The notes under the pieces were generated by a model. That model made no database searches and had not been told where the DNA came from. It worked only from the letters and a program-made list of their open reading frames with translations. A DNA stretch of 61,842 bases, filler included. It is 7 parts of 7 records of this genome, joined end to end, with 100 filler letters (N's around TTAATTAATTAA, not from the genome) between each part and the next. Parts side by side here need not be neighbours in the genome. Positions count along the whole stretch, not along the records: positions 17,813 to 24,432 come from SRR31147125_11026; 6 more parts are not named here. One strand, given 5' to 3'. Shown piece by piece: positions 1-61,842 of the stretch. Position 1 is the first letter of the stretch. Every line of letters begins with the position of its first letter. The position numbers were made by a program, and so were the translations under genes.

Positions 1-1
1 A

Positions 2-733
2 ACAAACATATCAGCCACTCATTCCTGTGCTGAAGAACCATTTGATGTTATTGAAAGACCGATCGATCGTGGCCCTGGCAGCCCGTGGGATAACACATGG
101 AATCCAACCCATCCGCATCAGCGATTTGTCGATGTCAGTGATGGGAAGGTTGGACTTGCCATTATCAATGATGGGCTACGGGAGTATGAGGTAACCGATG
201 ACCAAACCCGGACTATTGGTTTGACGCTTTTACGATCTTTTGAGATCGCATTGACCACAGTTGCCTGGAAATGGGAGCGGCATCCGGAAATGGAAATGTC
301 ACAGGGATTAGGTGAACACCAATTCCGTTATTTTATTTATCCGCATACCAGTGATTGGGATAATGGAAAGGTAACAAAACAAGCCGAACTGTTCAATCTG
401 CCTATGGAATTAGCACAGGCTGGATCGCATTCCGGCGATAATCCGCAGTCACAAAGCTTTTTCGAATTGGATCAGGATGATCTGGTTCTTTCATGTATTA
501 AAATGGCAGAGGATCGCGAGAGTTTGATACTTCGAGTAAATAATCCGACCCATCGGGATATCAAAGCCACGTTGTCTTGCTTTAAAAATCCGATCTCTGT
601 AAAATATACCAATTTAAATGAACAACCGATCGAAGATGAAACGCCGGAATTGGTTGAAAAAAATGTTCTTTTTAATGTAAATGCAAAAAAAATTGTAACA
701 CTTGAACTTTTATTCGGAAAGGAAAATCAGTAG
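2..733 (+). CDS. GH38 alpha-mannosidase-like protein, C-terminal part (5' truncated by window edge)
   Basis: The frame is open from position 2 (TNISATHSCAEEPFDVIERPIDR...). It is clearly paralogous to the C-terminus of the 4475-7269 GH38 protein (FDVIDRPIDR, NDG.REYE, AQAG, K..E.R..L..R..NPT). Confidence 0.85.
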   Translation, partial: TNISATHSCAEEPFDVIERPIDRGPGSPWDNTWNPTHPHQRFVDVSDGKVGLAIINDGLREYEVTDDQTRTIGLTLLRSFEIALTTVAWKWERHPEMEMSQGLGEHQFRYFIYPHTSDWDNGKVTKQAELFNLPMELAQAGSHSGDNPQSQSFFELDQDDLVLSCIKMAEDRESLILRVNNPTHRDIKATLSCFKNPISVKYTNLNEQPIEDETPELVEKNVLFNVNAKKIVTLELLFGKENQ

Positions 734-1570
734 ATGCAGTACGTACCAGGAACAGATATCAGAATTTATAACGAAAATATCGAGACAGGAAAAATAAAGC
801 ACGCAATTTTCGATTTTGATGGTACTATATCCATTTTGAGAGAGGGTTGGGAAAAAATTATGGAACCGGTGATGATTGAAAGCATCTGCGGTGATACAGA
901 ACCCACTCCGGATATTATTGATAAAGCCAGAAAATTTATCGATGAAACCACAGGTATTCAGACTATTTTGCAAATGGAAGGTCTGGTCGAAATGGTAAAA
1001 GAAAACGGCTTTGTTCCAGAAGACAAAATTCTGGATTCATGGGGATATAAAAAAGTATATAATGATCGCCTCATGGTACCTGTCAGGGAACGAATCAAGG
1101 AAATCGAGACAGGTGTTAAATCTATAAATGATTATACACTTAAAGGGGCTCTTGATTTTTGCAAAATGCTATATAACCGTAATGTAACTATGTATATGGC
1201 TAGTGGTACAGACAGAGTGGATGTCCGAAATGAGTCGGAAAAAGTAACAGCAGCGCAGTATTTTAAAGGTGGAATTTATGGTGCCATTGGAACAATTGAA
1301 GAATATTCCAAGGATAAGGTTATCAAAGAAATCCTCAAAGAGCATAATCTTCATGGTTCTGAACTGATTGTGCTGGGTGATGGGCCTGTTGAGATCCGTA
1401 ATGCCAAGTCTAACGGGGCTATTGCAATCGGTGTTGCATCTGACGAAGAAACAGGACACGGCTGGAATGAGGCCAAGATAGGCCGGCTTACAAATGCAGG
1501 ATGTGATATATTAATCCCTGATTTTTCCGAAGCTGAAGCGCTGTTAAAATATTTATTTAATGAGAAATAA
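734..1570 (+). CDS. HAD-superfamily hydrolase (probable sugar-phosphate phosphatase)
   Basis: HAD motif I IFDFDGTIS, motif II ASGT and motif IV LGDGPVEI. It directly abuts the upstream stop codon. Confidence 0.85.
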   Translation: MQYVPGTDIRIYNENIETGKIKHAIFDFDGTISILREGWEKIMEPVMIESICGDTEPTPDIIDKARKFIDETTGIQTILQMEGLVEMVKENGFVPEDKILDSWGYKKVYNDRLMVPVRERIKEIETGVKSINDYTLKGALDFCKMLYNRNVTMYMASGTDRVDVRNESEKVTAAQYFKGGIYGAIGTIEEYSKDKVIKEILKEHNLHGSELIVLGDGPVEIRNAKSNGAIAIGVASDEETGHGWNEAKIGRLTNAGCDILIPDFSEAEALLKYLFNEK

Positions 1571-1597
1571 TAGACAAATAAGAGAGTGGAGAAAAAG

Positions 1598-2182
1598 ATG
1601 CAAGAGTTTATTCAAGCTGCCTTAAAAGAAGCAGAATCTGCTGTAACAGGCTTGTTAAATGATAAAGAAACATTACAGGTTATTGAAAATGCCGCATCAG
1701 CTCTGGCAAATGCTTTTGATAATTCCGGACGAGCGTTTAGTTGTGGTAATGGTGGATCCATGTGTGATTCCATTCATTTTGCCGAGGAACTGACCGGACG
1801 ATTTCGTAAAAATCGCAAAGGGCTTCCGGCTGTCGCCATAAGCGATCCGGGATACATAACATGTGCAGCCAATGATTTTGGCTATGAATTTATATTTTCA
1901 CGATTTATTGAAAGCCATGGACAAAAAGGTGATGTCTTGTTTGCTCTAAGTACGTCGGGAAGTAGTAAAAATGTTCTGGCAGCTGTCAAAACGGCAAAAG
2001 AACTAGGAATGACCGTCATATCACTAACAGGTAAAAGGGATTCTGCTATCGGCTCCCTGGCTGATTTTGATATTTGTACACCGGCAGGAAAGTTTTGTGA
2101 TCGAATCCAGGAGCTCAATATTAAGGTCATTCACATTCTGATTGAACTTGTTGAGAGAAAACTCTTTCCTGAAAATTATTAG
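1598..2182 (+). CDS. gmhA: SIS-domain phosphoheptose (sedoheptulose-7-phosphate) isomerase-like protein
   Basis: CGNGGS..D..HFAEEL.GRF, ANDFGY, GDVL..LSTSG.S.NV and DRIQE..I..IH are the GmhA family motifs. GGAG RBS lies before ATG 1598; GTG 1586 is an alternative start. Confidence 0.85.
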   Translation: MQEFIQAALKEAESAVTGLLNDKETLQVIENAASALANAFDNSGRAFSCGNGGSMCDSIHFAEELTGRFRKNRKGLPAVAISDPGYITCAANDFGYEFIFSRFIESHGQKGDVLFALSTSGSSKNVLAAVKTAKELGMTVISLTGKRDSAIGSLADFDICTPAGKFCDRIQELNIKVIHILIELVERKLFPENY

Positions 2183-2288
2183 ACAGGTATTCATGACGTA
2201 ATATCCCTGAATGAGGATAAGAAATACGATACAAAAGTGAATATTTAGTTAACATGTCTGATCAAATTTATTTATATTAGGAGTTAAA

Positions 2289-3188
2289 ATGGATAACGAA
2301 CTACACAAAAAGTACAATGGAGTGATTACTCCTCTGTTGACGCCATTCAATGAAGATAAATCCATCGATTTCCCTGCATTTGAGGCACTCGTTAATTGGC
2401 AGTGTGATCAAAATGTAAATATTATGTTTCCAATGGGTGGATCCGGCGAATATAAAACCCTCAAGCTTGATGAACGGAAAGATATCATCAAATGTGTTGT
2501 GGATACAAATGCCAAACGCAAGATGGTCTTTACCGGTACGGGTGCCGCTTCACTGGCAGAAACGATTGAGCTTTCCCAGTTTGCCGAGAAAAATGGTGCT
2601 GATGGCATTGGTGTTGTTATACCGACCGATATTACGGATACAGAAGAAGCTATCTTTAATTATTATAAAGCTGTTAACGAGTCCATTTCGGTACCGTTTA
2701 TGGTTTATGATCCCAGAGGAGAAAAGGAGTATACAGCGACTCCGGCACTCATGCGCCGAATGGTTGACGAACTGAATAATCTGGTGGCGATTAAGTATCG
2801 TACTTTGAATGCAGAAAGCATGGGTTTAATGACCGGTGAAATTGGTGAGGATATTTGTGTCTTTTCCGGCTCAGAAACAGTCTATTTAACAGACCTGAGT
2901 CTTGGTGCTGTTGGCTGTGTAGGCGGTGGCGGTAATTTTTATCCCAATTTAATGTGGAAATTACAAGACACATTTGAAAGTGGTGATATTCCTGGTGCCC
3001 GTAAAATTCAACATGATATATTAAGAGCTATAAATGTATTAGGGCCTGTTTACTGGCCTTTATGCGGCAAAATCATTTTACAAGAATTGGGAGTGCCTTA
3101 TAAATTGGTCACCCGCGTAGAAGCTCGTCCTTTTACCGAAAACGATGTACAAAATATTAGAGAATATTATCGAAATTTATTGAAATAA
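2289..3188 (+). CDS. DapA/NanA (DHDPS/NAL) family class I aldolase, atypical active-site motifs
   Basis: GVITPLLTPF, GGSGE (in place of GTTGE), GADG, VYDP and AIKY (Schiff-base Lys position). AGGAG RBS. Confidence 0.8.
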   Translation: MDNELHKKYNGVITPLLTPFNEDKSIDFPAFEALVNWQCDQNVNIMFPMGGSGEYKTLKLDERKDIIKCVVDTNAKRKMVFTGTGAASLAETIELSQFAEKNGADGIGVVIPTDITDTEEAIFNYYKAVNESISVPFMVYDPRGEKEYTATPALMRRMVDELNNLVAIKYRTLNAESMGLMTGEIGEDICVFSGSETVYLTDLSLGAVGCVGGGGNFYPNLMWKLQDTFESGDIPGARKIQHDILRAINVLGPVYWPLCGKIILQELGVPYKLVTRVEARPFTENDVQNIREYYRNLLK

Positions 3189-3222
3189 AATTATAAGAAT
3201 ATTGCTGGAGGAAACGAGAACG

Positions 3223-4338
3223 ATGCCGTATCCGCAAATAAATCCGGAGGAGATGAAAGTTTATCCTTTGGAATCTCGAAAAAGTAAAAGTCGAATTGAG
3301 GACATTGCCATTGATCCGGAGGCAACCCCGCCTTCACTTTCACCAGAGCTTGAAAAGGCTGTGGATGAGCTTGCTCAACGTGTCATTAAAGCTAAAGAAA
3401 CGGGTGCGTCTGTTATGCTGGCTTATGGCGCTCATTTGATAAAAAATGGTGCCGCTCCACTCCTGGTCAGACTCATGGAAGAGGGGTGGTTGACTCACCT
3501 GGCAACCCAGGGCGCAGGCAGTATCCATGATTGGGAATTCTCTTATCTTGGTCGATCTGAGGAAGATGTTCGGAAAAATGCCCCACAGGGAATTTTTGGT
3601 ACCTGGGAGGAAACAGGTAAATATATCAATTTGGCCGTTCAGGTTGGTGCGATTCGTGGAATGGGATATGGAGAATCTGTTGGTGCTTTGATCCAGAATG
3701 AAGGTTTGGAAATCCCGTCGCAAACCGACCTGGAAACTGAGATTATCGATGGAGTGAAAAAAAATGACGCGTTTATAACCGCCAAGGTTGAACTTTTGGA
3801 AACGATTAAAAAATTCAACCTGAAATCCGGTCCTTTATCCCTTGCGCATAATTTTAAAAAATACTCAGTTCTTGGTAATGCTTTTCGATTAGGAATTCCC
3901 ATGACCATTCATCCGGGAATTGGCTATGATATTATTTATAACAATCCCTATGCCAATGGTGCTGCTCTTGGTCGTGGAGCTCATATTGACTTTAAAGTCT
4001 TTGTCAAATCAGTATCCAATTTGTCTCACGGTGTTTTCATGTCCGTCGGTTCCGCTATTATGGCACCGCAGGTATTTGAAAAGGCTTTCTCTTTTTCGAA
4101 TAACATTAAACTCCAAAAAGGTGACAAAATTGAGGATCATTATATGTTAATTGATGATCTGCAAGAATCTGTCTGGGATTGGACAAAAGGAGAGCCACCA
4201 AAAGAATCACCTGATTATTATTTACGATTTCTGAAATCATTTTATCGTATGGGAGGCACGATACGATATACATCACTTGATAACAGAGCATTACTGCATA
4301 ATTTGTATAAAAAATTAAAAGATATAGCAGGAAGATAA
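3223..4338 (+). CDS. Conserved hypothetical protein, possible deoxyhypusine-synthase-like fold
   Basis: Long ORF with GGAGG RBS. Motifs YGAHLIKNG, HLATQGAGSIHD and SVGSAIMAPQVFEKA loosely resemble DHS-like proteins (inference). Confidence 0.6.
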   Translation: MPYPQINPEEMKVYPLESRKSKSRIEDIAIDPEATPPSLSPELEKAVDELAQRVIKAKETGASVMLAYGAHLIKNGAAPLLVRLMEEGWLTHLATQGAGSIHDWEFSYLGRSEEDVRKNAPQGIFGTWEETGKYINLAVQVGAIRGMGYGESVGALIQNEGLEIPSQTDLETEIIDGVKKNDAFITAKVELLETIKKFNLKSGPLSLAHNFKKYSVLGNAFRLGIPMTIHPGIGYDIIYNNPYANGAALGRGAHIDFKVFVKSVSNLSHGVFMSVGSAIMAPQVFEKAFSFSNNIKLQKGDKIEDHYMLIDDLQESVWDWTKGEPPKESPDYYLRFLKSFYRMGGTIRYTSLDNRALLHNLYKKLKDIAGR

Positions 4339-4474
4339 AAGAATCAACTATGTTTATTTTTGGTATAGGAGGTTTTGCAATTATATTATTTAAGCAATTA
4401 TAAACTGTAAGATTGATTCCATAAATTGTTGTGAATTTTAAAAGTTGCTTTTTCTTACGTGAAAGGAGACGTTT

Positions 4475-7269
4475 GTGAACAACCAAAGCAATGAGAAAAA
4501 AATTATAAATTACATATTATTTCCAATACACACTGGGATCGTGAGTGGGTTTATCCCTTCCAGGAAACAAGATTACTCTTGTTGGATTTTATGGATAATC
4601 TTTTAGATATGCTTGATAGAGATACCGAGTTTCACTCTTTTTTAATGGATTCCCAGACTCTGTGTGTGGAAGATTATTTGGATTTACGTCCTGAAAGAGA
4701 AGAACAGGTTAAGAAGCATGTTCAGTCCGGCAGACTTATTGTCGGTCCCTGGTACTCTTTACCAGAAGAATATATCGTCAATGGTGAATCTCTGGTGCGT
4801 AATCTGGTCGTTGGGCACCGTTTGGCCAAAAAATGGGGTAAAGTAAGTAAAATAGGTTATACTCCATTTTCATACGGACAAACATCACAGATGCCACAAA
4901 TTTATCGCGGATTTGATATTGATACGATTATCTTTTATCGCGGCATCAATACCCCAAAATCTGAATATGTTTTGGAAGGACCGGATGGATCTCGAGTGAC
5001 AGGGTGCCGTTTTGGAGCTTTATCACGTTTTAGTTACTATTTTTATGTATACCGTATGGTAAGATATGGCATGAGCCGTGATGAATGGTGGTATGACTGG
5101 GATCGTGGTGCCTTGCCATTCCGCTTGTGTAATGAACATCATCCGGATGCCCATTATTATACATTGGATCCAAAAGATAAACAATGGAACAAAGATGTCC
5201 TGCCAAAGCAATTGAAAAAATTGGTTGATGATGAAAGTGAACATTTTAGCACATCTCATATTGCTTGTATGCAGGGTTTTGACTCGTCCTCACCGGATTC
5301 ACGTGAACGGGATTTAGTAGAAGCCAGCAAACCTATTTTAAAAGAGATGGGTCATGAAATATATCTGGATTCTCTGGAAAATTTCATGCGCGATATGATG
5401 GAGGAAGTAGAGAATCCTACTGTTCTTAAAGGTGAGAGCCGAAATCCGGGAGCAACCGGAAAGTGGACAAATCTAATGGGTGATGTCATTTCCAGCCGGT
5501 CCCGTCTCAAACGAAGAAACGCTCAAACCGAGACAATCCTGCAACGATGGGCTGAACCTTTTTCCGCCCTTGGATGGGTTGCTGGTGGACAATATATGAA
5601 ATCAGCGATCGATTTGGCCTGGCGTTATTTGTTACAAAATCATCCACACGACACGATTTGTGGCGCCGGAATTGATCAGATGGAAAAAGACATGTATTAT
5701 CGATTCGATCAGGCGACCATTATTTCAAAAGGTGTTATGCGTCGTGGTATGGCCGCAATTCAGAAGCGAATTGACAACACTGATATCGATATCCACGATT
5801 CCGTCGTGACCGTTTTTAATCCCTGTCCATATCCTCGAACAGAAGTTATGACCTTGTTACTGGACTTGCCAGCTAATTGCGAATACGAAGGATTTTCTAT
5901 TCGCGATATGGAAGGCAATGTCATCCCACATGCTGAAACAAAACGGGAACCTTTTGGTACTTTGGTTCGAAATCTGCAGGACATATCCCTGCAGCAGCGT
6001 TCTGATCGAATTACCCTTCATGCTGAATTAGAAAATATTCCGGCATATGGATATAAAACCTATCATATCCGGCATGAAGATAAAGACCTGGAAAAACTGA
6101 CAGTGGGTCTCGGTGATGCTAAAGACGAAGCGATACTTGAAAATGACTATTTAAAAGTCAATATTAATCCGGATGGTAGCTTGAATATGTTAGATAAAGG
6201 GACTGGACGGAATTACGAAAATCAGCATTATTTTGAAGAACAAGGTGAAAGTGGCCACCCGTGGATTCACATGACTCCTGAAGAGGATGAAATAATCACG
6301 ACCCTGGGTAAGGATGCGACTATTGAACATGTAGAAACAAGTCCTCTTTTAACCAGATATAAAGTTACGATTATTATGTCTGTGCCCGAAGGTATGGAAG
6401 GTGAAGAAGGAAATTATCGTCGAACTAAAGCCCGAAAAGATATGACGATCGAATCGATTTTGACCTTACGTAAAGGACAACGCTGGTTGGACGTTGAAAC
6501 AAAATTTGAAAACAACGTTGAGCAGCATCGGGTTCGAGCATGTTTCCCGACCAAATTAAAGGCAGATGTCTCGGCAGCCGAAGCATCCTTTGATGTGATT
6601 GATAGACCTATTGATAGAACTCCGGATAGTTTGTATTATGATAAACCAAATCCACAATATCCCATGCATCGATTTGTGGACATCAGTGACGGAACGAATG
6701 GTTTGGCCTTTATAAACGATGGTATCCGTGAATTTGAGGCTGTGGATAATGAAGAGCGTACACTTTGTATTACACTTGTTCGGGGATTTACAGCCATGCA
6801 ATCACCGGTTATTGATCAATGGGATGTTTATCCATGGATGAAGATGGCGCAATCTCCTGGGATACATGAATATAGATATGCTATTATGCCACATGCTGGA
6901 AATTGGGAAGAAGGCGACGTCTATCGTGAGGCCGACAAGTTTAATCTACCGTTGGAAACAGCGCAGGCCGGTAAAGGTGGGGGTGATTTACCTAAACAAG
7001 CCAGCTTTATTGAGATCGAACCAAAAGAAATTGTCGTCAGTGCTCTGAAAAAATGTGAGATTCGCGATACCCTGGTCATGAGACTTTACAATCCGACAAT
7101 GAAGGAAGTGGCCGGAAGCATCACGTTTTTTAATCCTGTCACAGAAGCATGGTTAACCAACATGGATGAAGAGCGTCGGGAGATCTTGCCAGTTGTGGAT
7201 AAAAGTATTGCCGTTCATTTTGGGCCTAAAAAGATTCAGACTATTGAAGTTGCACTAAAAAATGACTAA
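4475..7269 (+). CDS. GH38 alpha-mannosidase-like glycoside hydrolase (apparent frameshift in A7 run 4496-4502)
   Basis: The main frame from 4501 reads NYKLHIISNTHWDREW (GH38 Zn-binding HxD motif), then GPWY, GESLVRNL and QNHPHDTICG. That frame has TGA at 4492 and no start before the motif, while AGGAG plus GTG 4475 lies in the adjacent frame. Confidence 0.85.
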
Positions 7270-7341
7270 TAAATCAGTGCTTTAGCTTTTTATGTTATTT
7301 TAAGCGCCTTATTAACACATGAAATGGAATGAATTGATGAT

Positions 7342-7384
7342 AATGAATGACCTGTCTTTTTTGACAGGTCATTCATTGTTTTGA
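7342..7384 (+). terminator. Rho-independent terminator-like hairpin
   Basis: Perfect 15-bp stem AATGAATGACCTGTC / GACAGGTCATTCATT with a T6 loop and a following GTTTT, downstream of the GH38 gene. Confidence 0.7.
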
Positions 7385-7540
7385 GAAAAAGGCCGAGTTT
7401 TTTATTTGCCTGATGAGTAAATTAGGTAAAATATTTGGATGTGACGATTTTTTTTATGAAAAAAAGTAATTATATTAAAAGTATATGAAATGTTAAGAAA
7501 ATGTTTTTTTATTATTAATTAGAGTGAAAGGTGAAGAAGA

Positions 7541-8443
7541 ATGAAATTTACACATTCGGATTTGACGGGTATTGTTGTCCCAATGATTACACCTTTCAAT
7601 CACGATGAACATGTTGACGAACTCGCCCTTCGAAAAATTATTCGTCATTTAATGGCAGGTGGCGTTCATGGTATTTTTATAAATTCCACTACAGGCGAGG
7701 CTGTTTGTTTGTTGGAAAGTCAACAGAAAAGAGCGTTGACCATCCTGGTTGAAGAAGTAAAAGAGGAAATTCCAATCTATGCTGGCATTAGCGATAATAG
7801 CACAAAAAGAGTCCTTGAGAATATCCACGTCGCTCAAGATAACGGCGCAGATATCCTGGTGGTTCATCCACCGTATTATTATCCCCCTAACTCACAAGAT
7901 GAATTATTTGAATATTATAAATTTATAGCTGAAAATTCTGATTTGCCGGTCATGCTTTATAATATTCCATCTACAACGAAAGCGTTTTTGAATATTGAAA
8001 CTGTCAAAAAACTGATGATGCTGGACAATATTGTCGGTATTAAAGATAGTTCTGTCGATTTTTGCTATTTGATGAATCTTATTGAATTAAAACGTATCCG
8101 ACCTGAATTTCGCATTTTTATCGGCAAATCGCATATGTGGGCAAGTGGTATTCTTTCCGGTGCGGATGGTGGATTGGATGGTATTTCAAATCTCATACCC
8201 GGACATTGTGTCAGGCTTTATGACGCAATTAAATCCAATTCTCCTGATACATTTGAAAAACAAAGAGAAATTAATGAAATTTGGCGAATCTATGAATGCC
8301 AATCCTTCTTGGGCGGTCTCAAAACGGCTATGAGTTTACTCGGGCTTTGTTCATCCCGAACCGCTCACCCAATTATGCCAGCTACTGAAAAAGAACGTGA
8401 GAATATTGAAAAGATCTTGAGAACTTTTGGTTTATTGACCTGA
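7541..8443 (+). CDS. DapA/NanA (DHDPS/NAL) family class I aldolase
   Basis: Canonical motifs PMITPF, STTGE, PPYYY, LYNIP and VGIKDSS. Confidence 0.9.
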   Translation: MKFTHSDLTGIVVPMITPFNHDEHVDELALRKIIRHLMAGGVHGIFINSTTGEAVCLLESQQKRALTILVEEVKEEIPIYAGISDNSTKRVLENIHVAQDNGADILVVHPPYYYPPNSQDELFEYYKFIAENSDLPVMLYNIPSTTKAFLNIETVKKLMMLDNIVGIKDSSVDFCYLMNLIELKRIRPEFRIFIGKSHMWASGILSGADGGLDGISNLIPGHCVRLYDAIKSNSPDTFEKQREINEIWRIYECQSFLGGLKTAMSLLGLCSSRTAHPIMPATEKERENIEKILRTFGLLT

Positions 8444-8545
8444 AAAACAAGATTCATCAAGAAAGTGATGTTCGATATACACGTGCAGAAACGAATTCTA
8501 TTTCAATTCAAAAATCATTTTCTGAGGAATTTAATTATATAGCGT

Positions 8546-8592
8546 TTTGTGATACAACATTGTTTGTTCATCTTTAAATGTTGTATCACAAA
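8546..8592. promoter_or_regulatory. 16-bp perfect inverted repeat; each arm contains TTGT-N3-ACAA (possible GntR/FadR-type operators or a hairpin)
   Basis: TTTGTGATACAACATT-15nt-AATGTTGTATCACAAA lies between the aldolase gene and the secreted hydrolase genes. Confidence 0.5.
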
Positions 8593-8784
8593 GGTGATAT
8601 TGTTATGGATTTTTAGTCAACCGGTTTATGTGTGTTAGTTTAGTTGTTTTCAGTAGCCACTTTTTTTTCAGATGTGCTGCACTTGTTTTATTTGTGACTT
8701 TTTTTCCTGAAACTGACTTTATACCTCTGCTTAAAATCTTCTGTTTTTTGTTTCGAATCACTATTTTAAAAGGATTTGTTGATT

Positions 8785-11246
8785 ATGAAAAAAAACACAT
8801 CTCTAGTCTTTTTAATGACAACAATAGTAATGTTTTGCCTGGTAATTTTAAATAATCCGGTTGCGGCCCAAACGACCGAATCGTGGCAGATCATTGTTAC
8901 AAAGACACTCATGCAGGATGAGGCAATTAAAGTGGCTTTGGAAGATCTGAAAGCAACGGGGGAAAAGTACGGCCTGCTTTTTAAGGTTTTGAACAAGAGT
9001 CAAAAAAAGTTCAGAATTCCATTTATGTTGGAAGCCCGGATAAAAATCCGAAACTTGCCGAGCTTTTAAAAAAGGGTGATATTACCTTAACCGGTGTTGA
9101 TAATCCCCAGGGTTATGAAATTTTCACGTTTACGCTGAATGGTCGAAAAACAGTCGTCGTCTCAGGTGGTTCTGTTTTGGGTAATGTGTATGGCTTATAT
9201 TGGCTATGGGATCGGATACAGGTTTTCAAAACCGTTCCTGAAATAAATGTGAAACGCATACCTGAATTGAAAATTCGTTTTACGTCAGCCAGCACAAAGG
9301 AAGATCTGAAACAAGCTCTCCGTTATGGTGCTACATGGGTATGGGGTGGACCCTCTGTGAACGATCTTGTACCCTGGAATGTAGAACCGGAAAAAACAAC
9401 CAATGAAAAAAACCGGGAAAAGACCCGGGAATTGATCAACTATGCTCATTCCTTACATTTAAAATTTATTGTTTATGAAGATGAGTTTAGTTATCATCCT
9501 TCTTTACTGCAGGAATTTGGTGCACGTCCAACTCCGTCTGATCCTGCTTTTTGGGATGCCGTACAAGCCAAATATCGACGGCTTTTAAAAATAATGCCTG
9601 AGATTGATGGAGTGAGAATGAGGACAGGCGAAGCAACACGAATTCGCGGTAATTATAAGCCATTAGATGTTATGCACGCAGGTGAAGGATGTGATTGGAG
9701 CCTTGAAAAAAGATATCGAACCTTTGTAAAAAAGATATATAATGTTGTTGTAGGCGAGTTTGACAAGATATATTATCAAAGGACCTGGGTCACAAGCGCC
9801 CATGAACAGCATTCCCAGGCAATGGTTTATAAAAAAATATTTACAGATGATATCCCGGTAAAAAATTTGTACATGTCTCCATACCTGAGTACAACGGATC
9901 GCTATTTTCATCAACCCTATAATCCCACATTTAACCTGACTCCACATAATATGATCCTTCTATTAGCGACGCTGGATTATCATAGTCATGCAGGTGTGAA
10001 TACTTTTCCGACTTTTCCGGGGCAATATTATCAGGCGGGCATGCAAACGATTTTATCATCCGAGTCTAGTAATTTAAAGGGTATCGATTTTGGTGTCCCC
10101 GGACGGACAGGCTGGAATACCAGAGATGTAACCGGCTATACTTCCATGAGATTGGCCTGGGATCACCAGGAAAATATCAAAGATATCGCCCGGGATTTTG
10201 CTGCAATACATTTTGGCCAGGCTGCGGCCGAGCAGATGGCTGAGCTGTACCTGTTGTCCCCAAATGCTTACAAATACGGTGTTTATATAGAACCTGTCGC
10301 TTATGGAGATTTCAGATCATTACCGCATCTGAGACTGACCACCTTCCCGGCAAAAGGATTTCCACGCCTGGATAATGGAAAAGCACACCTGGATTTTCTT
10401 TATAAACTATATCTGCGATGTAAGCCCTGGAAGAAGGAAACACTCCTTTATCTGGATTACGGTCTTGATGTCGCCAGTTCAATGGTTAACAAATATCAAA
10501 CTGTTAAATCGCTTATTGAGGACGAAAATCTTCGTCAGGAAGTGGAAAATGCCGTTCAACTTACCTACATGCTCATTAAAACCAATAATCTTTATGTAAA
10601 GACTTTTATCTCCTACTTTGATTATCGCCAGGAACCAACCGTTGAAAATAAGAATAATCTATCAGATTTATCAACTCAACTTAAAAGCTCAATGCAACAG
10701 TTTCTTGACACCCCGGGCTGCGTTTATAAACTCGCAGGTATGGAACAACTGATCAAAAATGTCGATCAGGTCCTGGATGATCTGGCACATGCTGAAGATA
10801 TGTTGGCCAAAGCGCCGGGTGCAAAGGACATTGATCAGATTATTGCTGATCAACAGAAAGAATATGACCGTTTATTAAAAGAACACTCTAAAGATGCGGT
10901 GAAATATCTGCATTGGGAAGCCAAAGTTGATGGACGGGACTTGATTAAAACCAAAGGTGATAAATTGGAGGTTGAGCATCTTCGTTATGATCAAATTACA
11001 TCCATGTCCTACACCTTTAAATGTCCATTGCCCAAAAAACCAGTAACAGTTCTCATAAAGGATATTCAATCCAGATCTTTTCGACCCTTTGTGCTCGAAC
11101 AACCATCCGAAAAAAATGATTATACCGCGACTTTTTATTTAAGTGATTCTCCTTGTCATGGATATAGCTGGTGGAAATTTGATCTTTATTATATTCCAAA
11201 AACACCAAAAGAATTGGGATTGATTACACCCTGGAATAATGAATAG
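8785..11246 (+). CDS. Secreted glycoside-hydrolase-like protein (GH20/GH67-type N-terminal domain plus unassigned catalytic domain); apparent frameshift at A7 9002-9008
   Basis: Signal-peptide ORF 8785-9069 continues in the next frame as VQNSIYVGSP...QGYEIF...GGS..G.VYGLYW. It is colinear with the paralog at 12525-15000. Confidence 0.7.
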
Positions 11247-11366
11247 ATCGTGTGCTTGATAAAAGTATGTAAAGAAATGATAGTCTGTTCTGATTTTACT
11301 TTTCTATAGTTATTGGATTATTTAAACAAACCGATATAGTAAGTGAATTAAAATGGAGGTGTCCTC

Positions 11367-12440
11367 GTGAAGCATTCTAAAATTATTTTTCTTGTTCTTT
11401 TTGTTGCTCTATATGTTTTATCAATATCTCGATTGTGCTTATCCTTCGATCAAGAAAAGGGCTATTCTTTTACAGACAAGGTCGTACTCGCTTATTATTA
11501 TATTTGGTACCAGGAAAGTTACTGGTTAGATGAACGCAAAGTAGATCTCGATGGACTGCATCCGTTACTTGGTGCCTATAATTCCTGGGATCCGTGGGTT
11601 GTTGACAAACATTTGGCACAGATGCATCGGGCCAAAATCGATGCGATCGCTGTATCCTGGGCGTATAGCCCAAAAGAGAAAGGCCAAAATGGGACTCTGG
11701 ATCATATCTATGAAATTGCTCCAAAATACAACCTGAAAGTCACTATAGATTTTGAGCATGGCCAGGGAACTATGGATGAGATTTATAAAGAGCTTTATTA
11801 TTTTTTAAACCGTTATAAAGATCATCCGGCCATGCTGAAAGTGGAAGGCGATCCGGTAGTAATGATTTGGACCGCATGGGCACACACTCCGAAAGAATGG
11901 CAGGACCTGTTTGATAAACTGGAAGAGGCCGGAATCAAATCCTTTCCCATCATGTCCGGAAGCTATACAAATGGCGAGGGCAAAAAATACCTTGGACCAT
12001 TCAGATCTTTGGAAGAATATACTTTGTGTGATATTGAAGATGGTCAATTGGCCTCTTTTATGCAACGCATGAGAAAACTGGTTGATGAATATAATGAAGA
12101 GACCGGTTTCAAGATCGGTAAACCAGCGCAACATCATGCCACCATTTCTCCCGGTTATGATGAAACACGTCAGGTGGGTCGCAAATTCTCAGGAAACGGC
12201 TGGCTTGGAGCAGGGTGGAAAGATCGGGGTAAATTTGGTGTCAACTATCCTGACGATCCGGTAGGCGCTTATTATAAGGGCACATTTGAAGCGGCCATGA
12301 GTTCAAATCCTGATTGGTTACATATTTCAACATTTAATGAATTATATGAATGGAGTCATATCGAGGCAACCGTTGAATTTGGCTACAAATATATTGATTT
12401 AACTGCCAAATTTGTCGAAGAATTCAAGAAAGCAAAATAA
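11367..12440 (+). CDS. GH99/GH71-like glycoside hydrolase (endo-alpha-mannosidase-like), secreted
   Basis: Signal peptide; VLAYYYIWY, PLLGAYNS, ISPGYDE and ISTFNELYE (GH99 catalytic ExxE, compare SFNEWHE). GGAGG RBS. Confidence 0.7.
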   Translation: MKHSKIIFLVLFVALYVLSISRLCLSFDQEKGYSFTDKVVLAYYYIWYQESYWLDERKVDLDGLHPLLGAYNSWDPWVVDKHLAQMHRAKIDAIAVSWAYSPKEKGQNGTLDHIYEIAPKYNLKVTIDFEHGQGTMDEIYKELYYFLNRYKDHPAMLKVEGDPVVMIWTAWAHTPKEWQDLFDKLEEAGIKSFPIMSGSYTNGEGKKYLGPFRSLEEYTLCDIEDGQLASFMQRMRKLVDEYNEETGFKIGKPAQHHATISPGYDETRQVGRKFSGNGWLGAGWKDRGKFGVNYPDDPVGAYYKGTFEAAMSSNPDWLHISTFNELYEWSHIEATVEFGYKYIDLTAKFVEEFKKAK

Positions 12441-12524
12441 TGTTTCAGACCATTAGATTGATTGCTATTATTAATTGTAGCTAAACATAACTATTCTTTT
12501 TTAATCATTTCCAAAGAGGTCCAT

Positions 12525-15000
12525 ATGAAAAGTGGAATCTTTTTACCATTTGTTAAATGCCTGCTTACCTGTATCCTGCTAACCGGAATTTTACCCGGGA
12601 TCTCCAGGGCCTCACAAAAGTGGAATATTGTTATAAATGAAAAGCTCATGCGGGATGAGGCCATCAGGGTCGCTATTGAGGATGTAATAAATGCCGGAAA
12701 CTTATATGATGTTGAGTTTGAAATCAAATCGGACAATAAAAATAGTTCCGGACAAACCATCCTTGTTGGTAACCCACAAAGAAATCAGCAGGTCTCTAAA
12801 CTGGTTGGGAAAAAAATCATTAGTTTGGCAGGTGTTGATGATGAGCAGGGTTATGAAATTATAACTAAAGTTATTAATGGAAACAAAACCGTATTTGTTT
12901 GTGGTGGCTCTGTTATTGGTGATGTCTATGGACTGTATTGGATTTGGGACAGAATTCGGGTTTACAAAGAAATTCCGGAAATCAATGTTAAAAAAGAACC
13001 GGTTTTAAAAATGCGGGTCAACCTTGCCTGGGGACGATGGGGGGAGTGGTGAAACCAAAGAGCAAATGCGAAACGCTCTCAGGTATGGAATGAATTGGGT
13101 GTCCGGGAAACCTGTTTTGGACCTTGTACCCTGGAAGTCGGAACCCGAAAGCACGATCAATAAAGAAAATCGGGATAAAACCAGGGAATTGATAAAATAT
13201 GCCCATTCTCTGCATATGAAGTATTTTAGTTTTGCCAATGAATTTACCTATCATCCGTCTATTCTTGACGAATTCGGTGCAACATTATCTCCGTCAGATC
13301 CCTGTTTTTGGGATGCATTACAAGCCAAGTACAGACGACTTTTTCAGGCTTTACCAGAGTTAGATGGCATTGAGTTGTGTAATGATGACATATCCGGATT
13401 TTGGGATGATTATCGGGGCTTTGATTTAATGCATGAAGGTGAAGGCTGTGATTGGCCATTGGATAAACGCTTTCGTACTTTTGTAAAAAAGATTTCCAAC
13501 GTTGTGGTGAATGAATTTAATAAAGTCTATTTTCATTTTACCTGGAGTCTGACCTCTTATGAACAGCATTACCAGGCAGATGTTTATAAAAAGATCTTTA
13601 CAGATGATGTTCCCGTAAAGAATCTGTATCTGGCGCCTAAAATCACGTCTGGTGATCGCTGGTGGCATCAACCTTATAATCCTACTTTTAATATTACGCC
13701 ACATAACACAATCGTTTGTTTCGAAACAATGAACTACTATGAAAGTTCCAAAGCTCATATTTTCCCTACTTTTCCCGGACAATACTATCAAGCAGGAGTC
13801 GAAACATTCCTCGCGCCACAAGATAATAATCTAAAAGGCGCTGGTTTTCTGGCTAATTCCTCTCCTGATGAATGGAATACAAGATCTGTTACAGCCTATG
13901 TCATCTCTCGCCTGGCGTGGAATCCGAAGGAAGATATGAGAGCTATCGCCAGAGATTTTTGTGCCATTCATTTTGGTGTGGATGCTGCCGATGAAATGGC
14001 AGAGATATATCTACTTTCTCCAGCTGCGTACAAATATGGCCTGCATATCGAACCAGTCTCTTACGGTCAATTCAATTCTTTTATTCATATGAGAGTGGGC
14101 ACATTTCCGGCCATGGGTTATCCGGTTATTGATAATGGCAAAGAACATTTGGAATTTCTACACAAAATTTATCTTCGCTGCCGTCCCTGGAAAGAAGAAA
14201 CCTTACAGGACCTGGATCATGGCGTTTTAAGGGCAGAGACCATGGTGGATAAATTCAGTTCTGTTGAATCCAAAATTCATAATACGGTTTTAGCTGAAAA
14301 GCTAAAGAACTCAATAGAGATGACTCGTCTTCTTATTAAAACGAATAATCTTTATGTAAAGACAGCCTTTGCTTATTTCCAATACAGCGAGGATCCAACT
14401 GAAGAAAATAAAAATAATCTTGCTGACACGTTTGCGCAATTAAAACAAACACGACTCGATTTTATGAATGCTCCCGGTTATGGGTACCAGCTTTTTGGCG
14501 TCAATCAACTTTTAGATAATGCCGAACAGGCACTGGATGATTTAAACAATGCTAAGGATCGGTTACGCCAGGCCCCTGACCGAAAAAAAATTGAAGAGAC
14601 AATTGCTTCACAACAAGAGATCTATGCCAGGATACTGACAGAACACTCAAAAGACGCTACTAAACTTTTACATATGGAAACAGAAATTGATGGTCGCGAT
14701 ATCCTTCATATTAAAGGTGATAACTATAATATTGAACATCTGCGTTGGGATCCGCCCACGATAAAATCAGCTCAATTTTTTGCGGCCTTACCTGATAAAG
14801 AAGTTACAGTAATACCAAAGGATATTGATTCCAGACCAATGCATCCATTTATTCTGGAACAACCCTGCAAAGAAAATAATTATACAGCCAGGATTTATCT
14901 GTATGATGCACCTGGAGGAAAGGGCGTATGCTATTTCGATTTATATTACATAGAAAAATCTCCTAAAGAGTTGGGGTTGGTCATTCCATGGGGGAAATGA
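12525..15000 (+). CDS. Secreted glycoside-hydrolase-like protein, paralog of 8785-11246; apparent frameshift at G6 13039-13044
   Basis: ORFs 12525-13052 and 13024-15000 together align end to end with the upstream paralog (ALRYG, DLVPW, HQPYNPTFN, FPTFPGQYYQAG, DGRD...EHLR, DLYYI). Confidence 0.7.
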
Positions 15001-15116
15001 TAATATCTCTGAATTTTTTGTGATAAATATAAATGCCTCAGGTTAATCAATTCAATAAATGTGTGGTCGCACAATAGAATGGACGGAAAAAAACAAATTA
15101 TGGTGAGGAATGGAAA

Positions 15117-17453
15117 ATGAAACGATTATTAATTTTACTATGTATTTTGCTTAATGTTTTTGTCGTGCAGGCTAAAAATATTCTTGCAACATTTGACGTA
15201 AACAAATCGGGTTCTCAGCAGATAAAACTTGTTGAAGATAAAGAAACTCCTTATATGAGAAACCGCGTTGATGGAAAAGTTGTTCTTTCTCCACAGGAGA
15301 GTTCAAACTATTATCAAGTTCCGGGTCTTTCTTTTCGAGTTGAAACATCGATTCCAACAAATGTGGATGATCTGTATTTAGTGATTGATCACATGGACCA
15401 GAATTTGGGATACATGGAAGTCTCTTTTGACGCTACACTTCCTGAAGATTCAAGGCCAAATCCGGCTTATACGAAGGTGAATGAATCCGTCGGATATACT
15501 TGTCTGGGAACCGGAAAATCAAGAAAAGCCATTTTTCGTTTGGAAAAGCCGACTTTTCAGCATAAACAAAAGTCTGGTGCTGACATTACGATCCGCGGAG
15601 TGAATTCAGTGACCAAATTGACTCTGAAAAAAACATTAAAAAAGAATGAATGGAAAAAAGTCGCTGATAATATACCCACAGATGTCACAGAAAAAGTAAA
15701 CCTTTCACGCCCTTTGCAGTTAGTCATGTCTGCCGGTGCACGTGTAAAAAAATATGAAGATTTGCCAAAGGCGTTAAGTTCGATGAATGAACTGTGCCCA
15801 TTGCTTAAAATCCTTGGCTTTAATGCTGTTGAAGATTATGTCAAATGGAATTTTGTCGAGATGGAAAAAGGAATTTTCAATTGGAGTCATTATGATGCAA
15901 TTGCCAACAAGGCTCAGGATTATGGGCTGAAATGGTTTCCTCTTCTCATTGTCGGCTCCTCTTATGCGTTGCCGGAATGGTATCATGATTCGCCCGACAA
16001 CATAGGTTTTGTATGTCTCGAGCACAATAAAACCAATAATATCCAGTCCATTTTTTACGATAATCAGATTCCCTATGTAAAGGCTTTTTTAAATGAATTT
16101 GGTAAACATTACGAACCTATGGGCGTATGCCAGGGGATTCGTCTGGGACCCAGTGGTAATTTCGGTGAATCTCAGTACCCGGCCGGTGGTAATTGGGGTT
16201 ATAAATGGAAACGGGAACATATTCATATCGGCTGGTGGGCCGGAGATTCAATGGCATCTGTAAAATTTTCTGAATCTTTACAGAATAAATACACAAACAT
16301 TGATGCCTTGAACAAAGCCTGGAACGAAAATTATGTTTCTTTTAAAGATATTAAAACATTTTATCCTCAATTTTCAGAATCTGATAGAAAACGTAAAGAT
16401 TTTGTTGATTGGTATATGCAGGCAATGACAGACTGGTGTGAGGACTGGGCTGTATGGGGTCGTCAGGGCATGCCAAATACCGATATCTATGAATCATCAG
16501 GTGGATGGGGTTTTGTTGAATCCGGCACAGATTTTACAGATCAGACCATCAGCATGAAAAAAATCAATGGCGGTATTCGTGCCACCAATGAGACAGACAG
16601 TTATGTGCAGAATTTTTATGCAACACGAATGTTGTCATCATCCGCCCGTTTCTACGGCGTACCCTTTGGGACAGAGCCTGCCAGTTCCGGATCAGCTAAA
16701 GGTGTAGCCGGACGTATCTATAATATCCTGGTGAATAATGGCCAACATTTATTTTTCTATTATCGAAATATTTTGCAAATGAATAAGGGCATTGAAAAAT
16801 GGTTGGAACTCTTACCTCTGCTTGATCAGAGAGACGATCCTCTTATTGAAGTGGCTACGCTTTATCCGGACACGAAATCCAAGATCGATGATGGTGTGTT
16901 CCGAAATTTATATTCTTTTCCTTTTAATGACCGCGTTGCTGCCCTTCGGCAGCATTTGGATTTTGATTTTTGCAGTGAGCGTATGGTTCTGGACAATGCC
17001 CTGGAACAATATAAAGTTCTGGTGTTTTTGTGGAGTAATGTGGTTGAAGCAGATGTACTGAAAAAAATCGACGAGTGGGTGCAAAACGGTGGTATTATTA
17101 TCTATCCCTACAGCAAAAAATTGCCATTACGTACGATCGAAGGTGATTATTCAATTTTTTATAAATGGCAACGTGGAGAAACCGGAAATGGTCAGGTGAT
17201 TTTTGATTATGGTGAACGAGAACCATCAGAACGTTATGCTCGTTTTGTGAAAAAACAGTTACTCAACATGCCTAAACTCGCTCCGGAAACGAGACGTATG
17301 CTTTTGGTTGAAAAACCGTTTAACGTTTTTGTCAGTGTATTAAAAAATGGAAAAATGGCATTGTTAAATTATAATGATGATCCGGTTACAGTAACCATTC
17401 CGGATAAAGGTGATGTTGTTTTACAACCATATGATATAAAATTAATTCCTTGA
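15117..17453 (+). CDS. Secreted GH42/GH14-like glycoside hydrolase
   Basis: Signal peptide; YVKWNFVE..KG.FNWS.YD, LPEW, RLGPSGNFGESQYP (beta-amylase/GH42-like LGP.GE..YP) and KY..IDALNKAW. Confidence 0.65.
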   Translation: MKRLLILLCILLNVFVVQAKNILATFDVNKSGSQQIKLVEDKETPYMRNRVDGKVVLSPQESSNYYQVPGLSFRVETSIPTNVDDLYLVIDHMDQNLGYMEVSFDATLPEDSRPNPAYTKVNESVGYTCLGTGKSRKAIFRLEKPTFQHKQKSGADITIRGVNSVTKLTLKKTLKKNEWKKVADNIPTDVTEKVNLSRPLQLVMSAGARVKKYEDLPKALSSMNELCPLLKILGFNAVEDYVKWNFVEMEKGIFNWSHYDAIANKAQDYGLKWFPLLIVGSSYALPEWYHDSPDNIGFVCLEHNKTNNIQSIFYDNQIPYVKAFLNEFGKHYEPMGVCQGIRLGPSGNFGESQYPAGGNWGYKWKREHIHIGWWAGDSMASVKFSESLQNKYTNIDALNKAWNENYVSFKDIKTFYPQFSESDRKRKDFVDWYMQAMTDWCEDWAVWGRQGMPNTDIYESSGGWGFVESGTDFTDQTISMKKINGGIRATNETDSYVQNFYATRMLSSSARFYGVPFGTEPASSGSAKGVAGRIYNILVNNGQHLFFYYRNILQMNKGIEKWLELLPLLDQRDDPLIEVATLYPDTKSKIDDGVFRNLYSFPFNDRVAALRQHLDFDFCSERMVLDNALEQYKVLVFLWSNVVEADVLKKIDEWVQNGGIIIYPYSKKLPLRTIEGDYSIFYKWQRGETGNGQVIFDYGEREPSERYARFVKKQLLNMPKLAPETRRMLLVEKPFNVFVSVLKNGKMALLNYNDDPVTVTIPDKGDVVLQPYDIKLIP

Positions 17454-17514
17454 CGTATGTAGAAAAAATCATTAAAAACTCGTATAGATGGCATTTAACA
17501 AAGGAAAAGGTCTG

Positions 17515-17712
17515 ATGAACAAACAAAAAATAGTTCAAATCATATTTATTGTACTAATACTGTTCATACAGGATATTTTATCACAAGATATTTCAAATAA
17601 TGATAAAGATCCACAAAATATTGATATGACCTTTGATCCGATTGTGCCCTTTAACCTTTTGGAATCCAAAGAAGATGAATTGTTGGATGATTTAATTCGT
17701 CTGAAAAAAGAA
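17515..17712 (+). CDS. Secreted protein, 3' truncated by contig end
   Basis: Signal-peptide-like MNKQKIVQIIFIVLILFIQ; the frame is open into the N linker. Confidence 0.55.
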
Positions 17713-17812
17713 NNNNNNNNNNNNNNNNNNNNNNNNNNNNNNNNNNNNNNNNNNNNTTAATTAATTAANNNNNNNNNNNNNNNNNNNNNNNNNNNNNNNN
17801 NNNNNNNNNNNN
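17713..17812. other. Artificial contig linker N44-TTAATTAATTAA-N44
   Basis: An identical 100-nt spacer with stops in all six frames occurs six times. Confidence 0.98.
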
Positions 17813-19997
17813 TTTTTATGAGCCATAAAGTTTGAACAAAAGTTGCTTTAACCCTGTTTGCTGCATTTTTATCGTTGGGATTAATTTCCATTCCCCATTT
17901 AATATTGGTAGTATATTTAAATTTATCAAAGCTCGTTTTATCAATATAATAGCCAACATTTATGTTACCAAAAACATCTATTTTTTGAGAAGATGAAAAA
18001 TCATCACTCTCGCAAACAGCTGTTCTCAATGGATATTCGTAATCATAATCCTCACCAATTAGCGTTGGAACAAATTCATTGCCTCTCAATATTACAAAGT
18101 CTCTATCTTCTAAATAGTCATAAATATTAGAATCAAAACTATCTTCTATATTTTTCAGGTCCAAATTTCTTTTATGAAAACTGACTACTTGAGTATCATT
18201 CAATCCTATTTCGAATGATTTAATTTCAGACCCAACAGATGTGATATAAGCAATATGAGTATTTGAAGTTCCGAAATCAATTCCAAAATAGAATTTAGCA
18301 GAGCTCTTCTTAAGCTCTATTTGTTTGAATCCGGGTAGAATCAGCCCCTTGACCGATGTATTTTCATATCCTACCTGAATCATATCAAATAATTCATTTA
18401 TTCCATAATATAATGAACCTTGGTACTCATTTAAATTTGTTCTCTCTTTGGTTGTTACTATACAAGTTTGTTTTTTTATAACATTTTCAAATTTATAAAA
18501 CTGATATTCAGGAACACCTTCCATTCCTTTTACAACATTTATTTTGTATTTGTTCACCTCGGGTTTATCAACAACCTGGTAAAATGGAAAGATATTCATT
18601 GTCCAACCAATAAAATGCTTATTGTTTTTTACTACATCTTTTTGCAAATCATACGCTTTACTAATTTCCAATGTAGTCTTTCGGGCTGGAATTTTTAATT
18701 TGTAGATTATCTCCGTGTCATTTATTATTATTGACAAATTCTTTTTTAAATCTTTTGATGTGAAATAGTTAAAATATTCTTTTTTTATTGGCAATAAATA
18801 AAATATATCGTCATTCGTTCCACAAAAGAAATTTTCGTTATTAAGCGGATATGGTGTTTTTATAAGTTTTTCTTCGAAAAAATCACCAACTGTTAGGTAT
18901 GGATAAGTTATTTGCTGGTCGCCAGGCAGCTTACGAAGATGTAATGGAGTCTGTGGTATATCGGGAACTTGTGTTGACGGGTCCCATTTTGTTAGTAAAT
19001 ACTTTAAATTGTCATTATATCCCTGAATAAGAACGAGTGGATTTTTAAGTTTTATTTTATTGCCGTTATATGAATAATTCTTGTAATGTTTTACCGTTGG
19101 TTTTATTACAAAATCACTTGTTTTTTCCGGATCAAACCCACCATACATTGTATATAACTTAATTCCTCCGCTTTTAATATGCGCAGGACTACCAAGTTTT
19201 TCTTCTATGGGTGAATATTCATCATTAAATTTTGCTTCATCGTAGTTTTCAAGGGTGTCTCTTAACAAGGAACTAAAATCAATCCCCTGTTTTTCAGCAC
19301 TTAATCGGATATATTCTGAAAATGCATTTGAATTCTGATAAATACTATTTCTGTTAATGTGTTTCAATTTATGAAGGAAAATCTGGAACTCCATATCCCT
19401 TCTGTGTAATGGAGTTGCATTTAATGAAAAGTACTGTTTTGCTTTAGGACTTTTTAATACAATTCCTTTTTCATTCATTAGCCTCACCCAATTTGGAGTT
19501 GTGAAAAGGATCGTGTAAGGAGAAGTTCCACCTACAAGCATACCTTTGTAATATATCATGTATATTTCCCGGTAATCTCTCCATTCTTCAGAATCAAAAT
19601 AAATCCCCAGTGTTTGTGCCAGTATCTTTTGTGAGTCTGCTTTTCTAGGAGAACGAAAATTTTTAAGTCTTTCTCCAATGTTCCATTTTCTGTAGATAAT
19701 CTGAGGATCTGCTCCATGATAAAAGAGGTATTCAAAAAGGTCGAGACAGTGTGAAACGAGCTGGTGATAAACTGTATTGCCACTATGGTTGTTATTGACC
19801 ATCTTAAAGGCAGTTTCGAACAATTGCATCCGTGCAAAAGGATTTGGTATCGATGTGGCAATTTTGGCCGGACTATCTTTTAATAATGTGTCCGTCATTG
19901 TATTTATTGCATCTGCATCAATTTTTTTCGAACGTTCCCAATCTTTTAATATGGAGCTTCCTGTTGTATGCTTTCTAAAAATATATCCGTTACTCAT
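17813..19997 (-). CDS. Large protein with an actin/Hsp70-like ATPase-fold motif (3' truncated by contig end)
   Basis: Likely start MSNGYIFRKH at 19997, 10 nt after the tubulin-like gene stop. N-terminal ATSIPNPFAR and GGTSPYT motifs; YFGIDFGTSNTHIAY matches the Hsp70/actin phosphate-1 loop. Confidence 0.7.
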
Positions 19998-20007
19998 GAT
20001 TAATATT

Positions 20008-21465
20008 TTATGATGGTAGAACTTCAATTCTTTTGTTAAACGCTGATACACAGCTTTCCCATGTCATCCTTAAAAATTGCTCCTCGGGGGCATCTATTTC
20101 CTTTTTCATCAACTCTCTTTGACTTTTAGTCATTGCGGATGTAAAGAAGTCACGTCCGAAACTTTTATCCAGTCCTTTAATAGTTTTGTTGAAAATAATT
20201 TTATTAAAAGTTGAATCAAGATTAAAAGGTAAAAATCCTCTTGAATTTTCACCAAGTTCTTTCATCCATTTATAAAAATGATTACTTAAAAATTCATCCA
20301 TGTTTTTGAAAAAAGGATCTTCATCTTTACGTTTTTTCAAATCGAGTTCTTGTACAAAATCTTTTTCAATATTTTGCGGGATGTGCATAGACCATAATTT
20401 ATAAAATAATGAAAGGTACGTTAAGTTGTGGAAATATTTTTTGTTTGTTTTCTCATAAAAATTAGGGAATGTTAGTCTACTAGCCTCTTCCTTTATCCCA
20501 AATTCGTAATAGTTGGTAATTCCAGGCTGAAAATCGTTATTCTCTTTATTAATAAAATGTATAACACTTAAAGAAGCTAATAATTCAATGACATGTGCCT
20601 TATTTGTCTGTTCTTCTCCTCCTTCATTGTTTTCATACGCATCATCACCAGGTGAATCGCCAATGTAATAGATATCGTTTACTTTACCATCCATGGTGTT
20701 TTCGTAATACGATAAGGCTGCTTTTGTTTTTGAGATAAAGTTCTTAGAGTCGATCGCACTGTTCGAGTCTTCTTTTATGTTAAAATAGGGAGCAACAGGT
20801 ACTGCTCCGATAACCGAATCCCTTATATAGTTATGATTACTCGCGCGAATATTTTCTACGAGTTGTGGAAATCCTGCAGAACCAGTTCCTCCAAAAATTG
20901 ATGATAAAATAAAAATTCTATCGCCTTCGGTAAATACGTCGAGAAAGTATTTGTATTCAGGAGTATTAATAAGGTCATTAAAAACCACACTGCCAACATT
21001 AGGATTTCCCTTAAATCCTTTTGTTAGCCTAAGGTTCAACTCTGTTTTCGGGTTATCCTCCGGGGAGTCATCATATAAGAGTTTTAAAAAGTCCTGATCA
21101 ATACTATCCATATTCCCTCCTTCAAGATACTTGAAGAAAGTATCATTTACATCACCAAACTCAAGGTTAAATTGATCTTTTATCTGCCCTTCTGTGTTAT
21201 TTTGATTGTTAGCTGCTAATGTCACAAGTTCAGCATTAAAGAAACCTTCTTCGTAATCATTCAAGTAAGCCTTACTTCTGATATTACGATATAACTCCAT
21301 TGCCTTTAATGTCCTTACCGTATCTCCATTTTGTATATCAAGATCGATTATTACTGGAATAATTTTCACATCTCTGGGGATTTCAACTCCTGATGCCAAT
21401 AACATTGTAAGTGATCTCAGAATCCTAGATCCTGTTCCACCAATTCCAAAAACAAATACTTTCAT
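20008..21465 (-). CDS. Divergent FtsZ/tubulin-like GTPase (Tubulin_2 / FtsZ-like family), not canonical FtsZ
   Basis: N-terminal FGIGGTGSR, T3-like GFKGNPNVG and tubulin-signature-like SIFGGTGSAG. No NxDFAD T7 loop or FtsZ C-terminal peptide is visible. Confidence 0.85.
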   Translation of the reverse strand: MKVFVFGIGGTGSRILRSLTMLLASGVEIPRDVKIIPVIIDLDIQNGDTVRTLKAMELYRNIRSKAYLNDYEEGFFNAELVTLAANNQNNTEGQIKDQFNLEFGDVNDTFFKYLEGGNMDSIDQDFLKLLYDDSPEDNPKTELNLRLTKGFKGNPNVGSVVFNDLINTPEYKYFLDVFTEGDRIFILSSIFGGTGSAGFPQLVENIRASNHNYIRDSVIGAVPVAPYFNIKEDSNSAIDSKNFISKTKAALSYYENTMDGKVNDIYYIGDSPGDDAYENNEGGEEQTNKAHVIELLASLSVIHFINKENNDFQPGITNYYEFGIKEEASRLTFPNFYEKTNKKYFHNLTYLSLFYKLWSMHIPQNIEKDFVQELDLKKRKDEDPFFKNMDEFLSNHFYKWMKELGENSRGFLPFNLDSTFNKIIFNKTIKGLDKSFGRDFFTSAMTKSQRELMKKEIDAPEEQFLRMTWESCVSAFNKRIEVLPS

Positions 21466-21478
21466 AATTTTTTAGTTT

Positions 21479-21883
21479 TTACCAAGGTGTGTTATGCGCA
21501 TATAGAGTAAAAACTTTGCGCTTAAATAAAATCGAACATAAAAAATAAAAAAGGCATGAATACATAAATACAGATACAGCCAAAAGCCATCCATCACTTT
21601 TAATTGCATCAAAAGGATATAAAATATTCTTAACCCTAACTAGGGCAACAATAAAACTTATTATTCCAAAGGTTAACATATTTACAATCCACCATTGTTT
21701 CCCACTAAAGTTTGGAGTCACCCTGTTTATAACCGAATAAAAGAATAGTGCCCCAATTGCAGAAATACTCAACATAAAAATTGATATTAACGGGAAAACA
21801 TTATCTAAAAACTCAATATCGTGATCAAGATAATTGTAATCCATCACTACCAGAAAATAAAGCTTTTCGAATAAATCATCCAT
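21479..21883 (-). CDS. Small integral membrane protein (about 3 TM helices)
   Basis: Three hydrophobic segments; tightly packed in the operon (6 and 13 nt gaps). Confidence 0.75.
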   Translation of the reverse strand: MDDLFEKLYFLVVMDYNYLDHDIEFLDNVFPLISIFMLSISAIGALFFYSVINRVTPNFSGKQWWIVNMLTFGIISFIVALVRVKNILYPFDAIKSDGWLLAVSVFMYSCLFYFLCSILFKRKVFTLYAHNTPW

Positions 21884-21889
21884 GACAAA

Positions 21890-23323
21890 TTATTTTTTAA
21901 TTATTATTTTTGCATTTACAAATTTGTGTTCTTCATCTCTATATGCTTCCCATATCCCCTCTATAAGGTATTTTAGATTAAATGTAGTTTTTGTTCCTTT
22001 ATCTATATTCAAATCATCATCAGAAGACCATTCCTGATACCATGTTTCAATTTGTGCGTCTAAGACGAGATTAATAACTGATTGATTTGTTGCCATACTA
22101 CTTATCTCTAATTCGACATAGTGTGAATAATCATAAAGTTCATCCTTTGTTGAGTTAGTTGGAATTGAATTACGAAAACTATCAAGGTCTTCAACTTTTG
22201 TAATAGTCGCATCAATCTTTGCGTCATGTATAATTTTCAAATTCTCTTTCAAAAAGTTACTGTTTTGTACAAACTCAGGTAATGATGTAAGATTTAGGCC
22301 GACCGCAAATTTCACAGGTTTACTATTGGGTTCTTCCCTTGCTTCAATCATTTTTGAACGAACCCTGCAATTACGCTCTCTGATATGGTTCCCATACAAA
22401 ATACAATCTGAGACTATATTATTATATACTCCCATATGAATTTCCTCATCAGGTATTGTCATTGAGGACGAATAAAATTTCCCTCTGAAATCAATTAAAA
22501 AATCGGGTCGTCCAAATAGAAAGACATAAAAAGGCCTCTGATTAAATACCTTCTTTACTTTAGAGTTATTATAACAGTAATATGGGAAATCTCCATGTCC
22601 ATTAAAAGGAGCGTAATATGAATACATGGAAATCCCTATTTCTGCTGTTCCAACTATATTACTAACAATATGTGTAATATGACCTTTTAATGCAATCCTG
22701 TTTTGAATATTATAATTTGGATTTTCTTTTATTTGTTTATTCGTACCAGACATTATCCCATCAGTGACAAAGAAACTAACTTCGTTTTCATTTATCTCAC
22801 TCATAATAATTTTAATAATCTCGTTCAATGGAGAATGGCCTGATGGTATTATTTTATTATTTGTAAGCTGGTCTGTAAACACTCTACAGTCCTCATATCT
22901 TTCAATTTCTGCTGCGATAGTTTTAGGGGAAAACTGAATTTCATTATAAATACCATTAATTCCCCAAGCTAATGTATTAATAATATCTGTGAAATTTTTT
23001 TCACCAGTACCTTTAAAGTAACCTCCCATACTAGCTGAAGTCTCTAGATAAAACTTCACTTCACTAACTTCCGGCTTTTTATCCTTTTTAATAGGAGAAA
23101 AAATATCAACCGATTTATCTCTTAAAGTTTCATTTACTAGTGCATCAAATTTGACTGTATCCTTTAGTTCTGAATTTGATTTTATTCTATTATACAAACT
23201 ATAAAACTCAGTCTCTGACAAAGTCCCGTCTTCTGCATAATGAACAATACCCTTTTTCAGGGTACTTTCTGACACATTATTACATGCACAGAACAAGAGA
23301 AATATTACAATAATTTTTTTCAT
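21890..23323 (-). CDS. Lipoprotein with vWA-like domain
   Basis: Lipoprotein-like leader MKKIIVIFLLFCAC; MIDAS-like FYLETSASMGGY and FFVTDG; degenerate EF-hand-like DGTLSETEF. Confidence 0.7.
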   Translation of the reverse strand: MKKIIVIFLLFCACNNVSESTLKKGIVHYAEDGTLSETEFYSLYNRIKSNSELKDTVKFDALVNETLRDKSVDIFSPIKKDKKPEVSEVKFYLETSASMGGYFKGTGEKNFTDIINTLAWGINGIYNEIQFSPKTIAAEIERYEDCRVFTDQLTNNKIIPSGHSPLNEIIKIIMSEINENEVSFFVTDGIMSGTNKQIKENPNYNIQNRIALKGHITHIVSNIVGTAEIGISMYSYYAPFNGHGDFPYYCYNNSKVKKVFNQRPFYVFLFGRPDFLIDFRGKFYSSSMTIPDEEIHMGVYNNIVSDCILYGNHIRERNCRVRSKMIEAREEPNSKPVKFAVGLNLTSLPEFVQNSNFLKENLKIIHDAKIDATITKVEDLDSFRNSIPTNSTKDELYDYSHYVELEISSMATNQSVINLVLDAQIETWYQEWSSDDDLNIDKGTKTTFNLKYLIEGIWEAYRDEEHKFVNAKIIIKK

Positions 23324-24432
23324 GCCAAATAAACATATATTAACAACTATAAAGTCAATTCCAATCTTACACCTCTTCAGAAGTTGTAGTTACCTAAATA
23401 ATAACCTTATACCTATCAAGTAATAGATATCAAATGTTTTCTTGTATTGCTCTGGGGCTGCTCCGAATATCTTCCTGAATTATCTCGTGCTACTGTTTCG
23501 AACTAGCCGGTTACATGGTTAGTATAAAACTAAGGAGAAAATATTGAAAATTCAGAAATAAAACTGATTAGAATAATTCTAAATTAAATCATAGTATCTT
23601 TAAATTCCAACTAAATATCTTAGAACTATATTATTACGATAAATTAACACTTTTAAAATTTTCCATGAATTAGACACTCAGAATCCCAAATAGTACTAGA
23701 CATTATTCGATTATTGAAATACTAGAGGACATCTTAGCCTTACCTGCCTTACCTGAAAATTTAATTAGCCTAAATTTGTAACTCAATAAAAACTTCACGC
23801 TATGATAACTCGTCACTATCTACAAAACATTACAACTTAACTAAACAAAATTAAATCCAGATGGTGCGCGTATGATAATAATGAAATACCTATTGCAGGT
23901 TATAGTCGACAACAAACTACATACAAATCCAATCCATAATAAGAGATACCAACCTGCACCTTGGCTGTAACTGTCTACCTGGCACAATATTAATAGGTCA
24001 TTCAATTGAAACGGGATTATCGTACTAAAATATGCCTTTTTTAACAGGCATGAAACAAATTAATATTATCACTCTTTTTATTCTCATAAAAAAGACGTAA
24101 TTGTTTATATATCAGTAGCATTATATAGCTAATTATAAAACAAACGCTTTTTTTATATACGAGGTCCCCTAGCAAATTCTGAGGAAGCCATACTTTAAGC
24201 ACCGATAGAGTGAATAAAAAAATTGGAAATTCGTACTCAGGAGGGATCTCCTCTTGGAGCTTAGGATAAGACTTGCAGTTTCCTACTCTTTTGCTTGATC
24301 AACCCAGGGAGCTGCAAAGTTTTGGCTCCGACAAAACGCTGTAATGGTTTAGGTGAGGTTCTGGAACATTCATTCTGGGACTTTGATTTATTTACACAAA
24401 GCCCCCTTTCTTTGTGCCATATGGCAGTAGAA

Positions 24433-24532
24433 NNNNNNNNNNNNNNNNNNNNNNNNNNNNNNNNNNNNNNNNNNNNTTAATTAATTAANNNNNNNNNNNN
24501 NNNNNNNNNNNNNNNNNNNNNNNNNNNNNNNN
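24433..24532. other. Artificial contig linker
   Basis: N44-TTAATTAATTAA-N44. Confidence 0.98.
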
Positions 24533-26006
24533 AGGTTAATCGATTTATTCAAATCGGCATCAGAAATTGAACCACCCCCTATTTCGCAAGTCGCTTCGGC
24601 ATAAATCAATAATACTTCTGCGTAACGAATTAGCGGATAATTGTAAGATTCTTCTTTTGTTTCGCGGTTAATATGTTCGGTTATAAATTTACGTCCCTGG
24701 TAACCTAAGTTACGTGCATTTGATGGAGAAGAAAGGTTAGGCACATACGTATAGTCGTAACCAGTACCTGCATCATCGAAAGCAACACCATACTGTGCTC
24801 CGGCACCATTGGTACTGCTACCCCAGCCCCAATATTCTTTTAATGGCTCGCTAACCAAACCAACTAAACGAAGGTCGCGGTTTTGGAACTCATCTTTCAT
24901 AGCACTATAACCTTCGAACAATGGAGAATGCTGCACTGGCAAACCATCGGTACATAAGTACATATCCATTAACTTACGTGTAGGACAGTGTGGTTTTGAG
25001 TGAGTCAAATTCTGATTAATTTGCTTATATGTATAATCATAAACAGTTTGGAAAATATACTCTTTGTTATCGGCCTTTGTAAATCCACCTGGATTCGACT
25101 GTCCATCTTCCAGATTAAAAAGATAAAACATGTGGTTGTTATTGTAATCTTCGCTAAAATCATCACTATAACCGGCTCCCATATCAGCTTGATGGTCCCA
25201 TAATTCGAACAAACCTGTATTCATTACTGCTTCCGCCTGAGTTTTAGCCTCTGAAAACAATTCTGAGGTACTTGGATACCCGGATGGTTTTGTAGAACCT
25301 GCACCTGATGAAGTACCATCGCCATCAAGGTAACTAAGGTCGGCATATTTTTCGTAAGTAGCTTCGAAAAGACAAATACGGGCTTTAAATGCCCTGGCTG
25401 CCTCAACAGAAAGTTTACCGAAATCCTCATCGCTAATACTGCTATGAGAAGGCAGGTAACTTATTGCTACATCTAAATCGCTAAGCATTTGGTAAACTAC
25501 CTCGTAGCGACTGTTTCGTGGTCCGTATAATACTTCCGAGCTTACATCTAACGAACTGGTTACAATTGGCACACCACCAAAGCGGCGTAACAGTTTCCAG
25601 TGGTGCCATGCTCTAAAAAGTAAGCTGCACCTAAATATTCTTGAATTTCAGAAGCATCGCCAGGATATTCTGCCGCTTTTTCAATCAATTGGTTAGCAAC
25701 ACGCATTTGACTGTAGTTGTCTTCCCAAATATCATCGGTTTCTCCGGCAACAGTAGTTCCCTGACCGTAACCCCAATCATAGGTAAGGTTGTTCGATAAA
25801 TCAGAAGTTTCATCTCCATCTTCGAAGCCTAAACGCTTGTAGAAATAGTTTGAAGCATATTCAAACTGATCGGCAGTTTGAAAATAAATTGATTCTGTTA
25901 CTGAATCCTGTGGGTCCTGATCCAAATAGTCTTCACAGCCACTCAGCAAAAAACTTGTAAGGAACAGCACAAAGGCAAATCCTTTTATATATTTTTTCAT
26001 ATTCAT
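24533..26006 (-). CDS. susD: SusD/RagB family glycan-binding lipoprotein (frameshift at A5 25615-25619; 3' truncated)
   Basis: Lipobox LSGC then EDYLD..P. Adding one T gives AYFFRAWHHWKLLRRFGGVPI. Also DL..AI..LP, RDLRL and PLIRYAEVLLIYAEA. Confidence 0.9.
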
Positions 26007-26031
26007 TTTGTGTACTTTTTTTAATTAACGA

Positions 26032-29000
26032 TTAAAATGTAGCTTGTATACCAAATATTAATGCCGACTGGAAGGTTAAGGCATCACCATTGTGTGCATC
26101 TTCGCCATGCTCAGGATCTAATCCATCGGTAATATTCGAGATTACGAATAAATCGTTACCGGTAACAGATAAGCGTAAGTTATCAACTCCAATTTTATCT
26201 AAAATTGGTTTTGGCAGCGTATATCCTAAAGTAATTGCTTTAGCGCGTAAATAAGCAGCTTTAATTACGTTAACATCGTTAGTGTGAGCATAGTTCCAAG
26301 TTTTTCGGCTACCATTATAACCTAAAATTGGAAGTTCTGAATTGGTATTCTCAGGAGTCCAGGTTTTATCCAACCATGATTCGTTTTGTCCCATCCACCA
26401 CGCTTTGAATGGATAAGCCATAGTACCACTACGTACAATGTATTGACGGCCAACACCCTGGAAGAATGCGCTAAAATCAAATCCTTTCCATTCTAATCCA
26501 AGGTTAATACCATAGTTATAATGAGGATTAGCATCGCCATAGTAAACCAGGTCGTCGGTACTGATTATACCATCTTCGTTTACGTCTACCCTGTTTACAC
26601 AATAGGTATCAAACGGTTTGCACTTCGGTAAGAAGGAAGCAATGTACCCGATGCCATAGTGTTTTGGTCTAAAGCATCGGCAAAACCAACTTGGTTATAA
26701 TAATTCAATACTTCGTCTTCAGTTTGGAATAAACCATCAGTTTTGTAAGTATAAATAGCATTTAATGGTTTTCCTTCAATTGGGTCGTCGTTAATACCAT
26801 ACGAGTAATTAACCGCACCGTCCATACGGGTAACTTCGCCTTTACTATCCCAAATATTGAATCCTACGCTGTAGCGCAAGTCACCAATTTTATCTCTCCA
26901 CTTTAAGTCAACTTCCCAACCTTTGTTTTCAAAGTCGCCACTGTTTGTTTTAGGAGCCGAAGCACCCAGTACCTGTGGGTAAGTTATACTAATCAACATG
27001 TCGTTGTTCTTGTTGTTGAAGTACTCAACTGTACCGCTTAAACGACTATCTAAGGCAGCAAAGTCAACAGCAACGTTTGATTTTGCAACACGCTCCCAGC
27101 TACGGTCGGTTGAGGTCATAGAAGAAATATTTGAAGTATTTTGAACTGCCGCACTTGTACCAAAATAAGTTGTTCCGGTACTAATAGTTGAAACGTAGTC
27201 ATAGGCACCAATACCTGTAGTAGATCCCATTTCACCATACGAGGCACGAAGTTTTAAGTTATCAAAAATACCATCTTTTAAGAAGCCCATTTCCGACAAA
27301 CGAATACCGGCAGAAGCACTGTAGAAGTTTTTCCAACGGTAATCAGGATCTAAACGTGAAGAACCATCACGGCGGGCAGAACCCTCTAAAAGGTAAATAC
27401 CTTTGTAATCGTAATTTAACTTACCAATGTACGATACTTGTCCAACAGAAGAACTTCCTGAGTCTTTTGTGTTTGTAGTTGAAAATCCGGCATTTGTCAT
27501 TGTTGAAGCATCACCGGTATTTAAATCGTCCAATTCGTCAGATGCCATATTACTTCGGTACATGTGATATTGCATATTGTCTTGTACCTCAGAGATAGCT
27601 CCTGCCATTACAGCAAAGTTATGATCGCCAAACGAACGACGGTAGTTAGCTTGTACAACGTGGTTTTGGAAAAATACTTTCGACAGATTTACACGAACAT
27701 AGGTTCCAGATGCCGATGGAGATACATTTTCAACATTTCCATCCCAGTCGTATAATGTTACTGTCTTTTTACGCTCGGTATAATCGCTTCTACGGCGGGT
27801 AATATGTGCCTGGTAGTTAAATGATAATCCTTTCACATATTTGTCAAGGTCTAAAATAACTTTACCACCCAAACGAATAGATTCTTGTTCGGTTTCGGTA
27901 CGCCCACCTTCGTTTAACAAGGCAGGAACATTGTTCGCCCACAAGCCATAATATTGTCCGGCAGGATTATAAATTGGATACATTGATGGATTTTGAAGTC
28001 CTTTTCCAATACCCTGTGTAGGTTCATCAATTAACCTATAGTCGTATGCTACGTTAAACTCAGTACTTATCAATTCGTTAACATCATAGGTTACGTTAGT
28101 ACTGAAGTTGTATTTTTTAGCACCATCGTAAACTTCTTCCAAAGCCGAACGCTCGTTGGCATAGCCCAAAGAAGTACGGTAAGTTGCTTTATCGTTACCA
28201 CCCGAAATAGAAAGATTGTGGCGGTGAGAAGTGGTAGTTCCATAAATTTCGTCGTACTGAGTAACATCAGCAAAACGGTGGTCTCTACCAAAAATATAAT
28301 ACGAATCAGGTGCCAATGGGAAAGTACCGTTAGCCAATTCGTAAAATTGATCCTGAGAGAAGAAACGACCGGTAAAACCTGCAGTTTGCATTGCTCCTTC
28401 CGAGTCCATATAATCAATCATATCGTTGGTACCGCCATTGTACCAAAGCTGTGCCCAGTCTGATAGGTTGGCAATTGGTAAGTCGTAGGCAAAATTCAAT
28501 TGAACATCACTCTGGTAATTTACTTTTAGTTTACCTTTTTTACCTTTTTTAGTAGTAATAAGAATTACACCACCGGCAGCTTTTGTACCATAAATGGCAG
28601 CAGCACCATCTTTCAATACCGAGAAAGTTTCAATGTCGTTCGAGTTAAGGGTTGAAAGTTGCCATTCAGGAATTTCCAAACCATCAACAATAATTGTTGG
28701 AGAAATGTTATTTACCGACATATCTCCACGAATTTTAATATCAGTATCTTCGTTACCCGGACGAGCATTGCCCCTGGTAATCTGCACACCATTAACCTCA
28801 CCCTGCATGGCTAAGATAGCATCCGAAGTACTTTTTCCTTTCATTACATCTTCACCTTTAACCTGAGTAACGGCACCGGTAAGTGTGGCTTTCGATTGTG
28901 TACCATAACCTACAACTACCACCTCTTCCAAACCAACTGCGTCGGTTTTTAAGGCTACATTAATTGAAGATTGGTTGCCAACAGTAATTTGTTGCGACAA

Positions 29001-29258
29001 CATACCTACAAATGAAACATTAAGAACACTTTCAGAAGAAAGACCACCTAATGAAAAATTTCCATCAAGGTCGGTAACAGTTCCTTGCGTTGTTCCTTTA
29101 ACAACAACTGTAACACCTGGTAGTGGTTCGTTCTGATCATCTACTACTTTTCCGCTAACTGTTTTTTGCTGAGCATATGCTCCTGCACTAACAGCAACAA
29201 AAAAGAGTGTAAACATTAAAAAGCTTATCGCCTTTTTAATTCTTCTTTTGTTTTTCAT
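26032..29258 (-). CDS. susC: SusC/RagA family TonB-dependent transporter (frameshift near 26600)
   Basis: VSGKVVD..NEPLPGVTVVVKGT, LEEVVVVGYG, VLKDGAAAIYG..AAGGVILITTKKG, RRDGSSR and LKLRASYG. It continues in the next frame as VDVNEDG...GDANPHYNYG and ends in the terminal GIQATF. Confidence 0.92.
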
Positions 29259-29340
29259 AAAAATTAGTTTTTGTTAAAAAATTCAGTGAACTACTTTATT
29301 GATTTATCTATTCATTCTTTATTAAAAGTTAATACCGTGT

Positions 29341-30007
29341 TTATTCATATTTTTTACTTTTTATAATTGATTCAAGGAAATAATAGTCGGCGTAATTTAA
29401 GGGAACATCAATTTCCGACTTAAAAGGTTTAGAGCCGGTAGAGTGCTTTAATAAGAAACCTCCGTTTTTGCCTGTTTCTGCAAAAAACCCGGGAGTAGTT
29501 AAAGTTGACAGTAATTTTTGAGCAGTACTTAAATAGTCTTTATTGCCTGTAAAATCGTACAACTCGAATAATGCCGATGAGATAACAGCTGCCGCCGATG
29601 CATCGTAAGGTTCGTTCGGAATTTCAGGTGCTTCAAAATCCCAGTATGGTATTTTACCCTCTTTAAAACCATCAACAGCTAAAAGGTAATCGGCAACGTT
29701 TCGGGCATGTGCCAAAAACTCTTCCATTCCGGTTTCGCGGTACATCATAGTAAAACCATAAATGGCCCATGCTTGTCCGCGTGCCCAGTCGCTTTCGTCG
29801 GCTGCACCCTGATGTGTATTTTTATTTAATACCTCGCCGGTTTCCGGATCGTAATCAATAACATGATAACAAGAATAATCATCGCGAAAATGATTGTGCA
29901 TTGTTGTTTGAGCATGTTTTACTGCAATCTCTTTAAAACTTGCATTGCCTGTTTCTTTTGCTGCCCACATTAACAACTCCAGGTTCATCATATTATCAAT
30001 AATAACC
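29341..30007 (-). CDS. GH88 unsaturated glucuronyl hydrolase, 5' truncated
   Basis: VIIDNMMNLELL, HQG..DES.WARGQAWAIYGF, DASAAA and YADYYFLE. Confidence 0.9.
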
Positions 30008-30107
30008 NNNNNNNNNNNNNNNNNNNNNNNNNNNNNNNNNNNNNNNNNNNNTTAATTAATTAANNNNNNNNNNNNNNNNNNNNNNNNNNNNNNNNNNNNN
30101 NNNNNNN
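30008..30107. other. Artificial contig linker
   Basis: N44-TTAATTAATTAA-N44. Confidence 0.98.
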
Positions 30108-31530
30108 CCTCAGGAGGAGAATAATTAAATCCGTGCAAAACAGAATGATTAATCCCCATGATAAAATTCAGATCATCCGCTCTTTTTATTGTCTCAAGTG
30201 TTGTCTGAAAAACACCCCTGGTATTGGTCATGGCTTCACAACTGGCTATGGACTTACCTGTCAGATGGGCGCCGGAGGACGTGTATTTGTTCCAGATATT
30301 GTAACCATGAGTATACGCATCCGGTGAAAACAACCAGTTATTACTCTCAGGAATATCCGGGATCATAAAACCCTCAGCCATCCCCATCAACCATGGTACC
30401 CCATAAGCCTGATATCTGGATAACGTGCCATGCTCGTGACACCAGTCATGATACGTTTGAGTGAAACGTTCTAAAAAAAGATCCACAAGTGTTTTACTAT
30501 AATCATATCTTACACGCCGGATAATATCGTTAAAGGTGGGATTTTCGCTAGATAATTCCTGATATCCCTTGAAATTATCCTCATAAAAAACAAACGGGAA
30601 ATAAGGAATCAGGTCATAACCGTTCCGTTTCTTGAATTCTTCAAGTATATCAGATGTCCAGTTGGATCCGGCTAATTCGATACTATCGACAAACAAAGCG
30701 CGAATACTTTTACCTAATGGACCACCTAATATTGGCTCTATTGCGTCAGCCAATCGATCACAATACTTGATCACCGCTTTTTTATTATAATGATCTAAAC
30801 AAGGTCCGTCTGCACCAGGTGCGCCATGCATCACCTGGCGAAAAGACTCGCCCGATTCCAGGAATCCCATTACCAGAGTGTAATTACCTGCCGGCACCTG
30901 CACCACAATTCGATTCTCAGCATCTATTTTATCGGTGACATCAACACATTGATCGATACTTTTAATATTTTCAGGTACAAGGCGTATAAAGAGCAGTGGT
31001 GGTATGGGACTGTGCGGATCTACGTTCCTGCCATGCCCACTTTTGTTGTTTGTATGAAAAAAATCATCGAGGCTTCCGGTAAATCGAGATGGTCCTGTCA
31101 GATTCACTGTTTTCAGGATCACACCTTTAATCTGTTCTTCCGGTTGCAGGAACCGTCCGCCAAATGGCCAACCCGTGCCGATAATGATATCAGTTATCAT
31201 ACCGCGGTCTTTAGCACCATCTGCCGCCACCTTGATAATTTGGCTCCATTCCGGGCTGCCCCACATCAGAGATGGCGTGTCTGTTTTGCTGGCCTCTTTC
31301 GGCATGGCAATCGGATTAATCTCGATCCCGCCGATTCCTGCTGATTTCATGACATCCAATTCGCGCAGTATTTCATTTTCAGTTACATTATTCCCATTCC
31401 ACCACCAACGCACAAAAGGTCTTGCACTGGCAGGTGGATTTTTAAAATCTTTGTAAAGGCGATCCTCTGAGCAACCTGTTATTATAAGTAAAACAAGGAA
31501 CAAGCACCACATTATGAATTTTTTAAACAT
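30108..31530 (-). CDS. GH106-like (alpha-L-rhamnosidase family) lipoprotein, 3' truncated
   Basis: Lipobox ITGC; F.NPP..ARPFVRWWWNG, GIGGIEI, GTGWPFGG, FVDSIE, F..R.GYDL and GINHSVLHG. Confidence 0.8.
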
Positions 31531-31733
31531 ACTCAAACTCCCCGAATGTAAAATAGATGGTAATAATATGTTGTTTTACATTAATGAAGCAAGTCGGTAA
31601 GAAAAGCATCCCCCAACCCATAATCCACCCATCCTAAACCGACTTATTTGTTCAGTTCGGTGACAGAATGAATTATAGTATGTTACGTATATCCATTCAA
31701 ACAGTACTTTTGATCTATTATTTCTTCAGCACA

Positions 31734-32210
31734 TCACTTTTCCCTGTCATCCTTATATCGGATATCATTGTATTCACACCAATCAGCTGCAATACTGTAA
31801 AAGGCATTTTCCCGAAATTCAAACCAGTTCTTTTCAATATTATGTTGGATCAGTTCATCTCTAAAATGATGAAAAGCACCGGAACCTTTTATGGAACGAC
31901 ACACCTCTTCCCGTAATGCTTCATTTTCTATGGTAAGACAAAATCGTTCCATGATAGAGTATTCATTCACATCAAATTTATCCGGCAATTGGACGTAATC
32001 ATCGGATCCCAGAATTTCATCTGCAATTTTCACCCTTGCTCTCTCGCTTGCAGACAGTTGTTCAAGTGGCTTGTCATTTTCAGCGTAACCAAATTCTTCA
32101 TCCGATATGGCATAAATTTTTCCGGTCGGCTTGTGTAAATACTGTTGTAATTCATCTGTTTGTAATTGAATCGCATCTACAACGTGGCTTAATTTCACTT
32201 TTGCACTCAT
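31734..32210 (-). CDS. UPF0158 family protein
   Basis: YLHKPTGKI, LP.KFDVNEYSIMERF, IKGSGAF..FRD.L and W..FR......A.DWC. Confidence 0.8.
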   Translation of the reverse strand: MSAKVKLSHVVDAIQLQTDELQQYLHKPTGKIYAISDEEFGYAENDKPLEQLSASERARVKIADEILGSDDYVQLPDKFDVNEYSIMERFCLTIENEALREEVCRSIKGSGAFHHFRDELIQHNIEKNWFEFRENAFYSIAADWCEYNDIRYKDDREK

Positions 32211-32477
32211 CCTATTTTCTCCGGTTATGGATTTCATTTAGAGTCGTAGTTCAAATGCCATATATATCCAACTATTAGTAATGTAGCAAGTTCATTTTTC
32301 CAAGCAATAGTTTTGTGAAAAAATATGAAATAATTATCATTTTTTTAGGATTGGCCTATTCGAATTTTTCATTTAAAAAAATTAGGGAAGATTGTTAATT
32401 GATATTATTAAAAATTAGGATCTCCATCGTTTTTAGAATAATCATTACAGGGAAACGTGGCAATTGAAATGCCCATG

Positions 32478-32515
32478 CAGTTCGCAGGATGAGAAAAATC
32501 CCACCCTGCGAACTG
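32478..32515 (-). terminator. Strong hairpin downstream of the crystallin-like gene
   Basis: The minus strand reads CAGTTCGCAGGGTGGGA-TTTT-TCTCATCCTGCGAACTG (17-bp stem with G-U pairs). There is no clear U-tract. Confidence 0.5.
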
Positions 32516-32560
32516 AAACATCGAGTCACGAGCATAATAACTAGAACATTTTAGAGAATA

Positions 32561-33214
32561 TTAGACAGGAGGTTGAAGATCAAATTCTACTCCGGCTGCT
32601 CGATCAGCCCAGCCATCTTTGTTTAAATTATAACCACCTTCATCCTCATTTGGTCTATAAGACATAGTAGGACTGCCTGCTTCTAAATGATCCCAAAGGA
32701 TAATTCTGTCTCCATTTATGTAACCCGGTCCTTTTTCTACACGAATGTAAGCTGCCTTGTCTGCAAATTGAAAAAGGTTCAGATCCGCAAATCTTAGACT
32801 GGGTGGAAACTCCCAATCGTAAAGAACGAGATTTGGAATATCGATTTGTTCAGGTGTATCATAAAGAAGGACACGGAGTCGATAATTTCCGTTTGGATTT
32901 GGATTAGTTACGATCAAAGCGGCAGCTGTTTTATCGGCAAAGTTTATTCTATTCAGATCAACATCTGCTGCCACAGCCGGATCAACAGAACAGGTATTTG
33001 TATTACTGCGCCGGACATGATCAAGCAAACGTACATGGTCCCCAATGCGATATTCATCACCCTGCCTTATAACAGCACGGGCAGCTTTGTCAGCAGCGCC
33101 AAATATATTCAAATCAAAAAACAAAAGCCTGTTGTTCTCATTCTGATCATCAAAAGTATGGTAAGGATTGGCGCTTGTAACAAAATCATAAAGATCGATA
33201 AAAAGATGTGCCAT
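32561..33214 (-). CDS. Four-repeat beta/gamma-crystallin-like protein
   Basis: GGAGGTG RBS; four internal repeats of pattern hhL(Y/W/L)D...(D/N)LN....AD(K/R)(A/T)A.h.h. Confidence 0.6.
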   Translation of the reverse strand: MAHLFIDLYDFVTSANPYHTFDDQNENNRLLFFDLNIFGAADKAARAVIRQGDEYRIGDHVRLLDHVRRSNTNTCSVDPAVAADVDLNRINFADKTAAALIVTNPNPNGNYRLRVLLYDTPEQIDIPNLVLYDWEFPPSLRFADLNLFQFADKAAYIRVEKGPGYINGDRIILWDHLEAGSPTMSYRPNEDEGGYNLNKDGWADRAAGVEFDLQPPV

Positions 33215-33464
33215 ATTTTTCACCTCCCTTCCCAATAATTCATTAATTTACGCCAAAAGTTCTCTTGCGGCGCACAATCCATTAAAATATAACATATATA
33301 TAACCGGAATTTAGAATGATGTATTTAGACTCATCAATATAAAGACCAACGCGTTTTGCCAATACATCTTCACCCCCGACAAACATTTTTCCATGACGAA
33401 CTATAACCGGCTTTAACGATATCTGCAATCAGAGAATATTGCTTTAGCAACACAGAAATCACCC

Positions 33465-33857
33465 TTATACCCCTAAGAATGTCAGAGCTGTTCCGACAGC
33501 AGAAGCAATCTTTTTTATTGGCTCAATCAACGTTGTGGTTTCTGTCAATACAACACCGACCATTTTTAATTTTCCGGCAATGGATTTCAATAGTCCATTA
33601 ACCTCCTCCTTATCCACCTGTTCTTTTTGAGTCACCTCATATAATTGGTCAATATCTTCCTTAACCACGTTGTGTGCATGTTCATCAAGATTTAGATCTT
33701 TAACTGCATGGGATAATTCTGAAATGGCTTTATTTATTTCCACTTTGGATATCGTTGTGACATTTTTTATTGCTTTGGCGTGGTCTCCCACAGCTAATAC
33801 ATCTGCTTTTACCTTTTTCGCCTGAATCCCCTTATTGACGGATACTTTTTTACTCAT
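33465..33857 (-). CDS. Small protein: N-terminal beta-rich motif plus helical bundle with hydrophobic C-terminal helix
   Basis: 130-aa ORF with GAGG RBS, 12 nt downstream of the membrane protein gene. Confidence 0.75.
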   Translation of the reverse strand: MSKKVSVNKGIQAKKVKADVLAVGDHAKAIKNVTTISKVEINKAISELSHAVKDLNLDEHAHNVVKEDIDQLYEVTQKEQVDKEEVNGLLKSIAGKLKMVGVVLTETTTLIEPIKKIASAVGTALTFLGV

Positions 33858-33869
33858 TATGTCCTCGCT

Positions 33870-35692
33870 CTACTTTTTACGCATTGCCGAAAATGTTTTG
33901 TTGAACACTTTTTGTGCTTTTGCCCCTGTACCCACTGCCATGGATTCCGCTTTCACGTCACCTCCCTTGACAATGACACCCTGGTTAATGATAGATGTTT
34001 GTCTCTCCTTCAAATCAGATGTATCAACATTATGCTCATCCAGAAAACTGATAAATGTATCTAACAGTTGTCTTTCAATAATTTTGGAATACATTTCTTT
34101 ATCCAGTAATTGAAAATAGTGAATATAATTGGGACTGCTGAATCCCTGCCGAAGCGTTCGATCCGCACCATAATTAAAGAGTGGATTGTTTTTGATCATT
34201 TTTTTCAGTCTTCTATCTTCAAGACCAAATAATTTATCGATAAAAGTTGAAAATTTACCAAATATAACCAAAACAGAATAAGCAGCTGTAAATGGTGTTA
34301 AAAAGAGGTATTTTACCCCTTCGCCAATAAAGCTTGTAAAATCGAGAGGCACCAGTTTATCCACTTTTTTATAGGAATCTGCTAGTGGTGTTAACAGAAA
34401 AGTGCTCACTTCAACAAAGAGCTTGTTTCCACGTCTGGAATATCGTAAAAAGTAGGACACGACCAGTTCATTCCCCCAATCGTAAACCTGAATCCATTTA
34501 TAATAACGGATACGCGAATCATTGTCCGCAGCATATTTGTAAATAATTTTATTATCATCAATTTTAGTATTGGGAGTTGAATACATCGTGGACAGGATCC
34601 AACTTTCCTTACGAATATCAGAACCGTTTACAAATAAAACATTTTTAATTTTGAGTCCATCAAATTTTAATTCTTTACAGGCATGATTAATCGCATTATA
34701 AAGCTCTGCCAGCGTAAAAGGCTGAACTTCCATATTCTCCCCCAGTTCTTCTTTCGGAACCGACACATCCACGGCAAAGGACCAGCCACCCATATTGATT
34801 CCGGATCCAACAAAAGGGGAAAAACCATTATAGATCACCAGACCTTGATTTTCAGAATCAATAGCTTGGATTTGTTTTTCATCCACATAAGCATTAAATT
34901 TTTTTGTAATCTCATCGGCATCAAACTTTTCCTTTTGAAAGTTCTCTAACAGTAATTTGTGTTCGGTATTTCCTTTGTAAAATCTTATAATCCATGCGAT
35001 TACGAAAAGAAGAGGGGCAATGGGAGTCACAAATGTGAATAAAAATAGAATGGCCAGGAAGAAAAAAATAACATGATATTTTGTTTCCCGTTCTTCAAAA
35101 TATTTGCATAACCTGACCACGGTTTGCAAATCATAACCAAGTTCCGGCGCAAACGCTTTATATTTTTGTTTCATATAATTCAAAATTTGATTTCGAAACG
35201 AGCTGCCATTTTGTAAAGCACTTGCAGCCAAATAACGGGTTGCTTCACTATTTTTCATATTCACGGAAACACCTCCATAAATACTATTCGTATTAGATAA
35301 AGATGGACTCATCCCCAAATTAAATAAAGAACGACTCAGAGGTTGATTCGATTTTGGGGAGTAAAAATATCCACCCACCATAGCACCACATATATTAGCT
35401 GTGGCAAATCCTGACATCAATATTGCATAGTCCATACCATAATTTAATACATTGATAAAATTGGGAATCGCCAAAAAAGTCCTACAGTAAGAGCCAGCCT
35501 TAGATCAGAACTTTTGGCAACTCGCAATGCCACATATCCACCAACCAGCGCATATAAGAAATTTAAAAACAACCATCCAAATCTGCCAAATGGTATTAAG
35601 CGGTACAGGTCCGGGTACACTGTATTTATAACAAGTGGCAGAAAATGAGCAACCAGCACTCCGCTTACAACAGCTGCGACGTTTTTTACCAC
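33870..35692 (-). CDS. Multi-pass membrane protein of unknown function (apparent frameshift at A6 35473-35478)
   Basis: GGGAG RBS plus GTG 35692 opens a hydrophobic ORF. One extra T joins it (TVGLFLAIPNFIN) to the 534-aa ORF carrying further TM segments, PFVGSG.....WSFAVD and a C-terminal NQGVIVKGGDVKAESMAVG motif. Confidence 0.7.
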
Positions 35693-35797
35693 GTTTGAAA
35701 CTCCCTTGTGTAAAAGTTAATCTTTTTGCAGGGATTGGCTGTCTAAACAAAAGCATCCAATGCCATCCCATCTGCAGGTCGATCGATCCCAAAAACG

Positions 35798-35838
35798 AAA
35801 AAAGGCGTAACAGGTTTAAAAACCTGGTTACGCCTTTT
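35798..35838 (-). terminator. Terminator-like hairpin in the 5' leader of the membrane protein gene
   Basis: The minus strand reads AAAAGGCGTAACCAGGTTT-TT-AAACCTGTTACGCCTTTTTT. Confidence 0.6.
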
Positions 35839-36315
35839 AAAATTTGAAAATATCAGTACTCCAACACATCATCCCAACCTTGTAATCTAATAATTATACC
35901 TGACAAATAAAGTGATTGTGTGGCAATCCTTTGATAGACAGTAAAATAATTCAAAAGAGAAACACGTTGCATAACTGACTATTCGTAAAATCGTATCATC
36001 CAATTATGACCAGTAGCGACCTCTGACGGTTCAACATATCTCGCAACCCCGGGAGCAACTGTCGTATATCTTGTCATTTAATACATTTAACATCTTTATA
36101 AATATATTATTCCCAGTGAGTGAACTCTCAGGCCAGCTTCTGGCGGCATCCATTTTATAAAAGCCGGCATAATAAAGCCAGAGATATTTGGACTATCCCT
36201 TTAAGACGTATTAGAAAGTAATTCTCATTGATATTTCCATCCCGGATTGCCATCCGGGACGAAAATATCAACGTTCAAAACAATTGTAGATTAAAATTCC
36301 CGGGGTCATATGGTA

Positions 36316-38025
36316 CTATTGCAGCAAAACAAGTTTTTTCACATGAACAAAATCCCTTGTCTCTAGTTTGTAAAAATAGACTCCACTGGAAACGTTCAAT
36401 CCTTTTTCGTCTCTACCATTCCACTTTATAGAAACGAGTCCGGTTGATTGGTATTGGTCGACAAGGGTGGTTATCCGCTGACCGTCAGAATTGTAAATGA
36501 ACAATCTGACATGCGTGGCTTGAGGTAAAAAATATTCTATAGTCGTTTCAGGATTAAATGGATTTGGATAATTTTGCAGCAATTTGTATCCGGATGGCAG
36601 TGAGGTATTTTCAACTGTTTCAACACGAACGGGTATCAGCTCAACATCGATTGCATAGAGTCTGGAGTCAATTGTATACAGGGCTTCATCCTGGGGATCG
36701 GTATCAAGATTGGCAACAAGAATGGCTGATGGTTCCGCATCCAAAACAGATTCCCACAGCATATTATTCTGAATATCATAGACGCGAAGATGTTGCGATG
36801 AAAAATCAGGATCATACCATTTGAGTGACGCTGTGATGATCTCATAAACGCCATCCCCATTAAAATCGCCCATATCAGCCGCACCTGCCTCAGATCGTGT
36901 CAAAAGAATCTCGCCGTTTTCAGCATTAACCAGAGATGTTTTACCATTCCATGGATCCGATATAAATAGCTCATCTTTACCGTCGTTATTCATATCCCAT
37001 ACTTTCAGGTTTTCACCTACCCCTGTTGTTATAGACCAGTCCAGAATTCCTGATGGATCATAACAATAGGCATTACCTAAAACAGCAAAAATCTCATAAT
37101 TTGAATCCTTATTGATATCCTCAATAATGACATCCCTGCCATAATAAACGCCTGACTTTGACCATTCAATCGTATTGGTCTTTCCATCGATAAGAAACAC
37201 TTTATTATCGTAATTGGTCACTGCGACTTCCATGTCGCCATCCCCGTTTATATCTTTTGCATCGATAGCAAACGCGATACCACTGCCCAGATTCTTTTCC
37301 CAGATGCGGGTACCATCCCGCCCATCAAAGAGAACCACCTGGCCTCCGGCAAATGGATATTTTCCGATGGAGGTGACCACATCTTTAAAACCATCATTAT
37401 TAACGTCGCCAAAGGCAAAGTCAGTTACTTCCGGATAATCTCCTGTGGCAGTCCATTCAAGAGAACCATCCTTTTCCAGTTTCACAATTTTTACATTTCC
37501 GTTTGTGACCTTCCCACCAGCAACGACATCGAGAGAGCCGTCTTCATCTATGTCCACGATATCAGCATTGACATATTCCGTCGTATTATCAATCGTATAT
37601 TTCCAAAGCTGCTGACCTGACGCACCATTAACAGCAATGACATCACCAGCTATTGTCCCAATCACCACATCTGCTATACCGTCGTCATTCAGGTCGCCGG
37701 TCGCAAAACCATCTTCCCATCGGTCAAACCATTTGATGGTGGCTGAAGCATCATAAGACCACTTTAATTCTGACCCGTTATAAATTTGAAAATCTTTATC
37801 ACCTGTATCTTCAACCTGAGCGACATCATTTGCGTGTGAAGCATTGACTTTTGCCCATACTGTAGCGGGATGGATATTTTTGATTTTCAAGGCAAGCAAG
37901 CCAGTGTCAGGCGTAATTAAGTCAATGGACTGAAGAAAAATAAAAACATTATTTATGGACAAAAAAGGCACTAATAGTATGAAAACAAAAAGGAAACGTT
38001 TTTTATTAATATGTGCTTTAAACAT
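36316..38025 (-). CDS. Secreted FG-GAP/PQQ-type beta-propeller protein with NYPNPFNP C-terminal sorting (T9SS-CTD/FlgD-Ig-like) domain
   Basis: Repeated GDLNDDG.AD, DIDEDG.LD, GDVNNDG.KD, DINGDGD and GDFNGDG motifs; C-terminal LLQNYPNPFNPET...SSGVYFYKL; GGAGG RBS. Confidence 0.85.
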   Translation of the reverse strand: MFKAHINKKRFLFVFILLVPFLSINNVFIFLQSIDLITPDTGLLALKIKNIHPATVWAKVNASHANDVAQVEDTGDKDFQIYNGSELKWSYDASATIKWFDRWEDGFATGDLNDDGIADVVIGTIAGDVIAVNGASGQQLWKYTIDNTTEYVNADIVDIDEDGSLDVVAGGKVTNGNVKIVKLEKDGSLEWTATGDYPEVTDFAFGDVNNDGFKDVVTSIGKYPFAGGQVVLFDGRDGTRIWEKNLGSGIAFAIDAKDINGDGDMEVAVTNYDNKVFLIDGKTNTIEWSKSGVYYGRDVIIEDINKDSNYEIFAVLGNAYCYDPSGILDWSITTGVGENLKVWDMNNDGKDELFISDPWNGKTSLVNAENGEILLTRSEAGAADMGDFNGDGVYEIITASLKWYDPDFSSQHLRVYDIQNNMLWESVLDAEPSAILVANLDTDPQDEALYTIDSRLYAIDVELIPVRVETVENTSLPSGYKLLQNYPNPFNPETTIEYFLPQATHVRLFIYNSDGQRITTLVDQYQSTGLVSIKWNGRDEKGLNVSSGVYFYKLETRDFVHVKKLVLLQ

Positions 38026-38160
38026 GGTGACCTCCTTTTTATTTAGGAACTCGAATACATCTCAACTCTATTTCAGTTGAAATGCCGGAATTAGACAGGT
38101 TTGATTTGTTTTCTCGAACAGATAGGAACCAATCGCACGGAGAGTATTACCTATAAACAG

Positions 38161-38202
38161 AAAAAGGCATAAACCGGTCCCTCTGAGACCTGCTTACGCC
38201 TT
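38161..38202 (-). terminator. Terminator-like hairpin in the 5' leader of the FG-GAP gene
   Basis: The minus strand reads AAGGCGTAAGCAGGTCTC-AGAG-GGACCGGTTTATGCCTTTTT. Confidence 0.55.
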
Positions 38203-38624
38203 GCTCTCTTGGTCACAATAATTCCCCAGTCCATAATACCTTTTTTACATGTCATGAAATTCACGGCATTTTAAATGATATAAAAACGGTACATGAATTG
38301 ACTGGTCATGGTAAAACAGAGGCATTTATATCGGAAGGGAAATCGCAGAAATTTATTTTTTACATCTACGTCAACGAACAATTATAAACAGTCGACGAGT
38401 TACTACTCTTTTTCTAAAAGTCCCCTGGAAACATTGTCAGGAGTGTGATTTCAATAGCCTCTATAAATTTTTAACATGTTTGGCTATGGATTATTCCCAA
38501 TAGCAGGATATATTGATGTTGTTATCTTGGTTTTTTGATAATCTTATATATTACAGGCTTGAAATACAGATTGTGTGAAATCACATCAAAAAGTTGACCT
38601 CAATAACTATAATTGAGACAAAAC

Positions 38625-39143
38625 CTAATCACCTTTCGGTTTTACGGCGTCAAGAGCGAGATCAGCGATGGCAGGATAGCCTAAAAGTCTTCGGATCATT
38701 CCCAGGGCACCTATGTGATAGGACTCGTGCCACATGTAGAAAATCAGCGTATCAAAAATAGTCTTTTCATGGTGCGGTGATAAATTATCATCTATACGAG
38801 TGTTCAGTTGTTTATCAGTCACCTTTTCCAGAATCCCTTCCAGTTCAATATGAACCTGACTCCACTTTGCTAATAATTCATTAATTTGTGGATAGTCTGA
38901 ACCGTCTGATGCGCCTTTTTCACCAAACATAATTCTATATTCTCGTTTTTTATTGGAACCAAATAAATTCATAACCTGGTGCCGGTAATCCAAAAGATGT
39001 CCCGTGATCCATGAAATGGATGCTCCTTCCCCATTTCGGGATCTACGAATGGCATCCACATTATTAATATCTCCAAGAACCAGGTTCATAATAAAGTGAC
39101 TAAACCGAAAACTCCCTATCGCAGGCTTTATCATTGTCGTCAT
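38625..39143 (-). CDS. DinB/YfiT family protein
   Basis: ISWITGHL and WHESYHIG metal-binding His pattern; size typical of DinB_2. Confidence 0.8.
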   Translation of the reverse strand: MTTMIKPAIGSFRFSHFIMNLVLGDINNVDAIRRSRNGEGASISWITGHLLDYRHQVMNLFGSNKKREYRIMFGEKGASDGSDYPQINELLAKWSQVHIELEGILEKVTDKQLNTRIDDNLSPHHEKTIFDTLIFYMWHESYHIGALGMIRRLLGYPAIADLALDAVKPKGD

Positions 39144-39175
39144 CTTTCGTCCTCACTATTATTGAAAACTTTTTT

Positions 39176-39275
39176 NNNNNNNNNNNNNNNNNNNNNNNNN
39201 NNNNNNNNNNNNNNNNNNNTTAATTAATTAANNNNNNNNNNNNNNNNNNNNNNNNNNNNNNNNNNNNNNNNNNNN
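39176..39275. other. Artificial contig linker
   Basis: N44-TTAATTAATTAA-N44. Confidence 0.98.
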
Positions 39276-39878
39276 TTTTTCGCTGTCCATCTCAATTCTT
39301 TTACATGTGCAATTCAGATTCTCAATCGCAACCTGATTGGGCAAAACAAATGACACCTGAATCACTTCTTCCATCGTAAACATTCCTGATAATTGCAATA
39401 ATGCTCCGGTCATACTTAGATCCAGAATATAATCTGTTTTCGGATTACCACTTTCACGTTTTAATGGAATTACTACCTGAATTCTTGGTGCCCCACGTAA
39501 AGAAACTTCCTCGATTGCTTCGGGGTATTGAATCAAAGTAATATTGAAAGGTGGTCCAACCATTCTCATAGGCTCAGAATAAAAGCCAAAAATGCTTCCT
39601 TCAAGAAGATATCTGATGACAATCTCTTTGTTTTCCCGGTAATTTACAGGTGTCCCGTTGATCTTTGGAGTGGCAATTATCAAGAACTGCCCTTTATTAA
39701 ATCCAATTAGGCTGGTTTTTACTTTTACTTTCATGGCATTGACTATGACATCAACAACCATATCCATACCAGCCTGAATAGGTGCCGCAGCAAATGGGTC
39801 AGGAGCACTACTTTGTGAGTTGCCCAATCCCAAACCAATCTTAGAATCTGGTGATTTTCCTATAACATTATTTGCCAA
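39276..39878 (-). CDS. Flagellar-brake YcgR-like / PilZ domain c-di-GMP receptor, 3' truncated
   Basis: PilZ motifs RGAPR (RxxxR) and DLSMTG (DxSxxG), preceded by a YcgR-N-like domain. Confidence 0.8.
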
Positions 39879-40058
39879 ACCATCTCTCCTTCTTGTGCCA
39901 CTCCAATAATAAGCCAGTACTCATATCTGGCAATAATTTGATATTTTACCACAACTCAAGGAAAATGAAATAATTGAATCATTTTTTTCACCGCAGTAAG
40001 TTGAGACTTTAAAAAAGTACATTACTTGAATATTCAAGCATGAATGATATTTTCAGAA

Positions 40059-43000
40059 CTATAGCTGTAGCTCTTCCGTCACATCCACATCACCATCGGT
40101 AAAAGCGCAATCTGTCGTTACTTCCACTCCGTTGGCTATTAATGATTGGATATTTGTTTGCTCGTTATCGCAATTCAGGCTTGCGCCTGAAACATTGAGT
40201 TTATCCCCCGTTCCAAAATCAGTGTTCATGACAAGTGGACTCAAGCTTACGTTCATGGAGCCCAAATTTACATCGTTCAAATTTGGCAAGTATTGCAACA
40301 CGGTAATATCGGAAACGGATGAATTCCAAATATTGAGACTTTCCAGAGATGTTGTCGTTGAGATATCCGCAATTGAGGTTAAGGTTGTATTTGATGCCGA
40401 AAGAGTAACAAGTGGCAAACCTGATAAACCAGCCAAGCTTGTAATTTTGGTTCTAAATACAGTTAGCCATGTAAGTTTTGTCAGACTTGAAAGGGGTGTA
40501 AGGTCTGTAATGTCGTTATCCTGCAAGTTCAATCTTGTTAATCCTGTGCAATTGGCCAATATGCTTATGTCGATAATTTTATTGTTATAAAAGAAAAGCT
40601 GATCGAGTTTTTTAAGGTTTTGCAAACCGTCTAAGCTGGCAAGGTTTCTGTTGTCTTGCAAGTTCAGAGATGTAAGTTCCGTCAGTGCAGCCAAAGGTGT
40701 CAACGATGAAATATCATTATAGCCAACATGCAAATCAGTGAGTTTATATAAAGTGGCAACAGGTACCAAAGAAGTAATGCTATTGGTAGTCAAGTTCAGT
40801 ATTTCAAGATTATTCAGACACTTGATTCCTTCAAGACTTGAAATGCTGCTACTTTTAGCATCCAGATTGGTGAAGTTTCTTACATCTTCATAAACAAGTG
40901 GTCTTCCTGCTACTCCAGCTATCGTTTTTATTTTGTTTTCCAGATTGATATCGGTAAAGATCAGATTCCCTTCACATCCTAATGGCACGGAAGCCTCTTC
41001 ATCAACTTCAGTTGTCTCCGTTGTTTCAATTACTTCAGTAGTTTCAGTGGTGTCTGTAATGTCATCCTCGACGATATCGCCATCGACAGGAATTTCGATT
41101 TCATACTCTGGTTCCAGTTCTGCATCAATATCACCATCTTCTGGAACAGTCCACCAGCCTGATCTTACAAGACGCAAACCATTGGTCATTTCATTGTCAG
41201 TCGGTAGCACTACATCACGATATGCTGATCTGCAACTGTGTGTGTATCCGTTAAATGCTCCACCACGAAGTACGCGTTCCTGCCCACCATTTTTCCCTTC
41301 AGGATTACTTGCTGTATCCGTGCTGTTATTCTCGATATAGGCATCCCATACCCATTCCGAAACGTTGCCAGCTATATGCATCAGTCCCCATTGATTTGCT
41401 TGCTTATTAACCTCTTCAAACTTGGGATGAGTTCCAACACATTCCAACGCTTCGGCACCAATACTTACACAACCATCGTATGAAACTGCGCTATTATTGC
41501 AGTAATAGGCAATTTTAGAGAGGTTTGGATCGCTATCACACATCTGACCTGTAATAGCTCCATTATAAAATGCATCGAAAACACCAGCTCTTGCTGCATA
41601 TTCCCACTCTGCTTCTGTGGGCAAACGATAACCGGTGCATTCATACACTGATGTAACATTATTAAGCTCAACTGTTGCTGAAGCTATACCTTTGATTGAA
41701 ATGCCGCCTTTAGGTGAGTAACAGGACGTTATGCCAGATCCAGCATATCCCGCTTCTTCATCGACATCACCATCCGATACTGCTCCCATTTCGCAATAGA
41801 TGTCTGTCATTGTATAACAAGGCACCATTTCACTCATGTTTGACAGCATAATGGCATAGGCTACAGCGTCATACCAACTGAGTCTTTCAACAGGACAATT
41901 TGATCCGCAGTTTTTGAAATAGCTTAAATCGCTTCCCATAATGTCCAAGAATTCCTCTTGAGTAACTTCAAATTGCATCATCCTGAAATTGTTTGTCAGT
42001 GTTACTTCATGTTGTTGTTCTCTTTTATCGATTCTTCCCTGTTCGCCATCCGGACTACCCATACAGAAACAACCTGCGGGAATGTTACAGAATCCTTTTT
42101 CGCAGTAAGCCGTATGTTGATCCGGAACACAGTCATCGCTGCATCTGGGTTCTTCTTCCTCTACTTCTGGTTCAAGTTCGGGTTCAGGCTCAAGCTCTGG
42201 TTCCAATTCCGGTTCAATCTCAGGTTCTGCTTCAAAAGCTTCTTCATCTCCATCGATTTCAGGCTCAAGTTCTTTTTCTTCTTCCTGAACAAATTCAGTA
42301 TCTACATCGCCATCATCAGAAATTTCCTGACATACTCCCTCCATGCAGGAGCCTTCCTCTCCATTTTCTTCCAAGGTGCAAAGCGAGCCATCCTGCATAG
42401 AAGTCCATTCCGTGTTCGATGTTCCCGTGTAGCAGGTCTGACAACTGTTATCGCTTTTCAAAGCAGCTTGTTCAACGCAAGTTTTTTCGATTACGCAGAA
42501 ATCCTCTTTGGGAGTAGAAACACATTCATGTTGTTCATCGCACATATCTTCCGTGCATCCAAGTTCATCGGCATCGGTAAGGCAATATCCATCCTTTGAT
42601 ACGTAGCTGCCATTATTGCAGCAATCTCCCGATTCGCATTCTTTGGGATCATCCTCGATTGTCGTAACTTTTATATCAAGCTGTTTGAATTGTCCCATAA
42701 TACCGCTTTTAAGCATAAGGGCATACTTGATCCTGAATTCTTTTCCTCTTAGAAGTTCATCCATTTGTAGAGTACCAGACAATCGCATGATGCCAGAAAC
42801 GATCGATGCTTTAACCAAAATGTACTTTTTCGCACCAACGACCATAATTACGACTTTTTCAACCTCTTCCGGTTTTACATATTCACTTCCTAAAATAACG
42901 CTGAATTCTTCGCCCATTCTAAATAGCTTTGGAGCTTCCACCTTTTTGATTTGTGCCGCTTCAACTCCTTCTGTTTCTTTTGGCGGCTCACCATCTTTTA

Positions 43001-43151
43001 CTTCGCTATCCTCAAAACCGAGAGCGTCGGTCAATCTGTCTTCCAACGCTTTGGCAATATCCTCGACATTACTGCCGGAAGTACATCCGAAAACGATCAA
43101 CATGCTGAGTATCATAAGAAGAGTAAAAAACTGTCTCATATATTTCTCCAT
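40059..43151 (-). CDS. Lipoprotein with Cys-rich region, acidic linkers, FGE-sulfatase (SUMF1-like) domain and internalin-like LRR domain
   Basis: Lipobox VFGC; FCMGSP, GYRLPTEAEWEYAARAG, WGL....GNVSEW..D and RVLRGG; LxxLxLxxNxIxxLxxL repeats; EPELEPE repeats. Confidence 0.85.
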   Translation of the reverse strand: MEKYMRQFFTLLMILSMLIVFGCTSGSNVEDIAKALEDRLTDALGFEDSEVKDGEPPKETEGVEAAQIKKVEAPKLFRMGEEFSVILGSEYVKPEEVEKVVIMVVGAKKYILVKASIVSGIMRLSGTLQMDELLRGKEFRIKYALMLKSGIMGQFKQLDIKVTTIEDDPKECESGDCCNNGSYVSKDGYCLTDADELGCTEDMCDEQHECVSTPKEDFCVIEKTCVEQAALKSDNSCQTCYTGTSNTEWTSMQDGSLCTLEENGEEGSCMEGVCQEISDDGDVDTEFVQEEEKELEPEIDGDEEAFEAEPEIEPELEPELEPEPELEPEVEEEEPRCSDDCVPDQHTAYCEKGFCNIPAGCFCMGSPDGEQGRIDKREQQHEVTLTNNFRMMQFEVTQEEFLDIMGSDLSYFKNCGSNCPVERLSWYDAVAYAIMLSNMSEMVPCYTMTDIYCEMGAVSDGDVDEEAGYAGSGITSCYSPKGGISIKGIASATVELNNVTSVYECTGYRLPTEAEWEYAARAGVFDAFYNGAITGQMCDSDPNLSKIAYYCNNSAVSYDGCVSIGAEALECVGTHPKFEEVNKQANQWGLMHIAGNVSEWVWDAYIENNSTDTASNPEGKNGGQERVLRGGAFNGYTHSCRSAYRDVVLPTDNEMTNGLRLVRSGWWTVPEDGDIDAELEPEYEIEIPVDGDIVEDDITDTTETTEVIETTETTEVDEEASVPLGCEGNLIFTDINLENKIKTIAGVAGRPLVYEDVRNFTNLDAKSSSISSLEGIKCLNNLEILNLTTNSITSLVPVATLYKLTDLHVGYNDISSLTPLAALTELTSLNLQDNRNLASLDGLQNLKKLDQLFFYNNKIIDISILANCTGLTRLNLQDNDITDLTPLSSLTKLTWLTVFRTKITSLAGLSGLPLVTLSASNTTLTSIADISTTTSLESLNIWNSSVSDITVLQYLPNLNDVNLGSMNVSLSPLVMNTDFGTGDKLNVSGASLNCDNEQTNIQSLIANGVEVTTDCAFTDGDVDVTEELQL

Positions 43152-43371
43152 TAAAATTATGGCCGTCCTGTTTATTTTTAAAGGTTCAATCCCTTTACCT
43201 AGCCTTTAATAATAGATGTTAATAGCACCAAAATCAAGAATTGATAGTAGATACTTAATATCGATTGAGAATTAAACTCTATGCTTTACAAAGAGCTGAA
43301 AATCGTTAGAATGAACTAGAGTAATTTTTCCGAAATTTTGTTGTATTTTTATTTTTTTCAGGAGGCGAGAA

Positions 43372-45022
43372 ATGCGTTTTAAGCCATTGTTATTACTTGT
43401 TTTATGTGCCTTTTTAGTCTTTATTTCATGCTCGTCGGATTCCTCCGATGACAACAATGTCGATGGAGATGTCGATACCGAATCGGAAAAAGGCGAAGGG
43501 TCAACAGTCGCCCCCACAACTATTTTGGAAACAAAAGTTGACGAAGCCGTAAAACTGCCAGCCCTTGAAGAAGATGTAGCAGTCGCCTGGGACAGCTTCG
43601 GTATGCCACACATTTACGCTAAAAACGACCATGATGCTGCTGTCGCTATTGGCTGGGTTCAAGCCAGTATGCGTATGTTCGAGATGGAAATGCTACGCTC
43701 GCTTTCCACAGGTAAAATGACGGAACTCATATCATCTCTTGATAATCTTATCGGAGCTGACTTGTACTACAAAATGATCTTTTCGACTGCCAAAGGCGAG
43801 GATTTGCTTCAGGGAATCTATGATAAAAGTTCTGAAGAAACCAAGACATTCCTCGATGCCTATTCCGCCGGAATCAATGCCAGAATCGACCAATACAGAG
43901 TCGATGATTCAGATTATCCGGAATTCCTGACCTTTGGCATGATCGCTCTCGAACCTTCCGATATGAGGTATTGGGAACCAAAAGATACTCTAGCAATCGG
44001 ACGACTTCAATCATGGGATCTTGCAAGAACTCACAGCTACGAGATCACACTAACGAAGCTTTTTGAAACGCTCGGTGAAGATCTTTTCAATGAAGTCATT
44101 TCATCGAAACCTTCTGTTTTAAAATCGATTATTCCATCCTGGAATGGCACTATTAAAAGCCGCTTGCCGGTATTTGGAACTCCCCGTGGCAAGGAATTCA
44201 TCAGTCAACTGGACGCTGTTCTCGAAAAGGAAAAAATGCTCGAAAAATATCGCTGGTTCAACTATAGCGACGCCAGCAACTCATGGGCGATTGGACCACA
44301 AAACGGCAATAAAACAGCATACTTAGCTAATGATCCGCACTTGTCACTACAATCACCACCAGTATTCATGCCAATCTCGATTGACACATGGCAGATGTCT
44401 GGAAAAGAAGACGGATTCCACATGGGCGGAGTCGCTTTCCCCGGAATTCCGGTTGCGATTATCGGTCGAAATGCTCATGTAGCATGGTCAGAGACAAACA
44501 CCGGATTCGATGTTTCCGATGTTTACGAAGAAACCATTACCTATGACTCAAACAACGAACCAAAATCTGTTCTTTTCAATGGCCAACAGGTTGATGTAAT
44601 AAAAGAAAAGTTACACTGAAAAACGGTCATTCAGAAAATCCGACTACTTCGGATCATTATATATATTATGTTCCACATCATGGACCTTTGCTTCCGGAAA
44701 CTCTCAAGCCGGGTGAATCCGACAAAGCCTTTTCGCTCAGATGGACTGGTCTTGAGCCGACTCGTGAAATCGATGCAGTTTCAAAATTGCAAAAAGTCAA
44801 GAATCTCGATGAAGCATTCGAGGCCATTTCGCTATTTGAAGTCGGCGGACAGAATTTCGTATTCGCCACAAAAGATGGTGATATAGGTTATTTCCCGCAT
44901 AGCTTGTTGCCAATACGAAAAGGAGATCTGACAGCAAATCCTCCATGGATGGTTATGCCCGGCACCGGTGAATATGAATGGGACGGATACATCCCTAAAG
45001 ACAAATATCCACAAATGAAAAA
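43372..45022 (+). CDS. Penicillin acylase family Ntn-hydrolase lipoprotein (frameshift near 44606-44609; 3' truncated)
   Basis: D.FGMPHIYA, nucleophile SNSWA, ANDPHL and GRN.HVAW..TN. It continues in the next frame as VPHHGP, LRWTG, QNFVFA..DG.IGY and PG.GEYEWDG. Confidence 0.88.
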
Positions 45023-45122
45023 NNNNNNNNNNNNNNNNNNNNNNNNNNNNNNNNNNNNNNNNNNNNTTAATTAATTAANNNNNNNNNNNNNNNNNNNNNN
45101 NNNNNNNNNNNNNNNNNNNNNN
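45023..45122. other. Artificial contig linker
   Basis: N44-TTAATTAATTAA-N44. Confidence 0.98.
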
Positions 45123-45710
45123 GAAGGTATAGACGGATCAGGAAAAAGCGTACAAGCTGAATTGATTGAAAAAATGCTCTCAAAAGATCATGATGTACTT
45201 CATTGTTTTGATCCCGGACATACAGCGATCGGGAATGCCGTACGTTCGGTACTTTTGAATAAAGAACACATGGAAATGGACTCGCGTACCGAATTACTTT
45301 TATATGCGGCAGCTCGTTCTCAGTTGGTCACTGAAGTGATCAAACCCCATCTTGATAAAGGTGGCGTGGTCGTTTCGGACCGTTTTTATGATTCCACAAC
45401 AGCCTATCAGGGATACGGCCGGGAACTACCTTTGAAATTGATCAATACGCTCAATATGATCGGTGCGCATGAACTAATTCCGGATCTGACCTTTATTATT
45501 GATACGGATATTGAAGTTGCAGCTCAACGTATTGGTAAAGCTGATCGACTTGAAAGCGAAGGCTGGGAATTTCGTACCAGAGTTCGCGACGGTTACAGAG
45601 TGTTGGCTGAAAATGATCCCACACGATGCAAATTGATCGATGGAAACAGAAGTATTGAAGAAATTCATGCCGAAATATCCGACATAGTAAAAGAAAAAAT
45701 CTCTGAATAA
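45123..45710 (+). CDS. tmk: Thymidylate kinase, 5' truncated
   Basis: The frame is open from the contig start: EGIDGSGKS (P-loop), ELLLYAAAR, DRFYDSTTAYQG and PDLTF. Confidence 0.93.
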   Translation, partial: EGIDGSGKSVQAELIEKMLSKDHDVLHCFDPGHTAIGNAVRSVLLNKEHMEMDSRTELLLYAAARSQLVTEVIKPHLDKGGVVVSDRFYDSTTAYQGYGRELPLKLINTLNMIGAHELIPDLTFIIDTDIEVAAQRIGKADRLESEGWEFRTRVRDGYRVLAENDPTRCKLIDGNRSIEEIHAEISDIVKEKISE

Positions 45711-45752
45711 GAAACAAATCATCATTTTCGCAGTTAGGTGATTGTAAATACG

Positions 45753-48700
45753 ATGAAAAACCTTAAATACATTTTTGTTCTACTACTCATGCTTTCGAGC
45801 TTGTCTTATGCTCAATTCGGGCAAAATAAAGTTCAATATGATGTGTTTGACTGGAATTTCATACAAAGTAAACATTTCAACATTTATTTTAACGGTGAAA
45901 ACAAAACTGTTTCCGAATTTGCCGCCCAAACAGCTGAAAATGCTTATGAATCAATTTCAACATTGATGGATTGGGATCTTAAAAAGCGTTATTCGATCAT
46001 AGTATATGACAGTCATAACGATTTTCAGCAGACAAATACGACCAATTCCTATATGCCCGAAGGTGTCGGTGGTTTCACCGAATTATTTAAAAACCGTGTG
46101 GTTGTTCCCTTCGAAGGCTCATATCGGGATTTTCGACACGTTATACATCATGAATTGATCCATGCATTTATGAATGATCTGTATTACGGTGGTAATATTC
46201 AATCTTTGGTCTCTGGAGCCGTACGCTTGAATATCCCGCTTTGGCTTGCTGAGGGTTCTGCCGAATATGAATCCTCCCGCTGGGATACCGAAGCCGATAT
46301 GTTCATGCGTGATTTTGCTTATAACAGTCAATTTGAAGCTTATCCGCTGGAAGCCTTGACCGGTTATTATGCCTATAAGGGCGGACAAAGCATCTTTAAA
46401 TTTATCAGAGAGACTTACGGTTATCAGAAACTGACGGAATTCTACACAAAACTGAAAATATATTTGAACGTGGAAAAAAGTATTCAATATACTTTCAATA
46501 TGTCTAAAGAAGAATTTACCGAAGAATGGCATCATTATCTGAAAGAAATGTATTGGCCACAGATCAGTACAAGTGAAGATATTAAATATACTTCGGTGCA
46601 ATTGACCGACCATAAAAAAATGCGGAATTATCAAAATATTGCGCCTGCAATTTCTCCTGCCGGTGACAAGATCGCATTTTTAAGCGATAAAAGCGGGTAT
46701 GCCGATATTTACCTCATGGATGTGCAAGATGGTAGAAAAATGAGGCGCATCGTACGTGGAAACCGCAAGGCCAGTCTTGAAGAATTAAAATGGCTGTCAC
46801 CGGGGATATCCTGGTCGGCAGACTCCAAACATATTGTATTTGCGGCCAAGAGTGGACAACACGATGCACTTGTCGTGGTCGATGTAGAAAACGGGAAGCA
46901 AAAATTTTATGAATTACCTCAATTACAGGGCGTTTTCTCAGCTGCATTTCATCCCAGTGATAATAATATCATAGCATTTTCGGGTCACAATGGATCTCAG
47001 AGTGATATTTATATTTATGATATAGAGAGCGATAAACTTGTCAATCTGACCAATGACTCTGAAGGTGATGAGAATCCACAATGGACTTTGGATGGAAAGA
47101 ATATTGTATATGCCAGTGAAAGGTTGAAATCAAAGGAATACAGAGATCCACGACATCCTTTCCAGAGGGATATATATCTTGTAAATGTTGAGTCCAAGGT
47201 AAAAACAGCTCAAACCAATACCGATCATGATGAGAATTTTCCCTACTGCGATCCTAAGGGCAGAGGTTATGTTTACACTTCAGATATGAACGGTGTTAAT
47301 AATATTTTTATTCAGCCCAAGAATGGCGAGGCCTACGCGATATCAAATGTGGTTGGCGGGATCTTTCATTTGAATCTGGACAGAAAAGGTGAAAACCTGA
47401 TCTTTTGCGCATTCAAAGATTACGGTTGGGATATCTTTAGAATGAACCAACCTTTTGAAAAAGAAAAAAATGAATTGGTATTAACCGCACAAAGAAAAGA
47501 ATTTCTCAATTCGCCATTTGATATTACCGAAAGCGTAATGAAAAAAGAACGGATACGGGAACTGACGGAAGATAAAAAACCTGATAAGGAAAATATAAAG
47601 ATCGTTAGAGGAGATCACGAGATCGAAAGATTATCGGATTATACCAATTACGTCTTTGTTCCGGAATATACTTATGGCTATGATTCGGTTGATTCTCAGG
47701 TGGTTGCATTGGATTCAACTGAGATCATCGATGAAAGTGGTTCTTATATAGACAAACCTTATAAAACTAACTTTTCTTTGGATCTAGTGGACAGTCAATT
47801 CGGATATTCTACCTTTTACGGTGCTCAGGGTCAGGCCACTTTTATGTTCTCGGATGTGATGGGAGACCATCAAGTCTATATCGGAACGGATCTTTATATC
47901 GATCTGCAGAATTCCGACTATGCACTGGCATACTATTATAGAAAATACAGAACGAATTTCGGTTTGATCATGGTTAATCAATCTGATAACTATGCGACAT
48001 ATATCCCGGGTGAAATATCCACCACTAATCCCTATGGATACTTTGTAACAAGATATACAAATCGCAGTTTGAACTTTATTGTCGATTATCCGATCAATAA
48101 GTACAACAGGATCGAATTCAACAATTCATATTACTTTGTAAGTCGCGATCTTTTGGACAGTAATCAGGTAATAGCAGAGCAGTATGACGCGCGAATTCAT
48201 GAATATCGGACTGAGTTGGCCATCGTCAAAGATAATACGATCTACTCTTATACCGGCCCCATGGACGGAAACCGATACCGCCTGAGTTTTGAAATGTCAC
48301 CTAAGATAACGGCTGAGACTCCGGAGTTCTATACTGCAAAGCTTGATTATCGCCACTATTTCAAAATAACGAACGATTACCATTTAGCTTTCCGTTTCAA
48401 TGGTGGTGTTTCCTTTGGCCCTAATCCTCAAACCTTCCTGCTGGGCGGTGTTGATAACTGGATCAATTATGTCTACAACGCAAGCGCACCCATCTTTGGT
48501 GATAGCGGAGGCAGTTTCTCAGAGCAGTTGAGTATGTATTATTTAAGCGAATATATTATGCCGGTCAGAGGAGCTATGCTTTTCCAGACTTGGGGTGATA
48601 AATTCATGTTGTTCAATGCAGAACTTAGATTCCCTTTGATCAAATATGCCATGCTTGGCTTACCACCAATTACATTATTCCAGGTGCGTGGTGTTCTTTT

Positions 48701-48917
48701 TGCTGATGTTGGCGCAGCCTGGACCAATAACTTACAGCTTGTCGAGAACGGAGCCTGGATGATCGGCAATACCTGGGACGATATGATCGGTTCGGTCGGA
48801 ATTGGAGCTAGGATCTATCTCGGATTTGCTCTTTTGCGCATCGATTGCGCCTGGGAATATAACGGGGACGGATTCTCGAGTCCGAGATGGCTGTGGTCGC
48901 TGGGTGGTGATCTCTGA
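45753..48917 (+). CDS. Omp85/BamA-superfamily protein with N-terminal zinc-metallopeptidase-like and PD40/TolB beta-propeller domains
   Basis: Signal peptide; AQFGQNKVQY; HELIH (HExxH) plus WLAEG; PD40-like ISPAGDKIAF and SWSADSKHIVF; barrel motifs DYRHY, VRG, NAELRFP, F.DVG and G.G.R. Confidence 0.8.
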   Translation: MKNLKYIFVLLLMLSSLSYAQFGQNKVQYDVFDWNFIQSKHFNIYFNGENKTVSEFAAQTAENAYESISTLMDWDLKKRYSIIVYDSHNDFQQTNTTNSYMPEGVGGFTELFKNRVVVPFEGSYRDFRHVIHHELIHAFMNDLYYGGNIQSLVSGAVRLNIPLWLAEGSAEYESSRWDTEADMFMRDFAYNSQFEAYPLEALTGYYAYKGGQSIFKFIRETYGYQKLTEFYTKLKIYLNVEKSIQYTFNMSKEEFTEEWHHYLKEMYWPQISTSEDIKYTSVQLTDHKKMRNYQNIAPAISPAGDKIAFLSDKSGYADIYLMDVQDGRKMRRIVRGNRKASLEELKWLSPGISWSADSKHIVFAAKSGQHDALVVVDVENGKQKFYELPQLQGVFSAAFHPSDNNIIAFSGHNGSQSDIYIYDIESDKLVNLTNDSEGDENPQWTLDGKNIVYASERLKSKEYRDPRHPFQRDIYLVNVESKVKTAQTNTDHDENFPYCDPKGRGYVYTSDMNGVNNIFIQPKNGEAYAISNVVGGIFHLNLDRKGENLIFCAFKDYGWDIFRMNQPFEKEKNELVLTAQRKEFLNSPFDITESVMKKERIRELTEDKKPDKENIKIVRGDHEIERLSDYTNYVFVPEYTYGYDSVDSQVVALDSTEIIDESGSYIDKPYKTNFSLDLVDSQFGYSTFYGAQGQATFMFSDVMGDHQVYIGTDLYIDLQNSDYALAYYYRKYRTNFGLIMVNQSDNYATYIPGEISTTNPYGYFVTRYTNRSLNFIVDYPINKYNRIEFNNSYYFVSRDLLDSNQVIAEQYDARIHEYRTELAIVKDNTIYSYTGPMDGNRYRLSFEMSPKITAETPEFYTAKLDYRHYFKITNDYHLAFRFNGGVSFGPNPQTFLLGGVDNWINYVYNASAPIFGDSGGSFSEQLSMYYLSEYIMPVRGAMLFQTWGDKFMLFNAELRFPLIKYAMLGLPPITLFQVRGVLFADVGAAWTNNLQLVENGAWMIGNTWDDMIGSVGIGARIYLGFALLRIDCAWEYNGDGFSSPRWLWSLGGDL

Positions 48918-48987
48918 TCAATTGATAATTGACAGAGGACAATTGACAATTCAATTGAGAATTAAGAATTAATAATTAAGAATTATA
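48918..48987. repeat. Degenerate heptamer tandem repeat
   Basis: TCAATTG ATAATTG ACAGAGG ACAATTG ACAATTC AATTGAG AATTAAG AATTAAT AATTAAG directly after the stop codon. Confidence 0.65.
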
Positions 48988-49114
48988 TCAAATAATATAG
49001 TCATACTGAGAGTAGACAAAGTATATATATACTTGATGGTAATTTTGGAATTAATTAAACGAAAAGAACTAAATAAAAATAATCCGATCTATCTTGAGTT
49101 ACTCATAACTCATA

Positions 49115-49144
49115 CCTGTCCGCCGAAGCCTTGGCGTAGGTGGA
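49115..49144. repeat. REP-like palindromic element
   Basis: CCTGTCCGCCGAAGCCTTGGCGTAGGTGGA, flanked by ACTCATA heptamers; a near-identical copy is at 50632-50661. Confidence 0.65.
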
Positions 49145-49146
49145 AC

Positions 49147-50440
<1,294 letters not shown>

Positions 50441-50540
50441 NNNNNNNNNNNNNNNNNNNNNNNNNNNNNNNNNNNNNNNNNNNNTTAATTAATTAANNNN
50501 NNNNNNNNNNNNNNNNNNNNNNNNNNNNNNNNNNNNNNNN
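50441..50540. other. Artificial contig linker
   Basis: N44-TTAATTAATTAA-N44. Confidence 0.98.
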
Positions 50541-50631
50541 GAGAACAAGTAAGTAGTAAGTAGAAGGTAGAAATATGACGTGAAATTGTACTAGGCATAT
50601 TTATTAGAATAAACACCTTTCCAGACTCCTG

Positions 50632-50661
50632 CTTGTCCTCCGAAGTTTTGGCGAAGGAGGA
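50632..50661. repeat. REP-like palindromic element
   Basis: CTTGTCCTCCGAAGTTTTGGCGAAGGAGGA, embedded in ACTCCTG-type heptamers. Confidence 0.65.
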
Positions 50662-50779
50662 ACCCCCGACTCCTGACTCGGGAACTTAATGAACTTCTGT
50701 ACATATGTAAATACATCTTGCAAAAGTTATATTTTATTTTAAAATTTCATTATAGATAATTACTGAAATGGAGTTGGAC

Positions 50780-52840
50780 ATGAATCCCCGAAAACATATA
50801 TGGATCTTTTCGTTGTTTCTTTGTTTTATTGTCATGCTTTTTGCTAAACCAGCAGCCTCATTTGATACTTTTACTCATGATATTGGAATGTTGTGGACCA
50901 CACTTAGCAATCATGGTGAATTCGGTGATGACAGTTATATGGCTCCGGGACCTTCTTGTGCCTGGCCGCGTGGATCAGGAAATTCATACCTCTATGCCGG
51001 AAGCATTATGCTGTCGGGGAAATTTGATGATGGTGCCGGTAAAAAGATCAGTGTGTTGAATGAACGGGATGGAGAATATACACCTCTTGATTCAATCCAT
51101 GTTACTGCTCCAGGTATGCGCGCAGATCAGGAAACCTTTACTTCCTATTGGGATGTTGATCAACCGTGGTCCAGTACTGGAGATGACCCCCTGGGCTTAC
51201 TGATTGTTGAGAAGACTTATGCTTGGAAGAACGCTCTTGCTGATGATTTCATCATCACGGAATATAAAATTATTAATGTTGGAATTGATAACAGCGGTAA
51301 CGGACTGCCTGATACGCAACGGGACATTTATGATCTAAATTTTACTCTAATAATGGATGCCGATGTAAGCAAGATGCCAACCTGGTCACCGGAAGACAGG
51401 CGTGTCGGGGGAGACGATCATGCTAATTTTAATGCGGATCAAACTTTTACGATCTCTGATGCAAGTGATAGCGAACTCAATGGAACATATGAAAATTGGG
51501 AATGGGTAAAGCTTGATCCATTTATGAATCGACAACTCATAAATGACCCAAGCTTGCTTGATTCTTTAAATACTATCCCTCTGGATAGTTTAATGACCTT
51601 TATGTGGGATGGCGATGATCCGCGTCTGACCGCAACGCAGTGGGGGTTGGATACGAATCTGGTTCCCGATGATTATGATCTTGAGAATTTGGATGACGAC
51701 AGTGGCAATCCCGGTACTGACGGTCGTTTGTGCAGTCCCGGCTTTATCGGTTGGCGCATGCTGAAGTCCGAACCATATTTAGCGCCGAAATCTTATATCA
51801 CCTGTACTATTCATGATGCACCCCGAACAGATAATGTTAGTTGGGCGGACTATATTAACAGTGAATTGTTTTGCAATTTTACCCAAGCGGTTGATCCGCA
51901 ATATGCACAGTGGCGTGATGATCAACTCACACCGGAGGATTATCGGACCATGACAAGCTATGGATCGCTTGATACACTAAAAAGCGGGGATACCCTTGTC
52001 GTGACTATTGCTTACGGAGTGGGGGCGCATAAGTCCAAAGGCGGCATTTATTCCTTATTGGAACTGAACAAGAACATGCAAATGGCACAATATATTGTGG
52101 ACAATGATTACGCGCTTGATCTTTCAACACTTTCGGAACAGGTTCTTGTACAACTCCTCGTCCATGATGAATTATTTGAGGAAGACTTGGGTTTTGGTTG
52201 GTCGAATGAAGCCAGCGATGCTTATGACAGCGATTTTGATATATTGGCATCAGGTAGTGCACAAACGGGCAGCTTTGATGCCAGATTCATGAACAATGAT
52301 GAAGCATACTTATTGGATGCCCGCTATCCGCCGAATGGTGACGTGATCGAATGGAACTTGGTTTTTTGTCCTTCGACCGGCAATGACCCCATCACGCTTG
52401 AGTGGGATCCGGCAGAACTTGCCAAAACAGGCTCATTTTTCCTGACAGATACAAATGCAAATGTATTGGCTGATCTGAGAGTTCAGAATAGATATACAAA
52501 AGCCGGAACAGACAGCTCTTATTTGAAGATCATTTATGATCCAAATGAAGTGTCTATTTCGATCAATGAAGCGATTGAAGATTTTCAACTTAGCCAGAAT
52601 TATCCAAATCCATTCAACCCAACGACAGCGATCAGCTATCATCTGACAACTTACAATAAGGTGGAATTGAGCATCTTTGATATCAGCGGAAGAAAGATCC
52701 AAACCCTGATAAGTGAATACCAGTCGGCAGGATACCACAAGCTGAACTGGGATGCATCTGCTTACAGTTCAGGTGTCTATCTTTATCGTCTGCAGGCGGG
52801 AAAATATGTTGAAACTAAAAAGATGTTATTGTTGAAATAG
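50780..52840 (+). CDS. Secreted protein with NYPNPFNP C-terminal sorting domain
   Basis: Signal peptide; SCAWPRGSGNSYLYAG; C-terminal LSQNYPNPFNPTT...SSGVYLYRL...KKMLLLK; GGAG RBS before ATG 50780. Confidence 0.85.
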   Translation: MNPRKHIWIFSLFLCFIVMLFAKPAASFDTFTHDIGMLWTTLSNHGEFGDDSYMAPGPSCAWPRGSGNSYLYAGSIMLSGKFDDGAGKKISVLNERDGEYTPLDSIHVTAPGMRADQETFTSYWDVDQPWSSTGDDPLGLLIVEKTYAWKNALADDFIITEYKIINVGIDNSGNGLPDTQRDIYDLNFTLIMDADVSKMPTWSPEDRRVGGDDHANFNADQTFTISDASDSELNGTYENWEWVKLDPFMNRQLINDPSLLDSLNTIPLDSLMTFMWDGDDPRLTATQWGLDTNLVPDDYDLENLDDDSGNPGTDGRLCSPGFIGWRMLKSEPYLAPKSYITCTIHDAPRTDNVSWADYINSELFCNFTQAVDPQYAQWRDDQLTPEDYRTMTSYGSLDTLKSGDTLVVTIAYGVGAHKSKGGIYSLLELNKNMQMAQYIVDNDYALDLSTLSEQVLVQLLVHDELFEEDLGFGWSNEASDAYDSDFDILASGSAQTGSFDARFMNNDEAYLLDARYPPNGDVIEWNLVFCPSTGNDPITLEWDPAELAKTGSFFLTDTNANVLADLRVQNRYTKAGTDSSYLKIIYDPNEVSISINEAIEDFQLSQNYPNPFNPTTAISYHLTTYNKVELSIFDISGRKIQTLISEYQSAGYHKLNWDASAYSSGVYLYRLQAGKYVETKKMLLLK

Positions 52841-52864
52841 AATTCTATCTCATAATTCGGAGTA

Positions 52865-55834
52865 ATGAATATGAAAAAGATAACTGTATTACTTTCTTTA
52901 CTAATCTTGACACTATCAATTTCCTTTTCTCAATATCTCGATCCCTTATTGGAAAAAAAGATCAATATCGGTTCATTGCAATCAAAATTCCAGGCTGCCG
53001 GTGTGGAAAGAGCTTATAATGGCGTGTATTATGAAGGAATGTCCTGGCCATCACAATATGCCATGACAGACAATCACGTTATAGACAGGCAGTGGATCGT
53101 ATGTCGAAATTTTACTGATGTTAATGCAAGTCATTATACTCACCTCGCATGCTATTTTAGTACTTCGAGTGTGGATCCCAACTATGGTTATCCCATGAGC
53201 TTGACACAGTTCGCTCAATTTGAAACACCGGCTGTTATAGTTGACGACCGTGATGCGGGACAAGAGGATTTTGTGGATGCCTTAAATGCAAATATGCCAT
53301 ATGAAAGAATAGTGATCAATACATTCAATAGCTATCTTGGAGTTGAATATAAGAGAAAAATAATTGCATATAGTCAGCAATATCATGACAATTATTTTAT
53401 TACCGAGTATGTTTTAAAGAATACAGGTAATATTGATTACGATGAGGAGATTGAATTACCTTCAAACAACATTGAAGGTTTATTATTTGCGATCATGCCA
53501 AGATATGCCACCTGCAGGGAAGCCGGTTATTTAACAAGTCCCCAAATGACCTGGGGTAAAAATCAATGGATATCCTTCATGGATATCAAAGATGTCGAAA
53601 CATGTAATCCGGATAGTCTTCGATGTTTTTGGACCTGGTTAGGCCAGGGAGAAAATAATGATATTTTTGATCATATCGGTGCTCCGGATGGAGGCAATGG
53701 AACGCTTATAGGCAGCAAAGCCGGAAGATTAACGGCTCCGCAATTTGCAGGTATGGCCGTATTACATGCTGATAGATCAGCAAGTGATAATAGCAATGAT
53801 TATGGTCAGCCTTCAACTTTAGCTTGGCATGGTGGCGATTCCTATCCTTCGGTACAAAACAAAAGTGAAAGTGGTTCTTCGGATCTTTATGATATGTTGA
53901 CATGGACTTCACTTTACTCGGGGAACTACGGTGGGCATGGAGACAGTATCCCGATGGTAGGGACAAACCCACTTAGAAAACCTTACGGAAATGAAAAGCC
54001 GCAATTGATCGCAGGAAATGAAATGGGCGGTCCGGCAGCTTTGATGACCTTCGGTCCATATGACCTGCCCAATATTGGGGATAGTGTTCGTATTGTGATC
54101 GTAGAAGCGATCAGTGGTTTGGACCGGAAAAAATGTATTGAAGTGGGAGAAAACTGGCTGGCAGACAAAGATCTGATCCTTCCTGACGGGAGCACGGCCT
54201 CTAATCGCGATGAATATAAAAATGAGTGGGTATATACCGGTCGTGATTCGCTTTTCCAAACATTTAAAAGAGCAAAAACGGCCTATGAAAATAATTTGAT
54301 CATTCCCAACCCACCTCAACCGCCGATAGGTTTTACTATCAGCTCAGAAGATGAAAATATTTTATTGAGTTGGACAGCAAGTCCTTCTGAATCTGATCCA
54401 AATTTCGGAGGATATCGATTATATCGTTCATTGGATGACCCCGATTCTACGTTCAGCGAGATCTATTCCTGCGGTGAGGGTACAGGTAACGAACTGGTTA
54501 ACGAATATCAGGATAATAATACCATTAAAGGACTGAAATACCTTTACTATATCACAGCGTATACAGATGGCAGTTTGAATACTGATCCTGCATTCAATCC
54601 GATAGGTTCTCTGGAAAGCAGTAGAAGCTATACGCAGACTACGGTCGGTGCCATGATAAGAGGAACCTCTCCTGAAGGAAGCGGCAGTGTTGAGGATCCT
54701 TATTTAATTGATGAAGTGGAAGATATTTACTGGATGATGTTGAACCTTGACAAATTAGATAAAAATTATAGACAAATATGCGATATAAACTTTTCAGGTG
54801 TCGATGATTTCATGCCCATTGGAAACAGCGATGTTAATTTCACCGGTGTGTATGATGGGCAGGCTTATGTGATCGACAGTTTGACATATGACAATTCAAG
54901 TACAAATAATGTGGGCTTTTTCGGATATGTATCATATGCAGTGATCCGGGACGTCCATTTGACGAATGTAAATATGACCGGATATAACTTTGTCGGTGCT
55001 CTGGTGGGAACCGCGAAGGATAGTTCTAATATTTTTGGGTGTCATGTCAGCGGCACTATCAGCGGTAACAATTATGTTGGCGGTATAGCCGGACAAAATT
55101 TATCGCTTTCTTCCATATATGATTGTTATAGTGAAGGAAATGTGACGGGTAATGAAAGGGTCGGAGGACTTGTTGGTTATCTTGGTTCCTCAGCGGTAAA
55201 TGACAGTTACAGTACGATGAGCGTCAACGGAAATAACAGAGTCGGAGGACTTGTCGGGCATGTTGCGGCCGCGCAAGTTTATAATTCATATTGTCTGGGA
55301 AACGTAACAGGAAGTACCAATATCGGTGGTATGATAGGATTTGCATATAATGCTGAATTCCACAGCTGTTACTGGGATACTCTGACATCTGGCCAGTCTG
55401 TTTCAGCCGGCGGTTCGGGTAAATCAACTGCCGAATTGAAAATGGAATCAACATTTACCGATTCGGGTTGGAATTTTGTGGATACCTGGTTGATCGATCC
55501 CACGCTTAATAATGGATATCCTGTATTAAAATGGCAGCTTGATGGTGTGGGTGTAGATCCTGTCGTTCCCGAAGCATTTGTGTTAAGACAAAACTATCCG
55601 AACCCTTTTAATCCCATAACCACAATACAATTTGATGTGCGATATTCGGATCATGTAAAACTTCAGATCTTTGATTTGAGGGGACGTTTGATCACCACTC
55701 TTATTGATGAATTTAAAGAAGCGGGATCATGGTATGTAACATGGAATGCTAATAACTATAGCTCTGGTTTATATATATATCGCCTGGAATATGGCGAGTA
55801 TCATAGTTCAAGAAAAATGATCTTGATGAAATAA
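52865..55834 (+). CDS. Secreted protein with FN3-like domain, GLUG-type repeats and NYPNPFNP C-terminal domain
   Basis: Signal peptide; LSW....GYRLYRS...YYITAY (FN3-like); GSGSVEDPYLI and repeated V.G...VGGLVG (GLUG); QNYPNPFNP. Confidence 0.85.
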   Translation: MNMKKITVLLSLLILTLSISFSQYLDPLLEKKINIGSLQSKFQAAGVERAYNGVYYEGMSWPSQYAMTDNHVIDRQWIVCRNFTDVNASHYTHLACYFSTSSVDPNYGYPMSLTQFAQFETPAVIVDDRDAGQEDFVDALNANMPYERIVINTFNSYLGVEYKRKIIAYSQQYHDNYFITEYVLKNTGNIDYDEEIELPSNNIEGLLFAIMPRYATCREAGYLTSPQMTWGKNQWISFMDIKDVETCNPDSLRCFWTWLGQGENNDIFDHIGAPDGGNGTLIGSKAGRLTAPQFAGMAVLHADRSASDNSNDYGQPSTLAWHGGDSYPSVQNKSESGSSDLYDMLTWTSLYSGNYGGHGDSIPMVGTNPLRKPYGNEKPQLIAGNEMGGPAALMTFGPYDLPNIGDSVRIVIVEAISGLDRKKCIEVGENWLADKDLILPDGSTASNRDEYKNEWVYTGRDSLFQTFKRAKTAYENNLIIPNPPQPPIGFTISSEDENILLSWTASPSESDPNFGGYRLYRSLDDPDSTFSEIYSCGEGTGNELVNEYQDNNTIKGLKYLYYITAYTDGSLNTDPAFNPIGSLESSRSYTQTTVGAMIRGTSPEGSGSVEDPYLIDEVEDIYWMMLNLDKLDKNYRQICDINFSGVDDFMPIGNSDVNFTGVYDGQAYVIDSLTYDNSSTNNVGFFGYVSYAVIRDVHLTNVNMTGYNFVGALVGTAKDSSNIFGCHVSGTISGNNYVGGIAGQNLSLSSIYDCYSEGNVTGNERVGGLVGYLGSSAVNDSYSTMSVNGNNRVGGLVGHVAAAQVYNSYCLGNVTGSTNIGGMIGFAYNAEFHSCYWDTLTSGQSVSAGGSGKSTAELKMESTFTDSGWNFVDTWLIDPTLNNGYPVLKWQLDGVGVDPVVPEAFVLRQNYPNPFNPITTIQFDVRYSDHVKLQIFDLRGRLITTLIDEFKEAGSWYVTWNANNYSSGLYIYRLEYGEYHSSRKMILMK

Positions 55835-55857
55835 AATATTCATAAAGGAGAAGCAGG

Positions 55858-58746
55858 ATGAAAAAACTTTTAGGTTCTCTTATCATTATTCTGTTAGGAA
55901 TATCCTCGTTTGCCTTTTCGGTAGTAAATGATGATGAATTATGTTCAGTATCATCATTATTTGAGATCGGGAAAGAAGAAGCGATCGATATTGCATCAAT
56001 TAGAACAAGCGCAATAAGCAGTAATTATTCTCCTGAAAATTCAATGTCAACAAGCGACTCGATCGACGTTGAGTTTGATGGTTTGATCCGCGATTTTATT
56101 GCCGATACATCAAATATCAGCCGTAAATGGCTTGATGGTCATTCAACAGGGGAATTTCAGAATCTACCTCATGGTATTGTTATAGATCCCGAGGGAAAAA
56201 CCTGGGTAGGTTTTTATGGTGGTATAAGCAGAGAATTTTTATGTAATGATGGCAGCACCATTAATTTACGTGCTTTGCATTGTTTTATGCCTGACGGTAC
56301 GCCGGCATCATTTTCTCCCATGGAATTCTTTACTTTTCCCGATGGAAGCAAAGATACGATCCATTACGAAAGTAAAGCGAATGGTTCATGCCGGGGTTTG
56401 ACCATGATGGATGATGGAAATATCCTGTGGACCTCCTGGTCAACGCTTTTTAAAATAGATTTTCGCACCGGTAACGGCTTAGCTCGTTGGCATCCTGCTA
56501 TGGATGGTTTTACGCTTGGCTCCATGACGGAAGCAGCCCATGATCCGGATCTGGGATTAGTTTATATCGGACGAGTTACAGACAATAAACCCGTATATAT
56601 GCTGGATGAAGATTTGAATTATCTGGGTAATGCCATCGATACGGTTCCCACTTTACACAGGTCGATCCTGACGAGGACAAAAAGTGACGGAACTTCTCAG
56701 CTCTTTTCCGGCACAATATGGGATGGTCAGGGAATTTTTGTTTATGAATCGTCAAATCCTCTGACGGAGAAATTCGAATTGGTTGATACGATCGGAAATG
56801 AGGTCGTCGTTACACCAAGCCAAACCATTACATATCTTGCTTGGCCTTCTTGTCTTGACTGGTACGACAGGGAAAATGGCATCTTGCTTTATGGTAATTT
56901 TTACGATGCGAAAACGGTGGTTGATGTTGGTGAAGTACCCCCGTCAAAGCATGCATCAAAATGGGTGTTTTTAGATGTAGATGATGATCGTCAGTTAGGC
57001 TCTTTTGGTGTGAAAGCACCTCAGGGCGGACTGTGGGAAGGTCCCTATGGAGCAGATTATCCCGATGGCTCTTTTTCTCCCAGAGGCGCATCTTTTGTAG
57101 GAAACCATATCTATACCATTGATTTTAATTTGCATCTTCTTCAAAGATGGCAGATCATGGATTTTGCCGATACCTTATTGCTTTCGCTCACAGTGTCCGA
57201 TAGTGTAGACAGTGCAAAGCTGAACTATGGTTGGGTTGTGGGCGCAACGGATATGTATGATGAAGGCCTGGATGAATATGATACTTTAATCGCTTCCGAA
57301 GGTTCTTTTGATGCACATTTCAGCAATAATTTGATCACAGACTTAAGGGCTACTGATTTCGAGGGAGAGATCGATTGGGATTTCCGTTTTCAGGAAGGAG
57401 AGGGTAATGGCCCAATTCTTATCGAATGGGATAACACAGCATTCCCGAACTATGGATATTTTTATCTCAAAGATTCGCTTGACGGTTCACTGGTCAATAT
57501 CAATATGAGAGACAGTTCATATTATAGAACAAATGAACTTTCCCCCAATAATTTAAAAATACTGTATTTTTACAGAATTAAACCCGAGTTTACCGCTAAT
57601 ATCAGAAGCGGAAAGGCTCCCTTGACCGTTGATTTTACCGATCATTCTGTCGGTATTATTCGCGGTAGAAGTTGGAGCTTTGGAGACGGAACTTCAAATC
57701 GAGATAAAGATCCACAACACACATATACCGAACCGGGTGTTTATGATGTAACTCTGGTGATCAACGACGGACAGAGTTCGGAAGTGATCGTAAAAACGGA
57801 TTATATCAGCGTATCTCACTCCGATCAACCGGATATTCTAAGCGTAAGAGATATTCCCGATGATCAGGGAGGCTGGGTGATCGTAGAGTTCAGACGAAGT
57901 GGTTATGATACCGGCACGCCGGGTATTCAGGATTCCACTTCAGAAGGGCTTGAAATGTATTCCGTGGAAATATCAGGAGACGGCAGCGAGTGGATCACGG
58001 CCAATTCAAGTGTTGCATATGGATCAGAAATCTATTCGGTATTAACCTATACCATGTATGACTCATCTGCCACAACGAACGGTCAACACCATTTCCGAGT
58101 TCTTGGCGGATTAAGTGAAGGAATATTCACTAGTGATATTTACAGAGGTTATTCCATAGATAATATTGCACCACCGTCACCCGGTGATATTAGAAGTGAA
58201 CTGACTCCTTCCGGGATCAGCCTTTCCTGGAATGATTCCGAAGCGGAAGATCTGAAACACTATGCTGTTTATCGCAGTACATCCGATGACTTCAGCGATG
58301 AAGAAGTTCTAAGCACCGTGACCGGAAACAGCTTTACGGATGCCTCAATATCTGAGGCTAATGCCTACTACTATCGTATTGCCGCTGTCGATATTCACGA
58401 TAATGAAGGAAATAAAAGCGAGGCTCTTGCTGTAACGGTTGGCCTGGGCGACCTTGAAAGTATCCCCGGGAATTTTGAATTGACTCAGAATTATCCCAAT
58501 CCTTTCAATCCGATCACGACCTTAAAATACGGACTCCCCGAAGTTTCAGATGTTATGATCAGTATTTATGATATCAGCGGCAAGAAGATCATGGAATGGA
58601 ATATGCCGAATAATGCCGCAGGATGGCATCAAACCATTTGGAATGGAACCGACATGTATGGAAATCAGGTCTCGACCGGCATGTACATTTATCATTTAAA
58701 AACCGGTGAATTCAGCGATAGCAAAAAAATGGTCCTAATGAAATAA
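55858..58746 (+). CDS. Secreted protein: beta-propeller-like N-terminus, PKD, FN3-like and NYPNPFNP C-terminal domains
   Basis: Signal peptide; PHGIVIDPEG; PKD motifs WSFGDG and P.HTYTEPG.Y.VTL; LSW...DLKHY.VYRS; QNYPNPFNP; AGGAG RBS. Confidence 0.88.
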   Translation: MKKLLGSLIIILLGISSFAFSVVNDDELCSVSSLFEIGKEEAIDIASIRTSAISSNYSPENSMSTSDSIDVEFDGLIRDFIADTSNISRKWLDGHSTGEFQNLPHGIVIDPEGKTWVGFYGGISREFLCNDGSTINLRALHCFMPDGTPASFSPMEFFTFPDGSKDTIHYESKANGSCRGLTMMDDGNILWTSWSTLFKIDFRTGNGLARWHPAMDGFTLGSMTEAAHDPDLGLVYIGRVTDNKPVYMLDEDLNYLGNAIDTVPTLHRSILTRTKSDGTSQLFSGTIWDGQGIFVYESSNPLTEKFELVDTIGNEVVVTPSQTITYLAWPSCLDWYDRENGILLYGNFYDAKTVVDVGEVPPSKHASKWVFLDVDDDRQLGSFGVKAPQGGLWEGPYGADYPDGSFSPRGASFVGNHIYTIDFNLHLLQRWQIMDFADTLLLSLTVSDSVDSAKLNYGWVVGATDMYDEGLDEYDTLIASEGSFDAHFSNNLITDLRATDFEGEIDWDFRFQEGEGNGPILIEWDNTAFPNYGYFYLKDSLDGSLVNINMRDSSYYRTNELSPNNLKILYFYRIKPEFTANIRSGKAPLTVDFTDHSVGIIRGRSWSFGDGTSNRDKDPQHTYTEPGVYDVTLVINDGQSSEVIVKTDYISVSHSDQPDILSVRDIPDDQGGWVIVEFRRSGYDTGTPGIQDSTSEGLEMYSVEISGDGSEWITANSSVAYGSEIYSVLTYTMYDSSATTNGQHHFRVLGGLSEGIFTSDIYRGYSIDNIAPPSPGDIRSELTPSGISLSWNDSEAEDLKHYAVYRSTSDDFSDEEVLSTVTGNSFTDASISEANAYYYRIAAVDIHDNEGNKSEALAVTVGLGDLESIPGNFELTQNYPNPFNPITTLKYGLPEVSDVMISIYDISGKKIMEWNMPNNAAGWHQTIWNGTDMYGNQVSTGMYIYHLKTGEFSDSKKMVLMK

Positions 58747-58770
58747 TTGATCCTTACAAGGAGATTAAAA

Positions 58771-61659
58771 ATGAAAAATCGACTTAGTTTTATAATAGTA
58801 ATTATGATGATCGCTTCATTGTTGTTCGCTTCGGAGACCATTGAAGCTAAAAACGTGGATATACCCGGACTGAGGATCACAGAGAATGGTACATGGATCT
58901 ATCCGCAAAGTGAATTTGAAGCTATTCAGATGCCGTCGTTCACGACATCAACATCTGTCAGTGATTCCATTACGGTTGAATTTGATGAAGTGATCATGGA
59001 TTTCCTTCTGGATACCACCTATACCTTAAGCAAAAAACTAGATGGAACAACAGATGGTTATCAAGCTATGCCCATGGGAGTGGTCGTGGATCCCGAAGGT
59101 AAGATATGGGTAGGTATGTTTGGAGGATATTCCAGGGAATATGAACGACCTTCAGGTGAGGTGATAAAATTGAAAGGCTTGCATTGTTTCATGCCAAATG
59201 GTGATCCTGCACCCTTTTCCCCCATTGAATTTTTGGAATTTGATGATGGGAGCAAAGATACCCTCTTCGCTGAAAGCATGTATAATGGTTCGGCAAGAGG
59301 GCTGACCTTAATGGATAATGGTGATGTCCTTTTTACCGCCTGGTCAACGATCTACAAGATCGATCATCAAACCGGCGAAGGAATGGCGATGTGGTATCCA
59401 CCAAAGGATGGATTGCCGGCAGCTTCTTTTACGGAACCTGCTTATGATCCCGTGGAAGGTTTGGTCTACGTTGGGCACGTCTCATCCAACAGACCTATTT
59501 ATATGTTAGATGATGATCTTACATATATCGGTAATGCCGTTGATAACTGTGATCATCTTCATCGTTCGATAGTTGTCAAGACGAACCCCGATGGTAGCTC
59601 GCGACTTTATTCAGGTTCCATCTGGAATGGATATGGTATTGTCGTATATGAATCTCCTGACGCATTATTTGAACCTTATGAGGCCGTCGATACAATTGGG
59701 AACGAGATCGTAGTAACAGATTCTCAAACTATTTCCTATATGGCCTGGGCAAGTTGCCTGGATTGGTATGATATCGATGAAGGCATTCTGCTTTATGGAA
59801 ATTATATGAATGCCAGAGTATATGTTGATCAAGGAGAAACTCCGGAAGCAAAACATGCTTCGCAATGGGTGTTCTTGGATGTTGATGATGATCGACAATT
59901 GGGAACTTTTGGTAAAAATGCAGGACAAAGCCATTTGATGCCGATAGCTGAGCCACCTTATTCGATCACTTGTCCTGATGGAACCTTGTCTCCCAGAGGT
60001 GCCTCTTTCCAGGGCAATTCGATATATACCGTGGATTTCGATCTGAATATGATTCAAAAGTGGACGATCACATCGGCCGAGGAACCGGTTTTAATGAACA
60101 TTACGGTTCGGGATAGCATTGACAGCGAGACTTTAACTTACGGGTGGTCGCCGAATGCTACAGACGATTTTGACGAAGGTCTTGATGAATACGATACGCT
60201 AATAGCTCTTCCCGGATTTTTCGATGCGCATTTTGGCAACGATCTTATTGCGGATGTCAGGGCCCCCAATTATACCGACTCCCTTTGCTGGACATTAAAT
60301 TATCAAGCAGGAGACGGGAATGGACCTCTTGTGATCGAATGGGACAGTACAGCCTTTCCGGAGTATGGTGAAATTGCTCTTAAAGATACATTGGACAGTA
60401 GCCTGGTGTACATTGATATGAGAGAAAGTTCGTCCTTTGTTGTTCCGGATTCAGGCCTACCATGTCTTAAGATCGTCTATATCTATGACATGTCAGCTGA
60501 TTTTGAGGTGGATCCCGATAGTGGTCACGCACCTCTTATTGTGCATTTTTCAGACAGATCAAAAGGCAATATTCGCACTTGGGATTGGGATTTCGGCGAT
60601 GGAACAAGCTCTCGCGAGAAAAACCCGATCCATACATATACTGAACCCGGAAAATTCAATGTTACTCTGATTGTTAGCGATGGAACAAATGATGATGTTC
60701 TGGTGAAAACCGGATTAATAACTGTCACTAATTCGCCCAAGCCTGAAATTGCAAGTATTAGAGATGTAAAAAATGATCAGGGCGGATGGGTTTATGTTGA
60801 TTTTACACGTAGTTTATACGATACAAATGTAGCCGATACAGTAGACAGCACTTCCGATGGTTTAGAAATGTATACTGTTGAAGTATCTGAGAATGGCGAA
60901 AAATGGGTTGCTTCAAATTCTACCATTGCCTACGGTCATGACCTCTACACTGTCATGGTCCATACACTTTGTGATTCTTCGGCGGCTTCCGTTGGTCAAC
61001 AGCTGTTCAGAGTTATTGCCGGTATGTCGGAAGGAAACTATATCGGTCTGCCCGTATCGGGTTATTCCGTTGACAATATCGCCCCGCCCGCTCCGACCAA
61101 TGTAATGGCCGGTAATACGGGCTCCGGCATTATGATACAATGGACGGCATCTGAGGCGGAAGACTTAAAACACTACAAAGTTTACAGAAGCGAGAATATC
61201 GATTTTCTGGGAAGTGAATTATTGGGAAGCACAACAACGAACGATTATATCGATGTAAGCGCATCAGAGGACGATTGGTATTACTATCGGATCTCAGCTG
61301 TTGATGTACATGATAATGAAGGATCCAAAGGACAGGTTATAAGCATAGAGGTTGGGTTAAGTGACAATAACATGATCCCGGATCATTACGAATTGAACCA
61401 GAATTTCCCCAATCCATTCAATCCATCCACCACCATGCGATTCGGACTGCCGGAAGTGTCCGATGTTTTGATTTCCATTTATGACCTAAGCGGTAGAAAA
61501 GTAATGGAATGGAATATGGAAAATAAAGCCGCCGGCTGGCATCATTTGGTCTGGGAAGGAAAAGATATCTATGGTGCTCCTGTATCAACCGGAATGTATA
61601 TTTATCACTTGAAGGCCGGAGAATTCAGCGATACCAAGAAAATGATCTTTATGAAGTGA
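58771..61659 (+). CDS. Tandem paralog of 55858-58746 (propeller-like, PKD, FN3-like, C-terminal sorting domain)
   Basis: AGGAG RBS plus ATG 58771; colinear shared blocks (LHCFMP, FLDVDDDRQLG, DEGLDEYDTLIA, DQGGWV, VSTGMYIYHLK). Confidence 0.88.
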   Translation: MKNRLSFIIVIMMIASLLFASETIEAKNVDIPGLRITENGTWIYPQSEFEAIQMPSFTTSTSVSDSITVEFDEVIMDFLLDTTYTLSKKLDGTTDGYQAMPMGVVVDPEGKIWVGMFGGYSREYERPSGEVIKLKGLHCFMPNGDPAPFSPIEFLEFDDGSKDTLFAESMYNGSARGLTLMDNGDVLFTAWSTIYKIDHQTGEGMAMWYPPKDGLPAASFTEPAYDPVEGLVYVGHVSSNRPIYMLDDDLTYIGNAVDNCDHLHRSIVVKTNPDGSSRLYSGSIWNGYGIVVYESPDALFEPYEAVDTIGNEIVVTDSQTISYMAWASCLDWYDIDEGILLYGNYMNARVYVDQGETPEAKHASQWVFLDVDDDRQLGTFGKNAGQSHLMPIAEPPYSITCPDGTLSPRGASFQGNSIYTVDFDLNMIQKWTITSAEEPVLMNITVRDSIDSETLTYGWSPNATDDFDEGLDEYDTLIALPGFFDAHFGNDLIADVRAPNYTDSLCWTLNYQAGDGNGPLVIEWDSTAFPEYGEIALKDTLDSSLVYIDMRESSSFVVPDSGLPCLKIVYIYDMSADFEVDPDSGHAPLIVHFSDRSKGNIRTWDWDFGDGTSSREKNPIHTYTEPGKFNVTLIVSDGTNDDVLVKTGLITVTNSPKPEIASIRDVKNDQGGWVYVDFTRSLYDTNVADTVDSTSDGLEMYTVEVSENGEKWVASNSTIAYGHDLYTVMVHTLCDSSAASVGQQLFRVIAGMSEGNYIGLPVSGYSVDNIAPPAPTNVMAGNTGSGIMIQWTASEAEDLKHYKVYRSENIDFLGSELLGSTTTNDYIDVSASEDDWYYYRISAVDVHDNEGSKGQVISIEVGLSDNNMIPDHYELNQNFPNPFNPSTTMRFGLPEVSDVLISIYDLSGRKVMEWNMENKAAGWHHLVWEGKDIYGAPVSTGMYIYHLKAGEFSDTKKMIFMK

Positions 61660-61739
61660 CCGGTGATCAGTGACCAGTAATCAGTGACCAGTAATCTGTA
61701 ACCAGTGATCAGTGACCAGTAACCAGTGAACGGTGATCT
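61656..61739. repeat. Twelve-unit heptamer tandem repeat GT(G/A)A(C/T)CA
   Basis: GTGACCG GTGATCA GTGACCA GTAATCA GTGACCA GTAATCT GTAACCA GTGATCA GTGACCA GTAACCA GTGAACG GTGATCT, beginning at the stop codon. Confidence 0.85.
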
Positions 61740-61807
61740 GTTACATTGATATGATAATGAAAGTAGGGGACGGTCCATTCTTCGCTACCACCTACCGCAA
61801 GGGCCCA

Positions 61808-61837
61808 CTACGCCGAAGTAGCTTTGGCTACGTAGGC
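61808..61837. repeat. REP-like palindrome related to the 49115 and 50632 elements
   Basis: CTACGCCGAAG-TAGCTTTGGCTA-CGTAGGC shares the CGCCGAAG...CGTAGG core. Confidence 0.45.
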
Positions 61838-61842
61838 TGTAC

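Follow-up and report, generated by a model that had tools for sequence, protein, structure and literature searches.

A conserved Bacteroidota operon encoding a predicted tubulin/FtsZ-like GTPase, a predicted actin/Hsp70-fold ATPase and envelope proteins

Introduction

What kind of system places a predicted tubulin-like GTPase and a predicted actin-like ATPase next to a lipoprotein and a small membrane protein in one operon, and which known systems does it resemble? The question is raised by a window of 61,842 nucleotides (the whole stretch of DNA that was analysed), which consists of seven contigs joined by six N50-TTAATTAATTAA-N50 linkers. The window is not one molecule, and genes outside positions 17813-24432 are therefore not operon neighbours. 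The four-gene operon sits alone on this 6.6-kb contig, so the absence of cell-division genes from it, remarked on in an earlier sequence-only reading, carries no weight. The same reading correctly described the contig as AT-rich: its GC content is 0.319, against 0.389-0.422 in the other six contigs, and as such an outlier it could be of foreign origin or have been placed in the wrong bin.

The four genes on the contig open a conserved operon that has at least five members and is widespread in Bacteroidota, yet unstudied. We regard the anatomy of the operon and its family assignment as very probably correct. Overall, the locus is best explained, with somewhat better than even confidence, as a variant of the FtsZl1-vWA systems with a short GTPase and an ASKHA (actin/Hsp70) partner, working as an envelope-spanning GTP/ATP machine.

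Operon layout and conservation

The four genes, named P1 to P4, all lie on the minus strand, separated by gaps of 6, 13 and 10 nt; the four co-oriented reading frames, their 6-13 nt spacing and every motif quoted in the sequence-only reading are present in the DNA. Between the 5′ side of P1 and the contig end lies an AT-rich stretch of 1.1 kb (23324..24432, GC 0.327) that has no long ORF (stop-to-stop ORFs of at most 85 aa) and no Rfam match at E ≤ 0.1, and presumably holds the operon promoter. At the other end, the contig boundary removes the remainder of P4 and the downstream genes.

The P1-P2-P3-P4 order recurs in 73-75 of 80 related Bacteroidota loci, an arrangement far beyond chance. BLASTP among these loci found P1 in 75 and P4 in 74, and an ORF of 118-161 aa separates P1 from P3 in every one of the 75 loci holding both; a single cluster takes in 70 of these intervening small ORFs. 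Conservation of the four-gene order was one of two tests that had been set in advance as able to refute the sequence-only reading, the other being structure prediction of the tubulin and actin folds. Both were run and both were passed: the order is conserved and, as described below, structure prediction gives the two folds.

P1 and the membrane proteins

P1 (477 aa; 21890..23323, minus strand) is a predicted exported lipoprotein whose N-terminal region is a candidate divergent vWA/MIDAS-like domain. Its lipobox cysteine, Cys14, is invariant across 42 homologues, as are S96, S98, S164 and D188. The canonical vWA MIDAS loop 1 reads DxSxS. The corresponding MIDAS-like loop in P1 is E-T-S-A-S-M (residues 94-99, 23027..23044, minus strand, within LETSASM), which becomes D-I-S-G-S-M in one homologue (L076) and E-N/V-S-G-S-M in the copies on mobile elements; hhalign aligns it to D98-S100-S102-M103 of the vWA alignment A5. 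A V-T-D-G element (residues 186-189, 22757..22768, minus strand, within FFVTDG) would be the equivalent of the vWA beta4 ‘TDG’ that supplies the MIDAS aspartate. D188, invariant in the 42 sequences, is nearly so in 98, and aligns to D199-G200 of A5. When the 98-sequence P1 profile was compared with BatA-like vWA proteins, hhalign returned Prob 38.8% and E 3.2e-4 with three MIDAS elements in register, while a shallow P1 profile reached a vWA probability of 0.2%. None of the Pfam VWA models matched any of the 42 family members, and P1 itself has no Pfam or PDB match by sequence. The earlier proposal of a vWA protein is thus supported in part, by the MIDAS-like motifs, their correct spacing and the deep-profile comparison, but not by Pfam, and the sequence evidence gives moderate support to P1 as a vWA-type protein.

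P2 (134 aa; 21479..21883, minus strand) is a small, predicted inner-membrane protein with three predicted transmembrane helices, as proposed earlier, corresponding to three hydrophobic segments in a hydrophobicity scan. The usual fifth gene, P5, absent from this contig, encodes a predicted bitopic membrane protein with a signal peptide and a central transmembrane helix. It was found in 62 of the 80 loci; of the 72 loci in which a gene occupies the second position after P3, 51 have P5 there. No transmembrane helices are predicted in P3 or P4.

P3, a predicted tubulin/FtsZ-like GTPase

P3 (485 aa; 20008..21465, minus strand) is a predicted cytoplasmic GTPase in which a helical domain (residues ~338-480) occupies the place of the FtsZ C-terminal domain. 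Its score against Pfam Tubulin_2 (PF13809) is 27.2 bits for a cut-off of 27, in a match spanning only 51 residues, and the same family is present in most of the 120 P3 homologues listed. This match at threshold, together with the published description of the class (PMC2875224), bears out the proposed link to FtsZl1/vWA systems. At the level of sequence profiles, P3 is weakly connected to FtsZ (hhalign Prob 1.9%, E 0.026). The structural model (pLDDT 82.3, pTM 0.87) points to the tubulin/FtsZ fold: among 48,161 chains, the best 17 VIA matches all belong to the tubulin/FtsZ family, with Z 16.2 for CetZ (200 residues aligned, rmsd 3.0) and 16.1 for FtsZ, against at most 9.9 for Rossmann folds, the best unrelated matches. 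As judged from the model, P3 belongs to the tubulin/FtsZ superfamily, as a GTPase of the Tubulin_2 (FtsZl1) type.

The nucleotide-binding loops T1, T3, T4 and T5 are intact and nearly invariant in 81 sequences. The T1 loop, GIGGTG (residues 7-12, 21430..21447, minus strand), is conserved at 80% or more at all six positions in this set, and 20 sequences show no variation at G9, G10, T11 and G12. In the same 20 sequences, the T3-like loop GFKGNPNVG (residues 150-158, 20992..21018, minus strand), which hhalign aligns to the GAG-NP loop of FtsZ, is invariant except at position 157, and the T4 signature FGGTGSAG (residues 191-198, 20872..20895, minus strand) except at 196 and 197. The T4 region is the stretch matched by both Pfam Tubulin and Tubulin_2, and it aligns to GGGTGTG of FtsZ. 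The position equivalent to T7, following helix H7 (residues 306-318, 20512..20550, minus strand), is not conserved: across the 81 sequences the commonest residue stays below 80% at every position and below half at 9 of 13, and a conserved N-x-D-x-x-D/E is absent, in line with the earlier remark that P3 lacks the FtsZ T7 loop. We considered and rejected P3 as the division FtsZ, as a canonical FtsZ above the TIGR00065 cut-off is also present in all five operon-bearing genomes examined.

P4, a predicted actin/Hsp70-fold ATPase, and its pairing with P3

The window holds the first 728 residues of P4 (17814..19997, minus strand), a protein of ~1150 aa whose 3′ end is left open where the contig ends. 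Full-length relatives in the 80 loci have ~1030-1260 aa, and database relatives 1074-1233 aa, bar one 435-aa fragment. After an N-terminal region of ~570 aa an ASKHA ATPase domain begins, of which only about the first 155 residues fall within the window (residues 571-728, 17814..18287, minus strand). This portion includes the phosphate-1 motif G-I-D-F-G-T-S-N-T (residues 573-581), in which D574, F575, G576 and T577 are invariant among 59 sequences; P4 homologues keep the phosphate-2 (D-I-G-G-G-T) and adenosine (G-K-G-S) motifs, both of which lie past the contig end here. The fold was assessed on L001, a 39%-identical relative of 1151 aa (model pLDDT 82.5). Residues 573-1014 of its model match MreB (Z 18.7, 280 residues aligned), ParM (17.6), the Hsp110 nucleotide-binding domain (17.3) and FtsA (16.3), as well as DnaK by Foldseek (E 1e-8). 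On the strength of this model, the second half of the P4 family is an actin/Hsp70-fold ATPase, as the sequence-only reading had it.

A conserved N-terminal peptide of P4 (..SIPNPFARMQLFETAF..; residues 45-64, 19806..19865, minus strand), three residues of which (P51, P53 and R56) do not vary among 59 sequences, falls in a part that is disordered in the model, the pLDDT for L001 being below 50 over residues 1-52. Distant fused proteins retain this motif straight after their P3 part. P3 and P4 are always adjacent and form a single polypeptide in several lineages, one ORF spanning both in L009 and L010. In all, 69 long protein clusters match P3, and the two that were checked both have a P4 part directly behind the P3 part. 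One database source labels a P4 homologue ‘cell division protein FtsA’.

Proposed mechanism and alternative explanations

The operon suggests a machine in which P3 and P4 would act together in the cytoplasm as a single GTP-plus-ATP unit that can be compared with FtsZ-FtsA. P2 and P5 may tether this unit to the inner membrane, and through them it would be coupled to the periplasmic metal-dependent binding domain of P1, probably of MIDAS type. The trans-envelope arrangement put forward earlier is reasonable in that such periplasm-to-cytoplasm coupling agrees with the predicted topology, from which alone we infer it; taken as a whole, the envelope-spanning machine is a tentative reading, to which we give slightly less than an even chance. 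Lacking the T7 loop, P3 is less likely to be a self-activating FtsZ-like polymer than a switch regulated by its partner or an assembly of an atypical kind. The cellular role may be to remodel the envelope or to exclude invaders.

In the second of these roles, the module would defend the cell against phages and other mobile DNA or exclude them, and mobile elements would carry it as cargo. The lipoprotein and membrane proteins would form an envelope sensor, and the cytoplasmic NTPases coupled to it would bar entry or set off a response. This reading rivals the proposed role and leaves the anatomy as it is. Nine loci were found in IMG/VR, every one of them with the full P1-P2-P3-P4 module, and mobile genes lie near various copies: integrases directly upstream in L099 and L102 (and in L100 by shared gene map), and MobA/VirD2 relaxases in L099 and L105, the latter also with portal and head genes; L098 has an excisionase with replication genes and L103 a tail fibre gene with a methyltransferase. 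Further points in favour are the GC-outlier contig of the window, patchy presence (82 of 201 genomes in one family), variable downstream genes that include trypsin-like peptidases, the caspase-like peptidase, TIR protein and HSDR_N protein that lie nearby in L005, and at least one suggested transfer between orders, since Dyadobacter copies group with Chitinophagaceae and Pedobacter. However, PADLOC (5027 models) matched none of the four operon proteins, and none of the core genes encodes an effector of the nuclease, pore-forming or NADase type. Around 15 chromosomal loci, a scan of 100 flanking proteins gave mostly housekeeping or metabolic ones (NadA, transketolase, MgtE, RsmA-type methylase and TonB receptors, for example) with no integrase among them, and several genera have their upstream context in common. 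The gene tree, with very short branches within genera, largely tracks taxonomy (8 label changes, for a minimum of 5 and a shuffled mean of 23.4), and the mobile-element copies branch outside the well-supported clade containing the window’s copy. The earlier suggestion of biological conflict thus finds some backing in the copies on integrase- or relaxase-bearing and phage-like contigs but not in PADLOC or the chromosomal flanks, and we consider a defence role unlikely.

TubZ, PhuZ and ParM are among the structural matches, and some copies sit on elements with integrase, relaxase or replication genes, as they would if P3 and P4 were a DNA-partition or positioning system of mobile elements with the envelope genes as unrelated cargo. 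Yet P1 and P2 are linked to P3 and P4 as tightly as P3 is to P4, and most copies are chromosomal, occur singly and have housekeeping genes as neighbours. TubZ-type polymers need the T7 loop, which is not conserved in P3, and general inspection of the gene maps brought out no small adaptor gene for DNA binding; partition is extremely improbable. We consider it very improbable that P4 is instead an Hsp70-type chaperone and that the system folds, exports or assembles P1 in the manner of MoxR-vWA chaperone pairs. Such a function would fit the top Foldseek matches (DnaK, BiP and Hsp110), the Hsp70-like phosphate-1 and -2 motifs (IDFGTSNT, DIGGGT) and the precedent for pairing a vWA protein with an NTPase chaperone (PMC7824862). 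However, the MreB and ParM Z-scores are slightly above that of Hsp70, members scanned have no Pfam HSP70 match and no recognised Hsp70 substrate-binding domain, P1 is predicted to be exported and P4 cytoplasmic, and the obligatory tubulin-like partner and the fusion are left unexplained.

Comparison with known systems

The SrfABC (SsrB-regulated factor) operon invites comparison because SrfB (PF07520) is large and its profile has an ASKHA phosphate-2-like motif; moreover, SrfA is bitopic, and the operon is flanked by vWA genes (10.64898/2026.09.18.752743). In a protein-language-model search, the N-terminal region of P4 fell near a cluster with 19% SrfB members (score 0.82), which is a lead only. 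None of the 30 proteins scanned from the P4 family reached the SrfB threshold, a single one giving the best E, 0.22. In four of five genomes the best weak SrfB-profile match adjoins ftsZ rather than lying in P4, in frames of 435-475 aa with the size and place expected for ftsA. These comparisons gave no relation between P4 and SrfB other than the common ASKHA motif. TubZ/PhuZ and ParM/AlfA have the same folds as P3 and P4, and some operon copies reside on mobile elements, but here one module has both folds, most copies are chromosomal, envelope proteins are obligatory partners and the gene maps reveal no adaptor gene.

In the FtsZ-FtsA pair, an actin-fold ATPase tethers a tubulin-fold GTPase to the membrane. 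The present operon likewise encodes tubulin-fold and actin-fold NTPases side by side, the P4 structural matches include FtsA, and a conserved short peptide adjoins the P3-P4 junction. It differs in not being the division pair, in the missing T7 loop, in the size of P4 (three times that of FtsA, with its long N-terminal region), in the P3/P4 fusions and in the link to a lipoprotein.

The closest counterpart is the FtsZl1-vWA class, predicted by Makarova and Koonin in 2010 as ‘membrane remodelling’ systems, in which FtsZl1, a protein of ~1000 aa with a coiled coil, is linked to vWA, OmpA-like and membrane proteins (PMC2875224). Bacteroides appears in its lists only with proteins of 913 and 1103 aa, which have other contexts. 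In contrast to the class as described, P3 is short and without an extended coiled coil, the operon core has no P-loop GTPase or protein kinase, and the vWA candidate is a lipoprotein unrecognised by any Pfam VWA model. The giant ASKHA partner is unnamed in the text and family table of that study, its sole trace there being one DnaK-like gene (COG0443, 1626 aa) that a supplementary table gives for the FtsZl1-vWA cluster of Magnetospirillum magneticum. What the two have in common is a highly diverged FtsZ/tubulin-like GTPase with no recognisable T6-H7/T7 region, encoded on top of a canonical FtsZ, in an operon with a vWA protein (a probable one here) and membrane proteins, and with OmpA/MotB-like genes in some relatives, as in one mobile-element copy that is followed downstream by MotB_plug and OmpA-like genes.

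The operon and its contig

The window is a composite: six identical linkers, each consisting of an N run, TTAATTAATTAA and a second N run (17713–17812, 24433–24532, and at 30052, 39220, 45067 and 50485), cut it into seven contigs, so gene neighbourhood is meaningless across those points and the sequence-only reading, which took the window as a single contig, has to be corrected in this respect. The operon genes fill one contig of 6620 bases (17813–24432). They had been described as four co-oriented genes with gaps of 6–13 nt, which holds: all are on the minus strand, with the lipoprotein P1 at 21890–23323 (477 aa), the small membrane protein P2 at 21479–21883 (134 aa), the tubulin/FtsZ-like GTPase P3 at 20008–21465 (485 aa) and the actin/Hsp70-like (ASKHA) protein P4 at 17814–19997 (728 aa, running off the contig end), separated by 6, 13 and 10 nt. 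Every motif quoted earlier for these proteins is present in the sequence, and this anatomy of the operon can be stated with high confidence.

The contig is AT-rich, as had been noted, with a GC content of 0.319 vs 0.389–0.422 for the other six contigs, with which its tetranucleotide correlation is 0.81; it may represent horizontally acquired DNA or a binning error. In the 1.1 kb of AT-rich DNA upstream of P1 (23324–24432), the longest stop-to-stop ORF does not exceed 85 aa. Bacterial intergenic regions are rarely this long, and the stretch runs to the contig break. An Rfam scan of the operon contig, including this stretch, gave no match, and a repeat scan of the same contig revealed nothing notable.

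SusC/SusD-type genes on the other contigs, together with glycoside hydrolases and sorting domains for type IX secretion, identify the assembly as Bacteroidota. The neighbouring contig carries, at 24532–29258, genes for a SusD-like protein and a SusC-like TonB-dependent receptor, and GH38, GH99 and GH106 glycoside hydrolases are found on further contigs at 4579–7269, 11367–12440 and 30110–31536. Four tandem genes at 50768–61659 encode products of 690–989 aa, three with a type IX secretion C-terminal sorting domain and two with PKD domains, and a 1030-aa protein encoded at 40059–43151 combines an FGE-sulfatase-like domain with leucine-rich repeats.

P3 adopts a predicted tubulin/FtsZ fold and lacks a conserved T7 loop

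Sequence profiles recognize P3 at the edge of detection. The PF13809 (Tubulin_2) match, at 27.2 bits, barely exceeds the cut-off of 27 and spans residues 179–229 only, and Pfam Tubulin scores 22.6 bits, below its cut-off of 33; both matches are confined to the T4 region. According to precomputed tables, PF13809 is present in most of the P3 homologues listed (n=120). The lengths of P3 and its relatives range from 466 to 527 aa. A structural model built from 20 sequences (pLDDT 82.3, pTM 0.87) was compared with 48,161 PDB representatives (VIA Z-scores), and the 17 best matches all belong to the tubulin/FtsZ family, as the fold proposed for P3 had led one to expect. CetZ ranks with Z 16.2 (200 residues aligned, rmsd 3.0), FtsZ with 16.1, OdinTubulin with 15.8 and tubulin with 14.9, PhuZ and TubZ are also among the 17, and Rossmann-fold dehydrogenases come next with Z no higher than 9.9. 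Foldseek agrees weakly (FtsZ, E 5.3e-4). The structural matches cover residues 1 to ~340; residues 338–480 are modelled as a compact helical C-terminal part, and a long coiled coil is absent. By its predicted structure, P3 is thus a tubulin/FtsZ-superfamily GTPase-domain fold.

The nucleotide-binding loops are nearly invariant. T1 (GIGGTG) and T4 (FGGTGSAG) are kept both in the 20 modelled sequences and in a wider set of 81 family members, in which the T3-like GFKGNPN-G, the extended T4 SSIFGGTGS-GFPQL and the T5 PYF are equally well preserved. Residues 306–318, which follow the H7-equivalent helix and correspond to the T7 site of FtsZ, behave differently: the commonest residue falls below 80% at every position and occurs in under half of the 81 sequences at nine of the 13 positions, and the catalytic motif N-x-D-x-x-D/E is not kept among them. 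The earlier statement that P3 is without an FtsZ T7 loop is upheld by this poor conservation.

P3 was also considered as the canonical division FtsZ of its host, and this identity was rejected. An NCBIfam search with P3, including TIGR00065 (canonical FtsZ), returned no match; all five operon-bearing genomes checked carry a separate canonical FtsZ above the TIGR00065 cut-off next to a single P3 match each; and hhalign aligns P3 with FtsZ of the same genomes only weakly (Prob 1.9%, E 0.026), with T3, T4, T5 and H7 in register.

P4 belongs to a family with a predicted ASKHA fold

Neither Pfam, PADLOC nor NCBIfam libraries matched P4, and a sequence search of PDB chains gave nothing meaningful. 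Its relatives are longer than the truncated window copy, at about 1030–1260 aa in 80 related loci and 1074–1233 aa, plus one 435-aa fragment, among the database matches listed (n=120), where all are named 'hypothetical' save one labelled FtsA. The fold was assessed on L001, the nearest relative of full length among the genome records (1151 aa, 39% identical, 47 sequences; pLDDT 82.5, pTM 0.74). Residues 573–1014 of this protein match MreB with Z 18.7 (280 residues aligned, rmsd 3.7), followed by ParM (17.6), the Hsp110 NBD (17.3), PilM and BeeR (both 16.9) and FtsA (16.3), and Foldseek relates the model to DnaK (E 1.1e-8). The actin/Hsp70 fold suggested earlier for P4 is thus recovered by structure prediction: the models indicate that the P4 family has the two-lobed ASKHA ATPase fold, of which only domain residues 571–728 lie within the window. 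These structural scores do not separate actin-like from Hsp70-like, and Foldseek against viral structures returned generic Hsp70 and actin-like matches only.

The phosphate-1 motif IDFGTSNT lies inside the window, with D574, G576 and T577 invariant; phosphate-2 (DIGGGT) and the adenosine motif (GKGS) are conserved in relatives at positions beyond the contig end. Against curated Pfam, FtsA, MreB, EutA and MutL matches in the family are all below threshold, HSP70, MreB_Mbl, FtsA and Actin gave no above-threshold match in the members scanned, and the Ppx-GppA cut-off of 27 is reached by one protein alone (P0224, 27.5 bits). The first 570 residues make up most of the P4 portion that lies in the window. 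The model shows residues 1–52 as disordered; they nevertheless contain a conserved peptide, SIPxPFAR-LF-TAF, which even distant relatives retain.

SrfB (PF07520) was weighed as a specific relative of P4 after an Atlas search and one Pfam match at E 0.22. That match, the best among 30 proteins scanned and seen in one of them, reached 9.9 bits of the 27.1 needed. Since weak SrfB-profile matches adjoin ftsZ in four of five genomes, the profile sees the shared ASKHA motif alone, and the candidate was rejected.

P1, P2 and P5 are predicted envelope proteins

P1 has a hydrophobic N-terminus and a lipobox cysteine, Cys14, kept without exception in 42 homologues and almost without exception in a set of 98, which together mark it as a lipoprotein, as had been read from the sequence. 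The accompanying vWA label was over-confident. Pfam VWA families match none of 42 P1 members at E ≤1, the window P1 has no Pfam match at all, and a sequence comparison with PDB chains gave no match; the MIDAS-like motifs themselves are present. S96 and S98 (E-T-S-A-S-M), S164 and D188 (V-T-D-G) are invariant, at spacings of 66 and 24 residues vs 69 and 28 in BatA-like vWA proteins of the same genomes; relative to the canonical DxSxS...T...D, the first Asp is replaced by Glu in most members and the Thr by Ser. A 42-sequence P1 profile found nothing in hhalign against BatA-like vWA proteins (Prob 0.2%). A 98-sequence profile, built from a P1 profile search of 1.84 billion representatives, aligned with eight BatA-like vWA proteins over 135 columns (Prob 38.8%, E 3.2e-4), placing all three MIDAS elements in register. 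The best 150 matches of that search are all close family, with no named vWA proteins among the matches listed. On this profile evidence, P1 probably holds a divergent vWA/MIDAS domain.

The description of P2 as a 3-TM protein holds: it contains three hydrophobic helices. P5, encoded after P4 in relatives and missing from the window, is a protein of ~400 aa with a signal peptide and a single TM helix at its centre, as well as a stretch resembling a coiled coil and a conserved domain at its C-terminus; searched by sequence against PDB chains, it gave coiled-coil-like weak matches only.

The operon is conserved and its two NTPases are fused in some lineages

More than 4511 P3 homologues were found at E ≤0.001, the nearest among the matches listed being 52% identical. 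A scan of one genome per species with the P3 alignment yielded 397 matching stretches; a single P3 sequence had given no match, its peptide patterns being too specific. The best 80 of the 397, all from Bacteroidota, were analysed, and the four-gene synteny claimed for the window is kept in most of them. By BLASTP, P1 occurs in 75 and P4 in 74 of the 80, and an ORF of 118–161 aa lies between P1 and P3 in all 75 loci that hold both. Clustering places P1 second upstream of P3 in 73/79 loci, the small TM protein first upstream in 68/79, P4 first downstream in 64/77 and second in six more, and P5 second downstream in 51/72; P5 is present in 62 of the 80. The genes further downstream vary and encode trypsin-like peptidases and WG-repeat, SH3, discoidin-type, tail-anchored and 3-TM proteins.

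In two Cytophagales assemblies, P3 and P4 form a single ORF (1623 and 1641 aa). Longer relatives of P3 make up 69 protein clusters of 1197–1694 aa, and in both of the two clusters inspected the P4 part begins directly after the P3 part, with 32% (E 8e-100) and, in a Paludibacteraceae record, 25% identity to window P4. These fusions are the strongest evidence that the two NTPases act as one unit. A complex prediction with P4 residues 1–515 and full-length P3 scored 0.00, with the alignments not used, and speaks neither for nor against binding.

The P3 tree mostly tracks taxonomy, with eight label changes against a minimum of five and a shuffled mean of 23.4, and within-genus branches are very short. 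Dyadobacter copies group with Chitinophagaceae and Pedobacter, not with other Spirosomataceae, and the window P3 falls into a group (SH-aLRT 93–95) with one Flavobacteriaceae and two Bacteroidales assemblies. In the family of the Dyadobacter genome, a P3 match at E ≤1e-20 occurs in 82 of 201 sampled genomes, a count from which incomplete genomes may hide some. Scores within one family fall into two classes, about 690–750 and about 350–430 bits, pointing to two operon subfamilies within Spirosomataceae.

Chromosomal and mobile-element settings

Flanking genes were surveyed as 165 ORFs of at least 110 aa from 15 loci, of which 100 were scanned and the rest set aside by hand. The scanned ORFs are mostly housekeeping or metabolic, and no integrase was seen among them. 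Departing from this pattern, L005, a Chitinophagaceae locus, encodes a TIR protein, a caspase-like peptidase and an HSDR_N protein, L070 encodes an HSDR_N protein and L077 an HNH protein. In L005 (2974–7515), the caspase-like Peptidase_C14 gene is the immediate upstream neighbour of P1 and shares its strand; farther upstream, the other strand carries the TIR-domain gene and a two-component pair. An Arsenicibacter assembly (L017, 11547–12116) carries an IS200-type (Y1_Tnp) transposase between P3 and P4, and a P3–P4 gap of comparable size, about 0.7–0.8 kb, is present in L020 and L027, which are closely related to it.

A scan of IMG/VR found nine loci, representing ~5 distinct elements, and in each of the nine the genes follow the order P1, small TM protein, P3, P4. 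Integrases lie directly upstream in L099 and L102, and in L100 by shared gene map; MobA/VirD2 relaxases occur in L099 and L105, an excisionase and replication genes in L098, portal and minor head proteins in L105, a tail fibre gene and a methyltransferase in L103, and a helicase and a non-specific endonuclease in L104. The window copy belongs to a clade of 38 genome copies with full support, and the IMG/VR copies branch outside it. Taken with the chromosomal copies, they indicate that the module occurs as a stable operon in chromosomes and also as cargo carried by integrative or phage-like elements. Searching PADLOC-DB 2.0 with the four window proteins gave no match for any of them at E ≤1, and the gene maps contain no conserved small extra gene besides P2, which bears on a TubZRC/ParMRC-type adaptor.

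Proposed working and role

The folds, motifs, gene order, fusions and predicted topology are shown by the analysis; that the products assemble into an envelope-spanning machine is a tentative reading, to which we give slightly less than even weight. P3 and P4 would form a cytoplasmic GTP-plus-ATP unit, which P2 and P5 would hold at the inner membrane and link to P1 in the periplasm, where the MIDAS-like site may bind a ligand in a metal-dependent manner. Lacking a T7 loop, P3 is more likely to be regulated by its partner than to activate itself.

What such a machine would do can be read in two ways. Envelope remodelling or maintenance is favoured by some of the evidence, namely the vertical inheritance of the operon and its housekeeping neighbours. 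A role in conflict, as an exclusion or defence system, is unlikely in our judgement; it is favoured by the carriage on mobile elements, the patchy distribution, the unusual GC of the operon contig and the variability of the downstream genes, which include proteases. The most far-reaching proposal, which we regard as speculative and rather improbable, is that P3–P4 is a new composite NTPase, in which a T7-less GTPase that no longer activates itself is switched or polymerised by its ASKHA partner and which, with the MIDAS lipoprotein and the membrane tethers, makes up a transferable envelope-spanning machine of Bacteroidota and mobile elements that reshapes or guards the envelope. If this proposal is true, the fusion would be the first natural tubulin–actin fold fusion described, as judged from the open-access papers and bioRxiv searched.

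The operon is found in cultivable genera (Pedobacter, Chitinophaga and Dyadobacter), and natural fusions define the partner of the GTPase genetically. Together with the commonness of the operon, this makes three questions directly testable: what role tubulin-fold proteins play without a T7 loop, whether a tubulin-fold and an actin-fold NTPase can function as one working unit, and whether these systems are envelope-remodelling devices or mobile-element conflict cargo.

Comparison with known systems

Makarova and Koonin predicted FtsZl1-type tubulin relatives in 2010 (PMC2875224) and describe them as proteins of ~1000 aa with an FtsZ-like domain at the N-terminus, a long coiled coil and a helical C-terminal domain, in which the T6–H7 region is not recognisable; their neighbours are vWA, OmpA-like, P-loop GTPase, kinase and membrane proteins. 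P3 resembles them in its divergence, its missing T7 region and its membrane and vWA context, the latter as far as the probable domain in P1 goes, and differs in being half the size (466–527 vs ~1000 aa) and without the coiled coil. The genes after P4 in the IMG/VR locus L099 (15546–16952), encoding a MotB_plug protein (26 bits, cut-off 24) and an OmpA-like protein below threshold, recall the OmpA link of FtsZl1 systems.

The families listed for FtsZl1 in that paper do not include an actin/Hsp70-fold partner. In its supplementary file 5, the Magnetospirillum magneticum FtsZl1–vWA cluster (amb2957–amb2961), with three vWA genes, ends in a 1626-aa COG0443 (DnaK) gene, on which the paper's text is silent and which may be the counterpart of the ASKHA partner in proteobacteria; the same file's Bacteroides entries, proteins of 913 and 1103 aa, occur in different contexts. 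A 2023 survey (PMC9871819), in the passages drawn on, treats Tubulin_2 proteins only as a divergent outgroup that is set aside. Open-access papers and bioRxiv yielded no account of this operon, of a tubulin–ASKHA fusion or of experiments on FtsZl1, which agrees with the earlier remark that such families are little characterised.

The operon is a compact and very common version of FtsZl1-type systems, with more than 4500 P3 homologues, 397 genome stretches and 82 of 201 genomes in one family. The P3–P4 pair, as the proposed unit, would resemble by analogy the pairing of FtsZ with FtsA. The system is a variant of the known, uncharacterised FtsZl1 kind, distinguished by the coupling of a tubulin-fold with an actin-fold NTPase, the two being fused in some lineages.

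Follow-up and report, generated by a model that had tools for sequence, protein, structure and literature searches.

Gene organisation at the locus

The analysed stretch of DNA (hereafter the window; 61,842 nucleotides) carries, on its minus strand, a gene for a large membrane protein followed by a gene for a small protein. The features discussed below are as follows.

33465..33857, minus strand: small partner gene, 130 aa (putative effector), with an N-terminal motif and then a four-helix domain
33468..33512, minus strand: last helix and tail of the small protein, weakly hydrophobic
33495..33746, minus strand: four-helix domain of the small protein, residues 38–121, DUF5955-like (AlphaFold2)
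33771..33836, minus strand: N-terminal motif of the small protein, N8–A29, NKGIQAKKVKADVLAVGDHAKA
33858..33869, minus strand: spacer of 12 nt between the small and large genes
33870..35474, minus strand: large-protein ORF as called, 534 aa
33873..33914, minus strand: basic/polar tail behind the large-protein motif, 14 residues, QKVFNKTFSAMRKK
33915..33986, minus strand: C-terminal motif of the large protein, N497–A520, NQGVIVKGGDVKAESMAVGTGAKA
33987..35273, minus strand: conserved core of the large protein, residues 68–496 of the called ORF (AlphaFold2)
34977..35084, minus strand: hydrophobic stretch in the large protein, 36 residues (131–166; Kyte-Doolittle and model)
35444..35692, minus strand: N-terminal transmembrane part of the large gene, called as an 82-aa ORF (tblastn)

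The 12-nt spacing and the motif coordinates given in a preliminary description of this DNA were confirmed from the ORFs. That description had placed the motif at the very end of the membrane protein, which required correction, as 14 basic or polar residues come after it.

Residues 32–119 of the homologue P0001 were aligned to positions 35692..35462 in frame −3 (tblastn, E = 0.001). An independent contig from sequencing run X1 (depth 35.6; the sample is possibly the same as that of the window) carried one extra A behind position 35472, within the A/T run at 35473..35478. With this extra A, the two frames fuse into a single ORF of approximately 607 codons; the 82-aa ORF was thus split off by a one-base homopolymer frame break. 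Judged from these alignments, the large gene extends beyond the ORF as called, and its true start is placed at 35692. Among the sequencing runs checked, one DNA run contained the stretch, and no RNA run containing it was listed. The locus is flanked by polysaccharide-utilisation genes and a gene for a T9SS protein, and no recognisable defence island was found around it.

A shared motif at facing termini

The small protein opens with NKGIQAK--KVKADVLAVGDHAKA, in which 12 of 22 aligned positions are identical to the large-protein motif, with a two-residue gap. The similarity noted earlier is real, the 12 identities having been recounted by hand. When the 24-aa large-protein motif was aligned to the other 223 ORFs of the window (Smith-Waterman, BLOSUM62; six-frame ORFs of at least 60 aa served as the chance control), the small protein was the top scorer, with a score of 44 against 35 for the next best. 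Taken alone, this score is modest sequence support, and the comparative data are decisive. Codons were identical at 5 of 13 identical residues, which indicated that the similarity does not reflect a recent DNA duplication. Gene conversion was considered as a source and rejected (codon identity of 0.74 in cognate and 0.67 in non-cognate pairs, besides the 5/13 of the window).

Among 50 relatives of the large protein, N497 and G515 were invariant and G499, G505 and A509 were conserved in at least 90%; among 58 relatives of the small protein, N8, G10, I11, A22, G24, A27 and A29 were invariant or conserved in at least 90%. In the constant large protein, the motif lies no more than 35 residues from the C-end, and the tail behind it in relatives is 19 residues long at the median, with A, K, S, G and R abundant. 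Compared with the family proteins, the motif is enriched in N (2.75×), G (2.54×), A (2.0×), Q (1.66×), V (1.57×) and I (1.26×) and depleted in P (0.07×), L (0.29×) and K (0.75×). The possibility that the motif is an integral part of a globular fold, raised in the preliminary description as an outcome contrary to its proposal, was not borne out by the AlphaFold2 monomer models. The motif is disordered in both, with pLDDT < 50 in residues 501–534 of the large protein and residues 1–33 of the small protein, beside domains with pLDDT of about 90.

In the short subtype of the small-protein motif, which includes that of the window pair, the Gly-Gly arc (2 to 4 residues) is missing, so that this motif cannot stack in full register on that of the sensor. 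A complex prediction with two copies each of large-protein residues 484–534 and small-protein residues 1–40, run without controls, scored 0.20 and 0.22 against a mark of 0.34, a result that carries no weight on binding in either direction.

Pairing across related loci

A locus search from a single protein returned no loci, and the related loci were gathered with a reduced alignment (A2). The C-end of the large protein was contained in 102 loci (window included), three of which had no room for a partner; a motif-bearing partner ORF was present in all 99 evaluable loci. Automatic detection accounted for 88 of these partners; a motif ORF was also found in L103 and L104, five partners were spotted by eye (L009, L020, L023, L026 and L106), and a further search added those of L027 (opposite strand), L045, L047 and L064. 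The partner lay downstream in 95 loci, upstream in three (L010, L073 and L076) and divergently in one. In the 88 automatically paired loci, a 4-nt overlap (50 loci) or a gap of 0–20 nt (24 loci) was usual. In the Streptomyces clade, a partner with a matching N-terminal motif was found in 60 of 62 loci. These counts agree with the earlier expectation that motif and neighbour are both retained in homologues.

The pair is spread across phyla in varied neighbourhoods, and no third gene was conserved beside it in 110 loci. A cluster of 'conserved neighbours' from 85 loci was set aside as probable antisense shadow ORFs of the pair; its member in L001, mapped by hand, lies across the small gene and the last part of the large one. 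The motif profiles matched nothing but the pair in 10 genomes (E < 1e-3).

Motif matching and clade-level replacement

Motif identity within a locus was 0.494, compared with 0.457 for shuffled partners (78 non-identical pairs), and none of 10,000 shuffles reached the observed value; when shuffling was confined to the same subtype and GC bin, 9 of 10,000 did. Since the shuffles ignore shared descent, the independent co-variation events are fewer than the pairs. Rare deviations at conserved columns also coincided: four pairs deviated in both partners at V18 (Fisher p = 0.005), FAGGxHGxA occurred in both partners of L106, and SF occurred in both partners of L020. In the Streptomyces clade, both partners carry a different motif, TYNFxGxIxGPxNFG... 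(60 pairs), with Smith-Waterman scores of 75.4 for cognate and 53.1 for non-cognate combinations (0 of 10,000 shuffles reached the cognate score). Cross-clade motif scores were 19.7 to 20.3, near the residue-shuffled level of 23. The cognate partner was the single best scorer in 5 of 80 pairs, and in 9 of 60 in Streptomyces.

The preliminary description had proposed a test of whether the two motifs co-vary within genomes. Co-variation was seen overall and between clades, and was not detected on the fine scale in the short subtype, that of the window pair, where cognate identity was 0.375 and shuffled identity 0.376 (49 pairs; 5644 of 10,000 shuffles reached the observed value). Judging by these sequence comparisons, the pairing and the matched motifs across clades are not due to chance.

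The large membrane protein

The AlphaFold2 model of the large protein had a mean pLDDT of 84.6, mostly > 90 in residues 68–500. The hydrophobic stretch (Kyte-Doolittle 19-residue maximum of 2.67) falls within helices 116–146 and 152–178, modelled as a helix-turn-helix, and likely forms a membrane hairpin or two short spans. The protein matched no family in Pfam, NCBIfam or PADLOC, and a profile search found no sequence relatives in the PDB. Foldseek against the PDB gave nothing at E ≤ 0.001 (best 0.025), and many of the weak rows were START/Bet v 1-type proteins. A wide VIA-align search had a best Z of 6.4, with START-like, KA1 or TBP-like chains at Z of about 5 over residues ~226–482. These structural matches were too weak for a fold to be assigned. 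The profile of the large protein found 2605 representative clusters (E ≤ 0.001; clusters at 50% identity), and by this profile the protein is a member of an abundant, uncharacterised and unannotated family.

The proposal that the system is free of NLRs was upheld by domain scans, in which NB-ARC and NACHT were absent from the window protein, from 50 aligned relatives and from 62 long relatives. Domain, fold and PDB searches found no nucleotide-binding or known oligomerisation domain in the sensor core, which weighs against the nucleation step considered below. The N-terminus varies across the family, with FHA domains (8 of 62 long members), a SecD P1 head (SecDF P1 head in 1 of 62) and extra transmembrane helices. 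Fused all-in-one sensor-effector forms were absent from the best 150 of the 2605 representatives and, as weaker evidence, from proteins of 936–2670 aa. An apparent fusion in L030 proved to be two genes in different frames with a 4-nt overlap.

The small protein and its exchangeable counterparts

The small protein is modelled with helices at residues 38–54, 59–76, 83–99 and 108–121 (pLDDT about 90). The helical bundle proposed earlier was thereby recovered as four helices in the AlphaFold2 model, whereas the hydrophobic character ascribed to its last helix is weak (Kyte-Doolittle 1.45 over 15 residues); this helix packs within the bundle. The window protein scored 16.3 bits against Pfam DUF5955 (PF19380; E = 0.013), below the curated threshold of 27.1 bits. 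The same family was matched by 28 of 58 aligned relatives at E ≤ 0.01 (best 4e-8), and the L073 partner exceeded the threshold at 28.6 bits. The PADLOC model PDC-M14B was matched by the window protein (E = 2.9e-5) and by 20 of 58 small partners at E ≤ 0.001 (best E = 6e-9). This model has 267 positions, of which the small partners match the C-terminal ~90 only, and the large protein had no PADLOC match. The identification as PDC-M14 was therefore rejected, and the match points to a shared helical domain rather than to that system.

Foldseek (none at E ≤ 0.001) and the PDB profile search returned generic helical bundles only for the small protein; these match weakly and non-specifically, and neither list contained Bell, Bab or HeLo entries. 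The motif takes up the N-terminus of the small protein, and the hydrophobic segment lies at the C-terminal end; Bell/HeLo-like domains are small helical domains with a conserved hydrophobic helix at the N-terminus. No activity is known for the DUF5955-like domain, and the literature searched held no publication on DUF5955/PF19380, PF19971 or PDC-M14.

Thirteen partners were scanned against Pfam. TIR_2 was found in three (L031, L079 and L083), CHAT in one (L032), TCAD2 in four (L006, L055, L052 and L069) and DUF5955 above threshold in one (L073); in the TIR, CHAT, TCAD2 and DUF5955 partners alike, the motif is at the N-end. The Pfam name of TCAD2 is 'ternary complex associated domain'. As sequence assignments, the TIR and CHAT domains would agree with a defence or cell-death role.

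Comparison with known systems

According to the available text of Dyrka 2020 (bioRxiv 10.1101/2020.01.06.895854), the Bell/NLR pairs with BASS1–10 motifs are adjacent genes, mostly collinear and often overlapping, with a shared motif of ~25 residues; the motifs are N/G/Q/V/I-rich, P/L/K-poor, beta-prone and located at protein termini. Effector domains besides Bell include TIR2 and CHAT, and the motifs were described chiefly in multicellular Actinobacteria and Cyanobacteria. The window pair resembles these pairs in its adjacent genes, short shared motif and matching composition bias (judged against the published description), whereas it has neither an NB-ARC/NACHT receptor nor a Bell domain. 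In the BASS pairs so described, the motif is at the effector C-terminus and the receptor N-terminus, the reverse of the window family, which also extends beyond their reported range to Acidobacteriota, Alphaproteobacteria and Chloroflexota MAGs (by record titles).

The Bab/Agp abortive infection system (BASS11) combines a non-NLR sensor with a small helical effector, encoded by adjacent genes and sharing a motif of ~20 residues from a motif family linked to TIR and CHAT domains; in Bab, the motif is C-terminal and follows a Bell-like domain that has a hydrophobic helix at its N-terminus (Ibarlosa et al. 2024, bioRxiv 10.1101/2024.11.07.622273, available text). On this account, NLR-free amyloid signalling as such is already published. 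The window family shares with Bab/Agp, as described there, the non-NLR sensor, the small helical partner, the shared motif and the TIR/CHAT links; it differs in having as its sensor a membrane protein from an unrelated, unannotated family, and in its reversed polarity and DUF5955-like small protein. The inverted polarity first proposed for the window pair, with the motif C-terminal in the sensor and N-terminal in the effector, thus stands against both Bell/NLR and Bab/Agp in their published descriptions.

The effector-associated domains (EADs) of NTP-dependent conflict systems provide another point of reference. In the accessible part of Kaur et al. 2020 (PMC7159879), one adaptor copy is placed on a constant core and another on swappable nearby effectors, copies encoded side by side resemble each other more than remote ones do, homotypic coupling is predicted, and the domains are globular and mostly alpha-helical. 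The window family likewise has a shared adaptor on a core and on swappable effectors, with TCAD2 on some partners, whereas its adaptor is a 22- to 25-residue motif that is disordered in monomer models. No EAD Pfam family was found in any scanned protein, nor was a MoxR/vWA, GTPase or STAND core. The same source describes EACC1-caspase systems of two genes, in which a constant membrane component, the proposed sensor, is paired with an effector of the caspase superfamily or of another kind. EACC1 itself, a small domain with a single TM segment, is encoded 5′ of the gene for a large caspase protein. The two-gene layout and the constant membrane component proposed as sensor are common to both families, but in that account no shared terminal motif is described for EACC1. 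A sub-threshold EACC1 match was found in just one Streptomyces small partner (E = 0.0023, 18.3 bits against a cut-off of 23.6).

Proposed mechanism and alternative explanations

The related loci display strict pairing, matching of motifs within pairs, clade-level replacement of the motif, a motif private to the pair, and modular input and output domains. We consider it probable that the pair is a two-gene conflict module, for defence or regulated cell death, with homotypic motif coupling, and the motif is probably amyloid-like, as judged by its sequence. The large protein would be a membrane-anchored sensor or hub that combines N-terminal transmembrane helices and a hydrophobic hairpin with a conserved core in the cytoplasm, and it would end in a flexible 24-residue motif rich in Asn, Gly, Ala and Val. 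The downstream protein would present the same motif N-terminally, ahead of an output domain: the DUF5955-like four-helix bundle in the window, and TCAD2, TIR or a CHAT protease in relatives. A trigger would cause the sensor to oligomerise, and its C-terminal motifs could then form an amyloid-like, in-register cross-beta nucleus. This nucleus would recruit and template the partner motif, and the templated motifs would cluster the effector domain and thereby activate it. That the two proteins bind each other directly, that the fold is amyloid, that a trigger exists and that the pair is toxic are elements that we infer. The preliminary interpretation, in which a membrane sensor activates an effector through a shared amyloid-like motif, is partly supported, and its computationally testable predictions held at the level of sequence.

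The motifs might instead be a docking peptide pair: a hetero-oligomeric beta-zipper of finite size, always assembled, would hold the small protein or enzyme at the membrane protein, no prion-like or amyloid switching would be involved, and any activation would be allosteric. The pairing, matching and privacy of the motif fit such stable docking equally well, and the partner motif of the short subtype, with its 2 to 4 fewer residues, is easier to reconcile with a finite complex than with an in-register stack. Translational coupling of the two genes is also usual (4-nt overlap in 50/88), and such coupling is common among subunits of one complex. On the other hand, the Asn/Gly-rich, Pro/Leu-poor composition and the disorder in monomer models match the motifs of the amyloid-signalling papers, as far as their available text describes them. 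TIR and CHAT enzymes are generally held to be activated through induced clustering, and their presence as outputs suggests clustering-activated enzymes. Conservation of N, G, A, AVG and AxA at equal positions in both partners suits parallel in-register stacking. We regard stable docking as unlikely, albeit with a chance that deserves weight. It is highly improbable that both termini are read by one other protein, such as a protease, a chaperone or a sorting or modification enzyme, and do not bind each other. Sorting or processing signals are often short terminal motifs, as these are, but neither a conserved third gene (110 loci) nor the motif elsewhere in the 10 genomes was found; moreover, clades differ in their motif class and the two members of a pair share rare deviations, so that an unlinked reader would need to co-vary with both partners.

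The same architecture could also serve a non-immune role, as a membrane-stress, envelope or developmental signalling pair. The position of the window locus outside a defence island, the predominance of small helical partners without known toxic activity, and the FHA inputs, a domain common in ordinary Ser/Thr-kinase signalling, are compatible with this role. It nevertheless appears improbable in view of the exchange of the output for TIR, CHAT and TCAD2, the match of 20/58 small partners to a PADLOC phage-defence-candidate model, and the scattering of the pair across phyla in varied neighbourhoods, which is typical of conflict systems.

Significance

Adjacent-gene amyloid signalling is established for fungal NLR/HET-S-type pairs. 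In bacteria, the NLR/Bell amyloid pairs are predicted (bioRxiv 10.1101/2020.01.06.895854), and Bab/Agp is one E. coli anti-phage system with amyloid signalling shown (bioRxiv 10.1101/2024.11.07.622273), both as given in the available text. Relative to these pairs, the family described here would add an abundant unannotated sensor family, the opposite polarity and a membrane-located sensor. In the literature searched, no experiment on the family and no description of it was found, and the supplements of Dyrka 2020 and Kaur 2020 may list members.

A broader reading can be offered tentatively, as a real possibility: the family might represent a large and so far unrecognised class of amyloid-signalling immune modules in prokaryotes, in which membrane-embedded, nucleotide-independent sensors with C-terminal cross-beta nucleation switch on N-terminally tagged effectors, and clade-specific motif codes keep each pair private. 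Its scope would comprise a sensor family of ~2,600 clusters at 50% identity, with TIR, caspase-like CHAT, TCAD2 and a DUF5955 helical executioner as effectors. If this is true, amyloid templating would couple proteins generally, well beyond NLRs and multicellular bacteria, and in either polarity. The two clades, with unrelated motifs that are matched within pairs, amount to a natural experiment and could give a direct handle on the specificity code. A testable role is also offered for DUF5955 and for the ~2,600-cluster protein family. Since several members occur in cultivable Streptomyces strains, genetics and phage assays are feasible.

The gene pair and its shared motif

The preliminary description had noted that two adjacent genes of the window share a motif at their facing termini, and this observation was confirmed. 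The large protein (a putative membrane sensor) and the small protein (its putative effector or partner) are encoded by the following features:

33870..35474, minus strand, large-protein ORF (534 aa; ORF call)
33915..33986, minus strand, large-protein motif NQGVIVKGGDVKAESMAVGTGAKA (residues 497-520), followed by 14 basic/polar residues
33465..33857, minus strand, small-protein ORF (130 aa), 12 nt downstream of the large ORF
33771..33836, minus strand, small-protein motif NKGIQAKKVKADVLAVGDHAKA (residues 8-29), read from the sequence
35444..35692, minus strand, 82-aa ORF in another frame, encoding the transmembrane N-terminus that belongs to the large gene (collinear alignment of P0001)

The two motifs were identical at 12 of 22 positions with a single two-residue gap, as claimed. 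The large-protein motif scored 44 against the small protein in Smith-Waterman alignment, the highest value among the other 223 six-frame window ORFs of at least 60 aa (next highest, 35), which for the window alone is suggestive but not decisive evidence for a non-chance match. Only 5 of 13 identical residues used the same codon, and recent DNA duplication was therefore ruled out as the origin of the likeness.

Residues 32-119 of P0001, the closest homologue, aligned collinearly to the 82-aa ORF in a different frame (E 0.001). A contig of the public run X1 with a depth of 35.6, perhaps derived from the same sample as the window, differed from window positions 35300..35800 solely by an extra A behind 35472, within the homopolymer run 35473..35478 (T6, minus strand), and with this base the large gene becomes a single ORF of approximately 607 codons starting at 35692. 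Together, these findings indicate a one-base homopolymer frame break in the window record, either an assembly error or real variation, which splits the transmembrane N-terminus from the rest of the gene.

In the AlphaFold2 model of the large protein (50 relatives), residues 68-500 were folded confidently (mean pLDDT 84.6) and residues 501-534 had a pLDDT < 50. A hydrophobic stretch of 36 residues (131-166; Kyte-Doolittle maximum 2.67) is flanked by two long helices, and the model further contains a central alpha/beta domain, a second long-helix pair (379-429) and a helical C-terminal region running into the motif. No model in Pfam, PADLOC or NCBIfam matched the large protein, and its relatives matched family models only on N-terminal additions. 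Neither a PDB sequence relative nor a confident structural match was found, and the nearest ESM Atlas clusters were unnamed or auto-named 'Large membrane protein family protein'. Among representative clusters at 50% identity, a 50-member profile matched 2605 at E ≤ 0.001 and 1484 at E ≤ 1e-30, and the family is therefore large and unannotated.

In the small protein, residues 1-33 had a pLDDT < 50, residues 38-121 formed a four-helix bundle at a pLDDT of about 90 (AlphaFold2), and the last 15 residues were weakly hydrophobic (Kyte-Doolittle 1.45). Pfam DUF5955 matched 28 of 58 aligned relatives at E ≤ 0.01 (window protein, E 0.013), and the helical domain probably belongs with this family. The domain also resembles the C-terminal ~90 residues of the PADLOC phage-defence candidate PDC-M14B, which 20 of the 58 matched (window protein, E 2.9e-5).

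Conservation of the pairing

In addition to the window, 30 genome and 79 metagenome loci were collected. The C-terminal end of the large protein is contained in 102 loci including the window; L041, L063 and L086 end too early to judge. A partner with an N-terminal motif was encoded in all 99 evaluable loci, located downstream in 95, upstream in three (L010, L073 and L076) and divergently in one. Partners were detected automatically in 88 loci, by motif ORF in L103 and L104, by eye where motifs were divergent (L009, L020, L023, L026 and L106) and by a further check in L045, L047, L064 and L027 (opposite strand in L027). Among the 88 automatic pairs, the genes overlapped by 4 nt in 50 and were 0-20 nt apart in 24. 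The strict motif pattern occurred in 168 of 213 fetched family proteins, always ending 2-35 residues from the C-terminus, and 40 of the remaining 45 mostly carried variant motifs at the same place, a few being truncated or having aberrant tails.

An all-against-all comparison of neighbouring ORFs revealed no third conserved gene beside the pair. No longer form with sensor and partner fused was found among the best 150 of the 2605 representatives or among proteins of 936-2670 aa, which is weak evidence, and an apparent fusion in L030 proved to be two overlapping genes. In L011 (5491..5897), L023 (5441..6040) and L074 (1801..1950), a frame shift or premature stop behind the motif seems to disrupt the partner gene; the sensor gene is intact in L011 and L074 and also split in L023. 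In two Saccharopolyspora genomes, an ORF of 464-500 aa directly follows the pair (L022, ~6004..7398; L024, ~5813..7315).

Divergent family members in Streptomyces (62 loci fetched) end in a different Gly/Asn-rich motif, and in 60 of these loci the next gene encodes a protein, mostly of 104-132 aa (two are longer), whose N-terminus carries a motif of this kind; in the other two, L161 and L169, the large gene is disrupted. Homologues thus retained both the motif and the neighbour, in agreement with the proposed pairing. In L159, for example, TQTYNINNVNGPSNIGPGGQI is paired with MTTYNINNVNGPSNIGPDGRI, and the variants NYHxNNVNGPxIFG, AGxIGDNGT and NNFxGPTxGNFG were each found in both partners of a locus. 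Cognate motifs, i.e., both from one locus, had a mean Smith-Waterman score of 75.4 versus 53.1 for non-cognate motifs (0/10000 shuffles) and 23 for residue-shuffled partners; the cognate partner ranked first in 9 of 60 pairs and among the best three in 19. Sensors of one clade scored only 19.7-20.3 against the partners of the other, equivalent to noise, which shows that the motif class was replaced jointly in both genes. No other result speaks as strongly for a need of the two ends to match.

Motif matching within pairs

Across 78 non-identical pairs (25 columns), cognate motif identity was 0.494 versus 0.457 for shuffled partners, with 0/10000 shuffles attaining the cognate figure. The excess persisted when shuffling within subtype (0/10000) and within subtype and GC bin (9/10000), although neither these shuffles nor the Fisher tests below take account of shared ancestry. 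It arises because two subtypes associate, arc-less partners ('short') with 'QGGDV' sensors and Gly-Gly-arc partners ('long') with 'SGG/TGG' sensors, and because the 'long' subtype itself matches (0.320 versus 0.246 shuffled, 1/10000). The 'short' subtype of the window showed no cognate excess (0.375 versus 0.376). Rare departures from conserved columns co-occurred in both partners (Fisher p 0.005-0.03 per column): AVG to AAG (L095, L099), AVG to SFG/SFS (L020), FAGGxHGxA (L106), final I/V replacing A (L017, L025, L093) and HSTA (L079, L082). Codon identity at identical motif residues was only slightly raised (0.74 cognate versus 0.67 non-cognate). Ongoing gene conversion is a poorer explanation of the match than selection on the proteins.

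Motif profiles were also searched in six frames against 10 genomes, five from Streptomyces and five from the window's clade. The pair alone was matched below E 1e-3, and in two of the genomes a single pair member reached this threshold; the next matches had E values of 0.2 or worse.

Variable inputs and outputs

A Pfam scan of 13 partner proteins identified TIR_2 (L031, L079, L083), CHAT (L032), TCAD2 (L006, L055, L052, L069) and DUF5955 (above threshold in L073, weakly in L016), whereas the partners in L051, L036 and L004 gave no significant match. Partners in L033, L034, L035, L039 and L084 resemble the scanned TIR partners in length and motif. In the TCAD2 partners of L006 (1862..2536) and L055 (1995..2651), the motif lies mid-protein after an N-terminal coiled coil of ~85 residues. 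On the input side, an N-terminal FHA domain was present in 8 of 62 long sensor members, and SecD N-terminal and P1-head (periplasmic) domains precede the conserved core in one of the 62 (P0085); a reading frame in L031 (2547..4967) has the same SecD-like part ahead of the core. Other sensors, including that of the window, have extra transmembrane helices. A constant core joined to variable inputs and, via a short matched motif, to variable outputs corresponds to a sensor-adaptor-effector layout.

Comparison with known systems and possible mechanism

Dyrka et al. (bioRxiv 10.1101/2020.01.06.895854) described motifs of ~25 residues, enriched in Q/N/G/V/I and depleted in K/P/L, and reported TIR2 and CHAT among other effector types. 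Compared with BASS by this published description, our pair is similar in logic and composition (relative to family proteins, N 2.75×, G 2.5×, P 0.07×, L 0.29×). Ibarlosa et al. 2024 (bioRxiv 10.1101/2024.11.07.622273) showed that a non-NLR sensor in E. coli Bab/Agp acts through BASS11 amyloid templating, leading to abortive infection, and Kaur et al. 2020 (PMC7159879) reported helical effector-associated domains coupling core and effector proteins homotypically, as well as a membrane-associated EACC1-caspase pair. Our pair differs from these systems in its sensor family, membrane location, absence of an NTPase/NLR and polarity, with motifs at the sensor C-terminus and effector N-terminus. The BASS screen was designed in a way that made window-type pairs undetectable to it, and the main-text literature searched contained no description of the family.

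A trigger would cause the membrane sensor to oligomerise, after which its C-terminal motifs could assemble into a cross-beta nucleus, recruiting the N-terminal motif of the partner and clustering the partner's output domain. This stimulus-driven route is, in our view, the most likely mechanism, and we hold it with moderate confidence. A finite, non-amyloid docking zipper between the motifs fits most of the data too, and the reduced length of the partner motif in the subtype of the window speaks for it; we regard it as rather improbable. The amyloid-like reading agreed with the data wherever it was testable (pairing, motif matching, privacy and swappable domains), whereas direct binding between the proteins, an amyloid fold of the motif, toxicity, a trigger and a role in defence are inferred. 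To the extent testable, the pair is thus supported as a variant of amyloid-type signalling, new in sensor family and polarity, and is considered worth experiments.

Genomic neighbourhood

The pair is surrounded by polysaccharide-utilisation genes (SusC/SusD-like, GH88, GH106) and a T9SS-tailed FG-GAP protein, with no obvious defence island:

24481..31536, polysaccharide-utilisation-type cluster: SusD-like, TonB-dependent receptor (CarboxypepD_reg + Plug), GH88-like, GH106-like
36316..38025, FG-GAP protein with T9SS C-terminal sorting domain

These features point to a Bacteroidota/FCB-type organism. The GH106-like (alpha-L-rhamnosidase) ORF (30052..31536, minus strand) is incomplete in the record, its translation ending in an X run at an N stretch (~30052..30100). 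Immediately downstream of the pair, a 224-aa ORF (32561..33235, minus strand) matched no family and is not a conserved neighbour of the pair at other loci; on visual inspection, its sequence shows a two-fold internal repeat (two copies of FxDLNxFxxADKAA ... DH).
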